Origin: Azolla caroliniana
Lineage: Eukaryota; Plantae; Polypodiophyta
Assembly: GCA_043228905.1 (NCBI GenBank)
Contig: JBHGNT010000004.1
Span: 19,220,001-19,284,000 of the forward strand
Direction of reading: 5' to 3'
DNA length: 64,000 nt
This document shows, piece after piece, positions 1-64,000 of the stretch. The position numbers were made by a program, and so were the translations under genes. How positions within the stretch are numbered: position 1 is the stretch's first letter; each line of letters opens with the position of its first letter. The notes below the pieces were generated by a model. The model had not been told where the DNA came from and did no database searches. It was given only the letters and a program-made list of their open reading frames with translations.

Positions 1-434
1 ATATTCGTAAATATGTTTCTGAGAGCCCATCGAGGCTATATTTGTAAATAGCCTAAAAGTCATATCAGTATAAATATGACTTAGGGCAAACATGTGTATG
101 TGTTGTTGTTATTTTCTTGTTGGTGCAAGAAGAAGAGAGAGGATGTAACGTTGTATAGAGAGAGAGAGAGAGAAAGAGGCCGTTGCCTGTGTTGTAACTG
201 CCGCCTGTGGCGAAGATCGTGAGCACGAGGTCGTTGCCTCCGTGAACTCACTGTTTTGTACATTCCAACATAGTGATAGTTTGCAGCCTGTGGGCTGCCG
301 TGGTTTTTCCCTCTTTGGGTTTTCCACGTAAACATTCTGTGTACCTTTTCTCTCCTTTGTGTCGCGTGTTTTTCCCGTTTCCTGTTTTTCTGTGTATGAA
401 AAGAATCTCGGTTGTGGCCGAGCGGTGTGCATAA
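1..434 (+). mobile_element. 3' part of a Ty1/copia LTR, related to the LTRs at 49660-50317 and 54432-55089
   Basis: Shares gaggctatatttgtaaatagcc, tataaatatgacttagggcaaaca, gggttttccacgtaaa and tcggttgtggccgagc with that LTR. Ends tgcataa (vs tgcaaca). No PBS follows. Confidence 0.85.
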
Positions 435-1880
435 GGAGCGTTTGAGTTCCCGTCAATACCGGACATCTTGTGCCGGCCGGTAGCGCTCCTCTTGCCACCA
501 ACGTTCTTCTTCTTCCTCCTAGTTGCTTCGTGGTTCAATTTGCCAAACCGGTGGTGCTTGCCGATTTAACAAGTTATACTCACATCGTTCCATTGTGTGA
601 CTTCTAGAGTGGTAGAGTAAGCATTGGGAACACATGGTGCATTCCAGTGCCGAATGTCCGGCATTCAGGCATGTCGTACATTGAACTGCTTGCCGGAAAT
701 GGAGGTCCTCATCTGTCGATAGTGCACGCTGAAGTGCGGCCATGGTTAGCCATGAACTTGAGTTTTCCATTTCCTGAACTCGGTCGATCACTTGATCTAT
801 GCTGCTCGTGCGGAAATCAATGACGGTGCACACCGTTCATGAGGGTTCCTGGAGTGCTGCTAAGAATATAGCCTTTGTTTCTTCCTCCGGTGGTGTCCAG
901 CTGAGCTGACTGTGGATCCGCTAGAACCGGATGACAAACTGTTGAATGTTCTCCGTTGGCTCCTACCGGATACTGTAAAATAAGCCTACCATTTCCCGTT
1001 GGTCCATCTCCTTGTGAAAGAAATGCAAATTTTTTGTCTTTAATGTTTCAAATGTGGGGATGGTGCTGGGATCTTGTGTTTGGTGTTATCCGGCGGCCGG
1101 TCCCTCCAAGGTCATGTTGAACTCTGCCCTTTTTGAGCGTTCCTCTTCGGCTGCATTTAAGCGTTGGGACACATGGTTTGCCTCCCAGGTTTGTTGAAAC
1201 GCATGGATGTGGGCTTCCGCGTTCAGATCATCCCGGTATCTAGGATATTGGAACGGTATATCGTCGTTTGGTGTTGGTACTCTTTCCTCCTCCTCTGTCA
1301 GTGTCGGAGGTCTGTCCCGCTCCTCTGTCGGTGTTGGAGGTCTCTCCTTCGCGACTTCTGGTGTCAGAGGTCTCTCGTCCTCGACTTCTGGTTCTGGTTC
1401 CGGAGTGTGTTTGACTTCTGGTGCCGGAGGTTCCAACGTTGTCAATTCTGGTTCCGGTGTCAACAAATTATCTGACTCCTCGTCCTCCGGTCCGTCTGGG
1501 GTGTCGTTATTGTTGCGGTAGTTCGTCTGCGCACTGTATTCCCCATTCGAACCCGATTCAAATGCTGAAAATGCTTTGGATTCTCCTTCGCCCGCTACCA
1601 ATACCTGGAGAAGGGATTCCGCTTCCCGGAGGCTGCTTACACTGCTTCCTTCGTCCGTGCAATCGTCTTGTTGTAAACGAAGTGACTCCTTGGCCACTCT
1701 CCAGATCACTTTGGAAAATGAGCGATCCGCTTTGATTTCTTTTGTTGCTTGCTGGAAAGCCTCTCGCTTCCTCAACCGTTTAGCAAGTCTCCTTGCTCAC
1801 TCCGTAACCGGGTCGTTCGTTGGTCTATTCATCCATTCCCGCCGATGTTCGCTGCGATTGTGCAGGAATCGTAGTCGCCA
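435..1880 (-). pseudogene. Degenerate gag of a non-chromoviral Ty3/gypsy with zinc knuckles
   Basis: FQYPRYRDDLNAEAHIHAF..TWE.NH and FRQAVQCTTCLNAGHS.LEC...CEYNLLN match the gag at 43068-43859. Stops present. PBS-like TGGCGACT at 1873-1880 (-). Confidence 0.85.
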
Positions 1881-1887
1881 AAAACTG

Positions 1888-2337
1888 TGTTAATCCTTAG
1901 GGCCGGACAATGGCCTAACATAGGGTGTCTACGGAAGACACTTCACCAAAGGGGTGTTACAATGAGATAACTTAAGACACAATGATTAATCCGACTTAAT
2001 TGGCTACTTAGCAATATGGCATTCACGTAATACACGCGTAAGATATAACAATTAATACAGAACGGTAATCAATACGTGAAGATAAAACAAGAAGCTTATA
2101 TTAATTCTCCGTTAAAGTTTTACATTGTAACTGGGCCTTTATATAGGTCACCGGTGATGCGTACAAAACGGTGCCAACCGGGACCTGTTCGGAACCGGTC
2201 CGGATCCGGATCGGCATACCGATTCCGGTCCGTCCGTTTACTACTTAATTATAATCTATTCTACTTAATTAAAATAGATTCTGAATAACAATCCCTTTCA
2301 CATTCTGGTCTTTAACTCCTTTGCCGGCCGGGTAACA
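1888..2337 (-). mobile_element. 5' LTR of the non-chromoviral gypsy (same family as 61043-61488)
   Basis: TGTTA..TAACA termini, TATA (cctatataaagg) on the minus strand, PBS-like site and gag to its left, clear similarity to 61043-61488. Confidence 0.88.
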
Positions 2338-4528
2338 GTCTTCCATTCATCTCCTAGTCGGATCATTACGAGGTTATACGCTTCCCCCCGTAAGTCGATC
2401 TTCGTGAAGAACCTACCACCATTGATCCGTTCTACAAGACTTGAGATAAGGGGAAGTGTATACCTATTTCTGATTGTAACCTTATTCAAGCCGCGATAAT
2501 CTACAACGAGACGAAGTGATCCATCCTTTTTCTTGACGAAGAAAATGGGTGCACCGGCTAGAGATTTCGAATGCCAAATGAAACCATTTTCCAAATTCTC
2601 CTCGATATAGGCTCGCAAGACTTCTAGCTCGGTTGGTGACAAATTGTAGATCGGTCCCCATGGTGGCTCTTTCCCCGGTTGTAAATCAATGGGGCAATCA
2701 TACGGTCGATGGTGAGGAAGCGTATTGGCTTGTACTTTATCGAACACATCGGCATAATGATGATACTTCTTTGGAAGTTGAACGGTGGACTCCTCTTTAA
2801 TGGTCTCTGAGGGCTTTACTGATATTGCAAAGAGAAATATTTCTTCCTTGCGTCCTTCTTCCCGCAACTGATGTAGCGAAATGGTTGCAATCTCATGAGT
2901 AGACCCTCGGGCTTTTCGATACCGGATTTCTCTTGTTCTCCAATCTATGTCTGGGTTATGTATTTCGAACCATGGTAATCCTAAAACAATGGGGTGTTCT
3001 GGGATGCTAATTATATTAAATGATACTACACATGCTAGATTATCTAGGACAATATTAACGGGCTCTGACTCTTCTATGATATTTCCGGAAGCAATGGGAC
3101 GACCATCAATGACTACTACAGAGGCTAGACACGGGAGTTTTCTGAGTGATATCTGATGAGCTTGGGCAAAGTTCCTATCCATGAAGCAAGAATTAGCTCT
3201 GAAATCTAGAAGTGCTAAGACATGTACTGGAGGGGTACTTTTAGTACTAACTGTTAGTTGGGCTACGAACACATTGCTAACTTGGTTAGAGGGAATGGAA
3301 CCACTAATGGGCTACACAGATCTAGGGCTGTCCAACCAAACGGCTCCTATTTTGACATCCAATTTGTTCGCTAGATTTGGGCTATTAGTACTATTAGGAC
3401 TATCAAATATCCCTACTGAAATAGACTTGGGTTTAGTACAATGAGAACTAGTAACTATTTGGTTTACCTGCCTTCTTGGCCTATGGGGACAGTTTACCGC
3501 GATATGCCCTGGTCCACCGCAATAAAGACATAGTCAGTTTGCTCGGCGTCATTGCTTTTCTTCTTCCAACAACAGTCCACGACGACTTGTGGTGTCAATT
3601 TCCATCGGAGTTGGAGTACTTACTGGAGGCGCATTATATGACTCCCTTAGAAAAGGTTTCGCTACCACTGAGGCATAGGTAGGTCAGATCTTGCCCTTGG
3701 CATCTGGAACTGACATTCTGAACGTCGTTGGAAGAGGCGATTGTCGCATCTCACTGCGCGACTGATTGGTTCTGTTAATGACTTTGGTTCTTCGGGAAAG
3801 GTCAAGAGTAAATTTTTGACATTGTTACGTAGACCATAACGAAATTGCTCCATTAACGCTTGATCATCCCATGGGATATCGGAGGCGAGTAGATGAAAAT
3901 CTGCAACGTATGCGGAGGCTGGACAATCGCTATGATGTAGTCGTTGGATTTTGTTGATTGTTGTCCTTATGCTGTCAGTATCTCCAAAACAGGCTTTAAA
4001 CTCACTTATAAATTCTTCAAAATTGTTTAGTAATGGAGATTCTTTTTCTAACAGTAGAGTGAACCATGCCAACGTTGAGCCACTTAACAACGTGCCTACT
4101 AAACCCACTCGTGATGCATCAGTGGGATATCAGGAAGGATGCATTTGAATAACTAGTTGTACCTGATTAAGGAACCCTCTAAACTACGATCACATTCCAT
4201 CGAATTTCATGGGAAGGCCGATCTTGGGTTCTTTATGAATCCCTTGTGTTTCGGGTCCTTGTTGTTGCATCGTTACGATGGTTGCTTTGAGTTATTGCAC
4301 ACGTAACGTCAGCTCCCAGTGTTGTTGTTGTTTTTCCAACGCTATTTGTTGAAAATCCCCCACCAAACAGTGATTTTCTTGTTCTAGTGCTACAAATTTC
4401 TCCTTTAAGCATTGGAGCTCCAAGAAAACATATTGGTCTTCTTGAGCGCTAACAGTTTCCATTTTACTAGGGAGGATAAGAGGATTAGTATGAAAGGAAG
4501 AAAGGGGTAAGAAGATGTGGGAAACCAA
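2338..4528 (-). pseudogene. Chromovirus-type (Tcn1-like) gag-protease-RT N-terminus, cut by the LTR at 2337
   Basis: Gag 3662-4108, CLYCGGPGHIAVNCP at ~3485-3530, protease LLDFRANSCF (decayed DSGA), RT HRPYDCPIDL, APIFFVKKKDGSLRLVVDYRGLN, FTKIDLRG. Confidence 0.9.
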
Positions 4529-4552
4529 AAAGAAGACCGGAAAAAGGGGATA

Positions 4553-5025
4553 TGTAAGAAGATAAAAGGAAGAGGAAGAAAAGAGGAGACAGAAGGAGAA
4601 CGGAAAATCAGTTCAAACTATTAGGATAAGTACTAAGACAGAGAAGGAATTAGTACTAAAAGATGAGTATTAGTACTAAGAGACGTGTAGAACTCTCGAG
4701 AGAAGGAAAGAGTGAGCGAGAGAGAGATAGAGAGAGAGAGAAAGGGTGAGAGAATGATGATAAAAGATATATATTATGTGAAGAGAGTATACAATAGTAG
4801 CTAGAAGGCTTAAGACTGGCGTTGAACCGATTTGGTTCGAAATAATGCCTTGTGCCTCCCTTTATAGTGTTCTTAGGAGTACTCCTAATGTTTCTAGAAG
4901 GTTCCAGAGAAATCTGGAATATAGATCAATTTTCTATAATAAAACATAAATGAAAATAATATTCTACGTATTATAATGTATGGTCTAATGGTCAAGAGCT
5001 CGACCCATGTAGCCATATCATGACA
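4553..5025 (-). mobile_element. 5' LTR of the Tcn1-like chromovirus
   Basis: Starts TGTCATG like the LTRs at 47987 and 60584, TATA ctataaaggg, CT-rich U5, likely ends cttACA at 4553 (473 bp, similar to relatives). Confidence 0.7.
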
Positions 5026-5372
5026 ACGGGGAGGCATAGGGGGTTGAACACGATAATGTGGTTGATGTGTATGTGTATGATTGTGTGAGGATGAGTATGT
5101 GTATGAACACATGCACATTTATGTGCATGTGTACAAAAGTGAGAGAGTGGGTCAGTAATGTAACTCCCTGCTTGTCTCATTCTTTTGTAAGGGTACCTCA
5201 TGTACTATATAAACCCCTTATGGGGCATGTAATGGACATAGAATTTTCCCCTCATTTTGTTGTGTGTTCCTTTGTTTCATTCTCCTTCTCTCTCTCTCTC
5301 TCTCTCTCTCTATCGTAACCCCTTTGGGAGGGGGGTGGAGCGGTTCTTGGCTTCACCCCCCACCCATTAACA
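5026..5372 (+). mobile_element. 3' part of an unrelated LTR
   Basis: TATA tatataaacccc, (CT)n tract, ends ttaaCA directly before copia RT codons. Confidence 0.5.
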
Positions 5373-5949
5373 CAAGATCCCCTATGCCTCAACAATCGGA
5401 AGCCTGATGTATGCAATGGTGTGCACAAGGCCGAACATTGCTTATGTTGTTGGAGTGGTCAGCCGGTTCATGAGCAATCCCGACAAAGAACATTGGGTTG
5501 TGGTAAAGTGGATACTCGGTACCTAAGAGGGACCTCAAGCATGTGTCTCTGATTCGGCTTAGGTAACCCCGTGCAGGAAAGGTTCACAAATTCCAACATG
5601 TCGGATGATGTAGATATCAGTCGGTCCACGTTTGGATACGTGATGGTGTTTGTAGGGGGAGCCGTTTTGTGGTAGTCAAGGTTGCAGATGGTTGCGGCTT
5701 TGTCGTTCATAGAAGCGAAGTATATTCGTGTTGTCGAAGCCAACAAGGAAATCATTTGGATGAGAGATTTTATTAGTGAGCTGGAAATGCAGCAAGAACA
5801 ATACCAACTATAGTGTGACAATCAAAATGTCATCCACCTTGCTAAGAATACCGCCTACCGCTCCAAAACTAAGCATATCCAAAGGAGATATCATTGGCTT
5901 AGAGAGAGGGTAGAAGAAAGGAATTTTACCCTAATGAAGATCCGCACGG
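5373..5949 (+). pseudogene. Copia RT/RNase H C-terminal fragment
   Basis: IPYAS.IGSLMYAMVCTRP, KWILRYLRG, KHIQRRYHWLRE, collinear with 53750-54320, with stops. Confidence 0.9.
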
Positions 5950-6537
5950 TGTCGTGAAGATTTCAGGCCACAGTGAGAGATCAGAGAATATTGGAAGAAT
6001 CGGCGGGGTGGAGCATGTGCACTCACCCTTGTACAAATCGTGTAAATGATAGGTGGACAGTAGTTAATTTAGGATAGAGGATCCCATGTAATATGGGATT
6101 TATCCCACATTGTTATGCATCCCTCTCCTTGTTCTATAAAAGGAAGGGAGCGCCCTTTGTGAAAGGGTTGCACATTTTGTGTTAGGGGGTATACCGTTAG
6201 ATTAGGGTTAGGCGGTTTTAACTTGGTCGTTTCTTTTTCTTCTTCTTCTTCCTCATCGTGAGGGTTGAGAGTTCGTGTTTGTTTAGGGTTTTCTTCTGCT
6301 TGGTCTCCTGTGCAAGACCCCGCTCAACGCGACGAGCCCGTGAGCTCCCCGATCGGCGGCTTGGCAGCAGACTGCTGATGTAACCTACCTTGGTCCGGCT
6401 TGAAGCCGGGGTTGTATTCTTTCCCTTGTAATATATGTACTCATAACTGTTTGTGCATATTGGTGTATTTGGCAGTGTCGAGAGCACAACCCCTTGTTTC
6501 TTGTGCGTAAGAGTCGGTGCCACGCGTGCATGCTTTC

Positions 6538-6583
<46 letters not shown>

Positions 6584-7690
6584 TTCGGCTACCTCCGGGC
6601 CGTGTCTGGAGTCGGTTTTCTTATCTCTCGAGCTCCCTCGTCCGAGTCCCCCTGTGGTCCCGCCCCCTTTCTACATGCACACGCATAACAACGCGACATA
6701 TTTGGTGAACCCAACGTGAAGGGCGGCAAGGGAGAATGGAGTTAGAAGAAGACGACTTCGCACGACTTTTTGTCGAAGCGGTGAGGGAGTTTGGACGAGT
6801 AACAGCAAGAAGGGAGATGGCACAACAAGCTGTTGAGTGAGTGGTCGAAAGAGTCGGCCGTTTCAACGGGGACAAAGTCCCATTCTACTTGGAAGAATAC
6901 AACACGGAAATGGAAGAGCGAGGTGTAGATGAGGCGTTGAGGCTGGGGTTCTTCTGTCGGGTCATCGCCGTCCGCATGCATGCGGAAGTGAAGGAGCTCC
7001 GAGAAGCTCATAGTTCGTGGGAAGCCTTTGAAGAGGCGCTCCTGTAGGCATATGGAGGACGGCGGAAGAGCCGGGGACGACGCGGCTTCGACCAGTGGGT
7101 AGCATCGGCGAAGACCCACCAGGGCACAACGAAGGCGTTCCGAGAGTTCGAGCGACTGCTTGCTCGGCTCCTCGAGCGGGAGCAAGGTTTGGTGGGGGCG
7201 GACAAAGTCCTGTTGTTCGTTAGGTCGATTGACCGAGCAGAACCGGAGGCCATCGCGATTGAGCTCAAAGACGTGGACGGAGCGAATGGCCTTACGGAGA
7301 ACTGGTCGAAGGTCGGAAGGGTATGCCAATGGCAAGATGACGAGCGAGCCGAGAAGGCTAAGAGGAAGGCGTGCGACGGTGTGCCATCATGGCGGGAAGA
7401 GGCCGAATGGCAAAGAGAGTCAGCAAGGCTCGGTGTCGGGGCCAGGATTGCGGAGGCGTACGCAGCTCTCGAGGCAATGCTCAAGGAAGAGGAAAGACCG
7501 AGGCCGCGAGCCGACGCCGAGGAGATGAGCTTGCCTCACGAGATGGCAGAAGATCGGTACGATGGTACCACGGGAGAGGGTGCAGAACAAAACGCCCTCT
7601 TGGATTGCGGAGATAGAACGGCCGAGGACAAGGCCAAGATACTGATCGCAGAGTCGGAACGTTGGGACCGGCTGTTTCGGGCACGATAGC
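5950..7690 (+). mobile_element. Gypsy 5' LTR (5950-6698), tRNA-Trp PBS (6703-6720) and decayed gag
   Basis: TGTCGTG..CGCGACA termini. PBS TGGTGAACCCaACGTGAA complements the plant tRNA-Trp 3' end as I recall it (one mismatch). Gag VGRFNGDKVPFYL and DKVLLFVRSID resemble the gag at 48462-48978. Confidence 0.82.
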
Positions 7691-7904
7691 CCGAGGCTCC
7701 GGACATTGGGGAAGCAAGCCTAGGCAAGGCTTACACGATCGGTAAAGGGACGACCACCGACCACGACAAGCCGATGGCTACGGACAAGGGCGTAAAACGG
7801 ACGGGCGATTCTTCGCGTCTTCCCACACTTGCTCCCGAGACGATGGCAGTTGGGCCCGAGTGCCCACGTGAGTCCCAAGAGGGGGAAGGCGGTGGCGTGA
7901 GACC

Positions 7905-8438
7905 GAGGATCACCGGCGAGATGATACGAGGAAGGAACGGACAAAAGCTCACTCACTCTCTCTCTCTCATACACACACATAACTCACATCTCTTCCGCTT
8001 CACAAGAATCATATCCAATTCTTTACATCAGCCAGAGATATGGCTGACTTGGTTGCTCGTTCATATTCCTTATGGACTTCTACTAGTGCCTCATGTAAAG
8101 GAGGCATCTAGATGGCTTCTCCCCTATTTTTTGCGTTGCGCTGTTGGCTGATTCGGTTGACTTCCTGTTGTGAGGATCACCGGCGAGATGATACGAGGAA
8201 GGAACGGACAAAAGCTCACTCACTCTCTCTCTCTCATACACACACATAACTCACATCTCTTCCGCTTCACAAGAATCATATCCAATTCTTTACATCAGCC
8301 AGAGATATGGCTGACTTGGTTGCTCGTTCATATTCCTTATGGACTTCTACTAGTGCCTCATGTAAAGGAGGCATCTAGATGGCTTCTCCCCTATTTTTTG
8401 CGTTGCGCTGTTGGCTGATTCGGTTGACTTCCTGTTGT
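7905..8438. repeat. 267-bp tandem duplication (7905-8171, 8172-8438)
   Basis: Both copies run gaggatcaccggcgag...ttcctgttgt and appear identical. Confidence 0.92.
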
Positions 8439-9272
8439 TCTTCTGGCTCCACAACACCAATCAATGATTTTTGGAACATGATTCGATCCTTGTGTTCTTG
8501 TGCCATTCTTTCTGACACTTCCTGTAATCTATGTGCTAACCATAGGAGATACCAAATTGTAGAATGGCTGCTAGCTCATGCGTCGCTGGAGGTATTTCAG
8601 GAAAGCCCACTGCTTCTTGAGGGCATGTGACTGATGATTTTCCTTTTTCAATCCAACTCGTGTCTTCTGGGTTGACCCGAGTCTCCGATCAAGGTTGTTC
8701 ATCTGTTCTTTGCTTCTTCTTTAGAGATTCTTCTTGCTCATCCTATTGAAATCTTTGTGACTTTTGTTTTGCTCGACACACCCTTTCTCCAATTGTTTGA
8801 ATCAAAACTTGCCCTGGTGTCGGTGTTGGTTGTTCGGTGCTTGAGCTTGGTGGAGTTGATATTAGGGTTGGGTTTGGAGCTGGGGTTGTAGGTGGAATTG
8901 ATGTTGGCCTAGGAGACTGTGTTGTCAGAATAGGTGAGGCCGCAGATTCCTGTTGTCAGATTGGTTCAGACTGATTGCCCTCGATAGGTGTCGATTCGGA
9001 TTCGTGCCATTCTTCTCTTGGCACTTGCTACTTGGCCCAGTGTACCGACTGTTTCCTTGCCGGCGTTGGCTCGTTTTGTCGATTTTCCGAACTTGATGTC
9101 AGATATAGAACGGCCAACCATTGAGCAAAGATGGTCTTCATCGGTTTTCCTTTCTGTACCGTCGTTAGCTGCTCCCGAAGTGCGTCGGCTGTTAAGAGGC
9201 CCCAATAAAAAAATTCCCCTTCATACGTTGCTATAATAAATCCTGCTTGTTTTTTCGGCATACAATAAAACC
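7950..9272 (-). pseudogene. Distal part of the extra 3' ORF of the gypsy at 38017-44539
   Basis: RFYCMPKKQAGF...WGLLTADALREQL...KGKPMKTIFAQWLAVLY resembles EGRKIWHAVAQWLTLLA at ~63955-64000 and plausibly continues from ...FLLEIAF at ~38020. Confidence 0.6.
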
Positions 9273-9448
9273 TAGTAGTTGTTGGCCGTATGGCCTAAGC
9301 AAGGAGTGCGAGCGTATAACCTTCGACGGTTGAATAGTTAGGTTAAATAGTATGGTACCTAAAGAATAATATAAAAGAGAATAGTAGGGGAGGAGAAGAG
9401 AGAGAGAGAGAGAGAGAGAGAATTCAAATTTCAATTTATGTAAGAAAA

Positions 9449-9501
9449 GGTCTTTTGGCAAACATGTTTTGCTCTATATGAGCTCATCAATGCTAAAGAC
9501 C
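9449..9501 (-). ncRNA. Type I hammerhead ribozyme, decayed copy in the 3' pLTR
   Basis: GGTCTTTAGCA-tTGATGA-GCTC ATATA GAGC-aAAA-CATG-TT-TGCCAAAAGACC; stems I and II pair, two core substitutions. Confidence 0.8.
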
Positions 9502-10038
9502 ATATACAAAAATGTGAGAGGCTTATATAAGGGAAGATGAAAGAAGAGAGAAGGGGAGTGGTGGGAATGGATAAGAGGGAGAGAGGGGTTTTGAATGTGT
9601 ATAAATGAGGATGTGGGAGTTAGGGAGGTAGTGAATGTAGAGAGGGATACCCTAATGAGTTTGATGGGAAGGGATGATTTGGGGATCTATTATATTTAGT
9701 TCTAATAGATAGATAACAATACATAATAAGTGTGATGTTTTAATGGGGATTTGGGGATCTAATATATTTAGTTTTGACTAGATAAGAATAGAGTGATTTG
9801 GACTTGGTGCAACATATGAAAGGCTTAGGAATGTCTTTTAGTTGGGGATGTAGGCTATGGTTGGCGTGTAAGTCTTGTAAAAACGAGTGGATGCCTAATT
9901 TAGGGGAGATTTTAGAGTACTTAAGCTTGAATATGGTAGGTGTAAGGGAATATTTGTTTTTATGCTTATGGATGAGAGTATTCCTAAGGAAGAAATGATG
10001 TTTTTTAAAGGCTTTAAGGATGAAATGGGGTGGGTAAC

Positions 10039-10796
10039 TGTGAAAGTGTTTTTAGAATTCAAGCCTTAGAACATTAGGAGAATATAAGGTATGGAGCATT
10101 CGCATTTCGAGGCAAAGAATAGGAACCAATATCTTAAGAAGAAGTGTAAAAGTAAGAGACAAAGAGAAAAGTAAAAAGAGAAAAAGCGGGCCACCTAAAA
10201 ACAATCTAAAACGAATGGTCATAACTCTCTCGTTTGAAAGCCAAATATCATGTGCAAATATTGGTTAAAAAGCTCACAATGAGAGCTATTGGTAGATTTT
10301 TAAATCTCTAAATTTGGAGCTCGGATGAGGGAGATATGAGGATGAGAAGATCGCTACGTCGAAGCTAAAAATAGGAGATAAAAAGCTTCTAAAAAAAGCG
10401 TGAACGAGAACGAAGAACAAGATTATAATAGAAGGGACAAAGAGGGAGGAGTAGGAAGAGGGGGTCCTAATAGAGGAGGAGTCTTAGGAAGAGGTGTCTT
10501 AGTGGAAGAGGAAGGGTCTTAGTAGTGGGTTTGAGTGATTGGAAGTAAGAAGGTCTTTGGTTTTTTAGTTCAATGTGGAGTTTATCTCCTTTGTGCGGTC
10601 TTGATAATTGAATATTATAACATTCTTACCCCTTTCTCATCTTCTCTATCTTTTGTGTTAGTTTCTTGAGTCTCCCTCTCTAATTCATAGTTACCTTGGT
10701 CGTTATAATCTATTTTAATTCACAACTCTCTCTAATTTGCTTGGTCAAGCCCTCATATTGTGTATGACAATCCTTTGTCTTATACACCCTATCATA
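10039..10796. mobile_element. Solo LTR inserted at the PLE RGYP codons
   Basis: TGTGAAAG..ATCATA ends, flanks taac/tacc (4-bp TSD, one mismatch); removal approximately rejoins FFLR..G-YPPHF. Confidence 0.6.
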
Positions 10797-11199
10797 TACC
10801 CTCAGCTAATGACTCTAAGGAAGAAACATTTTTTCATTTCTAGGTACCCTATAGGTGTGCTTTCTCTAACTAGGTAGCCTTTTAATTCGTTCGAAATAAA
10901 ATTTTGTTTGACATATATGGGATGATCTGAAGAGAAGGGAAGATATTGATAGGAATTTAATGGTTTTTGGAAACAATTGAAGGACAACTTAGAGTTCTCT
11001 AGATTGATCCAAATATCGAAGAAAGGGAGCCTAGTGGGGGACGTATGGATCGTAAGTTTAATAGAGTTATTGGTCATAAGGCTATAGAAACTGAGGTAGT
11101 CTAAGAGTTGGGGTTTCGTACCTGTCCAAACCCCGAATGCATCATCTATGTACACCCCATCTCTTCTTACTTCCAATCACTCAAACCCATGGAAGAGAT

Positions 11200-14100
11200 T
11201 GTTGGGAACAAGGCCGTCAATGTGTAGGATCAAATAGCATTCGATTCTGCTGAATACCTGCGTATGACAGTTTCTGAGGTCGTGCACAGAGATGGAGAGA
11301 AAAAGAGAGAGAGAGAGACAGAGAGGCACAAAAGACTCTTTATTCCATAAGACAATAATACAAAAACCTTACAAAGAGGTTACTAGGTCACTTTATATAG
11401 TGACCGACTTAGGGCAACTACCCTTTACGCTAATTACACAAATGGCCCAAACTAGAGCTATACAAGGGATAGTGTGAATACGTCCATTATACACTTGTAT
11501 TCGACACTCCCCCGTAATGGGCGTATACATGGGTTATCTAAGATTACAGGTATGAACCTAGGTTCTCGGACATATCCGTTTTGTTCGAGTCGGCAGGGTC
11601 CGAAGGCAGAAGACCGGACTGGTCGGGTCGGAAGAGTTGAAGCCGATCATTAAGGAACTGATGCCGGTTGTCCGAAACCATCCTGCGCTGTGTCCGGCTC
11701 TAACCGGACTGGTTTGTCGTTACGCCCATCTGATGCCGAAGGGACCGAAAGCGGTCTGCCGAAAGACACTTCGTCATTCCATCTGCGACATTGTCGGTTG
11801 TGGATATTTTCTCTAGACCGATTTTCCCTGAAATGACGCAGTCCCGAACGAAGTGATATCGAACGTCGATATGTTTGGAGGCGTTGTGGTGAACCGGATT
11901 TCTCGACAAGGCAACAGCACCTTGACTGTCGCTGTAGACAACTGGAGCCGAGTCATGGTCGACTTGCCGAAACGTGTGCGCCAGCCGGCCGAGCCACAAA
12001 GCTTCTTTTGCAGCGTCGGACGCAGCTACATATTCTGCTTCAGTCGTTGAGGTCGCTGTGCACTCCTGAAGTTTCGACTTCCACGAAATTGCTCCATTGC
12101 CGAATTTGAAGCAGTATCCGGTTGTTGATTTCCGACTGTCTATACAGCCGGCGAAGTCCGAGTCGGTGTAACCGACTACGCCTGAGGTTGAGTTCGGACC
12201 GAAAAGAATGCCGTGGTCTTTTGTGCCAGCCAGATATTTGAACACATGCTTGACTGCGTTCCAATGCGATCGGCCGGGATTGTGCATAAATCTGCTAACG
12301 ACTCCTACGGCATGAGAAATATCAGGCCGTGTCGCGACCATCAGGTACATAAGGGAGCCGACTGCCGGTGCATACGGTACCGACTTCATATCTTCCCCCT
12401 CCGGACCGGATGTCGGGCAGTCTCGCTGAGAGAGCCGAAGATTCATGGGGAGCGGGGTTGAAGCAGATTTGGCTGATTGCATGTTGAAGCGTTCCAAGAC
12501 ACGTCCGAGATAGTCGGTCTGAGACAAAAAAAGATGTCGTTTATCGCGATGCCGACTAATCTTCATGCCAAGTATGTGTCGTGCCGGACCGAGGTCCTTC
12601 ATGGCAAACTTCAACCGCAGTTGCCGAATGAGATCGGCAAGTTCGCCCGCGTGGCGTCCAGAGATTAGCATGTCGTCCACGTAAATGATGAGGAAGATGG
12701 GTGACCCATCTTGAGCTGTGTTGGTAAAAAGACAATGGTCCTCATCGCTTTTTGAGAAGCCGATCGATTGGATGAAGTCATCGAACTTCTTGTACCATTG
12801 TCGCGGTGCCTGTTTGAGGCCGTATAGACTCTTCCTGAGTCGGCAGACTAGATGTTCTTGGCCAGTGGCCACGAAGCCTTTTGGCTGCTCCATATAAATT
12901 TCCTCTTCAAGATCACCATGGAGGAAGGTTGTTTTGACATCTAGCTGAATCAGCTCCAGGTTGTCGGCTGCCACTACGCCGAGTAGAAAACGAAGGGTTG
13001 TCATTTTCACCACTGGTGAAAAAATCTCGTCGAAGTCGACGCCATATTCTTGTCGGAAGCCCTTCGCAACTAATCTGGCCTTGTACTTTGGGGTGGTCGA
13101 ATCAGACGTCTCTTTTAGTCGATAAACCCACTTGCAAGGAAGAGCACGTCGATTCTTAGGTAGTTCGACCAGATCCCAAGTCTTGTTTGCCCGAATGGAG
13201 TGCATTTCCGACTCCATCGCCAGATGCCAGGTAGCGGAATCGACAGATGTCGATGCTTCTTCGTAAGACGTCGGTTCGCCGGCGTCGGTGAAGAAAATTC
13301 CAGGAGAATACCTCTCCGGAGGTTGCGACAGTCTCTCGGATCGTCGAGGTATGATTGGACTGGTCGCATCGGGTATCGAGGTCGGATGGTCCGAAAGCGA
13401 ATCATTCGGCTGTGCCGAGTCAGAGTTGTCCGAGTCGGTAGTGTAAGGTTCAGCTACCCGTGAAGCTGACCGTGTGTTAAGAGCGGGGCCTTCTTGAAGG
13501 GTCGGCACATCGGAAAATGTTACCCTTCGGACTTCGATCGGTTTTTCGACTGATGGATTCATAGCCGACTCGTTGAACACAACGTTCGAACTTCGAACGA
13601 TTTGCCTGCGTTCGGGGTCCCAGAGTCGGTATCCCATTTCGCCATCTGATCCATATCCAAGGAAAATGCATTTCCTGGACCGAGGTGCAAGTTTTCGGCG
13701 ATCATCTTTCGGAATAAGGGCGTATGCCTCGCATCCGAAGATCCTCAGCTTGTCGTAATTCGGCTTACTGCCGATCCATAGTTCCTGAGGAATTTGAAGT
13801 CCTAGAGGTCTGCTTGACGACATATTGATTATGTGTACTGCCGTGAGTAGAGCCTCTGCCCAGAAGCCATCCGACAGTCCGGAGTGTTGGAGCATGGAAA
13901 CTATCCGTTCTTGGATTGTCCGATTCATTCGTTCTGCAATCCCGTTTTGCTCCGGACTGTGTGGTGCCGTAAATTCACGTCGGATGCCGCGTTGTCGGCA
14001 GAATTTGACGAATTCTTCTGATTTGAACTCTCCCCCATTGTCGGTCCGAAAGCATTTCAGTTTTCGGTCGGTTTGATTTTCTACCATAGCGAGCCAATCG

Positions 14101-16723
14101 GAGAAGATCGAGAAGACACGATCTTTGGTGCGAATTGGATAAGCCCACACCTTTCGAGTCGAATCGTCAATAAAACTGACGAAGTAAGAGGCACCGCCGA
14201 GAGACTGATGCGGCATTGGGCCACAGACGTCCGAGTGGACTAAATCGAGAGGTCTCGTTTCTCTTGGTGCTGATGTCGGGTGTGATGCGGCTGCTTGTTT
14301 GCCATACTGGCAATGTTCGCAGAATTGATGGTCCGAGAAGGAGAGTTTAGGGATGTATCCGGCTCTAGATAGGTGCGTGATGCCGGCCTTGCTGAGGTGT
14401 CCTAATCTTCTGTGCCATAGTGATGACACAGGAATATCCACCAAAAACAGGTTACCCTCTCTGAGCGTAACATGTAACGGATACAGTGAGTGTATCTTGG
14501 GTCCTCTAGCAAGCAGGAGGTTCCCCCTGTGGAGTGTCCACCCTCCCGAAGAAAAACCGGCACGAATGCCGTCTTCATCTAGTTGTCCGACTGAGATCAA
14601 TGGCCTTGAGAGCTCGGGTACATGTCGGACATTGTGAAGTACAAGTGTAGAGCCACCTGCAAGGTTGAGCTCTACTGTGCCGATTCCAATGATGTCACAG
14701 TGTTGCGAGTTGCCGACTCGAACTGAGTCGGAGTGACGGATCGTATATTGCCGAAATTGGGATCGATGAGGAGTTACGTGAAATGACGCGCCCGAATCTA
14801 AGAGCCATGTGCTCGATTCTTCAGTCGTGAGCAGAACTTCTGATCCGACTGGATTTTCGATTGATAGTATATTCGGGTCGTTTGGTAGTACATCGGCTGA
14901 GAAGCTGACGTAATTGATCTCCTCATGCCGGCCACTCTTCTTGTCTGATTTCTGAGACTTGTCGTTCTTGTTCTTGAGTGCGCGGCAGTCGGCTTTGATA
15001 TGTCTGGGTTTCTTGCAATAGTTGCAGATTCGATTATCCCGTGACTGGCTCCGTCTTCGCTGATTGTTCGGCTGCCGTGAGGAATCTCTTCCTCGTATGT
15101 TCGATCGGTCTGTCGAACCTTGTACTACGTAAGCGTCGTCTGTTGAGTCTTTGGCGAAAGACTTTCTCCGAGCTGCTTCGGTCAGGATTGCGCTCGTGAC
15201 TTCGGAGTATTTAACAGCCGTGGTTGACGCGTTGCACACGGTTGTGACGAAAGTTTCCCATGATGAGGGAAGGCTGCTCATGAGTATCATTGCTCTGAGT
15301 TCATCCTCGATTGCCGTCCCCTGAGATGAGATTTGGGAGCTTATGCTTTCGTACTCATTGAGATGTGCTTGAACCGAATCGGATTCTTTCATCCGCAAGT
15401 TGTAGAGGCACCGGATCAGAAACATCTTTGTTGCAGCGACCTTCTTTTCGTAGGTGTCCGACAGTGTTTTCCACAGTTCGAATGCTGTCGTACACGATTG
15501 CACCGTAAAGTATACCGATTCCGATAGGTGCATCCGAATCGTGGCGCGGACGATTCTGTCCAGCTTCTGCCACTCAATTGGTTTGTATCCTTCTGGAGGT
15601 TCTTCATTTTCGATGGGATCGATTTGCCCCTTAACTATGAGATAGTCCTGCATTTGCTCCTTCCAGAAGTTGAAGTTCGATCCATCGAACTTTCGTAGAC
15701 TCATTTCTGACGAGCCGGATGTGGATGCCATCAAATTTGGTTTCGGTTGACGAAGCTCGGTTCGGAGTCGACTATGAACCTCGTTGGAGTGCAGCCGATT
15801 GGTTCACCCGATATCATTCTAGTCGGATTTGAACCCGAGTCGGTTCGGCTTCGGATATATGTATTGTTGAACTTGCTCGAATTGACTCCGGTAACTTGAG
15901 GGACAGAACCGACTGGTCTTCCCGAATGTTGCCGAGTCGGAGTGAGCCCGGTTCGCTTCCGAATATATATGCCAAATACCGATTATTGAAACCGATTATC
16001 TGAACCGATTCTGCTTCGGGTGACTGCAGCGACGAGAGAGACGGATCCAACTGATCCTCCCGAATGTCGATCAGCCGGATGAAGCACGAATTGGGGTTGT
16101 TGTCTTGAGACCGATCTGCACCGAGTGGTTACAATGAGCGGCGAGCAGCGTTTGATGACCTCTTCGGATGCCGTTTAACCGAGTGGAGCACGATCGTGTC
16201 AGTGTTGCACAAGGGGATTTCACCTCGAGCGGTTACGATCACAGGGAACAGAGTACAGCCGGTTGGCTTACTCCAAGCGAAGATGATCTAACGCGATGAG
16301 ATGCAAGCCTCGTTTTTCTTCTTCTCTCTTCTTCGAATGACGCAGGAAACCGAATGCTGTGCAGGCTGAGACGACGGCCGACAGCGGATTGAAGGACCGA
16401 ATGCTCTGATACCAGATGTTGGGAACAAGGCCGTCAATGTGTAGGATCAAATAGCATTCGATTCTGCTGAATACCTGCGTATGACAGTTTCTGAGGTCGT
16501 GCACAGAGATGGAGAGAAAAAGAGAGAGAGAGAGACAGAGAGGCACAAAAGACTCTTTATTCCATAAGACAATAATACAAAAACCTTACAAAGAGGTTAC
16601 TAGGTCACTTTATATAGTGACCGACTTAGGGCAACTACCCTTTACGCTAATTACACAAATGGCCCAAACTAGAGCTATACAAGGGATAGTGTGAATACGT
16701 CCATTATACACTTGTATTCGACA
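11200..16723 (-). mobile_element. Intact young Ty1/copia element
   Basis: 307-bp LTRs 11200-11506 and 16417-16723 with no difference seen, TSD GAGAT, iMet PBS 16403-16414, PPT 11507-11513. Confidence 0.97.
11700..15734 (-). CDS. Copia Gag-Pol polyprotein (1344 aa)
   Basis: CNYCKKPRHIKADC, LLDSGAS, WHRRLGH..CEHC, HSDVC/RTDNGGEF/AERMN, YVDD, RNase H TDSD/EAEY/YSDSQ. Confidence 0.97.
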   Translation of the reverse strand: MMASTSGSSEMSLRKFDGSNFNFWKEQMQDYLIVKGQIDPIENEEPPEGYKPIEWQKLDRIVRATIRMHLSESVYFTVQSCTTAFELWKTLSDTYEKKVAATKMFLIRCLYNLRMKESDSVQAHLNEYESISSQISSQGTAIEDELRAMILMSSLPSSWETFVTTVCNASTTAVKYSEVTSAILTEAARRKSFAKDSTDDAYVVQGSTDRSNIRGRDSSRQPNNQRRRSQSRDNRICNYCKKPRHIKADCRALKNKNDKSQKSDKKSGRHEEINYVSFSADVLPNDPNILSIENPVGSEVLLTTEESSTWLLDSGASFHVTPHRSQFRQYTIRHSDSVRVGNSQHCDIIGIGTVELNLAGGSTLVLHNVRHVPELSRPLISVGQLDEDGIRAGFSSGGWTLHRGNLLLARGPKIHSLYPLHVTLREGNLFLVDIPVSSLWHRRLGHLSKAGITHLSRAGYIPKLSFSDHQFCEHCQYGKQAAASHPTSAPRETRPLDLVHSDVCGPMPHQSLGGASYFVSFIDDSTRKVWAYPIRTKDRVFSIFSDWLAMVENQTDRKLKCFRTDNGGEFKSEEFVKFCRQRGIRREFTAPHSPEQNGIAERMNRTIQERIVSMLQHSGLSDGFWAEALLTAVHIINMSSSRPLGLQIPQELWIGSKPNYDKLRIFGCEAYALIPKDDRRKLAPRSRKCIFLGYGSDGEMGYRLWDPERRQIVRSSNVVFNESAMNPSVEKPIEVRRVTFSDVPTLQEGPALNTRSASRVAEPYTTDSDNSDSAQPNDSLSDHPTSIPDATSPIIPRRSERLSQPPERYSPGIFFTDAGEPTSYEEASTSVDSATWHLAMESEMHSIRANKTWDLVELPKNRRALPCKWVYRLKETSDSTTPKYKARLVAKGFRQEYGVDFDEIFSPVVKMTTLRFLLGVVAADNLELIQLDVKTTFLHGDLEEEIYMEQPKGFVATGQEHLVCRLRKSLYGLKQAPRQWYKKFDDFIQSIGFSKSDEDHCLFTNTAQDGSPIFLIIYVDDMLISGRHAGELADLIRQLRLKFAMKDLGPARHILGMKISRHRDKRHLFLSQTDYLGRVLERFNMQSAKSASTPLPMNLRLSQRDCPTSGPEGEDMKSVPYAPAVGSLMYLMVATRPDISHAVGVVSRFMHNPGRSHWNAVKHVFKYLAGTKDHGILFGPNSTSGVVGYTDSDFAGCIDSRKSTTGYCFKFGNGAISWKSKLQECTATSTTEAEYVAASDAAKEALWLGRLAHTFRQVDHDSAPVVYSDSQGAVALSRNPVHHNASKHIDVRYHFVRDCVISGKIGLEKISTTDNVADGMTKCLSADRFRSLRHQMGVTTNQSG

Positions 16724-17654
16724 GAGATGGGGTGTGGTTTGTGAGTTTTCTAAGTGTGATAAGAAAAGGCATGCATAGACAACTGAGAAGTTGCAACCCA
16801 TGGTTGTTCCTTTGATTTGTTGGTATACTTGATTATCAAAGGTCAGCTAGTGATACTCTAGGCATGAGTTAGATTATCGGGAAGTAATGCAGGGGCATGG
16901 ATGAGATATGGAAATAATTGAGAGGGAGAGGTGAGGGGAGGACGCATTTGTTCACAGAGGCTGCCTCCATATGAAGGCAAAGGGGGATGTGAGGAGGGAA
17001 CAAAGAAAGGGGAGTAATTAGGGTTCTGAAAACGTGAGAGGTGAGGTTGTTGTGAGCATGGATGAGGGGTTGGAAGGAGGGGCAGCATGAATGTCTATCG
17101 GTTGCCTTGCGTAGTCCCAAACAGCGCGCCATGTAGGGAGGGGGAAGGGTGCACGAGATGGTTGTCCAACACAGTCCCATACTCGTTTACAATAAGGGGG
17201 GGAACGATTGATGAAAGAGGCCGCGATCAACCATGGCATGTTGTTGAGTATTGTGGGGTGGATCATGTTTCTATGATGTCCAATTATCGTAGGGCGTACC
17301 ATGTGTACAGCGAAGAAGGGGCGGTGGCGGCGGCAGCGAGAAGTTTTGTTGGCGGCTTTGATTCGTATTATCCCGTGGTGAGAATTTACCGTAGTATTCT
17401 ATACACATGGATCCCAGGGGCTTCACTGTCAAAACTTGTATGATAGCACATGAGTTCATCAAAAGGGGTTTAAATTAACCATTGAGATTCATAATATATA
17501 TACATAAGGGTATTAATAAATACATAAAAAATATATTTACATAAGGGTGTTATCAATTACGCTATAGAAAAAAATTACATAAGCCCATGAAATATTAGAT
17601 ATTTCAATTAGATAGTAAAGAATATATTATGCAAACAATAGTCAATTTTGGAGT

Positions 17655-17658
17655 AGCA

Positions 17659-17690
<32 letters not shown>

Positions 17691-18629
17691 CATGCATACA
17701 TATACATGCATACATGCACATATACCTACATTCAAACATTACATCCATGAATATGTATATACATGCATTACACACATTTATAATGCATACTGACTAAACA
17801 TGAATATATGTACAAATATATATTACCATATGTAAATACATACACAAATACATATATGTAAATGCATACATGCTACATACATATTTTGTATGTTACATAT
17901 TACACACATATATTATTATGCACACAATTATATACAAATACATATATACATACCAAACACAAAAAATATACATACATAAATAAATTACATATTATATATA
18001 CACACGCATACACATACACATAAATACGTATAGTGACATATTATATGTATTACAAATCTACATACATACAAACAAGTTATATATATATATATACACACAC
18101 ACAAACAAACACATCAATAAATTACATGCTACATAGCATATAATCCATTCATATTACACAATATACAAATTTACATACACGTACATACATTACATATATA
18201 GATACATTATTACATATATATATATTGCATATGTACATTTATTCCACATATCACCATATATATATATATATATAGGTTATATGGGACCATACAAACTACA
18301 ATACTTAAATATTTACATACATACACACACATCATATATATGAGTGCATATTACGTACATATTACACACATAGATACATTATTACATATCACCACATACA
18401 CAAACACAAATACACACATGGTCATACACAATGTAATAGTACATATATAGATACACATACACATACATACATATTATGCACATATTATAAACACACATCC
18501 AAACACATCGAATCATGTACATGGACATATGCATATATGTATACAGATACATACATACATACATATTCCACATATCACCATATATATACATAGGTAATAC
18601 GGGGTCATACAAATTACAATACTTATAAG

Positions 18630-18660
<31 letters not shown>

Positions 18661-19750
18661 TTAGATATATGTATACTTACACATACGTTGGATATATGCA
18701 TATATATTATGTGCATATTGCAAACATACATCCATATATGAGCCATACACATACTAAACACGAAAATACCCTGAAAAGATACATAAATACAATACATATT
18801 ACATATATACACATACATGCATTCATACATGAACATACATATATCATTCATACATTGTGTACATACGTACACATGCCTACAATGATACATTTATAAATGT
18901 TACCAACTTACATCCATACATGTACATACATGCATGCATACATACAATACAAATGTACATACCTACACACATACATATGTGCATGTGTATATATGTATGT
19001 GGTGCGTGTTGTATGTGTGTGTATATATTGTATTGTATGCATGAATACATACACATAACACATACACACATGCCATACATAGAATACATACATGTGCACA
19101 TGTAAAGAACATACACACACACACATGCAATACACAATACATACAACACATGCAATACAATACAATATGTACATACACACACATACATATATACACCTGC
19201 AATACAATATGTATACATATGTACATCAATAGAAAATACACACACATAACACATACATACATAGACACATGCTATATATACAATACATAATACATACATA
19301 CATATGTAGAAATATAGAACACACACACACACATAACACATACATACGTACATAGACACATGCTACACATATGATACATACAATACATACATACATACAT
19401 ATGCATATATAGAAAATACACACACACACACACACAAACACACACAAACACACACACTAACATTAACACATACATACATAGACACATGATATACATACAA
19501 TACATATATAAGCACATCTATAGAACACGCGTGCACACACACACTCACATATACACACATACACTCACATGTTGTACATACAATACATACATACACACAT
19601 GCCATATACACAATACATACATAAGCACATGCATAGAACATACACAATTACCCATATAGTAGATATATACATACAACACATGCAATCTAATACATACATA
19701 TGCACACACACCAAATATACATACATATGTAAGGCACATGTACACACACT
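17655..19750. repeat. Degenerate (TACA/CA/TA)n low-complexity tract; second tract at ~22190-22550
   Basis: Direct reading; source of the many M/Y/V/C-rich spurious ORFs. Confidence 0.95.
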
Positions 19751-19970
19751 ACAACATTATTTTTAAAACGTGTGACAAAGTCACGCTAATTGTTTCAAAA
19801 AAAGGGGGGGAAGAAAAGGGGGAGGGGGATTACATTCGTGTTTTAGTAAAAAATGGGGGGGGGGGGGGGGGGGGGAATGAAGAGAATGAAAGGGAGGGGA
19901 GTATACATATTTTGATGTGGGGCAAGAAAGAGGGGAGAGACAATGATAGAGACAGAGACAGATTGAAACT

Positions 19971-20502
19971 GTGGCGGAAAACTCAGCGGCCACAACGACT
20001 GGCTCACCTCCATTTCTTGCCCCATCATCGATGGGTACATGATTGTCTCTGCTTCTCGAGACAAGTTTCTTGTTGTGTGGTCCCTCACCTGAGACGAAAA
20101 CTATGGCAATACAAAGAAACGCCTCACAGGTCATGGTCACTTCGTATAAGATGTTGCCATCTCTTCTGATAGGAAGTTTGCTCTATCAGTATCAGGGAGC
20201 TAGGATGGAGAGCTTCATCTGTGGGATCTCTACTCCGGTGCCACAAACCGCCGATTCACTAGACACTCTAAAGACGTTCTGAGCGTTGCCTTCTCTGCAG
20301 ACAATCGTCAGATCGTTTCCACATCGAGGGATCGATTCATCAAGATTTGGAACACTCTCAGCGAGTGCAACTATACTATCCAAGAGGGAGATGCACACAC
20401 CGGCTGAGTATCATATGTTACTTGTCACCTGTTACTGCGAATCCTATAATGGTTTATGGTTCATGGGACAAATATGTGGTGTGGAACCTTAATAACCTTA
20501 AA
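19971..20502 (+). pseudogene. RACK1: Captured 5' fragment of RACK1 (WD40), frameshifted
   Basis: [96 protein letters not shown]. Confidence 0.93.
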
Positions 20503-20786
20503 TCACCCGCTAATTACAACAATAGGTCATAGTTGGGAGCTCCTCCACACAAAGGAATATTATGTGAAAATCCATCCATGCTATTGCAAGTGAGTTGATA
20601 TAAAAAGTTCGGCATTATGGGTTGTATGTACGATTGTTGTAATCATGTTGTGTAGTTTTTCTCCTCCTAATGATTTTTCCATGGGTATGGTATTTTTACG
20701 CAACAAACATTAAGAAATATGCATTTTTGTTGAAAGAATTGTTGATTTTGGGTCAGATATTGAAATAATTTTATTTATACTTGCAA

Positions 20787-21592
20787 GTTGGGAAAGTGTG
20801 GAAAATGGGATCAACCAAATAATTATCCAAAAGTTGTTGTCGCATGCAGGTAATGACATGCATGTTTAATGTGTTTTGTGAGCATTTTGTTTATGCTTTC
20901 ACTTCAAAAGTTTCATTGTTTAATACAATCATAAAATGTAGTTCTTGAAGAATTTTAAATTGGGAATTTTTTTTCGAATGATTCTCAACGCTCATAGGCG
21001 TGGCTATCATTTGGGCCTATGCATACCTCCTTACACCAATGGGAGCCTACAGACATACATGCCTTTGATGTTATTGCTTCCAACTGCTGGATTGATCGAG
21101 CGTCATTGGTTGTTTCATCACCTTGGTAATTTGAGCCATATTTATTGTTTCTATTGTTCATTGCACAATATAACATCGTTTTTGAAGTGTGGGCAATTAG
21201 ATAGAGTCACCCTTTGAAACTCAATAAATATAAGTGATGTGCATGTATATCTCAATGTTATCTATTTTTGGGCAAGGAAGAACATGTCAGGGCATGATGT
21301 AACACGATGGTGAATAACACTTACATCAATGTGTTACTCATGGATAAATATTGGATACACATTTTTTGGTGATATAAAATCATTGTTCCTCTACCGATTC
21401 TCTTTTAGTAATTCCTAGTTATATATTGCAAGTTATATGTATCTAAGTTGATATTTAGATGGAACATCAAGGTTGCCGAAATTGTGAATTTCTAAGCTTT
21501 GCATTCCTTATACTCTTCAATGGGGTGCTTCGACGTTTCATGCAAGTCATATGGTCGGCATGATGGTTGCAGTGCTAGTTTCCATGGTTGAG
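20787..21592 (+). pseudogene. Captured exons and introns of a nucleobase-ascorbate transporter (NAT/NCS2) gene
   Basis: Exons ~20787-20849 (VGKC.E.G), 20942-21125 (FLKNFK..VAIIWAYAYLLT..GAYRH..NCWIDRASLVVSSPW) and 21497-21592 (IPYTLQWGASTFHASHMVGMMVAVLVSMVE) with GT-AG borders. Confidence 0.85.
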
Positions 21593-23429
21593 GTAAATTT
21601 GTCATGTTTAAGTATGTTACTAATACAAGAGGCATAATTGAAACTCTATTTTGGTTTTATTTGTTGTGAATTGGATACATGAATTCCCACAATGTGTTTT
21701 CATTATGTAACAATTAATTTGTCAAGACCAAACCTATCTATGATAAATATTGTTGTTGAGACCAAACCTTTCAGATTAGATGTTCTTGAATCTAAACCTT
21801 TGTGGGTTCCATAGCTTACTCTTTCGTAGAGAGATTAAGGGCTATGGCTATGGAAGAGATGTTTAAAGGTTAAAAGAATTGTGTGTGGTTGCATTGTAGG
21901 AACTTAAGGACTTAAATGCTGAAGTTTTCTTAGAGAAAAACTTGGTATGTGTTTGTTTTGGCATTGTAGCAACTTCATGTAGTGAAGTTCTTTCTCAAGT
22001 TGAATGTTGTGAATTATTCTTGCACATCACATGGTATATTCTTGTTATGATATATCTTTTGTTAGATATATCATTTTTCACTTCCATGAAACCACGATAT
22101 ATGCAATGTTACATAGGCATGTCAAAGAAGATGGCATTGAAGGTGATCCTATTCTTTGAATGAAGGTGGTGTGAAGACGCACATACTCTCCACACTCACA
22201 TACATGAAAATATACATACAAACAAGCAAACATACATTCATACATACACACACAACAAACACATTCATGTATAGTACAATATAGTACATGTATACATACA
22301 CATGCAATACAATACAATACAATACAATACATAAACATGGAATACAACACAATACATACATACATACACATGCAATACAATACAATACATAGACATGGAA
22401 TACAACACAATACATACACACACATAACATATACATACATACATACATACACATGCAATACAATACAATACATAGACATGGAATACAACACAATACATAC
22501 ACACACATAACATATACATACATACATACATACATACAACTATGCATAAAATATGCCCAACTCATTCAAATAATACAATGTAGATTGATATACATCTATA
22601 GGATATACATGCGTTTTTCTATGTAAGGGTATTTAAAATAGTTGTTGTCAAAATATATATTGACAATAAGGGGTATTTTTATTAACCGTTTTTTTACAAA
22701 AGGGTTCTAAAATAGTGAAAAACCATATGTATAAGGGGTTTATAAAAGATATCTTGAACGCACGTGATACAACCTCTTTAAATATAGTGGAGCCCTCGGG
22801 ACGTGGATAAGTGTGAGGGTTAAACGAGAGTGTAAAGAAGGGGAGGATTACTTTTAATCCTCAGGATTGAGACAACCCATTAGGCCAAGTGTGAACTTGC
22901 ATGGGGGCCTTGGGTATCTCTATAAATATGAGGCCTAGCTACCCTCATTTAATGATATCTTGACTACGTCGAGACTCTGTTTCATGGTGGTTCAACTCTT
23001 GTGGCGAGCGCGCCAACACCAAGTACAACTTGACGCCACGACGATGGTATGGGACGCCGATCGAGGCTCGAGTCCGTCTCGATCCCTTCGCTCGGGGGTG
23101 GTCGGGTGGATCGGCACCCTCCTTTCTCTCTCTCATTTCTATCTATCTATCTTTTATCCTTATCATATGCTTACTTTAGATCATAGCTCTAACAGTTGGT
23201 ATCAGAGCTCATGTTTCTAATGTTTCCTTTGTTTGTTTTTGTCTTCTTGATGGATGGTGATTGATCGTCGTGCAGTCGACCTTGATCCAGATAGCGATCA
23301 ACAAAGGAACTTCGGTAACGCTTTCTTGTTTTTCTTTCTATTTTTGCTTCTCCCATCTAATCATGTATACGGTCAATATTTAATTTTTTTCATTGATTTA
23401 ATGATGTTGTGGTAATTAATTGGTTGTAT

Positions 23430-23650
23430 AAAATGTTTACATATGTGTATGAGGTCAATACCTCATTTGACATATATTTAATATGTGATTAGTGTCGTAT
23501 GCGTACGAGGTTAATACCTCAATTGTGTATTACGTTCACGTCCATATGTTACGTATGCGTATGAGGTCAATCCCTTGATTTTTGGTAAATGATATGTGTT
23601 TGGTGTCGTATGCGTAAGAGGTCAATACCTCAATTGTGTATTACGATTAA
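23430..23650 (+). repeat. Four degenerate ~50-57 bp repeats in the chromovirus leader
   Basis: Recurring tatgcgtatgaggtcaatacctcaatt motif. Confidence 0.75.
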
Positions 23651-25484
23651 CCCTTATTATTGGATGTTTCATGTGCATAGAGGCTGTATGCCTCGATTAC
23701 GTGTCTCGATTTCATCATATGTTGGCTATTTGATGTTGCGATTTTTCTTAATATATGCATATCTAGTCACGTGTATACGTATTTGATCGTATATGTGTAT
23801 GTTAGTTATAACGTGATTTATATATCGAAGGTTGTCCTTTTCGGGGAAAGGATCTTGGTGTCCGTCCTCACATTTTTGTGAGAATGGCATAGTCATCATC
23901 CTTTTTTCAACAATCTTTTTTGTTGACATTCCCATTGGTCACTTCGATTTCGTTATGTAACGAAACGATCATAGCCACAATGATGATGAGAACGTAGGGC
24001 TTGACCCACTTCATGTGAGGTCACTCCTAGGACACACATATCCAACATCCCTCCCTCATTTCATGGATACGATGCCACCATGAGATCATTTTTACGAAAG
24101 GCATTTGTAATGACTTAACCATGTGATGGGCCACATGGGCCTACTACGAAAAGAGGGCTCATTTGGCTTGACCATTAGGTTGCACTTTGGCATATGCCAT
24201 CGTAATTATGAGACTTGAGGTTAGGTAACATACCAACATAGTTTGTGGTAAACGAGAGGGAAATAAGGATTCTTGGCATATATGTTTCTTTAAATAAAAA
24301 ACATATATGGGCAAATGCCTCGCATATCTCTAATACGCATAAAATGTTAAACATTCAATATGAGCAACCTATTTGGTTAGCTCAAGTGTTTACTACATTT
24401 GTTCTCATGGTCTCGAGTTCAAATATGACCAAGACCATACAACATCGTTGATACATATGACTATAATACATGTTTAGACGTTAGGTCTAAGTGCACTTCG
24501 GGGTCCTCGTAATAGGACTTAGAGAACCGAAACCACATATGTGGGCACACAAACATAATTTATTGTTAACATTTTTTTCGTGTATAAACTAGTCATGATG
24601 CGAACATGCATGGTTGAGCCTCGGGGAGCTGCCATTAAAAAAATCGATATAGAGATCAGGGAAAGACATTCATTTGTCACCCCCATGGTTTTTGAAACAC
24701 CTTTGTGTTACCATAGTAACCACCTGATCTTGAACCCCATCTCATACATCTAGAGAGGTAATGACATGGGATCATGATATCGATTAATGTTTGCCCATGA
24801 TATGTTTACATCACGACTTGATGTTATGACTATTTGTCTGACCTTATCCTATTTCTTTGCTAGAAATAATCATTCAATGGCTCAGAATAACGACCTGATG
24901 TCATCCGCTCAAGCGGAAGGAACTCAAGGAAATCCTCATGGAGCAATCTCCATTGAGTCGTATTTCTTACAAATACAAAATTTCCTTAGTTCAACCGTTC
25001 ATCAAATATCTGAACTTCAGCAATCTCAAAGTTCTCTCGAGGCACGTGTCATTAGTTTACAATGTGACACTAATTGACCCAATGAGCATCAGGGTGAACC
25101 ATCATTTGTCGTAAAGCCATTTATGGGAGAAAAAAAGGAAAGAATCGAAGAAGCAATCTACACATGGTTGGGCCGATGGGAGTCTCATTTTGAGCTCTAT
25201 CCCACGCCAGATAGTACGAAGATTGCATATGTCGGCCGAGAACTAGGGGGTAAGGCCGCCGCCTGGTGGCGTGGGCTCCGAACTTTGGGGAAATTGCCCG
25301 ATACCTGGATAGATTTTGTCACAATTTTTAAGGGCCAATTTCTGCAACCTCCCTCTCGAACCGAAGCAACACAAGCTTTAATGAACCTCTCTAGTAGGAA
25401 GTTTTCCTCGTTAGAAGACTATGTCCACCATGCTAGAACCCAAATCCAAAAATCGGGTCTAGAAGGGGACAATTGGTTAATAAC

Positions 25485-28400
25485 TGTTGAGCGGCAAGCT
25501 CAACTGGAGCCGGATCGGCTGGATAAGCCTGAGCCGGTGAGTGAGACGGATCGGTAAGCCGGTGAGCAACCGAACCGGCAAGCAACAGAGCCGGTGAACT
25601 GGGGAGCCGATTAGCCGGATCCAATCGGTAACCAGAAGCCTAGTATTAGTTTAGACTACTAGGCAGTTATAGTCTCATAGTAAGTGTCAGATGCTCGTGT
25701 GAGCATTGAAGTACGCGGTACTTTTGTCAGTCCCACGAGGACTTGTATAAATAGTGCTACTGAGCATAGTTGTAATGAGAGAGAGTGTTTATATTGTTTT
25801 GAATATAGCTTTTACGTTCTGCTCTCTTTGTCTCTCCCATGTACTCTGTGTATTCTCTGCTTTCTCTGTTTTCTAACGCTTCCGCAAGTAATCGTTTTCA
25901 TGGTATTAGAGCACGAGGGTTGAGAACCTCTGCAACCGACAAACGCTTGAAAGCAAACCCTAACAGGACGTAAGAACAACAAATAGAGAAGTGATGGATA
26001 GAGGAAGGGCTAGCTCACTCCCTGTGGAGAAACTCGACAGATCCAACTATGCATCTTGGTCGTACAAGATGCACTAGTACCTGATTGGGCATGGCTACTG
26101 GAGTTTCGTCGAAGGAGCCAACAAAACAGCACCTGATGCGGCACATAAGGATTTCCCAGTGTGGGAACAATCGGCAAGCAGAGTGATGTACTGCTTCGCA
26201 TCCAATGTCGGAGACCAGTTGCTGAGCCACATCCTCGACACCAATGACGTCGACACCGCCCTGTTTGCAAAAGGACAGAAGGTCGAATCAGACATCAACC
26301 TATGGCACAAGTGGATAGGCCACGTCAATTATTGGAGGCTTCAACACCTGCAAACGAAACAAGTTGTTTTCGGTTTGCCGAAGTTCAACGGCCGGAAGGC
26401 CCAAGTATGTGAAGCCTGCCAACTCGGGAAGCAACACCGGCTTCCATTCCCTACCGAACGTAACCGGAGCCGTAAAAGGCTCGACCTTATCCATTCTAAT
26501 GTGTGGGAACCGACAGAGAATGTTAGTCTTGGCGGGAGTTGATATTTCATCTCCTTCATCGACGACTATACGCGACACACATGGATCTACCTCATTGAGC
26601 GGAAGAGTGAAGTCTTCGAGTGTTTCCGGAGTCTCCAAAGCATGGTGGAACGGGAATCGGAGAGGAAGATCAAATGCCTACGGTCGGATGGCAGAAAACA
26701 ATACTTTTCCGGCCAATTCAACAGTTATCTGCAGCAAAAGGGAATTCGGCGAGAGTTTAGCTGCAGATACACAACACAACAAAACGGTGTTGCCGAAAGG
26801 AAGAACCGGTCACTTATTGATGCGGCAAGGGCAATGCTGGAGGAGAAGAGCATGCCCAAATTCTACTGGGCGGAGGCAGTCCGAACGGTTGTCTACATCC
26901 AGAACCGGATCGGTGACAAGGTGTCAGCTCACGAGCTGTATTTCGGGTGCAAGACGAATTTGAGACACCTTAAGATCTTCGGTAGCATTGCATATGTGCA
27001 TGTACCAGATGAGAAGCGGAGGAAGCTGGATGCAAAATCGGAAAAATGCATCCTAGTCGGCTATGCTCAAGAGAAAAAGGGTTATAAGTGTTATAACCCC
27101 CGGACAAAGCAGGTTCGAGTTAGTCGAGATGTCGAGTTTGATAAATCGGCATCGTGGTACTCCTTACCGACTCCGACTTCCGAATCCGACCCGATGCCGG
27201 AGAATGAGGCTAGTGAGCCTGAACCGGTCCAGGTAGATGATGATGAAGCGTGGACTCAGGATGAGAGTCCGGAATCGTTTCGGTTGAGCAGGCCGAACGA
27301 GAGATTGAGTCAATCTGACCAATCCGATGAGGAACCGGCAAAGGGGGACCTAGTTGACCCTCCCCGTCACTGTAAACCGATCGGATGCAAGTGGGTGTAC
27401 AAGATAAAGTACAACGCCGACGGTTCAGTTAACAGGTAGAAGGCCCGATTAGTGGCGAAGGGATATGCGTAGACCCACGGAATCGACTACGACGAGACCT
27501 TCGCTCCGATAGCGAAGATGACGACGGTTCGTGTGGTGCTAGCGGTTGTTGCAGCAAGGGGGTGGCATCTTCACCAGATGGATGTGAAGAATGCGTTTCT
27601 TGAGGGTGATCTTGAAGAAGAAGTCTTTATGACTCAGCCCCCCGGTTTTCAATCGGAGATGAACAAGTCGACGGTATGCCGGTTGAAAAAGTCGTTGTAC
27701 AGCCTGAAGCAAGCCCCTCGAGCTTGGAATGCGAAGATCACGCACCGGTTGCGTAAGATGGGGTTTGCGGCCTCCAAGTCCGTCTCTTCGTTGTTCATCC
27801 GGCAAGGCTCAACCGGTCCGGTATGTATCCTGTTGTATGTTGATGATTTAGCCCCTCGAGCTTGGAATGCGAAGATCACGCACCGGTTGCGTAAGATGGG
27901 GTTTGCGGCCTCCAAGTCCGTCTCTTCGTTGTTCATCCGGCAAGGCTCAACCGGTCCGGTATGTATCCTGTTGTATGTTGATGATTTAGTCATCACCGGA
28001 CCGGGTCTTCCAAAACTTAACCGCGTCAAGTCCCAGTTGTTGGATGCATTTGAGATGAAGGACCTGGGGGACCTTCATTATTTTCTTGGGATCGAGGTGA
28101 TCCGAACCCCCGATGGCATATTGCTCTCACAATGACATTACGTCTTGAATATGTTGTACAAGTTCGGCATGACAAAATGCCGACCTGTCTCCACACCCTT
28201 GGACCGGAACCAGAAGCTTCATCCCAACTCCGGACCGGCCTGCAACGAGAAACGGTTCCGACAAATTGTCGGAAGCCTTATTTACTTGACTATCACGCAA
28301 CCCGACATCAGCTATCCGGTCGGAATGATAAGTCAGTTCATGTAGAAGCCGACCGTGGAGCACCTTCAGTGCGCGCAATAGATACTACGATATGTAAGCG

Positions 28401-30150
28401 GCACGAAGGATCGGGGACTGTTATACCGGCGAGGTATAACCGAAGAGCTAGTCGGTTACACAGATGCCGACTGGTTCGGCGATGCGTCGGATCGCAGATC
28501 CACTTCCAGTTTTATGTTTACCCTTGGGAGCGTAGCTGCTGCGTGGAGTAGCAAAAAGCAGCCAACAGTGGCTCTGTGAAGCACTGAGGCTGAGTACCGG
28601 GGAGCGACCGTTGCCACCTGTGAAGCCATTTGGCTTCGGCGACTGCTGTGAGACTTGTGGATCGAGGTACCGACCCCGATCCCGATTTATTGTGATAACA
28701 TCAACAGCATGCAACTCGCCAAGAACCCTGTGTTCCATGCTCGCACGAAGCACATAGAAGTGCATTATCACTTTGTGCGTGAGCGGGTCCTGAGCGGTGA
28801 AGTTGAACTACGGTATGTTCACACAGATCAGCAAGTTGCCGACATCTTCACCAAGCCGCTCGGGTCGGACAAGTTGGAACACTTTACTGACATGCTTGGT
28901 GTTCAACATCTCAACGTGCCACACTTGAGTGGGAGAAGAAGGGGCAAAGACACTGCCGGAACGGGCAAAGGCAAAGAAATTGTTGCCGACACCGGTAAGG
29001 GTAGAACCGGAAGAGGGGGAGACAAGGAGGAAAAAGAAGCCAAGTCGACGAAGAAAGTCGGCACGTCCAAACAAGTCGGAACGAGCGGCAGTGGTGGCAA
29101 GGTCAAGGAGGACCGAGCCAACCGGAAAGAAGAACTGTGCACGCAGGAAGAAAAGTGCATACTATGCGGAGTTAATCATCATCATCACGGTGGCAGTGAC
29201 CGAGATACGGAGTCGAATGAAGAATTAGACTTCGGTGAACCGGCTGAAGAAGCCGAGGATGGAAGCAAGGCCAAGACCCGAACGTGGTCTGATGTGGTGA
29301 AGGGCCTTGAACCGAAAGACAAGTCGGAGGATACCGACTCGGACAAGAGCTGGAACGAGTCGGGAGTGACCGATTCAAAAAAAAGCTGGAACGAATCGGA
29401 GACAGCCGATTTGGATCAACAGACGGATCCGGATGAACCGAATCAACTAGAGGCCAAACACACACGGATGTAGCGGAAGTCGGTGCCATCGCGGAGGAAC
29501 CGACGGATCAGCAAGTGCCGGAGTCATAGCAGCGAAGGAGCTGAGAGGGGCCTATTGAGTAGACATGCCGACCGAGAAGGTTGAGGCGCGCAGAACTAGA
29601 AGGGTTGCGGCAAACGGGACCAGACCGGATGAGGAGCGCGAGCAAGGCAGAGCGACGCCAGGAGAAGTCGGTAGGAAGAACCGACTGCCACAAAGGACAC
29701 TAGGATCCAACCTCAAGTTGAGCTTGAGGGGGAGTGTTGAGCGGCAAGCTCAAATGGAGCCGGATCGGCTGGATAAGCCAGAGCCGGTGAGCGAGACGGA
29801 TCGGTAAGCCGGTGAGCAACCAAGCCGGCAAGCAACAGAGCCAGTGAGCTGGGGAGCTGGTTAGCCGGATCCAATCGGTATCCGAAAGCCTAGTATTAGT
29901 TTAGACTACTAGGCAGTTATAGTCTCGTAGTAAGTGTCAGATGTTCGTGTGAGCATTGAAGTACGCGGTACTTTTGTCAGTCCCACAAGGACTTGTATAA
30001 ATAGTGCTACTGAGCATAGTTGTAATGAGAGAGAGTGTTTATATTGTTTTGAATATAGCTTTTACGTTCTGCTCTCTTTGTCTCTCCCGTGTACTCTGTG
30101 TATTATCTACTTTCTCTATTTTCTAACGCTTCCGCAAGTAATCGTTTTCA
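25485..30150 (+). mobile_element. Decayed, internally deleted Ty1/copia
   Basis: 416-bp LTRs 25485-25900 and 29735-30150 with multiple differences, TSD ATAAC, PBS tggtattagagc, PPT gagggggag. Gag joins directly to the pre-integrase region; INT/RT/RH have stops. Confidence 0.95.
27713..27988 (+). repeat. 138-bp in-frame tandem duplication in copia RT, duplicating YVDD
   Basis: APRAWNAK...LLYVDDL occurs twice. Confidence 0.95.
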
Positions 30151-31886
30151 ATAACTTGTTTTGTCAATGCCATCCCCAATTCGGACTATCACTGGATAAT
30201 GCACGATAAGGATCCAAAATCCTTCAAAGAGGCCATTGAAATAGTTCTTCGCTATCAATGCACTTCGAAGAAGGACCATAACAAACCCAACGAAACGCTC
30301 GGGACTAAGCAGTCGCAATTCGCTGGGAAACGCAAGACACCCAATGAACTCATGGATCGCGATTGTAAGCGACAACATCCTTTTTGCGTATTCTACAAAA
30401 AGAAGGTTCATACAAAAGAACAATGTCAAAAGCTCCAACGGAAAGAGCACGACAATAAAGCAAAAGTTGCAGACCATAAAGGTCAGATTCTTAATGTCCT
30501 TGAGGTCTATACACATCATTTAAGTAATTGTCAATGTATTGGGACCCAATGATTTACTACGTGCAAACGAGTATGTCAATGGATCTCCCGTACAATTTTT
30601 ATTTGATTCGGGAACTCACACAATTTTGTGAATGATCCTTTGGTTCAGATATGGGGAATCCAACCCATCGTAAGTGATCACACCTATAGGGTGCATTTGG
30701 CTGATGGAAGAGTACAATACATCAATGGGGCGATTCACTCATTAGGAATTTCTATTGATACTTATGTAGAGGAAGTAGACTTCCATGTAATGAATCTTTG
30801 TATCACTGATGTAATACTGGGTTATCCCTAGTTTTATAATAAAAACTCTTCTTTGTCTATTGATTGGGTTCGTCATTCCATTTCCTTTGTATTAAACGAT
30901 TGTACTCATTTTATTCAATGTGTAAATAAACAATCCCTTTCGATTGTTTCCTCTCCATCAATATCTGAGTTGTCTTGTTCTTCTTTATTTTATTGTTTGC
31001 TTGATCCAAACATTCACGTTTATAATATTGATAACGTCTTGGGTCAATTGACATATTTTGAACAACAACCACTCGATAAAATCTTAAATGATTTTCATGA
31101 TTTTTTCCGAGTGAACTACCACATGGGTTACCTCCTAAACGTAATATAGACCATCGTATAGATATTGTACCTGGCATTGCACCAATAAGTAAACCTCCTT
31201 ATCGCTTAAGTCGATCTAAAGAGGATAAGGTATCTAAGTAACTCAAGGACTATTTACGAATGGGTTATATACGTTATAGTAAATCTCCATGGGGTGCACC
31301 TGTTCTCTTGGTAAAAAAGAAAGAGGGCACATGGCGTATGTGTATTAATTATCGACGCTTGAATAAAGTGATGATCAAGAATTCATATCCATTACCCCGG
31401 GCTGACGATCTAATTGACCATCTCCAGGGAGCTCGGTATTTTACGAAACTTGATCTTCGTACAAGCTACCATCAAATTCGTATAAGTGAGGATGATGTTC
31501 CTAAAATGGAATTCCGTACATGCTATGGCCATTATGAGTTTTTCGTTATTTTCTTGGATGACATTTTAGTTTATAGTCGTACATTAGAAGAACATGCTAA
31601 ACATGTCTGCTTTGTTTTACAAACATTGTGTGACAAGCAATTCTACGCGAAGATCTCAAAATGCGAGTTCTTCAAGAAATCAATTACTTATCTTGGACAT
31701 CTCATAACCGAACGAGGAGTTGAAATTGATCCTTCTCGCATCGAGAAAATCATACTTTGGCCCACTCTTTGGAATATTCGAGAAGTTCAATCATTCCTTG
31801 GTTTTGTTGGGTTTTTGCAAAAATCCCTTCGTAATTACTCCCAGTTGATAATGCCATTTACTGATCTTCTAAAAGGTCAAACGCGT

Positions 31887-32673
31887 TGTCGTGAAGATTT
31901 CTGGCTACGGTGAGAAAACCGGGAGGGACAAATAAAATGGGGATGTGCAACATTGCACATGCACTTCTAAATTTGTGTAATAAGAATAAGTAAACAAGTG
32001 TAAAAGGGAAGGGTAGAATCTAAAGTGTTAAGGTGCTCTACGAAAGTTGTTAAGTGTAAATGTGATGTGCACTTTGTAGAGTAGAATGAGTAGTGGGCAT
32101 TGAGTGTGAATGTGATAGGAGAGAGAGAGTTAAAGGCCCACCGATTTAAGATCAAGGCCAAATATTCCCCATTTAATGAAAGGGGATTTGACTACCTTTG
32201 TAATGTGCCTCACCCCTTACTAGTATAAAAGGGAGTGAGGGGTCACTTGTGAAGGGGTTGCCTATTTGGAGGGGGAGAGGCATACCACTTGGGTGGAGGG
32301 TTTCCTATTCAGTTTTAGGGTTTCGGTTAGGATTTCTTCTAGGGTTTCTTCTTGGGTTTCCTTTAGGGTTTTACTATACTTCTTTACTTGCTGATCTGGT
32401 GAGGGTTTTCTTGTAGTCGTTATTGTTTTTGGTGCGTCCTATGCGGCCTTGGTTGTAATCTTTTGTGAACTCTTAATATAGCATGTTGATTTTCTTGCCT
32501 TGTGGGTGTATCTTGCCTCCATCTATTCTATTCTATGTTTATGTGTTATTCTTCCTCTTTTCCTCTTGAGCTGAGCTTCCATATTGTGTCTTATTCCTTC
32601 TCCTCTACTCCCTAGTCCAAGACCCTCGTGGTCCCACCTCGAATCCTACATGTACTCGCGGAATATCGCGACA
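31887..32673 (+). mobile_element. Solo LTR of the 5950-6698 family within chromovirus pol
   Basis: tgtcgtgaagattt..cgcgaca termini; flanks gcgt/acat (4-bp TSD with two G>A); removal restores KGQTRKSTKPI. Confidence 0.82.
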
Positions 32674-35071
32674 ACATAAGTCTACAAAACCTATTGTGCG
32701 GAATGCTATACTAGATCTCGCCTTTAAGGAACTCAAGGACCTAGTGTGGAAGGCTCCTTCACTTCTTTTACCTGATCCTTAAAAACCTTTGGAGGTTGAA
32801 CTAATGCAGGCGATTATGCTATAGGTGTTGTCTTATATCGAGATGGTAAACCAATAGCATTCGAGAGTAAGAAACTTGATTCTACTCAATGTCGGTATAC
32901 CGTTCAAGAAAAGGAGTTATTTGCAGTTATACATGTGCTCAAAACATGGCACCATTATCTTTATGGAAATCGTTTTGTGGTAACTACAGACCACGAGTCC
33001 TTGAAATATTTTTGTGACCAACAAGACCTGAAAGGTCGTAAGGCACAATGGGCTAATCTCATCCAGGACTTTGATTTTTCCATACGATATCGTAAAGGCT
33101 CCATGAACATTGTCGTTGATGCACTAAATCGCATCCGTGAAGTTAACATGCTTAGCTTCACTGAAATAACATCAGATCTTTATGATCACCTTCGAGGAAA
33201 GTATCCTGATGACAGTTATTTTGCGAAATACTAGACAAGAGTTGAGTTTGGAACATACACCACCACATCCTCGAAGGAATCCTTCCACATTGCTAACGGT
33301 CTGCTCTACCGTAATGGGAAGGTTTGTGTTCCAGATTTGCCTGAGGTCAAAAAGAGAATTCTTTTTGAATGCCATGATGCACCCTCAGTAGGGCACCCTG
33401 GAAAACATTGTACACTCGTTCTCATCTCCACTCAATTCTATTGGCCTAAGATTTGTCCTGACATACATAGCTATGTGACTAAATGTCACCAATGTCAAGT
33501 TAATAAAGTCGAGTGACTTAAAGCCGCACGACTTTTACATCCCTTGGACATTCCCAATAATAAGTGGGAAAGTATATCCATGGATTTTATTGTTAGCCTT
33601 CCTCGCACCCAAAAAGGCCATGATGCCATCTGGGTTGTGGTTGATAGACTAACTAAAATGGCGAGCTTTATTGCTACTAAAACCACGGTAACAACTCCTG
33701 AATTGGCTTACCAATTCGTTGACAAGTTATTTCATTTTTATGGGTTACCAATGGATATCGTGAGTGATCGAGATCCAAAGTTTACTAGTGACTTCTGGAC
33801 GCAAGTCTTTAAGAAGTTAGAAACTACATTGAGCATGAGCTCCACGGATCATTCTCAACCCGATGGACAGACAAAATGAGTAAATCAAATTATTGAGGAC
33901 ATGCTTTGAGCATACGTTGGTGCAAAACCAACAAAATGGGAACGTTACCTCCCAATTTTGGAGTTTACTTATAATAGCTCCAAGCATACGTCGACAAGAT
34001 ACAGTCCTTTTATGTTGATGTATGGTTTTCATCCAGGAGCCCCAATTGATGTTAATATACATCATCATGAGTTGCGAAGTACGCAAAACTTTCTTCGGGA
34101 TATGCAAGATATGTTGCATATTGCATGAGATAATATAAAAATAGCTCAACATAGAGCACGTTTTTACGCCGATCATAATAGTCAACCTCATGTATTCAAC
34201 CCTGCACATAAGGTATTTTTACGTGTACCTCACAATTCTAAGACATTGTCTACGGGTCCTCAAGGTTTTGTGAACCTTTTCAAGTCCTCAAACGCATTGG
34301 TTCATCAACCTATCGTCTCGCTCTTCCCGATGGCATTGAAATTCATCCAATTTTTCATGTAAGTCGTCTAAAAGAACTTCTAGGTTCTGGCGACAATACA
34401 ATTACAACTGAAACTCTGGTTACTTCTGAAGAATTATCTTCTAAACCACATGTACCAGAAAGAATTCTCGATGTTAAAACAAAAAATCTGCGTACTACAA
34501 TAATACGAGAATTTAAAATTAAATGGATGGATAAATCTATCAAAAATGCCACATGGGAACGCGAAAATACTCTTAGAACTAACTTTCCATTGCAAGAGTG
34601 CAATGTTTTAAAGAGGGGGAGTATGTTACAGGCATGACCATATATTATCCCGTGGTGAGAATTTACCGTAGTATTCTATACAGGTGGATAAGTGTGAGGG
34701 TTATACGAGAGTGTAAGGGGAGGATTACTTTTAATCCTCGAGATTGAGACAACCCATCAGGCCAAGTGTGAACTTGCCTGGGGGCCTTGGGTATCGCTAT
34801 AAATATGAGGCCTAGCTACCCTCATTTCATGAGATCTTGACTACGTCGAGACTCTTTTTCATAGTGGTTCAACTCTTGTAGTGAGCACGCCAACACCAGG
34901 TAAGACTCGACGCCACGGCGGTGGTATGGGACGCTAATCGAGGCTCGAGTCCGTCTCGATCCCTTCGCTCGGGGTTGTTCGGGTGGATCGGCACCCTTCT
35001 TTCTCTCTCTCCTTTCTTTCTATCTATCTTTTATCCTTATCATATGCTTACTTTAGATCATAACTCTAACA

Positions 35072-36466
35072 ATGGAGCTCGGGGACGGTGTTAGGAGCCG
35101 GAGGACTTGTATGAGCGGGGAGATGACCGAGGTCTATCGTTGCAAATGCTTGTGGTGAGCGGTAATGGTGCGGTTCATTATTGGCAAAGTGTGGGTTATG
35201 GAAAAGAACTTGAGGCCCCCCAGGGTTGGGATAAGGTTTAAATGCCTATTTAACCTCATTAGTTGCGGTGTTGCGGGTGAAAAGGAGGTTAGATGCTCGG
35301 TGACGAGGACGTTGCGCTTGTTTGGAGTTATTATTGGAGCGGTGGTTTGAGTTAAGGTGAGAGTTAGGAAAAGGGTTAGTGGTATTTTTGGAATTAAAGT
35401 TAGTGTTTGGGTTAGACTTAGGTTCTGGGTTAGGGTTTAGGGTAAAGTTTAGATTCTTTTTGGGGTTGGGTGTGGGTGTGTGATTAGAATTTTTATTTAG
35501 GTTCATAGTATGGGGGACAAAAAATTTAGTATTATTTATCTCGGCTTCTACGGAACCAATGTACGAGGGACTGCCATAAAACATCTCATTATCATTTTCT
35601 TCTTCCCCTTCATACATTGTAATGTCTATATCTCTAATATTAGGGTTTTCATACCTATTTTGTGCTCTTGTTTTATCTCTAAGTTTTGTGGCTGTTCTCT
35701 TAAGTGTATCATCAATGTTGTGATTTAGTGCGAAATCGTCACACATTTTTAGGATTTCAGAGTCAAAATCTTGTAGTAACGTATTAATCATTTCATGAAA
35801 ATTAGCAGGCTCAACATATGATGACACATTCTCAAAATGTTGGGGTTCTTGAAGGATGTTCGCAAAGTTATGTAGATATGATCTAATGGTATTAGGGAAA
35901 TTATCTAGGGTTTTAGTATAGGAGTGCACTAGTAAGTCTAGATGTTTAATATAAGTACTTGTTAGATCTTTATTATATTGATTAGTTAGGGTTAGAAAGT
36001 CCTTATGCATGCTATTGTTAATTTCTTCATGATCTATCTTTAGCTTGGGGGGATGAATTCTAAGATTATTAGGGGTTCATTCATGAGAGTATAAGTTCAA
36101 CATCGTACTATGGGTATTTGTGGCTTGTTTTTCTCTTTTGAAGAGTTGTTTAAATTCTGCGAATACTCTAGTTTTATATTCTTCTAAGTATTTCGAGCAA
36201 AATGATGTATTAGAAGATGATAACTTAGTATTGGAAACCTTAGTATCAGGAGTGGAGTTGATGAGTGAGGGAGAGAGAATATAATCTCGAGCATGCTTTT
36301 GTGGTCTTTTATTTGCACTATTGCGCTTGATAGGGGTCGGTGTAGCTGATGCCATCGTTTCAGACGTCATTATCGTGGGTTGAGGGAACTCTTCACTAGA
36401 TGGTTGCCCGAACATTGTCGATGCAGATCCATTGTGGGTTCCTATCTCCGGTGAATGAACCTCCAT
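35072..36466 (-). pseudogene. N-terminal part of the PLE ORF
   Basis: ATG just downstream of the pLTR; ORFs 36077-36466 and 35246-36010 lead toward the GLKF motif. No convincing GIY-YIG. Confidence 0.6.
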
Positions 36467-36603
36467 GTGATATGTTGAATCTTTAGTAGTTGTTGGTCGT
36501 ATGGCCTAAGCAAGGAGTGCGAGCGTATAACCTTCAGCGGTTGAATAGTTAGGTTAAATAGTATGGTACCTAAAGAATAGTATAAAAGAGAATAATAGGG
36601 GAG

Positions 36604-36643
<40 letters not shown>

Positions 36644-36665
36644 AATTTCAATTTATGTAAGAAAA

Positions 36666-36718
36666 GGTCTTTTGGCAAACATGTTTCGCTCTATATGAGC
36701 TCATTAGTGCTAAAGACC
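36666..36718 (-). ncRNA. Type I hammerhead ribozyme in the 5' pLTR
   Basis: GGTCTTTAGCA-CTaATGA-GCTC ATATA GAGC-GAAA-CATG-TT-TGCCAAAAGACC; one core substitution. Confidence 0.85.
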
Positions 36719-36778
36719 ATATACAAAAATGTGAGAGGCTTATATAAGGGAAGATGAAAGAAGAGAGAAGGAGAGTGT

Positions 36779-37707
36779 TCTCACGAATGGGTGGAATGAG
36801 GCTAAGTACTAAGAGAGAGTGAGAGCATAAGCAAGATCACAAGATTGTCAAGGACAAGTAGACAAGGCTCAATATTAAGAGATAGCGGGAGAGAGAGCAT
36901 AGACAAGAGAAGAAGCAAGAGAGAGGATAGACAAATAAACAAGAATTGTATATGCTTTTGTAATTGGTGTTGTTCACCTTGACTGTAATCAAGGTGCACC
37001 CCAGTATTTATACAAGAATGTGGAGGTATGCATGAAAGCTAGAAGACTTCTAGAGAGTGCATGGAAACTTCTAGAGAGTGCATGAAGATGCATTCTCTAG
37101 AAGGTTCTCGAAAGTTCTAGTGATCAATCTATAATGAAATAAGTTGAGTCTTACACAATACAATAATGCATAGATGGACGTAGCTCAATTGGTAAGGTTG
37201 CACAATAAGACCAGAAGGTCATGGTAAAGACAGGATGCCACATGGAATGGTGGGGGTTGAAACCATGACCTTCTGGTCTTATTGGGCAACCTTACCAATT
37301 GAGCTACGTCCATATATGCATTATTGTATTGTGTAAGACTCAACTTATTTCATTATAGATTGATCACTAGAACTTTCAAGAACCTTCTAGAGAATGCATC
37401 TTCATGCACTCTCTAGAAGTTTCCATGCACTCTCTAGAAGTCTTCTAGCTTTCATGCATACCTCCAAATTCTTGTATAAATACTCAGGTGCACCTTGATT
37501 ACAGTCAAGGTGAACAACACTAGTTATGAAAGCATATACAATTCTTGTTTATTTGTCTATCCTCTCTCTTGCTTGTTCTCTTATCTATGCTCTCTCTCCC
37601 GCTATCTCTTAATATTGAGCCTCGTCTACTAGTCCTTGACAATCTTGTGATCTTCTTATGCTCTTGCTCTCTCATAGTACTTACCCTCATTCCACCCATT
37701 CGTGACA
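36779..37707. mobile_element. Palindromic element made of two head-to-head chromoviral LTR copies
   Basis: Arms ~36779-37225 and ~37262-37707 are inverted repeats; ends TcTCACG/CGTGACA; TSD agtgt/agtgg; arms resemble LTR 47987-48428. Confidence 0.88.
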
Positions 37708-37825
37708 AGTGGTGGGGATTGATGAGAGGGAGAGAGGGGTTTTGAATGTGTATAAAGGAAGATGTGGGAGTTAGGGAGGTAGGAGAGATACCCTAATGAC
37801 CTTTTCTTACATAAATTGAAATTTG

Positions 37826-37900
<75 letters not shown>

Positions 37901-38016
37901 TCCCCTACTATTCTCTTTTATACTATTCTTTAGGTACCATACTATTTAACCTAATTATTCAACCGTTGAAGGTTATACGCTCGCACTCCTTGCTTAGGCC
38001 ATACGGCCAAAAACTA

Positions 38017-41000
38017 CAAAAGCAATTTCAAGTAGGAATTTGGTGACTTCATGGAAGAACTCATCCTCCTCGCCCTGTGTTTTATATGTGTTGGCCTACG
38101 GAGAGTATTCTCCGAAATATGATCGCAGCATCTCATTATCCATTTTCTAAACTACATCAAAACCCTCTTTTTTCAAGTTCATCAATCGACGTACCTATTT
38201 GTTAGTTATCTTGGCGATGTCGATCCTCTGAATCAATTCTGTGGCACGCGGATGCGGCTCCGAATCCGCCACTTGAAGATATCCCTGAAGTCCTTTGTTG
38301 CCCAGTCACTCTCGAAGGTTATCAAATACAGGGATCGGCATGGTGTCGTTCTCGTCAGAGATGTCTGATGTCTGTAGTGATGGTGATGACGGCTTTTGAT
38401 TGCGAAGACACGGAGAAGAAAATTTCTTAGCTCTAAAAAACTTCTGTGTTTGTGGCGATAGAGAACATGAGTTATTAGGTTTTAAAGAAATTAGGTGTTT
38501 CATGATGTCTAGGGAAAAGGGAATATACTATTAATGATAGTACTAGTCTTCAAATAGTAATAATAACTCCACCACTCGTAATAACTATTGCATGATTTGT
38601 GACCATGTAACTTATAGTCTGAAAAAGACCATGCCAAGAAGTCTTCATGCAAAACAGTTACTTCTGTTATATTTTTGTCAAGATTTTATTATTATTATTA
38701 TTATTACTATTTACATTTGTGGCCTATACCAGGTCACGTTGCGTTGGTTTGTTTTTCAACTTGAAAGGGATTTTCCGGCATCGCGCCCTGAAAAGGTTTG
38801 AGTCGAAAACCGTTAAACCATTTTGGTAAAATTTCCCCTGATAACGTACCATTCTTGCTATCAACAATCCAGAACGGCCACGTCCACCGGAATCGAAGTT
38901 TTCTGGGCATAGACCCCATTTTAGTTTGGAAAACTAAAACTAATTTTCTGATTGTGAATTGCTTTTCTTTTTGTCGTCTATGTCGGTCTACGAATGCCTT
39001 TGTTTGTCATTGTTTTTGCTCTAGTGTTGACATTGCTTGAATTCGACTTTCCTCTAACAACAATAATTGTTGTTTCTGAACTTGTTCCTACTTTACTTTG
39101 TCTAATCTTTCGGTAACTTGTATGCGGAGTGTCGGAACTTGAAATTCTATTGGCATTACTGCCTCTAATCCAAATGCCATCCTAAATGGAGTGGATTTAA
39201 TAGTTGCTTTATATGATGTACAATAGGCCCATAAAGCACTATTTAGCTTCTGGTCCCAATCTGTCCTATTCTCATTCACTATTTTCTTCAGAATCATTTG
39301 CAGTGTTTTATTTGTGGATTCTACTATCCCATTAGCTTGAGGGTAGTATGAAGTACTTTTCTTATGTACTACTGCATAATATGTTGATAATTCATGTATA
39401 ATTTTATTAATGAAATGAGTACCTTGGTCGCTTACTAATTCGATAGGACACCCGAATCGACACCATATATTTTCATATAAGAATTTAGCTATTGACGTTG
39501 CCGCATTATCTCGCAAAGGTTTAGCCCCAACCCATTTTGTGCAGTACTCCGTAGCGACTATGATATATCGATTCCCTGTCCGTACCGTTGCTGGTTTAAA
39601 TGTACCGACAAAATCTAGTCCCCATTTTTGAAACGGTTCTAAGGGCAATACAGGTTGAAAAGGCATTCTATCCTTTTCTATTGGTTGTCCGATTTTTTGG
39701 CATAATTCACATTGTCGACAATATTCGACTACATCTCTTGTTGTTGTCGGCCACCATAACCCACTATTCCATATTTTCTTGGTCGTTGCTTCCCCTGCAT
39801 AATGTCCACCCGCGACACCACTGTGAGTTTCCCGTAGGATTGCTTCTTTCTCGAACTGTCAAACCGTGTGTTGCCAAATTCCATCCGCCCCCTTGTGGTA
39901 TAGAGTGTCGTTTAGGAGACAAAAATTTCGACTTCGAACCACTAGTCGTTTCCTTTCATCTATTGACATATGATCGGGTGGTAACCCTGTTGTGAGGAAA
40001 ATTGTCATTTCGGTTATCCACGCATCAGATGTTTCATCATTCATCTCGTGAACCGGTACTGGGTTGACCCAAAAAAGTTGTCCATCTGGAAAATTGTCTT
40101 GTATTCCTGTTCCTTCTTCTCCCAACTCTAAATGGCTAAGGTAGTCCGCCACAGCATGTTGTACCCCTGGTCGATGAAGGATGTCGAATTCAAACTCTTG
40201 AAGTAGCAACGTTGATCTTGCTAATTTGCCTGTAAGTTCTTGCTTTGAGACTAAATACAGTAAAGCAAAATGATCGACATGAAAGGTGAACTTCCGTCCC
40301 AAAAGGTAATGTCTGAATTTATTAATATTGTACACCATTCCCAAAGCTTCCCGTTCTGTTGTTGAATAATTCCGCTCAACTGTGGAAAGTTTCCGACTAG
40401 CGTAATATACCGGCCTATACCAGTTCAGTTCCGACAGCTGCATTAGGGAGCTCCCAATTGCTACATCTGATGCATCAACAAACACATGAAAAGATTTGTT
40501 CCAATCAGGAGGTTGCACAAATGGAACTTTCGAGAGCATTTTCTTTAGATAGCTATACGCATCTTGTTCAACCGTCGTCTACTGGAAAGGTGTTCTATGT
40601 ACCGTTGTATGCAACAGTATTGCAACATTAGCAAGGTACCTCATCATCTAACTATGCCATCTTATTTGTCCTAAGAACCAACTAAGAGCTTTTGCATTTG
40701 TTGGTGTTGGTGCCTCCATTATTGCTTTAACTTTATCTGGGTCTACTACTATGCCTTCTTGACTCACAATATGCCCCAATAAGGCGCCAGTTGTCACTCC
40801 GAATGCACATTTAGCCGGATTTAGGCTAAGCCGACCTTGTCGACAACGTTCTAGGCACAATCTTAAATGTTCAAAGTGTTTTGTTTTCCGATTGTAAACA
40901 ACAAAATCATCTAGAAAGATTTGCATGAACGCAGGAATATAATTATTAAAAATTTCTTGTATTACCCTTTGAAATGTGGTAGGAGCCATTTTTAACCCAA

Positions 41001-44000
41001 ACATCATTACCACTACCACAAATACTCCCCATTCCGTTACAAAAGTTGTTTTTTCTTGATCATCTAGATGCATTCTTAGTTGATTGTAACCACTGAATCC
41101 GTCTAAAAAACTATAAACTTCGTGTCGTGCCACTGCATCCAGGACTTCATCGGAAAAGGGTAATGGAAACGCATTCGTTACCGTAGATGCATTAAGTTTC
41201 TGGTAGTCGACACAAACCCGAATTTTGCCATTTTTCTTTGGCACCACCACTATTGGACTTAACCATGTTGCCTTTTTAACTGGTCTGATGAATCCGACTC
41301 GGAGTAATTTATCAATCTCTTCTTTCACTTTGACTGCATAGTTTGGGTTTAACCGATAGTGTCGTTGTTGTACCGACTTTGCTTCCTTCTGAAGATTGAT
41401 TTAATGCTGACAAAAGACTGGATCTAATCCTTTCATGTCTTCAAATGACCAGGCGAATACATCTTTATATTGTTTGATTAAGGCTATGAGTCGTTCTTTA
41501 TCAGATGATAACATTTCTTTGGCAATCAGTACAGTTTTTGGCTCAAACTCCTGACCCTCGTCAGCCAAATTTATTTCTTCTAATGCTGAAGCCTGAACTC
41601 TTTGAGATACCTGCATTTCTTTTTCTGTAGCTTCTTGTTGGAGATGAATCTCCTTCATCGTTTGATCATCTATTGGAATGTTGTTGTGCTTATCATCGAC
41701 ATACGATGTAAGAGCTTGCAAAATGTCGACCTCAAACAAAGGAATAATTTTTGGATTGTCGTTAAAATAGTGATTTTCTTCTGTCTCATCCAATCCTTCC
41801 ATCATATTGACAGCTTCTGCATGTATTGGCAGACATTGTCGATTTGTACTGACCTTATCTTGAGTGGATATCTTAATTTTATTTTTTCCTTTTCGGAATG
41901 TTAATATATTTTTATTCCAGTTCTGCTTAATACTTGAAGTCTTTAACCATGGTCGGCCCAATAATAAGGGATATGCTCCAGGAGCCTCCAATTGAAGCAC
42001 TACTGCTAATATTTGAAAAATATGTCCCCCCAGGATTACATCCAGCTGTCGGATTAAACCCAGTGGCCTAACCGTGCTGGTGTCGTCCATACGTAACCAA
42101 AATGGGCATGCATCCCATTTAGTAATACCTATCTTGTCACGGGTGATTTTATTGATAACATTCACTCCCAAGCCGTCGTCGACAATTGTCCCGGCTATCT
42201 CATGTCCAGGAACTATTACTTTTATTGATGGGTTTTGTTCATCCATAATTGTCAAACCACTGCTTGGGTGACTATAATTAACGGATATCTGTCTAATCCC
42301 TTTTTGTGCAATCAGAGTTGTTACCTTCTCTGTGAACCGTGGAACTAGTTTCAGTAAGTCGGTCAAAGGCAATGAAACTTAACAATCCATCAAAATTTTC
42401 GAAGCTTCTTCTTGCTCTTGTAATGGAACTGAGCTTGTGTTCCCTGACTGGGTCCTTATTGCATATTTCATTATCCTGCAGCATTCTAGAAACATTATTT
42501 TTGTTAGCTTCTTCTACCCATTCTTTAGTTGCTTTTCGAACAGCGTCTTGGACTTCCCATTCTGGTTGCTTACCCTTGCTTCGAGTGGTGACCTATTGAA
42601 TCTCGGGAGCCACCATATTAACAACAAGTGCTTTCCCCTTGTCCCTAGTTGGACATTGGTTTGCATAATGGCCATTTTTCCTGCAAATGTAGCAATTTTG
42701 GATTGATGAACCACTAGCCTCACCATGTTCATATTGTGGTCTACCAGCTTCGTTGAAATCTGAGTTCTCCCTTTGGAAATCATGTTGAAATTGCCTAGAT
42801 GCTTTTGGCTTATTAAATTTCTTGTTGGGTGGCCGATTATTCTGTTTGCAGTTTTCCTGATAACAACCCCCTCTATATTGTTGCCAGTGACCGTTTTCTC
42901 GAGGTGGAGAAGAATCTTGATCCCAATTATTGCGATCATCCCTTCGATAAGTGTTTTGTCGATCCTCTTCTTGACTTGAATCATATTTATTGGTTCGCCT
43001 GTAATCATTTTGATTATTATCGTTATTCTATCGTCAAGACTCATTCCGCCGATCTGAATAATATATGTTACCATACCGATCTGTTAGTGAACCTACTTTG
43101 CTTGTCCTTATAAGAATCCTCTGGATGAATTTGTCTCATAGAGGTTGTCGCATTATTGAGCAAATTGTATTCACATTGCTCTACAGAATGAGCTTTGGAA
43201 TTACATATTGTGCAATGAGTGTGTAGAGTGCATTCGATTGTTGAATGGCCAGTGTTGAGACAAGTTGTACATTGTACTGCTTGTCGAAATTGTGACTCTT
43301 CTAAGGTCGGCAAATTATTGTTTAGTGCTGACAAATCCATACTTTTCTTATTCTTGTGTGTTTGATCCATAGCAAGTGCTTTATCAATCACTTGATCAAT
43401 TGACTGATTCCGGAAATCGAATACTGCTAGAGTTGTCCGCAATAGGTCACGGATTGCTTCTAAGAATATATCTTTCAATTCCTCATCTAGAATTGTCTTT
43501 GAAATTTGAAGTTGCAAATTTTGAAACCAAATAACGAATTGTGATACTGTTTCATGTGGTTCCTGATAAGATGCATAGAATTGAGCGATCAAATCCTTCT
43601 AAGGGATTTGTTGATGAAATAATTGGGTGAATTTAGTGGTTAATTGTTCGAATGTATCGAACGCTTGTAAGCCATTTTGTTGAAACCAATTTGTTGACGC
43701 CCCATCCAATGATAAGACAAACTCGGCAATTTTAGACTTATCTTCGGCTGCTGCCAACAGTCTCTGAGCTCCATGGTTTATTTCCCATGTTGTCAAAAAA
43801 TCCCTAATATGCACTTCCGCATCAGCGTCATCTCGATATTTCGAGTAAGGGTAAGGCATATTGTCGTCACCCTAGATATCGTAAAATGATACCTCTTCAG
43901 ACTATTGGTCATCGGAATAATCGTCGGTTAAGTCGAGAATTGAAGACCACCTCCCACCCCTGATTGATGTATCCAAACTAGACGACATCCATTCGACTCG

Positions 44001-44539
44001 TTCTCTGTTGTATGCAGATGTAACTGGGCGTGCCAAAATTTACTGTGTTGTTCGGCCGACAAACGACTATTTGTGACCGACAGACAATAATGTCGAGCGT
44101 TCTGTGATGAACGTTCTATCAAAGAACTATGGAATATGAATGGATTATACTGGATTAATCGTAACCTACGATACTGTATTCGTATCATGATCGACTATTT
44201 TAGTTAGTACAGTTATAGCATAACAGCATTATAGAGAACAATATTATCGACACAAGTGCTCAGAATTCCTATAACTAAAAACTATATTAACTGAAAACAG
44301 ATGATAGTATTACAATGCTTTCGGTTCCTTTTTATAGGTAACCTGAAGACTTCCTCATCAAGAACTATATTTTGCCTTGTCGGCAAGAACTACAAAATAA
44401 CTAACTTAAATATTTGTAATTATTATTTGTCGGCAAAATTGTTGACTCATCGATCCGCCTAGTTTATTCAACTCCGACTTTGTAGTTTCCGAACCTTGTC
44501 GACTTCGACACTTTCAACTCATTCCTTGACCAGCTAACA
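38017..44539 (-). mobile_element. Decayed non-chromoviral Ty3/gypsy (OTA/Selgy-like, no extra RNase H seen)
   Basis: LTR ~44046-44539, PBS TGGCACGCCCAGT 44023-44035 (tRNA-Arg), gag with three CCHC knuckles, protease IVDDGLGVN, RT FLDDF, RNase H VDASD/EREAL, integrase WGLDFVG/SDQGTHF, extra ORF ~38020-38500. Confidence 0.9.
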
Positions 44540-47500
44540 ACGACGATGTCCAACTACAGTAGGAGCCATGCGGTTGGACAACAGACATACATGTCGCTCC
44601 CAAAGTTCTACTAACAACTTTTCCTTCGAGATAACTCTCTGTTTCCAGTCTATTTCAATTCAATCCTTAGCGTTACTCAATTCCGGGGCCATGACGTGTT
44701 TTATGGACGAAACGTTTGTTCACAAACACAACTTTCTTGTTGTCCGGTTGTCCAAGCCTATTCCAGTCGAACCTATCGATGGGCAAATGCTCTCCTTTGG
44801 CGTAGTCACCAAAGCCACGGTCCCCCTCCTTTTGCAGCTTGGGACCCATCAGGAGGCCTTATCATTTTACCTTATCACTTCACCACGGCATCCAATCATA
44901 CTTGGGTTTTCTTGGTTGAAAGCGAATAACCCTGTTATAGATTGATACAACCACTCACTTACTTTTCAACCGCAAACTCACATGGAGGTTGGAGTGGCTT
45001 CCAATGTCGTTATGTCAGAATGGCTCGAATCATTTTCTGTCGAGCACTCCTCTATTCAACTCGGACCAATGCACTCGGATGCTCATGCCCCAGTCACAAT
45101 GCACTCCATCTCAATGGGCAATGACTCAGAGTCAAGCACCCCAACTTTGGTTCCTATGAAAGCCAATTTGGACTCGCTTCCATCCAAATATGGTGACTTT
45201 GCTTATGTGTTCGAGAAGAAGAATGCAGATCACTTATCGGAGCATCGACCATATGATTGTCTGATCGATCTACAGGAGGGCACGCCTCCACCCTTTGGGC
45301 CCATCTATGGTCTCTCTAAACCAGAACTAGAGGCTCTTCGCACATATCTCGATGAAAATTTGGGGAAGGGCTTCATCCAACCGTCTAAGTCACCAGTTGG
45401 GGGGGCATCTTGTTTGTGAAGAAAAAGGATGGTTGCGTCTATGTGTGGATTACCATGGCCTCAATAAAATCACGGTACGTAATCGATACCCTTTACCTCT
45501 CATCCCAGAGCTCCTCGATCGCATTCTTTGTGCACAAATCTTCTCCAAGATTGACTATACAACTTGGTTCGGATTAAACCTGGTGATGAATGGAAGATGG
45601 CATTTCGTACACGATACAGACACTTCGAGTACAAGGTAATGCCTTTTGGACTCACCAATGCTCCAGCTATTTTTCAACATGTGATGAACGACATATTTAG
45701 AGAATATCTGGATCACTTTTTCGTTATCTACCTTGTTGAAATTCTTGTCTTCTTGTCGAGCATTGAAGAGCATACTCACCACGTTCGATTGATTCTCTCG
45801 AAACTCAAGGAGCATGGCCTCTATGCCAAGAGAGAAAAATGTGAGTTTGATTGCAATTCCATAGAATTTCTTGGTTATGTTATCTCCCCCTAGGGCATCA
45901 CCATGGATCCAAGGAAAATCAAGACAATTCAAGAATGGGCCACTCCAAAACGAGTAAAGGATATCTAGTCGTTCCTTGGTTTCGCAAATTTCTATCGGCG
46001 ATTTATCAAGGGGTTCTCCATCATAGTCCAACATGTCATTTCAATGGACTCCATCTACTCAACACGCCTCTGACCTACTCAAGGAAGTTTTTACCCGGCC
46101 TCTAGTCCTCCTTCACGTCGACCCTACTAAGCCTTTTCAAGTTGAAACAGATGCCTCTGACTTGGCCATTGGTGCCATCTTATCCCAACCCGATGATGAT
46201 GGCATCCTACATCCGGTGGCATACTACTCCCAAAAATTCACAACCCCAAAAATCAACTATCCCATCTACGACAAGGAGCTCGCAACTATAATGACAGCTT
46301 TCTTAACTGACTATGACTTTGAAATTTGTCTTTCAGCTGGGGGCACAAAACATGAAGGCTGATGCTCTTTCATGACGGTCAGATTTTGAGTTGAGCCCAA
46401 GGGATGATGCCTATGCTCAACAATCTCAATAATTGCTTAAACCAAATCAATTCCAACTCTTCGCCACATGCATGCTCCATGTCGACTCTTTGCTTGAGGA
46501 GATAGCCAAAGCACTTCCCACCGACAAATTCGCCAACGCAATTCAGGAAGGTCTTATTGATCCGTCTAAATCCAAGACCAAGGAAGACCTTGACCACTTC
46601 AGATTCGAGGGGGGATTGCTTTACCGAGACCAACTCTTATATGTTCCGGAGGGCCGATGTCGAACTCAAGTTTTCCAAAAGTGTCATGATGACCCCTTGG
46701 TTGGTCATTTTGGTGTTACAAAGACACTCAAATTAATCTCACGAGGATATTGGTGGCCTCAACCATGGAAGTTTGTCAAGGAATTCATCAACACATGTGA
46801 TACTTGTGCTAGATCCAAAGTCGTCCACCATAGGCCATATGGGTTGCTCCAACCACTTCCCATTCCCAACCAGCCTTGGGCATCAATTTCCATGGATTTC
46901 ATCACTGACTTGCCTCTTGTCCACAGATATGACACAGTGCTCGTCATGGTATATCAGTTTACAAAGATGGCTCATTTTGCCCCTTGTGCAAAGACTATTT
47001 CAGTAGAAGCAACAACCGATCTATTTTTAAAGAATGTGGTGCGGCTTCATGGGGTCCCAGATGATGTCACCTCAGATCACGGGCCCCAATTTGTCTCTCA
47101 TTTTTGGCGGTAGCTCCTTCAAACATTGGGCACAATAGTGAATTTGTCTTCATCCTATCATCCTCAAACCGATGGCCAAACGGAGCAGGTGAACCAAATT
47201 CTTGAGCATACCTTCGATGCTCGCTTAGCTACCAGCAAGATGATTGGGTTGACCTCCTACCCTTGGCAGAGTTCACATATAATAATACGCTACATGGTTC
47301 AACTGGGATCACCCCATTTTTCGCCAACTATGGTTTCCATCCTCGCTTCAGTATTTCCATCCCTTGCAACTCTATCAACCCATCAGCGGAAGGACGTGCT
47401 AGTATTTTAGCCGACATTCATCAAGACCTCTCCCTCGAACTCATCCTTGCAAGGGACCGGTATAAAGCGCAAGCTAATCGACATCGTTCTGCTACACCCG

Positions 47501-48428
47501 CCTTTGCAGTTGGTGATCAAGTTTGGCTCTTACATCGCCATGTCAATATTACTCAACCTTGCAGAAAGTTGGATTACAAGAAGTTGGGGCCTTTCCGCAT
47601 CATTGAGTGTGTCAATCCTGTCACTTTCCGGTTGGAACTTCCTCCACATTTCTGGATTCATAATGTCTTCCATGCCACTCTTCTTGAACCTTATCATCCA
47701 TCCACTATTCTTGGAAGACACTCTCGACCTCCAATTGAGCTTTCCACAGGTGAGGAGTATGAGGTGGACAAGATTCTGAACTCTCGTTAAAGGGTATCCC
47801 ATTTCAGAGGCTTGGGAACCAACTCAATTCTCCAGTAGTCCTATGGAAAGGGTATCCCATTTCAGAGGCAACTTGGGAACCAACGCAACACCTAGAGAAT
47901 GCATCGGATGTTGTTCATGCATTTCATCACCAATATCCACAAAAACCGGGGAGGCATCTTCAAAGGCGGCCTTAGCAGGGGAATAATGTCATGGACATGA
48001 CAACAGTCATGTCATGATTCGAACTCTTGACCTATTGTATTTAATCAATATGTTTTAACCAATACATAATCATGTTACCTTACTAGATTATTGTAGATTA
48101 TCTATTCTACATGTAGGATTTTAGAAGCTTCTGGAAAGCTCCAAAAGCTAGAACATTCTAGAAGCTTGTGCATGAAAATGAGTCTTTGCATGGGGCTACA
48201 TTTAGAGACCATAAACATGTATAAATACAGGGGTTCACCTTGGCCTTAGTCAAAGTGAACAACACTAGTTACGGAATCATAATTCAGTTCTTGTTCTCTT
48301 GACTACTTTCTCTCTCTCTTTCTTATTATCTTGTCTATGATCTCTCTCTCACTCTCTTAGTATTGAGCCTCGTGTACTTGTTCATTACAGCAACACAACT
48401 TCAATCAATTCTAGAAGTTGTTCTCACA
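44540..48428 (+). mobile_element. 5'-truncated Tcn1-like chromovirus with 3' LTR 47987-48428
   Basis: Protease LLNSGA, RT MPFGLTNAPA, RNase H ETDASD, integrase SMDFITDLP, chromodomain EYEVDKILNSR..WKGY..ATWEP, PPT agcaggggaataa, TG..CA LTR. Confidence 0.92.
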
Positions 48429-49719
48429 GGGAGGGAGAGGAGTCTGAAACTAGATTGAGTTGTGGATGGGGTATTAGAGAAGTTAGGTCCATTCATTGGA
48501 AAGGATGTGACCCGATTTTTGCAGGTGTTCGATGCAAAGATGTTACATCGCAATATTCCTGCTAATTTGAAGAAATCCAACTTCCATCGTGGTAGCTGTC
48601 GATGTTCTTCCTATCATAGAAGAGCTTCAGACGCAAGATGTTGAATGGGAGGTATTCTGTCGTGATCTACTCGGTGTTTTCAATTGTGCTGATTCCACCA
48701 AGATGACCTTGCGGGCATTTGAAGCTTGGGTGAAGTTGGACAAGAAGCATGGGTCAGTTCTAGAGACCCTTTTTTATTTTGAAGCAAAGTTCCGACAACT
48801 CTCAGTTCGGGAGCAAACTTTGCTTGAACCAGAGAAGGTGGTTCTCTTCCTTCGCTTGGTTCCCTATGCGGATAGGGTAGAGCTAGGGAAACTTATGGAA
48901 TCAGGTGAAACTAAAACAGGTTTACAAGAGGATTGGTGCCGAATTCGGTCCATCTGCCTTCGATATGAGAAAAGATGAACATGGTTGGGCTCGAAGGGAC
49001 GTGGAAATGTTACTCTAACCTCCTCTTTGAAGACAAGAACAAGGATCGAGGCATATATGGAGAAACCACAACCAGGTGACGTAGATGAGTTGGTGAAGCA
49101 ATTCATGGAGTAGAAGATTTCTTCCATGTCGAAGGTGCAACTCAGCCACAAGTGCAACGAACTCTTCCGACTAGGGATTTTCGATGCTTATGGTGTGACA
49201 GTTTGGAGCATCGAAGATCGGAGTGTGTGGAGCATCAGGAGGCTATGCAAAAGAACCTCATATTCTACAAGGATCAGTTGATCCACTCATATGTGAATCG
49301 TCAACCACTAAACACAAATTTTGGGCGAGGAGGAATGAAAAAGGTCTTGGAGGAAGAAGAGCTTCGACATGCATAAGCTATTTTCCATTCTACTTCGGCT
49401 GCTATTCGACTAATTAAAATGTCAAAGCAAGATCCAACTATTCAAACTGTTCGTATTGAAGATGGTTGTCAAAGGACTGGTTGGAGTGATCCAACTTTTC
49501 CCACAAATTATGATGTGATGGTAGAGGAGAAGAGGAGGAGAGAGGAAGAGTTGGATCATGAACGAGTTCTAAAGAGGGCTGATTTTCTTTCTCCATCTGA
49601 ATAGCAAAATTTGGACATACAAAGGGCTGAACCAAAACCTGTACATGTATCCAAGAAGTTGTTGGGATTTCGGTCCCTCCGGATGGGATGTCCGGAGATG
49701 AATGACGGCAAGCCCGGTT

Positions 49720-49855
49720 GCGGTTACGGAGCCGGATGATGAAGACCCCGGTTACGGAGCCAGATGATGAATACCCCGGCTACGGAGCCGGATGATGAAG
49801 ACCCCGGTTACGGAGCCGGATGATGAAGACCCCGGTTACGGAGCCGGATGACGAA
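49720..49855 (+). repeat. 29-bp tandem repeat (~4.5 copies) in LTR U3; same array at ~54492-54627
   Basis: Unit cggttacggagccggatgatgaagacccc. Confidence 0.9.
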
Positions 49856-50347
49856 TGTACCCGGAGAGAGATCCGGATGCGGGGACATATTTGTGAATAT
49901 GTTTGCCAAGGGCCCTTGAGGCTATATTTGTAAATAGCCCGAAAGTCATCTGTGTATAAATATGACTTAGGGCAAACAGTTTTAGGTGGTCGCTCATTTT
50001 TCTGATTTCACCTAGAGAGAGCGAAGAGAGCAGCCGCGAGAGAGAGAGAGAGACGAAGAGGTCGTTGCCTCTGTGTATTGCCGCCGCCTGTGGCGAAGAC
50101 AGTGAGCTCAAGGTTGTTGCCTTGAAGCTTCACCATTGTACATCCCTGTTCATAGTGATAGTTGGAGTTTGAGGACTCCCGTGGTTTTTCCCATTTAGGG
50201 TTTTCCACGTAAAATATCCTGTGTACTCCTCTCTCTATAGTCTTCGTGTACTTTGTATTTCCCATTTTCGGAGAGTTGATCCTATTCCTCGGTTGTGGCC
50301 GAGCACCGTTTGCAACAAACTGGTATCAGAGCGAGTTGTTGCAGAAA

Positions 50348-53300
50348 ATGGAAGGCGGCGGCAGCGGGCAGCCGGGGATGATGGTGCTGAATGCGCAGAA
50401 TTACGCCGACTGGAAGATCAAGATGGAGGATCTTCTGATTGTTCGGGACCTGTACGAACCGATTGACAGGTCGGAAATACCGAAAGGGGTACTTGAGTCG
50501 GAGTGGAAGCTCCTGAACCGGAAAGCCGTAGCGACGATCCGACAATATGTCGATGTAAGCGTCCTACAACATGTGGCGAACGACACCAACGCATATGAGA
50601 TGTGGAAGAAGCTGTCGGGCCTCTACGAGAGGAAGAATGCGTTGAACCGGACCTCCCTGATGAGGAAGATAGTGAACCTCAAGTATCGAGACGGCGAGAG
50701 TATGGTGGAACACGTAAGCACGTTCATGGGATTCGTGAACCAGCTTGCGGCGATCAAGTTCCCGTTGGAGGATGCAATGCAAGCCATCATCCTGATGTGT
50801 ACATTGCCGGACAGCTGGGAGAACTTGGTGGTGACTCTCAGCACCTCCTGCACCGAAGATAACTTGTCCTTACAAACGGTAAAGACAAGTATTTTGAACG
50901 AAGAAGCGCGTCGGAGAGATAAAGAACCGGCCTCCGACCCGAAGGCGCTGCTTACCGAATCGGATCGGGGAAGACAATGGAACCGGAGTCCGCAAAGACG
51001 GGAGAAGTCGGGGACCCGGTCGCAGTCAAGAGGAAGGCCCACATGCTTCCACTGTGGGAAGCCGGGGCACTTCCGAAAGAATTGTCGGCATTACCGAAAA
51101 GACAACGGAGCCGACGACACCGATTCGAAGAAGTCACCGGAGAGAAACGGTGCATACCGGGGAGCCACGGACCGGAGAGGTTCGGATCGGCGAGGGCAGG
51201 ACCGGAAAGGAACAACGGCACTCGCGGCAAGTGAGGAAGAAATCATGCTCATCACCGAAGAAGGTGAACTAAACGTTGCCGGCGATGAGACGACCTGGGT
51301 GGTCAATTCCGGAGCATCGTTCCACCTGACCCCGGAGAGAAGATACTTCTCATCCTACACAGCCGGTGAGCATGGCTGTGTTCGGATGGGAAATGAAGGT
51401 ACGTGCCGGATTGCCGGCATAGGAGACGTGTGGTTGACAACCCCGACCGGATGCAAAATGCTGCTGAAGGATGTCCGACACGTTCCGGAGGTTCGATTGA
51501 ACCTGATTTCGGCCGGGAGGCTAGACGATGAAGGTTATGCAGGTAGCATCCGGAACGGCGTAATGAAGTTCAGCAAGGGGAGCCTGATAGTGGCTCGGGC
51601 CCGGAAAGACAACACACTGTACCTAATGAATGCCCGGTTATGTCCGGAAGAGCTGAATGTGGCAGCCGACACTGCCGGTGAGCTGTGGCACAAAAGACTG
51701 TGCCACATGAGTGAGAAGGGGATGAAGAGGCTTGCAGAAGACAACCTTATCCCAGTGAAGCATGTGCACCTGGAGAAGTGCACCGATTGCCTGGCCGGTA
51801 AGCAGAACCGAACCTCCTTCCACTCAAGGCCACCGACGAGACGTAGCGCACCATTGGAGTTGGTGCACACTGATGTGTGTCAGGTAGAAACGAAGTCACA
51901 TGGCGGAGCCCAGTACTTCGTAACATTCATCGATGATCATAGCCGAAAACTGTGGACGGCACCGATGAAGACAAAGGACCAAGTGTTGTGCGTCTTCAAA
52001 GAACTCCACGCGAGAGTGGAAAGGGAATCCGGCAAGAAGCTGAAAGCGATACGAGCGGACAACGGAGGGGAATACCGGGGGCAGTTCCAGGAGTACTGTC
52101 GCTCGAAGGGAATCCGACTCGAGTTTACTGTGCCGAAGACGCCGGAACTGAACGGGCTGGCCGAGAGGATGAACCGGACCATAATGGAGAGGGTCCGGAG
52201 TATGCTGGCGCATGCAAAATTACCCAAGGGGTTTTGGGCTGAGGCAATGTCGACGGCGACATACGTGATAAACAGATCACCCTCAGTACCTTTGGACGGA
52301 GACACGCCGCAGAGAGTGTGGACCGGTAAGGAAGTATCCTACCGGCATCTGAAGGTGTTCGGGTGTCTCGCATATGTGCATGTGGCAAAGGACCGGAGAG
52401 GAAAGCTAGATCCAAAGACCCGGCCATGCATATTCCTCGGTTACGGCGACGATGAGTTCGGCTACCGAGTATGGGACCCGGTCGACAAGAAGATATTCAG
52501 GAGTCGAGACATCATCTTCATGGAGGACAAGACACTCGCCGACTGGGAGTCGGAGAAGAAGATGAAGAGCTCCAAGTCGACCGGTGAGGATCAACTCTAC
52601 AAGGAGCAGTCCCGACCGGCAAGGGACCGGTTAGCACTCGAGGATCCGGCCGAAGACGGTGAAGATACAGTACCGGCCGAAGAAGATGAAAATGATACCG
52701 GAACCGGCCCCGATCCCGAAATGAATTCGGATGAAGAAGAATCGGAAGAACCGGTTACCGAAGCTCCGGAACGGAGATATCCTCTAAGAGAGAGAAGGGC
52801 CCCCCGGAGATTTCCGGAACCAGAGCATGTGCTGCTAACCGACGAGGGGGAGCCGGAGAGCTTTGAAGAAGCAAAGCACGACACCCAAAGCCGCAGGTGG
52901 TTGAGTGCCATGCAGGACGAGATGGATTCCCTGCATGAGAACCACACATATGAACTAGTGGAGTTGCCAAAAGGAAAGCGGGCACTTCGAAACAAGTGGG
53001 TGTTCAAGCTGAAACCGGGAGATGCCGGAAACCCCCCGAGATACAAAGCCAGGATCGTGGTGAAGGGGTTTCAGCAGAAGAAGGGCGTCGACTTCGACGA
53101 GATATTTGCCCCGGTAGTGAAGATGACCTCCATCCGGACGGTGCTGAGCATAGCGGCAAGCATGAACCTCGAGGTAGAACAGATGGACGTGAAGACGGCA
53201 TTCCTTCACGGTGACCTCGAAGAAGAGATCTACATGCAGCAACCGGAAGGATTCGAGAAGAAAGGGAAGGAGCACCTGGTATGCCGGTTGAAGAAGAGCC

Positions 53301-54421
53301 TTTACGGACTGAAGCAGGCTCCCCGGCAATGGTACCGGAAGTTTGACTCCTTCATGACCGACGAAGGGTACCACAAAACGCAGTCTGATCACTGCGTGTT
53401 TGTGAAGAAGTTCGAAGGAGGAGACTTTCTAATACTCCTCCTGTACGTGGACGACATGTTGATCGTCGGACGGGACCAGGTCAAGATACAGATGCTGAAG
53501 AAGGCTCTTCACCGAACCTTCTCAATGAAGGACTTGGGTCCGGCGAGACAAATACTAGGGATGCATATCATCCGGGACCGGAGCAAGAAGCAGTTGTGGC
53601 TGTCACAGGAGAAGTACGTGACAAAGGTGCTTGAACGGTTCAACATGTCGGAAGCAAGACCGGTCGGGTCAACCCTCCCGGCAAACTGCAAATTGTCCAG
53701 CAAGCAAAGTCCCAAGACAAAGGCTGAGAAGGAGGATATGATGAAAGTACCATATGCCTCTGCCGTCGGAAGCTTGATGTACGCAATGGTGTGTACAAGA
53801 CCGGACATAGGATATGCAGTCGGAGCGGTGAGCCGGTACATGAGCAATCCCGGCAAAGAGCACTGGAACGCAGTCAAGTGGATACTCCGATACCTGAAGG
53901 GCACGGCAAACGTGTGCCTCCGATTCGGCTCCGGTAAGTCCGAACTCGATGGCTTCACCGATTCGGATATGTCGGCTGATGCAGATACCAGCCGGTCCAC
54001 ATCAGGTTATGTGATGACGTATGCAGGGGGAGCTGTTTCATGGCAGTCGAGGCTGCAGAAGACGGTTGCACTGTCAACCACGGAGGCGGAGTACATGGCG
54101 GCTGTTGAAGCCGGCAAGGAAATAATATGGATGAAGGACTTCATTAGAGAGCTCGGTATCCGGCAGGTGGAGTACCGACTCTACTGCGACAGTCAGAGTG
54201 CCATCCACCTTGCGAAGAACGCGGCCTATCACTCCCGGACGAAGCACATCCAGCGAAGATATCACTGGATCCGGGAAAGGATAGAAGACCAGGAGTTCGT
54301 GCTGACGAAGATCCACACGGACGAGAACGGCTCAGATATGCTGACCAAGGTGCTCACACCCGACAAGCTGGAAGCATGCCGGAAGAGGATCGGGTTGGAG
54401 AGACATCCCATGCCGAAGTGA
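50348..54421 (+). CDS. Copia Gag-Pol polyprotein with protease catalytic D>N
   Basis: First ATG after the PBS; CFHCGKPGHFRKNC, WVVNSGAS, WHKRLCH..CTDC, HTDVC/RADNGGEY/AERMN, YVDD, RNase H motifs. Confidence 0.95.
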   Translation: MEGGGSGQPGMMVLNAQNYADWKIKMEDLLIVRDLYEPIDRSEIPKGVLESEWKLLNRKAVATIRQYVDVSVLQHVANDTNAYEMWKKLSGLYERKNALNRTSLMRKIVNLKYRDGESMVEHVSTFMGFVNQLAAIKFPLEDAMQAIILMCTLPDSWENLVVTLSTSCTEDNLSLQTVKTSILNEEARRRDKEPASDPKALLTESDRGRQWNRSPQRREKSGTRSQSRGRPTCFHCGKPGHFRKNCRHYRKDNGADDTDSKKSPERNGAYRGATDRRGSDRRGQDRKGTTALAASEEEIMLITEEGELNVAGDETTWVVNSGASFHLTPERRYFSSYTAGEHGCVRMGNEGTCRIAGIGDVWLTTPTGCKMLLKDVRHVPEVRLNLISAGRLDDEGYAGSIRNGVMKFSKGSLIVARARKDNTLYLMNARLCPEELNVAADTAGELWHKRLCHMSEKGMKRLAEDNLIPVKHVHLEKCTDCLAGKQNRTSFHSRPPTRRSAPLELVHTDVCQVETKSHGGAQYFVTFIDDHSRKLWTAPMKTKDQVLCVFKELHARVERESGKKLKAIRADNGGEYRGQFQEYCRSKGIRLEFTVPKTPELNGLAERMNRTIMERVRSMLAHAKLPKGFWAEAMSTATYVINRSPSVPLDGDTPQRVWTGKEVSYRHLKVFGCLAYVHVAKDRRGKLDPKTRPCIFLGYGDDEFGYRVWDPVDKKIFRSRDIIFMEDKTLADWESEKKMKSSKSTGEDQLYKEQSRPARDRLALEDPAEDGEDTVPAEEDENDTGTGPDPEMNSDEEESEEPVTEAPERRYPLRERRAPRRFPEPEHVLLTDEGEPESFEEAKHDTQSRRWLSAMQDEMDSLHENHTYELVELPKGKRALRNKWVFKLKPGDAGNPPRYKARIVVKGFQQKKGVDFDEIFAPVVKMTSIRTVLSIAASMNLEVEQMDVKTAFLHGDLEEEIYMQQPEGFEKKGKEHLVCRLKKSLYGLKQAPRQWYRKFDSFMTDEGYHKTQSDHCVFVKKFEGGDFLILLLYVDDMLIVGRDQVKIQMLKKALHRTFSMKDLGPARQILGMHIIRDRSKKQLWLSQEKYVTKVLERFNMSEARPVGSTLPANCKLSSKQSPKTKAEKEDMMKVPYASAVGSLMYAMVCTRPDIGYAVGAVSRYMSNPGKEHWNAVKWILRYLKGTANVCLRFGSGKSELDGFTDSDMSADADTSRSTSGYVMTYAGGAVSWQSRLQKTVALSTTEAEYMAAVEAGKEIIWMKDFIRELGIRQVEYRLYCDSQSAIHLAKNAAYHSRTKHIQRRYHWIRERIEDQEFVLTKIHTDENGSDMLTKVLTPDKLEACRKRIGLERHPMPK

Positions 54422-57400
54422 AGGGGGAGTTTGTTGGGATTTCGGTCCCTCCGGATGGGATGTCCGGAGATGAATGACGGCAAGCCCGGTTGCGGTTACG
54501 GAGCCGGATGATGAAGACCCCGGTTACGGAGCCAGATGATGAATACCCCGGCTACGGAGCCGGATGATGAAGACCCCGGTTACGGAGCCGGATGATGAAG
54601 ACCCCGGTTACGGAGCCGGATGACGAATGTACCCGGAGAGAGATCCGGATGCGGGGACATATTTGTGAATATGTTTGCCAAGGGCCCTTGAGGCTATATT
54701 TGTAAATAGCCTGAAAGTCATCTGTGTATAAATATGACTTAGGGCAAACAGTTTTAGGTGGTCGCTCATTTTTCTGATTTCACCTAGAGAGAGCGAAGAG
54801 AGCAGCCGCGAGAGAGAGAGAGAGACGAAGAGGTCGTTGCCTCTGTGTATTGCCGCCGCCTGTGGCGAAGACAGTGAGCTCAAGGTTGTTGCCTTGAAGC
54901 TTCACCATTGTACATCCCTGTTCATAGTGATAGTTGGAGTTTGAGGACTCCCGTGGTTTTTCCCATTTAGGGTTTTCCACGTAAAATATCCTGTGTACTC
55001 CTCTCTCTATAGTCTTCGTGTACTTTGTATTTCCCATTTTCGGAGAGTTGATCCTATTCCTCGGTTGTGGCCGAGCACCGTTTGCAACAGAAGTCATCTC
55101 CAACATTTTGGATGCGGACCGAATTGGAACAAGAGGTAGATGTTTTCTCCTTCATTGTGTTCTAAAGCAACATATCTCGGTTCCATTAGAAACCTTGTTG
55201 GCGGTCTCCAAAAAGGAAGTTTAGGATGATTTACTGGAGAAGGTGCGAAGAAAGCGAATTATGGTTGATACAACAATGACTACAAAGGAGGTGGATGGAA
55301 AGAAGGATCTATACAAGTGCTGAAGCATGAAGATAATATTTCGAGGAGCAACTTTACTCAGAATCACTAGGCCTGGGCAACTATAGAAACGAAAGTACGA
55401 CTTGGTGGTTTATCGGAGGCAGTCATGGCTCTAATTGATAGTGGCTCGGAAATAAACCTCATTTCCTTGGAGGTTTACAAGCAAGGAGGGTGGACGATGA
55501 CTTCTGATCATCATTGGAGGATTTGAGCAACAACACAACCATCAGAGGAGTTATCGAGAGCTTGCCCAAACGTGGAAGTATCAATTGGTGGTGGTACTGT
55601 GCTTCAACATTTCTTTATTCAGGATATAGCCACATATCCATTTATATTGGGCCATCCCTTTATGGTTGTTGTCCGCATGGAGACCAAGGTATTGGATGAT
55701 GGATCGGCCTATGCTCGGATCAAAGATATGGATGGTGGAAGGACAGTGCAATTTCAAACAGTTCGACCTAATCACGAAAGAAACAAGGATAGTTTACATG
55801 TATCCTCTAATTAGGATTTTTAGATAAGACTATTGTAAAATAGGGCTATAATAGTTCGCGACAACAAAAGTCCATGTATGAGAATTATTGTTCCAGAAAT
55901 AATAAAGGTTATGTTTCTTATATTGGAGCAATCTCATTTTCTTCTGTTGATGATTTAAATCGTAAAAGCCAGGTAAATGTAGAAGACATTCGGGTGATGT
56001 TTCTTAAATATCGGATTCTGGAACTGGATGATCAAGTGTGAGGAATTATGGAGGAATTTTCCTTTGTGGATACCATTAGGGAGTTGGAAAATCCTTTGTA
56101 TTCAAATGAAGGTCAGTCATTTTTTATTCCGGCCAATTTAGTGGATATGTATGCTGAAATTGCAACATTTCGAAATCGACCCAAAGAGAGCCGATTTCAA
56201 AGGATGTTATCTCAACATTGTAAAGCCTTTGTTGTTTCACCTTCATGGATAGGTTGTGTGGACCCACAACTGGTGGAGCCAATGATTATCTTTATTGTCC
56301 CTCATATGCCTTGGAACTTGAAGCCAATTCCCGTTCCGAGAGCTCATATTCGGAAACTCATCGAGTTGCTAAAAGAGAAGGTGCATATGGGTATCTTGGA
56401 GCCTTCGAATGCTCCGTATTCTAACCGGTGGTTTACAGGGTAAAAAATGAACGGATCTCTCAGGTTCATTCAAGATCTCCAACCAGTTAACAAATATCAA
56501 TTCAGAATTCAGGAGTTGGTCCTGTCGTGGATTCCTTTGTAGGTAGAGCTATCTACTCCATGGCTGATTTGTATTCTGGATATGATCAATTTCAGCTTGC
56601 TATGGATAGTAGGGATATTACTACAATGCGTACACCTATTGGGTTGGTTCGAATGTGTACTTTACCACAAGGCCCAACTAGTTCTATCGCTCATATGATG
56701 AACGCAATGAATAAGGTGTTCAGGGATCACATTCCTCATCGAACAATGCCTTTCTTGGATAACATTCCGATTAAAGGATGTCTTGAAGAAGAGAAGGGTG
56801 AAGAAGTTGGGTCGGATGGATGTCGGAAATTCGTCTTAGATCATATAGCAGACTATGAAGACATATTGAAGAATTTAGAGGAGGCACATTTGACAATTTC
56901 TGGAGAAAAATCAAGTTTTGGTAGATCTGAAGTGCGGATTGTGGGACATTTGTGTGACCCCTATGGTCGGAAACCTGATCCAACCAAGGTGGACGGCATC
57001 AATGCAATGGAGGATATCTGCAAGTCAACATCAGAAGTAAGACGATTTTTAGGTGCATGTGTTTTATATCATATTTGGATTCCACATTTTGCACATTTTG
57101 TTGATCCCTTATATAAGTTATTACGGAAAGGACAAAGGTTTATATGGGAGGAGGAGCATACTCTGGCCATGAAGAAGATTAAGATACTTTTGTCATCTGC
57201 ACCAGCCTTGCGACAACCTATATATGAGCAAGGTCGACCTATCTTTGTGACTGTAGATGCAAGTCAGACTGGAATTGGATGGGTTATTAATGAAGAGGAT
57301 GAAACTGGAGATCGATATGTTATTCGGTTTGGAGCAAAGATTTTACATGATCAACAAAGAAAGTATGCTCAAATAAAGAGAGAGTTGTGGGGCATAGTTT

Positions 57401-59769
57401 CTACGATTAAAGCAAACAAGGATTATTTGATTGGATCGGAAGTGGTTATAGAGACAAATTGTCTACCGATCTTTTGAATGATTTCAGGATGCTCTTCTAC
57501 AGATATATCCATGCTGAGATGGATTGCCTATATTAAAACATTTAACCCAGAGATCCGACACATTAAAGGGAAAAACAATGTTATGGTTGATATGTTGTGT
57601 CGAGCACGGACTATTCTAGAGCCATCCTCTCTAGAGGAAGAGGATGGTTTTGATAATGGATTCTTTTGTAATGAGATTGGTGTACAGGTGCCTGAATTTA
57701 GAGAGGAGGAATATGAAGGAGAGCTATTGCAAATCGGGAAATTCCTACAAGCACAAGAAGGAAGCCCTGATTGGACACCAAAGGATTTTCAGCTATTTAG
57801 GAAGAAGGCTTATAGGTTTTTCTTGAAGGATGGATATCTTTGGAGACTTGCAAAGAAAGTTAAGGATCCCCCAACTCGAGCTATCGGTTTACAGGTTCAG
57901 AAAGATAAGATTATTTCATATCTTCATGATAGTCATTGGGTTGGACATAAAGGAGTGGTAAACACATTTTCGAAGATTAAGGATCGGAATTGGTGGAAAG
58001 GAATGTATGTGGATATTCAAAGGTATGTGGAATCATGCATTGAATGTCAAATGTATTCTAATTATAAGGTGAGAGATGAGCTACATCCGACGTACTCACA
58101 TGTGTTGCATTATAAGTGGATGGTGGATATAGTTCATATGCCCTCTAGTCGAAATCAAATGAAATACTTGGTTCTTACTCGAGAGGACTTGTCCAACCAA
58201 GTGGAAGAAAGACCTCTCTGAAACAAGTCTGCATCGCCCATTCTAAAGTTTTTATTAGAGGATGTAATTTGTAGATATGGTAATGTTGGGCAGATTGTAA
58301 TTGATCGAGGGGAGCTTGATTCGGATGAGGCTCGAATGTTCTTCCAAATATTCGGGATCCGATTGACTCGGACTACTGCATATAATCCAGAGGGAAATGG
58401 TAAAGTGGAAAGGGTCCATGGTCCGATTGTGAAAGCTTTGGTGAAAGCATGTGATGGTCGAATTTCTATGTGGCCTGACATGCTACCTTATGCTCTCTGG
58501 GTTGATAGATGCACTCACAACTCTGTTACGGGATTTATGCCATCGGAACTACTTTTTGGTCAGATGCCTATTATGCCTACGGAGCGGATGATTCCCACTT
58601 GGGGAGTTTTACCTTGGGAAGATCAGATGGAATGTGAAGATTTGTTGACTATTCGAATTCGGCAATTAGAGAATAGGCCGAAGGATATAGTTGAAGCTGC
58701 TAGGAGACAACAAGAAGTTTGATTGAAGAATAAGGATCGATTTGACAAGAGACATCGAGTTCAGAATATTCCCATTGAAAAAGGAGATTGGGTTTTTGTG
58801 TTTGATAGTAGCCTCAAACATCAGCACAAATCTATTCGAAAATTCTCTCGTCGATGGTTTGGGCCGTATCGAGTGGTAGAAGTCCGGCAAAATGGAACAT
58901 ATATCTTATTAGAATTTGATGGAACTCTTCTTCGAATTCCAATTGCTAGTAAATGAATTAAACTCTTTAAAGAACGATTCTCTCTTGTTCCTGACATTTT
59001 GCAAGATGAAGGATCCATGGAAGCTAATACGAATTGGGAAGAAGATATTGAAGAATAGGTGGTCCATGAAGTGACAGCTACAAGTATCCAATTAGAAGCG
59101 GTAACGACAGTTTCATCACGGGATACCGGTCTAGAAGAGAAAGTAAATGAGAAGTTAGCTTTTCGATTAGAAGGGGTGAAGATGTCTCTCGTGTCGATTC
59201 CGGAATTGAATGAAGATGATTGGCATGCATCAAATGTTCAAATAAAAGGAAAGAAGAATTTAGTTGAATTTTCTTCACTTAGCACATACCGGAGGATGTG
59301 CATGTTAGGAGGTGGTTCATGTCATAAAGGGATACGACCGACTAGTGCCACCATGATTCCACACTTGCCTCAACTACAACCATGCATCTCAACTTGGTTC
59401 TGTGACCCAACACTCCTTGGAGATCCACCTAATTTGACTCATTGGAGTTTATTTACATTCTAGACTCAAAGTTCTTTAGTATTATTGTTCTTAGGGATTT
59501 ATTTGCATTATCTTGGAACAAATGTTGTATAGTCAAAACCATGTAATGTATTTCATGTGCACCATATAATGCACATGCAAAGTTTCTCTATGTGTGCCAC
59601 ATGGCCACATGCTTTATATCGTCGCGCACATGCACAAGCTTCTTTAGGTGTGTGCCACATGACCTACATGTAAAGACATCCATTAGTATAAGAGGGGAGA
59701 ATTATTGTCATGTGGCGGGGGGGGTTCGCAATTTATCTCTCACTTTTGGAAGCACCTATGTGACGGGCT

Positions 59770-61042
59770 CTAAATCTCTTGCAAACTCTCTTCAGCATAT
59801 CATCCCGAAACTAATGGCCAAGCAGAGCACACAAATCAAACACTTGAGCAGTATCTTCGATGTTTCATCAAGAATCAACAAGATGATTGGAGTCATATAT
59901 TGCATCTTGTAGAGTTTGCATACAATAACACCATACACTCTTCTACCAAGGTCACACCTTTCTATGCCTATACTGGCAACCATCCTCGATGGTGTCTCTT
60001 GGACATTCCAGTGATCTCACCAAACCCTAGTGCGGAGCAACACCTCTAGTCCGAGTTGTCTTCACATCTTCAGAAAGCTCAAGCCCAACATAAAGATCGA
60101 CATCGTCTTCCATCTCCATTCAAGGTTGGTGATTGGGTATAGTTGTTACGCCGTCACATAAAGACTACTCGACCATGTGATAAGCTAGATTATAAACGCT
60201 TGGGTCCTTTTGTCATCACGAAGCAGATTAATGATGCAACATTCCGTATTGATCTTCCTGCAAATTTGCGGCTTCATCCAGTCTTTCACAACTCTCTTTT
60301 GGAACCTTGCCACACCAGCTCGATTCCCAATCGTGTCATGCCACCATCACCTCCTCTCCAACTTGTTGATGGCCCAGAGTACGAGGTAACTGCCATTCTC
60401 AGAATAAGTTGTATTATCTAGTTGATTGGCTAGGCTATACCCCGCGCGATCGCACATGGGAACCCGTCGATAATGTTTGTAATGCTCAAGCTCTTATCAA
60501 TGACTTCCATCGTCGCTATCCAAACAAACCCGGCCCTGCATTGTTAACAACTCCTTCCACTCGTCGTTTAAGAGGAGGGATAGTGTCATGAATCCGTGAA
60601 CATTATGCTTCACCTAGACTTGAACCCAAGACTATGTCATGAACACATGACCATTATGGCGTCACCCGGACTTGAACCTCAAACCTTGTAATCCATAGTT
60701 GAAAACCTCAACCATTAAGATAGCTTATTGTCATATGAGAAAATAAAAGCTACTTTCTATATTACATTGATTATTGTAAAAACCCTAGATCATTCTAGAA
60801 TGTTCTAGAATGTCCTAGAACATTCTAGATATCTCTAAGCTATAGGAACCTATAAATAGGGGCATACATGTATCCTCAAATCAATTCGAATCAACACCAG
60901 TCTTTAGCTCCAAGCCCACCTTGTATCCAACTCATCCTTGTAATCATTCTATTCTAATAAACCCACTCTTCTCTTATCAATCCATTCTCCTCTCTTCTTC
61001 TATTCTCTTATACCTTCCTTCAATCGTTCAATCTCTTACTTT
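59770..61042 (+). mobile_element. Chromovirus 3' end: integrase tail, chromodomain, PPT and LTR from 60584, cut at 61043
   Basis: SSAYHPETNGQ, KLDYKRLGPF, EYEVTAIL..YYLVDWLGY..RTWEP, agaggagggatag then TGTCATG. Confidence 0.9.
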
Positions 61043-61488
61043 TGTTAATCCTTAGGGCCAGACAACAGCTTAACACAAGGTGTCCACTTAAGACACTTCA
61101 CCAAAGGGTGTTACGGCGAGATAACTTACGACACAACGCTTAATTGAACCTTAATTGGTTACTTAGCAATACGTCATTAACACGCGTAAGTTATACAATA
61201 AGCACAGAACGGTGAACAATACTCAATGATTAAACAAAAGGTTTATATTACTCTCCATTAATGACTACATTGTAACCGGGCCTTTATATAGGTCACCGGT
61301 GCGAAGTACAAAACGGTGCCAACCGACACCTATTCGAGATCGGTCCAGATCCGGATTGGCATACCGATTCCGGTCCGTCCGTCCACATCTTCTCATATAT
61401 TAATATATATATTAAGACTAGTAATTTCAACATATTCCCAAATAACAATTCCCCTTTTCACACCCTGGTCTTTGCCGGTCGGGTAACA
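61043..61488 (-). mobile_element. 3' LTR of a non-chromoviral gypsy extending beyond the window
   Basis: Similar to 1888-2337 in the same orientation; minus-strand extra ORF runs toward it. Confidence 0.85.
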
Positions 61489-61539
61489 CATGGCACGCCT
61501 GTGGGATAGTACCTTGTACGTCGAATCTCACACCGGCCC

Positions 61540-64000
61540 CTTACTCTTCGTTCAAGATATCCAATATGCTTTGCTCCAGGGTCTCCAGTGGCTCGACGGG
61601 AATTTGTTGTTGCTGTTGTGGTGGCTACTGTTGTGGCTGTTGCGGTGGCTGCTACTACGACTCCGGTTGTGACTTTGATTGTTGCTCTGGCACCGGCGTT
61701 TCCTTCGTTGTTTCCTCCAATAGCTTTGTATTCTCAGCCCGTTCGTCGGCGAGTGCCGTCGTGGCCCGATCAACTTCCTGCCGGAGCTCGGCCATCCTTT
61801 CCTGCTATTGCTTATGCTCCGTTGTCGTAGTGTATTTTGTACACTACGTGAAAAACTTATAAAGTACCGATTTAATAAATATGAATAAATAGTAGAAAAT
61901 ATTAAAATATATATAACATGCATAAGGCAAGATTCAAACCTTGCACCTCCATGTTAATAATGTAATGTCTTACCATTACACTAACATTTCATTCGTGTTA
62001 AAAAGTAGATGTCACACATAAAAAAGGTAAGTTCACATAGGATAAACTTTAGTTAAAAGAAAAACGCATGCTAAAAGAAAAATCTACGCATGCACATCTA
62101 GCGTGCATGAACACTATAGTTGATAAAAAACGCACAAGTTAGAAAAAGCATAATCACTTTAGATAAAGCATATAGGAAAAGCATGGAGTCTATAATTAGA
62201 GAAACGGCATGGGTTAGAAAAGACTCTCTCATCTCTATATAATGATGAGGAGCACAATGTAATGGGTGTGTGAAAAATATTTGGGAAATTAGATATATTT
62301 CCTAAAACACCAATTAATATAATCGTGGGATTCACAAAGTTTTATATAATCTACCTCTTCCAATTTATGATAAATTGTTATTAGGATTCTAAATATTAAT
62401 AAATCTAATAATCTATACTTGTGGAATTCACAAGTTTCTATCTCTCTTTCTAATAATCTATACATAACTATAAAATTGTCTCAAATTCTTCTTCCTCCTA
62501 GTCCAAAACCCCAGCGGTTCCCACTTGACTCACGCAACGATCCGATGCCGAAAGGCACGACACCGTGTCCAAACTCTATAAGTTCCGGTGCAGGTGGTCG
62601 AAGTCCTTTGTCTTCTGCTTCAGCCTCTGGTTGACTTGCCGGCGAGCGCGGTCTTCCCGGTCCTTTTGTTGACGGAGTTCTTCTTTCAGCCTTTCGATTT
62701 CCGTTTCCGCCATCCGTCGCAGCTTGTCCTTCTCCTGCAGCAATTTTCCTTTTTCCTCCTTTAGCCGGTCGTAAGCTTGATGCCCTTTCCGCAGATTTTC
62801 TTCTGCCCGGCGGAGGTTTTCAGCAGTCTTCTTTAACTCCTCTTCTGCCGCTTTCTTCAAATCTCGTTCGCGGCTCCGTAGTGCTTCTTGTGCGGCAAGT
62901 TTGTCCCTTAATTCGGCAAGCTCTTGGGCTTGCGTCGCATCTTTCTCCGGGACGGTTTTTGTATCCAAGGTCTTATTCGTATGTACAGGCGTGGTTGTTT
63001 CTTTATTCTGTACATCCACCGGAGTCACCGGTGCTTGGATCTGTGTTGCGGTTAAGGCCATTTTGGCCATGTCTTCTGTGACCCGATCCAAGTCTTGTTC
63101 AAGGCACCAGATCCTTGACCGGGCCGTCTCTAGTTCATCGGTTGTGACTAGCAACCGTTCCATCTGCGCTCGTTCTTCCGTCTCTACATACAGTATCACT
63201 CCGGCAACCTGCTCTCCTATCTACCAAAGCCATTGGCTGTCGGTGCCCTGTTGTTGCGTCTGCACGGAGGGTTGGCTAATGGGTTCACTTGCCAGTGGCC
63301 GGTCCCTCCTAACTCCGTCGAGCTGCAATTCCGTCTCTGCCTGCTGACCACTTTGTCGTTCCAGTTCTGGTTGTGTTTCGGTTGGCCGCTCTTGTTCTGC
63401 TTGTTCTTGGCCGGCTGAGGAAGGTAGCACATGCCTTACCGGCGCTTGCATTTCGGGGCTTGCCGTTTCTTGACCCGCTGGTAATGTTTGTTGTGTAGGG
63501 GCTTCTGAGACCAATTCCTTCCGATCCGGTTCCGGTTCCTCCCTTGGCGTGGGATTCTCAGTGTGGGGTAAAGGCGTTCCATCCTTCTGTGGGTCCGAAC
63601 GCTTCTTGGCTGATTCTGCGGTGCTCGTCGTCGGCCGCCGCTGGAGGTGCTCCGTAGGTTCTTCCTCTGTTTCCTCCTCCTGAGTCCCGGCATTCATTCT
63701 TGCCACCAGGGTGTCCGTTTCTTGCTGCACCGGTCGGCGGAGTGTGCCCTTCAGGGGCCATGCCGGTGTCTCCTCCTGCGTGTCCGTCGGCTGCTTCCGG
63801 ATAGCGTGCTCCTTCGCCGCCTGCTCCCTGTCGGTTGTCTTCCCCTTAGTGGTCTTGGTGGCCAACAACTGCTGTCGTTTTGAAGTAGCTTTCGGGGTGC
63901 TGTCCGTTACTCTTCCCCACTTCTTGGTCTGGACAGACTCGACAGGTGGCGCCAATAGGGTGAGCCATTGCGCCACCGCATGCCATATTTTCCGGCCTTC
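61540..64000 (-). pseudogene. Extra 3' ORF (low-complexity linker plus coiled coil), interrupted by an AT-rich insert ~61849-62485
   Basis: ORFs 63221-63976 and 62576-63199 (E/K/L/R heptads); AQWL motif shared with 9028-9261. Confidence 0.65.

Follow-up and report, generated by a model that had tools for sequence, protein, structure and literature searches.

Within the 64,000-nt window of Azolla caroliniana DNA that we analysed lies one copy of a Penelope-like element (PLE), split by nested insertions and oriented on the minus strand. Each of its two pseudo-LTRs (pLTRs) holds a decayed hammerhead ribozyme, and both ribozymes are relics of this single insertion. Positions are numbered from the predicted cleavage site, with +1 as the first base after the cut (U1.1), negative numbers upstream and no zero. 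The 3' part of the upstream pLTR (36480..36777, minus strand) contains a TATA box (36740..36746) 22 nt upstream of the ribozyme (36666..36718), a CT microsatellite, the 3' signal and a 3' end at about +188. The 5' part of this pLTR (37708..37799, minus strand) begins at about -190 and is separated from the 3' part by a later insertion that does not belong to the PLE (36778..37708), consisting of an LTR (about 37228-37707) and its inverted partial duplicate. Next to it, and sharing 2 nt of microhomology with it where the two join, is an inverted, 5'-truncated copy on the plus strand (37798..38022) whose first base is at +9 relative to the cut.

The coding region is broken into several pieces, all on the minus strand. 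The 5' part of ORF1 (35072..36479) is interrupted by a stop codon and continues, past nested LTR elements, at 16861..17367, after which a deletion of about 1.5 kb has removed the frameshift site and the N-terminus of the reverse transcriptase (RT) from this copy. Fragments of the RT gene (ORF2) follow at 16723..16862 and, with the YIDD motif, at 10797..11153. The last piece (9273..10038) comprises the end of ORF2, the 3' UTR and the downstream pLTR (9273-9658), with its own TATA box (9523..9529) and ribozyme (9449..9501), and reaches the 3' end of the element. A conserved 3' motif is present at 36505..36521 and 9294-9310 on the minus strand and at 37982-37998 on the plus strand. We considered whether the two window copies derive from unrelated insertions, which is unlikely given that the fragments are colinear with one element and that 288 nt of pLTR sequence hold just 10 differences between the two, all of them transitions (3.5%). 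This anatomy supports the placement of the ribozymes in PLE pLTRs that had been made in a preliminary description of the sequence.

Several of the nested insertions have unusual features of their own. The 930-bp palindrome at 36778-37708 was considered as a MITE or as a part of the PLE, and both assignments were rejected; it is an LTR with a local inverted duplicate. It belongs to a high-copy LTR family (1354 candidates), its arms are 4% diverged, and the LTR is palindromic only in the window among the 40 candidates scored of the 1354. The LTRs of an element nested in the PLE (34684-35071 and 22803-23194) are 7% diverged, compared with 3.5% for the host pLTRs, the reverse of the expected age order. 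Two copia elements (11200-16723 and 49659-55089) appear very young, with LTRs 100% and 99.8% identical and long open frames, and the first of them is nested inside the RT gene of the PLE. Exact tandem duplications of 267 bp (7905-8438) and 140 bp (27712-27989) occur in LTR elements and are either recent events or assembly artefacts.

Both hammerheads are encoded on the minus strand, which the preliminary description had left unstated, from 36718 to 36666 and from 9501 to 9449, with predicted cuts at 36678/36677 and 9461/9460. The order of parts is the same in the two copies: stem I, the core box, stem II (GCUC/GAGC), the GAAA box, the palindrome ACAUGU (36684-36679 and 9467-9462), GUU, and the returning strand of stem I. 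Stem II, the palindrome, the GUU cut and the bulged stem I are all found as the preliminary description claimed, as is its statement that the copies carry different transitions. The upstream copy has G5>A (36705) in its CUGAUGA box, and the downstream copy has C3>U (9490) together with G12>A (9470) in its GAAA box. Compared with 200 shuffles, the two window copies gave fold z scores of -3.1 and -3.3. Among hammerhead positions, G5, C3 and G12 are essential for activity, and U17, as in GUU, makes a weaker cleavage triplet. Because each has core mutations, both window ribozymes are probably inactive. A comparison with Rfam models, proposed earlier as a check, did find Hammerhead_HH9 at both sites, but at 21.3 and 19.2 bits, far under the gathering score of 52. 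Intact copies of the family scored only 22-24 bits against the same model, in three of seven loci, with the clan and the place being right.

The ribozyme, although mutated in the window, is conserved in the family and is of a known kind. A genome search for family A (the family of the window copy; B to J are sister families found in the same genome) returned at least 41 matches; of 65 candidates, 40 were scored, and 30 of the 41 matches were aligned. The whole core is intact in 19 of the 30 aligned copies. Of the 13 core changes in family A, 12 affect CG or CHG sites, as C>T or G>A, and so appear to fit methylation-driven decay after insertion. A strict core pattern had 271 matches genome-wide and none for the reversed control. 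By its core (CUGANGA, GAAA and NUH) and its three helices in type I order, the motif is a type I hammerhead.

The pairing of the stems is kept where the sequence changes. Among 12 family representatives, the distal part of stem I is GGUC/GACC in six, GACC/GGUC in four and GGCC/GGUU in one, with no clean partner in the last, and stem II is GCUC/GAGC in eight and GCCC/GGGC in four. The stem III hexamer is palindromic in all 12, as ACAUGU in family A and ACUAGU elsewhere, and the length of loop II varies between families from 5 to 9 nt. Counted as covariation, distal stem I shows two double changes and stem II shows one, and the palindrome exists in two forms. These swaps probably represent few evolutionary events, each possibly single, yet pairing was kept every time. 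Together, the aligned copies and the representatives bear out the CUGAUGA/GAAA core and stem pairing that the preliminary description had attributed to the family.

The same description had called the ribozyme minimal, and this label does not fit. As presented in the available text of PMC4209133, the metazoan min-HHR lacks helix III; its helix I is short, its helix II measures 7-8 bp, and stem II is preceded by an extra base. None of these features was found here: the family A ribozyme has a 4-bp helix II, a helix I of about 10 bp, no extra base and a 6-nt palindrome. The two do share the conserved core, the G10.1-C11.1 pair, a palindromic 15.2-16.2 region and the logic of a dimer. The canonical form described in the same source, with a 4-bp helix II, a long bulged helix I and a helix III of 1-2 bp with a palindromic loop, matches family A, and Selaginella PLEs are reported there to have such a canonical type I ribozyme, in which helix III is short and palindromic. 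Hammerheads in PLE pLTRs, including those of plant PLEs lacking an endonuclease, were thus already known (PMC4209133).

In folding calculations, the lowest-energy fold of the monomer mispairs the core and lies 1.6 kcal/mol below the open hammerhead fold. A strand-swapped dimer with a 6-bp stem III was calculated at -34.4 kcal/mol, compared with -32.4 kcal/mol for two monomers; a non-catalytic co-fold was lower still, at -37.4 kcal/mol. We infer from these models that the hammerhead may act as a dimer.

The host element is best seen in an intact family A copy, L062, which has an ORF1 of about 770 amino acids overlapped by an RT ORF (ORF2) of 661 amino acids. The copy is full length (4.9 kb), its first base is at +2, and a 112-bp duplication flanks it. 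About 230 nt separate the end of ORF2 from the ribozyme. An A-AAA-AAC heptamer in the -1 register, with a downstream stem (-20 to -31 kcal/mol), is present in all seven elements checked, and a -1 frameshift from ORF1 to the RT is predicted. The slippery site lies between the two ORFs at L062:3686-3720 and has a counterpart in six sister elements. The GIY-YIG endonuclease was absent from ORF1 and ORF2 in all six proteins scanned for it. The RT has the DK-motif and YIDD and a match to RVT_1 below the curated cut-off, and a PDB sequence search with it gave no matches. In a FastTree phylogeny of 45 of 96 protein matches plus family representatives, the RT groups (SH-like support 100) with endonuclease-less Cryptomeria proteins and a "Gb_" protein at 40-42% identity. 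Its relatives also include GIY-YIG-bearing RTs, at about 30% identity, and these fall apart from this group. Between families, the RT proteins are 65-77% identical.

All families have a conserved TATA box some 65-75 nt ahead of the cut, 32-39 nt before the GCA of stem I in every family examined, and it is likely to be the promoter. Family A copies have a fixed 3' end, at about +178..+188, which in some cases is extended by a short tail into ORF1 (24 copies). The 3' motif, about 35 nt before the end of the element and common to most sister families, is likely to be a recognition signal for the RT. Regular target-site duplications were absent in most of the 24 copies checked, and two copies had long ones of 62 and 112 bp. 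We considered telomere targeting for family A and found no support for it, as the copies are dispersed and there is no telomeric tract: of 53 copies, 44 are over 1 Mb away from any contig end and none is within 100 kb of one (three of 56 matches, on small contigs, were left out, and contig ends need not be telomeres), and near the ribozyme or the 3' end of family A only scattered single CCCTAA hexamers were found. With its pLTRs, partial tandems and inverted 5'-truncated copy, the family shows the hallmarks of PLEs. Judged by sequence, the host is a two-ORF, endonuclease-less PLE that is dispersed and not telomeric.

Sister family B (L061:600-3479; L075/L076) has a CCCTAAA-like tract downstream of the ribozyme and forms 5.6-kb tandem arrays, and some of its copies are near a contig end (C7:6047); it may be a telomere-linked relative. 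The ribozymes of family I recur every 1.2-2.2 kb or so at G000:C20:6681703-6688216, C20:13309023-13316336 and C9:13005201-13008765. This period is shorter than the 4.7-kb autonomous unit, and the repeats are possibly non-autonomous, retrozyme-like derivatives.

About 50 family A 5' ends were curated by hand. Seven of them fall at -2..+9, compared with 11 in 438 flanking positions (+10..+150 and -3..-300), a density at which 0.28 would be expected at -2..+9 (P 2e-8), although this uniform null overstates the significance because 5' ends are non-uniform elsewhere, with minor hotspots of three ends at about -190 and two at -308. The seven ends are at +2 (L062), +9 (three, including the window copy at 37798), +6, -1 (a tandem restart) and -2..+3 (an inversion); without the window copy, which was pre-selected, the cluster consists of six. 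The preliminary description had singled out the start of the inverted copy at 37798, just downstream of the cut. Its position at +9 and the 2-nt overlap are confirmed, but a single junction is weak evidence by itself.

For sister families E, C, J, I, H1 and H2 we obtained 63, 28, 32, 89, 38 and 52 matches (302 in total), viewed from about 45 nt upstream of the cut to +13, with ends scored in -45..+13 only. In these families, too, the ends were curated by hand: duplicates (one 8-unit array and three pairs) were collapsed first, and ten further loci were dropped, nine as internal deletions or rearrangements and one as a chance match, three of them after a check of the flanks. Among the 36 independent junctions that remained, 16 are at -2..+2, nine at +3..+13, four at -29..-3 and seven at -45..-30. 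The binomial probability of the peak at -2..+2 (four positions) is 5e-10, and none of 100000 uniform simulations placed 16 ends in any 4-nt window; two family E ends at -2 share four flanking bases and may be one event. At C16:4601349, a family E copy meets a family J copy head-to-head, each with its first base at +2 (the J copy is a variant that the J search did not cover and is uncounted), and another locus joins J at +1 to I at +13. Several of the cut ends adjoin the 3' end of another PLE or an inverted PLE piece.

Could cut-start copies be intact copies that were split later? For insertions of up to about 10 kb we rejected this explanation. No displaced upstream half was found within that distance of the cut-class loci among 30 fetched, except at one dropped deletion, and the flanks mostly lack LTR-like ends. 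This check was by BLAST, with the junctions read directly at three loci that had no BLAST row.

The 5' ends of retrocopies often mark transcription starts, and the cluster could be a start site that coincides with the cut by chance. Promoters in pLTRs are indeed known (PMC3846280, in the part available). However, the only conserved TATA box, from its distance to the cut, predicts a start near -44 to -37 and not at +1, and the peak follows the cut even in families whose downstream sequence differs, and we consider such a coincidence highly improbable. Another possibility is that no cleavage occurs and the RT stalls on the folded, uncut ribozyme, so that the ends record a structural pause. Twelve ends do lie at or near +7..+13, where the RT first meets stem I (the three family A ends at +9 among them), and a number of ends extend 1-6 nt beyond the cut. 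Against this, the sharpest peak is at -2..+2 and not at the 3' edge of the stem, there are no ends at -10..-14, before the GC-rich stem II, and the density of ends drops from 1.67 to 0.15 per nt across the cut. We regard stalling as improbable, if less so than a chance start site. Cleavage, for its part, has to account for the one or two U from upstream of the cut that seven of the 16 peak ends carry (four begin at -2, and J and H1 supply three that begin at -1), as does an eighth end, also at -1, in family I; these extra bases need microhomology or untemplated addition.

We propose that so many copies begin at the predicted cut probably because the RNA is cleaved there in vivo, and that this conserved type I hammerhead, in the pLTR of a two-ORF, endonuclease-less PLE, likely cuts the RNA after GUU, where the RT likely runs off. 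We put the probability of this reading at roughly three in four. The preliminary description had suggested that the ribozyme processes the RNA of the element, and the genome-wide clustering supports it.

Cleavage is probably partial, since most copies include the intact downstream ribozyme: the junction is intact and read through in the large majority of the sister matches (302 in all) as well as in most copies of family A. The cutting of a minority of the RNAs could even be a side reaction or a brake, with productive retrotransposition using uncut RNA and cut RNA giving mostly short, dead stubs. This agrees with the many intact junctions and with most cut-start family A copies being stubs of about 190 nt, as well as with the available text on the Anolis PLE, according to which cleavage is dispensable in vitro (PMC11167929). 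L062, on the other hand, is full length and yet starts at the cut, and the strong conservation and covariation of the ribozyme across families with RTs as diverged as these imply selection for its activity. We find it rather unlikely that cleavage is only such a side reaction, although the idea is partly compatible with our own explanation.

In the proposal of Cervera and de la Pena, monomers running from cut to cut would be ligated into circles and copied by a rolling-circle mechanism, which could give partial tandems of the kind seen in the window. Some upstream pLTRs begin at -126 to -190, ahead of the TATA box, and therefore cannot come from linear RNA begun at that TATA, and tandem arrays are present in sister families. 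Partial tandems are equally well explained by read-through from arrays or by RT jumps, however, and a circle, having no end at the cut, cannot explain the 5'-end peak. Circles thus seem an unlikely main route, only slightly less so than stalling.

Under the cleavage reading that we prefer, the cycle may run as follows. Transcription would start at about the 5' edge of the ribozyme, from the TATA box. Two ribozymes would pair through the 6-nt palindrome to form an active stem III, and a fraction of the RNA would be cut after GUU, probably in such palindrome-paired dimers. The RT, made by the predicted -1 frameshift from ORF1, would start about 185 nt downstream of the cut at the conserved 3' signal. 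Because an endonuclease and regular duplications are both missing, it would be primed at DNA breaks, a route that has been suggested for endonuclease-deficient PLEs in the portion of PMC3846280 available. It would then copy to the cut end, or stop at +9..+13 where the cut-off leader is still paired, and the cDNA would join the target by microhomology or jump to another PLE RNA. Long copies could come from RNA cut at the first ribozyme only, from jumps between cut RNAs, or from circles.

The closest known systems share parts of this arrangement; we compare with them as described in the available portions of the papers cited. The endonuclease-deficient PLEs of Selaginella moellendorffii (Cervera and de la Pena 2014, PMC4209133) are likewise plant elements with a type I hammerhead in the flanking repeats. 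As described, their ribozyme is alike in its 4-bp helix II, long helix I and short palindromic helix III pointing to dimers. They are described as telomeric, whereas family A is dispersed, and that account reports no clustering of 5' ends for them. Coprina and the Athena/Terminon elements (PMC8557442, PMC12477314, PMC3846280) share with family A an RT without GIY-YIG, an ORF1 frameshift, a hammerhead near the 3' end and partial tandems, but have a telomeric-repeat tract by the ribozyme or 3' end that family A lacks. In Terminons the ribozyme adjoins the C-rich 3' end, whereas in family A the cut is 188 nt inside the 3' end and marks the 5' ends of copies. The Chlamys-derived PLEs of Chara and spike mosses (Craig et al. 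2021, PMC8557442) likewise lack an endonuclease and have a canonical hammerhead, and those of Chara have spread genome-wide by an insertion route left unexplained there. They carry CxC and N-terminal CxCx1-8C motifs, and inspection of the 661-aa ORF2 by eye showed neither. Poseidon PAc of Anolis carolinensis (PMC11167929) also has a pLTR hammerhead and copy 3' ends fixed at an internal site between pLTR and ORF, with occasional short tails as in family A. It has an endonuclease, however, and no ends at the cut: Frangieh et al. (2024) describe cleavage as not needed in vitro, with no reads ending there, whereas the genomic 5' ends of family A peak at the cut.

What appears to be new here is the sharp pile-up of genomic copy 5' ends at a predicted PLE hammerhead cut. 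We found no report of such clustering in the literature searched, including the available text of bioRxiv 10.64898/2026.07.22.740005 and PMC12477314. The function of PLE hammerheads has been called unclear (Craig et al., PMC8557442), and the peak, seen in seven families, is indirect evidence of cleavage on the RNA that is used as template. Family A is also an endonuclease-less PLE that has spread through chromosome interiors, a kind of spread that the literature, in the parts available, treats as an open problem. We can go further and suggest a vascular-plant clade of endonuclease-less PLEs spreading genome-wide without telomeric repeats, in which the pLTR is a cassette of promoter, ribozyme and initiation site: the TATA box would start the RNA at the edge of the ribozyme, the dimeric hammerhead would remove the capped leader, and the RT would finish at the cut 5' end and jump to the target or to a PLE RNA. 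The odds of this wider reading seem to us about even. If it is true, the genome is a base-resolution fossil record of PLE hammerhead cleavage in vivo and answers what PLE hammerheads do. Young, intact natural copies, such as L004, have been identified.

Some smaller features of the copy ends deserve mention. The three starts at about -190 (window 37799, G000:C13:3139195 and C17:18757170) all continue into ORF1, and a second start site or a shared source is possible. The 8-unit array, L167 (G000:C5:3884901-3892416), consists of units of about 1058 bp, each with a family J piece that starts 5 nt after the cut. At five loci (G000:C19:8870997, C19:8834415, C3:751236, C10:10046935 and C13:1081665), one to four bases are missing right at the cut; these losses may stem from imprecise RT jumping, from scars left by ligation or from errors in homopolymers.

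Follow-up and report, generated by a model that had tools for sequence, protein, structure and literature searches.

The window, meaning the whole stretch of 64,000 nucleotides analysed here, carries two copies of the same long terminal repeat (LTR), located at 61043–61488 and 1888–2337, which are 77% identical and belong to a Ty3/gypsy family designated family A. In agreement with the sequence-only reading, the family is oriented towards the minus strand, as the repeat at 61043–61488, bounded by TG..CA ends, contains a canonical TATA box on that strand (61282–61292), the minus strand left of 1888 shows a 7-nt spacer, the primer binding site (PBS)-like TGGCGACT (1880) and then a broken gag, and the genes of the relatives all lie on the minus strand. 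By LTR comparison, 1888–2337 is the 5′ LTR of a second family-A copy, with the first-strand PBS at 1871–1880 and the broken gag, the intact homologue of which carries Retrotrans_gag and zf-CCHC, at 456–1860 (both minus strand). The same first-strand junction, a 7-nt spacer followed by TGGCGACCAC, is found in 9 of 18 family-A loci in metagenome contigs.

The broken gag is homologous to the gag of an element of a sister family, family B (39088–44539, minus strand), which consists of an LTR (44044–44539), gag, protease (PR), reverse transcriptase (RT), RNase H (RH) and integrase (INT). Its true PBS at 44023–44035 (minus strand) reports the host tRNA end that is also matched by the inverted site described below. 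The window copy of family B has a deletion at its U3 end, and contigs aligned to that end did not extend beyond the LTR; a search of 2337–9300 did not find the 3′ LTR of the family in the window. The extra open reading frame (ORF) of family B is present in two consecutive pieces, 7905–9264 and 38015–38407, equivalent to residues 63–188 and 194–248 of the family-A protein; they flank a 28.7-kb segment, possibly a large DNA-transposon-like insertion, whose ends at 9273 and 38022 are inverted. A palindromic element with 393-nt arms (96%) at 36481–38022 has its ends in common with 9273–9560.

Right of 61488 the plus strand reads CA (61489–61490), followed by TGGCACGCCTGTGGGA (61491–61506), just as had been claimed from the letters. 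The inverted site as a whole comprises 17 nt (61491–61507), with one gap compared to the 18-nt tRNA end and two C>T changes in this copy, and is presumably a match to the 3′ end of plant tRNA-Arg(UCU). The gap of 1 nt is fixed in family A. The tRNA match is interrupted by a 13-nt insert with a 4-bp hairpin (GTAC/GTAC, 61508–61520, plus strand) and resumes in a second segment complementary to the T loop and T stem (61521–61531, plus strand), as judged against a proxy tRNA whose choice is circular. The strand which becomes minus DNA thus presents 17 nt of tRNA-tail complement, the hairpin insert and TCGAATCCCAC fitting the T loop and T stem. The tRNA match ends exactly at CCA, 2 nt from the LTR; this spacing is the same in all 11 fetched copies and in the distant relative L019, and the host flanks of other LTR copies start at the same LTR end that bounds the site.

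The window copy of the inverted site is a decayed form, since in four of four public runs the depth reads C at 61500 and 61507 (92–99% of contig depth), with C at 61500 read by 75–102 contigs per run. The bins over 61475–61524 are among the deepest in all four runs, and depth drops more than 10-fold just behind; the runs, one of which may be the source sample, carry four organism labels and stem from three studies, and depth does not equal copy number. The usual form of the site, TGGCACGCCCGTGGGAC, occurs in 9 of the 11 fetched copies and, once a single gap is introduced, matches the true PBS of family B (44023–44035) in 12 of 13 positions, which bears out the proposed closeness of the two. 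The 9-mer TGGCACGCC occurs twice in the window, in the inverted site and in the family-B PBS, compared to 0.14 expected occurrences, and none of 100 shuffles contained two. A chance match was rejected on the strength of these shuffles, the run depth, the recurrence at 11 of 17 LTR copies and the layout of L019.

Relatives of family A were sought by scanning metagenome contigs with a 24-nt motif inside the LTR, the site itself being excluded from the query, which yielded 18 loci on short-read contigs, apparently from one campaign. Seventeen loci have a visible U3-side flank, and among these the inverted site is present in 11, while the other six flanks (five distinct) are unrelated, as expected of 5′ or solo LTRs. 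A normal polypurine tract (PPT) in other copies would have counted against the sequence-only reading; none of the 17 visible flanks combines family sequence with a PPT. Both junctions, PBS and inverted site, surround a single LTR in 7 of the 18 loci, which reflects either assembly collapse or tandem copies.

A single contig, L014, unites on one strand the LTR, the inverted site, the extra ORF (about 1000 aa), integrase, RNase H, RT, protease and gag, and L018 contains the same parts in circularly permuted order. This order identifies the sequence right of 61488 as the 3′ end of an element on the minus strand and 61043–61488 as its 3′ LTR, as the sequence-only reading had assumed. That reading had also named a plus-strand gag-pol right of 61488, with a PPT at its far end, as a finding that would speak against it; gag-pol lies on the minus strand in both L014 and L018, and this candidate was dismissed. 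The reason originally given for the 3′ LTR, an extra ORF running into the repeat, does not hold: the ORF ends at a stop (61541–61543), 52 nt short of the LTR. In the window the ORF (61541–64000, minus strand; about 1000 aa if intact) is interrupted by a stop and by an AT-rich insert of 744 nt (61820–62563), and it has also suffered a deletion. A Pfam search of it gave no match, and Atlas leads to Transposase_32/ATHILA/PMD stayed below the bar. The gag-PR frame of L018 is open directly from the PBS, almost without a 5′ leader. A search of viral contigs gave no relative, and pattern scans of five genome sets gave no further element.

The family-A copy at 61043 sits at the end of the LTR of a neighbouring chromovirus-like element, and the possibility was considered that it is a solo LTR inserted at the PBS of another element. 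This was rejected, as a target duplication is lacking and what lies to the left is itself a 3′ LTR with its own PPT, a normal tract at 60570–60584 (plus strand) by purine-run comparison. That element, together with four copia elements of the window, served as a control for the PPT position. In the last 20 nt before the LTR the longest purine run is 3 in 10 of 10 ends of the lineage, compared to 7–12 in five of five control elements, so the claim that the inner edge of the 61043 repeat is devoid of a purine tract extends to all lineage ends available, and the PPT-type plus-strand signal that is standard for a Ty3/gypsy LTR retrotransposon is missing from them. A displaced PPT was discarded as well: within 300 nt of the lineage 3′ ends only purine runs of 7–10 were found, none adjacent to the LTR.

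The site is the best conserved part of the 3′ region. Nine copies were compared, namely the one in the window and those of 8 site-bearing loci, which remained of the 11 after removal of three near-duplicates of L018. Spacer and site together reach a mean pairwise identity of 0.95, the adjoining 13 nt 0.92 and the 11 nt after these 0.84. By comparison, the value is 0.69 at the LTR end, 0.61 in the remainder of the 3′ untranslated region (UTR) and 0.73 at the ORF end. Coding constraint was rejected as an explanation, because in family A the site is non-coding, lying within the 52 nt that separate the stop of the extra ORF from the LTR. The replacement of the PPT by an inverted tRNA-like site in otherwise ordinary Ty3/gypsy elements is confirmed as conserved and lineage-wide. 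It is improbable that the site binds a tRNA or a tRNA fragment for another purpose, such as packaging, end definition, guidance of RNase H or as a decoy for small RNAs, with plus strands started from unspecific RNase H fragments, or that it is the relic of a captured piece of tRNA. Capture of a tRNA 3′ half would account for the T-arm likeness; a relic, however, should not exceed the LTR and the ORF in conservation, and precise LTR ends need a precise primer end, which fits the CCA lying exactly 2 nt away in both families with a visible 3′ end, family A and L019, the only two of this kind.

L019 was found by a pol-alignment search of prokaryote assemblies, among plant contaminants. It is a full-length element with LTRs of 1.65 kb (93% identical) and a pol 59% identical, and it has no LTR similarity to the window. 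As in L014 and L018, gag-PR-RT-RH-INT lies on one strand between direct LTRs. The inner side of its 5′ LTR reads CT and TGGCGACTCCGCTGGGGA, an 18-nt PBS. Inside its 3′ LTR, in inverted orientation, stand CT and TGGCACACCTGGTGG; a hairpin comes next, a PPT is absent, and the T-arm segment is only 5 nt long. The PBS is the exact complement of the iPBS primer 2395 as given in Table 1 of PMC7798630. The target-site duplication, typically 4–6 bp in Ty3/gypsy elements, is imperfect in this one full-length copy, with agreement at 3 nt, or at 4 if one indel is allowed. L019 (contig C10 of G001) lies in a species-representative metagenome-assembled genome, where some 26 kb of plant retrotransposon DNA adjoin bacterial DNA, and plant Gypsy contigs are present in many other prokaryote assemblies.

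With CT+TGG inside both LTRs, L019 is symmetric, in a layout as in family A. This symmetry is what would be expected if the site were a real PBS on an antisense transcript started in the 3′ LTR, so that copying could proceed from either RNA or from both RNAs packaged together, and a tRNA/RNA duplex would in addition be safe from RNase H. Such a route would however require a second promoter and a second R region, of neither of which there is a sign, and a single strand carries every gene together with the canonical TATA box; the route is thus hardly to be expected. The sequence-only reading had named it as an alternative to the proposal that both strands are tRNA-primed: of these two suggestions, replication from either transcript found no support, while dual tRNA priming is retained as the best reading.

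A quick tree was built from 63 of 70 RT-RH-INT rows, the other 7 having been removed on grounds of coverage; references for Phygy and Selgy were not among the rows. In this tree, family A, family B and L019 form one clade of 10 rows with an SH-aLRT value of 100. Athila-type rows, labelled from PBS and host names, and rows with an added RNase H form separate clades, each with 100, such that the lineage does not group with Athila. A looser group (93) joins the lineage clade with proteins of Marchantia and Riccia. The catalytic motifs of RNase H are present in the clade. The RT thumb motif, GQIRWH in the L018 pol, has H in 9 of 9 clade rows versus Y in 32 of 33 others. The thumb helix of Ty3 affects RNase H activity according to passages of PMC5371799, and the change may, as a lead, be linked with the loss of the PPT.

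Compared to known systems, the lineage shares with Ty3, in the parts of PMC5371799 that describe it, minus-strand priming by a tRNA at the PBS, the order gag-PR-RT-RH-INT and TG..CA LTRs, whereas the plus strand of Ty3 is primed from an RNase H-resistant 12-nt PPT. With Athila, as portrayed in passages of PMC6317226 and the ATHILAfinder preprint (10.64898/2026.03.20.713144), it shares the lack of an added archaeal RNase H, a spacer of several bases between LTR and PBS and an extra ORF after pol, which in the lineage has a weak Atlas likeness to Transposase_32/ATHILA; in contrast, the conserved PPT junction and the tRNA-Asp/Asn PBS given for Athila in the same passages are both absent from the lineage. 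A PBS presumably of the tRNA-Arg type, which is dominant in Ogre and TatIII, and extra ORFs are shared with Tat/Ogre/Retand, but these are defined by an added RNase H in the corresponding section of PMC6317226 and fall into a separate clade; no RVT_3/RNase_H match to an added archaeal-type RNase H was obtained in the pol of L018 or L019. Phygy and Selgy, compared by description as summarized in PMC6317226, are likewise non-chromoviruses of non-seed plants without added RNase H, but are shorter, have a tRNA-Trp or tRNA-Ala PBS and no extra ORF. Of the Phygy features (tRNA-Trp PBS, no extra ORF, NCGN target), the lineage departs by its different PBS and its 1000-aa extra ORF, and of those of the chromovirus Tcn1 (chromodomain after integrase, self-priming), by giving no chromodomain match and by possessing a tRNA-type PBS.

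The PPT is treated as the general or standard plus-strand primer of LTR retrotransposons and retroviruses in passages of PMC5371799, PMC6696364, PMC6317226 and PMC11963269, and the survey of plant elements lists PBS types per lineage, the PPT side not being surveyed in its relevant passages (PMC6317226). The open-access literature searched contained no description of a tRNA-primed plus strand or of a PPT-less element. If shown, the priming route would be new, in otherwise ordinary Ty3/gypsy elements.

The layout LTR – PBS – gag-PR-RT-RH-INT – extra ORF – inverted site – LTR is best read as dual tRNA priming, because the checks for a PPT and for a plus-strand gag-pol gave neither and because an unrelated family of the same clade repeats the layout. 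On balance, the arrangement slightly favours that a second host tRNA primes the plus strand in this PPT-less, non-chromovirus Ty3/gypsy lineage. With similarly modest preference, a whole clade of LTR retrotransposons in non-seed plants may have dropped the PPT and would use two different host tRNAs to prime both strands of its cDNA, the second of them on single-stranded DNA by way of a bipartite site, as the first retroelement with a tRNA-primed plus strand. One tRNA would prime the minus strand at the ordinary PBS, and RNase H would clear the RNA and expose the bipartite site on minus DNA, the 17 nt plus the T-arm segment with the hairpin looped out. The second tRNA, which we take to be tRNA-Arg(UCU), would anneal to the exposed minus DNA and be extended through 2 nt into U3. 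Its removal by RNase H would leave an end of CA plus 2 nt to be trimmed by integrase; CA plus 2 nt is identical at both ends of L019. The chief difficulty is that a tRNA paired with DNA forms an RNA/DNA hybrid, by established knowledge a substrate that RNase H could cleave.

A bipartite tRNA site has precedents on the first-strand side. The split after the 18th tRNA base resembles the bipartite PBS of Ty1, as outlined in passages of PMC5371799, and the bipartite sites of Ty1 and Ty3 lie on the RNA and serve the first strand, the second PBS segment of Ty3, near the 3′ end, being complementary to the tRNA on the RNA (PMC5371799, same passages). Unlike in Ty3, the RNA of the lineage is identical to the tRNA tail, and consequently only the opposite strand can bind a tRNA. 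Beyond the family-B PBS (43992–44035, minus strand), a T-loop-like match is seen about 22 nt further on, with 6 of 500 shuffles as good, hinting that first-strand sites could be bipartite too.

A plant tRNA gene was found neither in the window nor in the 39 + 14 loci, the five genome sets or open-access papers. The proxy used instead is a viral tRNA-Glu with a similar tail; its pairing across the two segments surpasses that of all 500 shuffles, a result which describes geometry only, as the proxy was found by a pattern built from the site and the pairing score is circular. On the element's own RNA no acceptor-stem partner was found beside the tail, the nearest being 111–198 nt away, and the site is therefore no folded mimic of a tRNA. 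Compared to shuffles, the hairpin region shows no excess stability (z about −2.2 to +1.5), and an Rfam search of the site region gave no tRNA match. Pairing of U3 with the 3′ UTR in a larger stem was also considered and rejected, as the folding energies did not exceed those of shuffles.

A further explanation, rather unlikely but less so than the other rivals, is priming of the plus strand in cis: a fragment of the element's own RNA with CCA at its end would escape RNase H and stand in for the PPT, with RT reading it as it would a tRNA end. Position and 2-nt spacing suit a PPT-type primer, no new molecule would be needed, the hairpin could protect the fragment, and the clade-specific H in the RT thumb can, as a lead, be read in this direction. 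Against it, the vicinity offers no partner for an acceptor stem, RNase H by established knowledge treats a mixed pyrimidine-rich hybrid as an ordinary substrate, and the explanation does not account for the fact that two unrelated families keep a tRNA-like tail of 15–17 nt while differing inside.

The PPT-less lineage, present in high copy, shows that RT can start the second strand in a way other than from a PPT, and it lends itself to testing by what means an RNA primer paired with DNA is spared by RNase H and how an LTR end is defined. Should priming by a second tRNA be true, silencing by tRNA fragments could target both strands, and annotation tools based on the PPT would miss or mis-orient such elements, which would account for possible misreadings by structure-based tools.

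Other features of the window include a PBS-like motif, presumably of the tRNA-Trp type, followed by a plus-strand gag-like ORF at 6703–7689, possibly of a Phygy-like element. By eye, a decayed WD40 gene fragment, which we assume to be RACK1-like, lies at about 19990–20480 between long TACA-rich simple repeats. Two intact copia elements, 11200–16723 and 49659–55089, are recent insertions: the LTRs of the first are 100% identical and its ORF has 1367 aa, and those of the second are 99.8% identical, with an ORF of 1402 aa.
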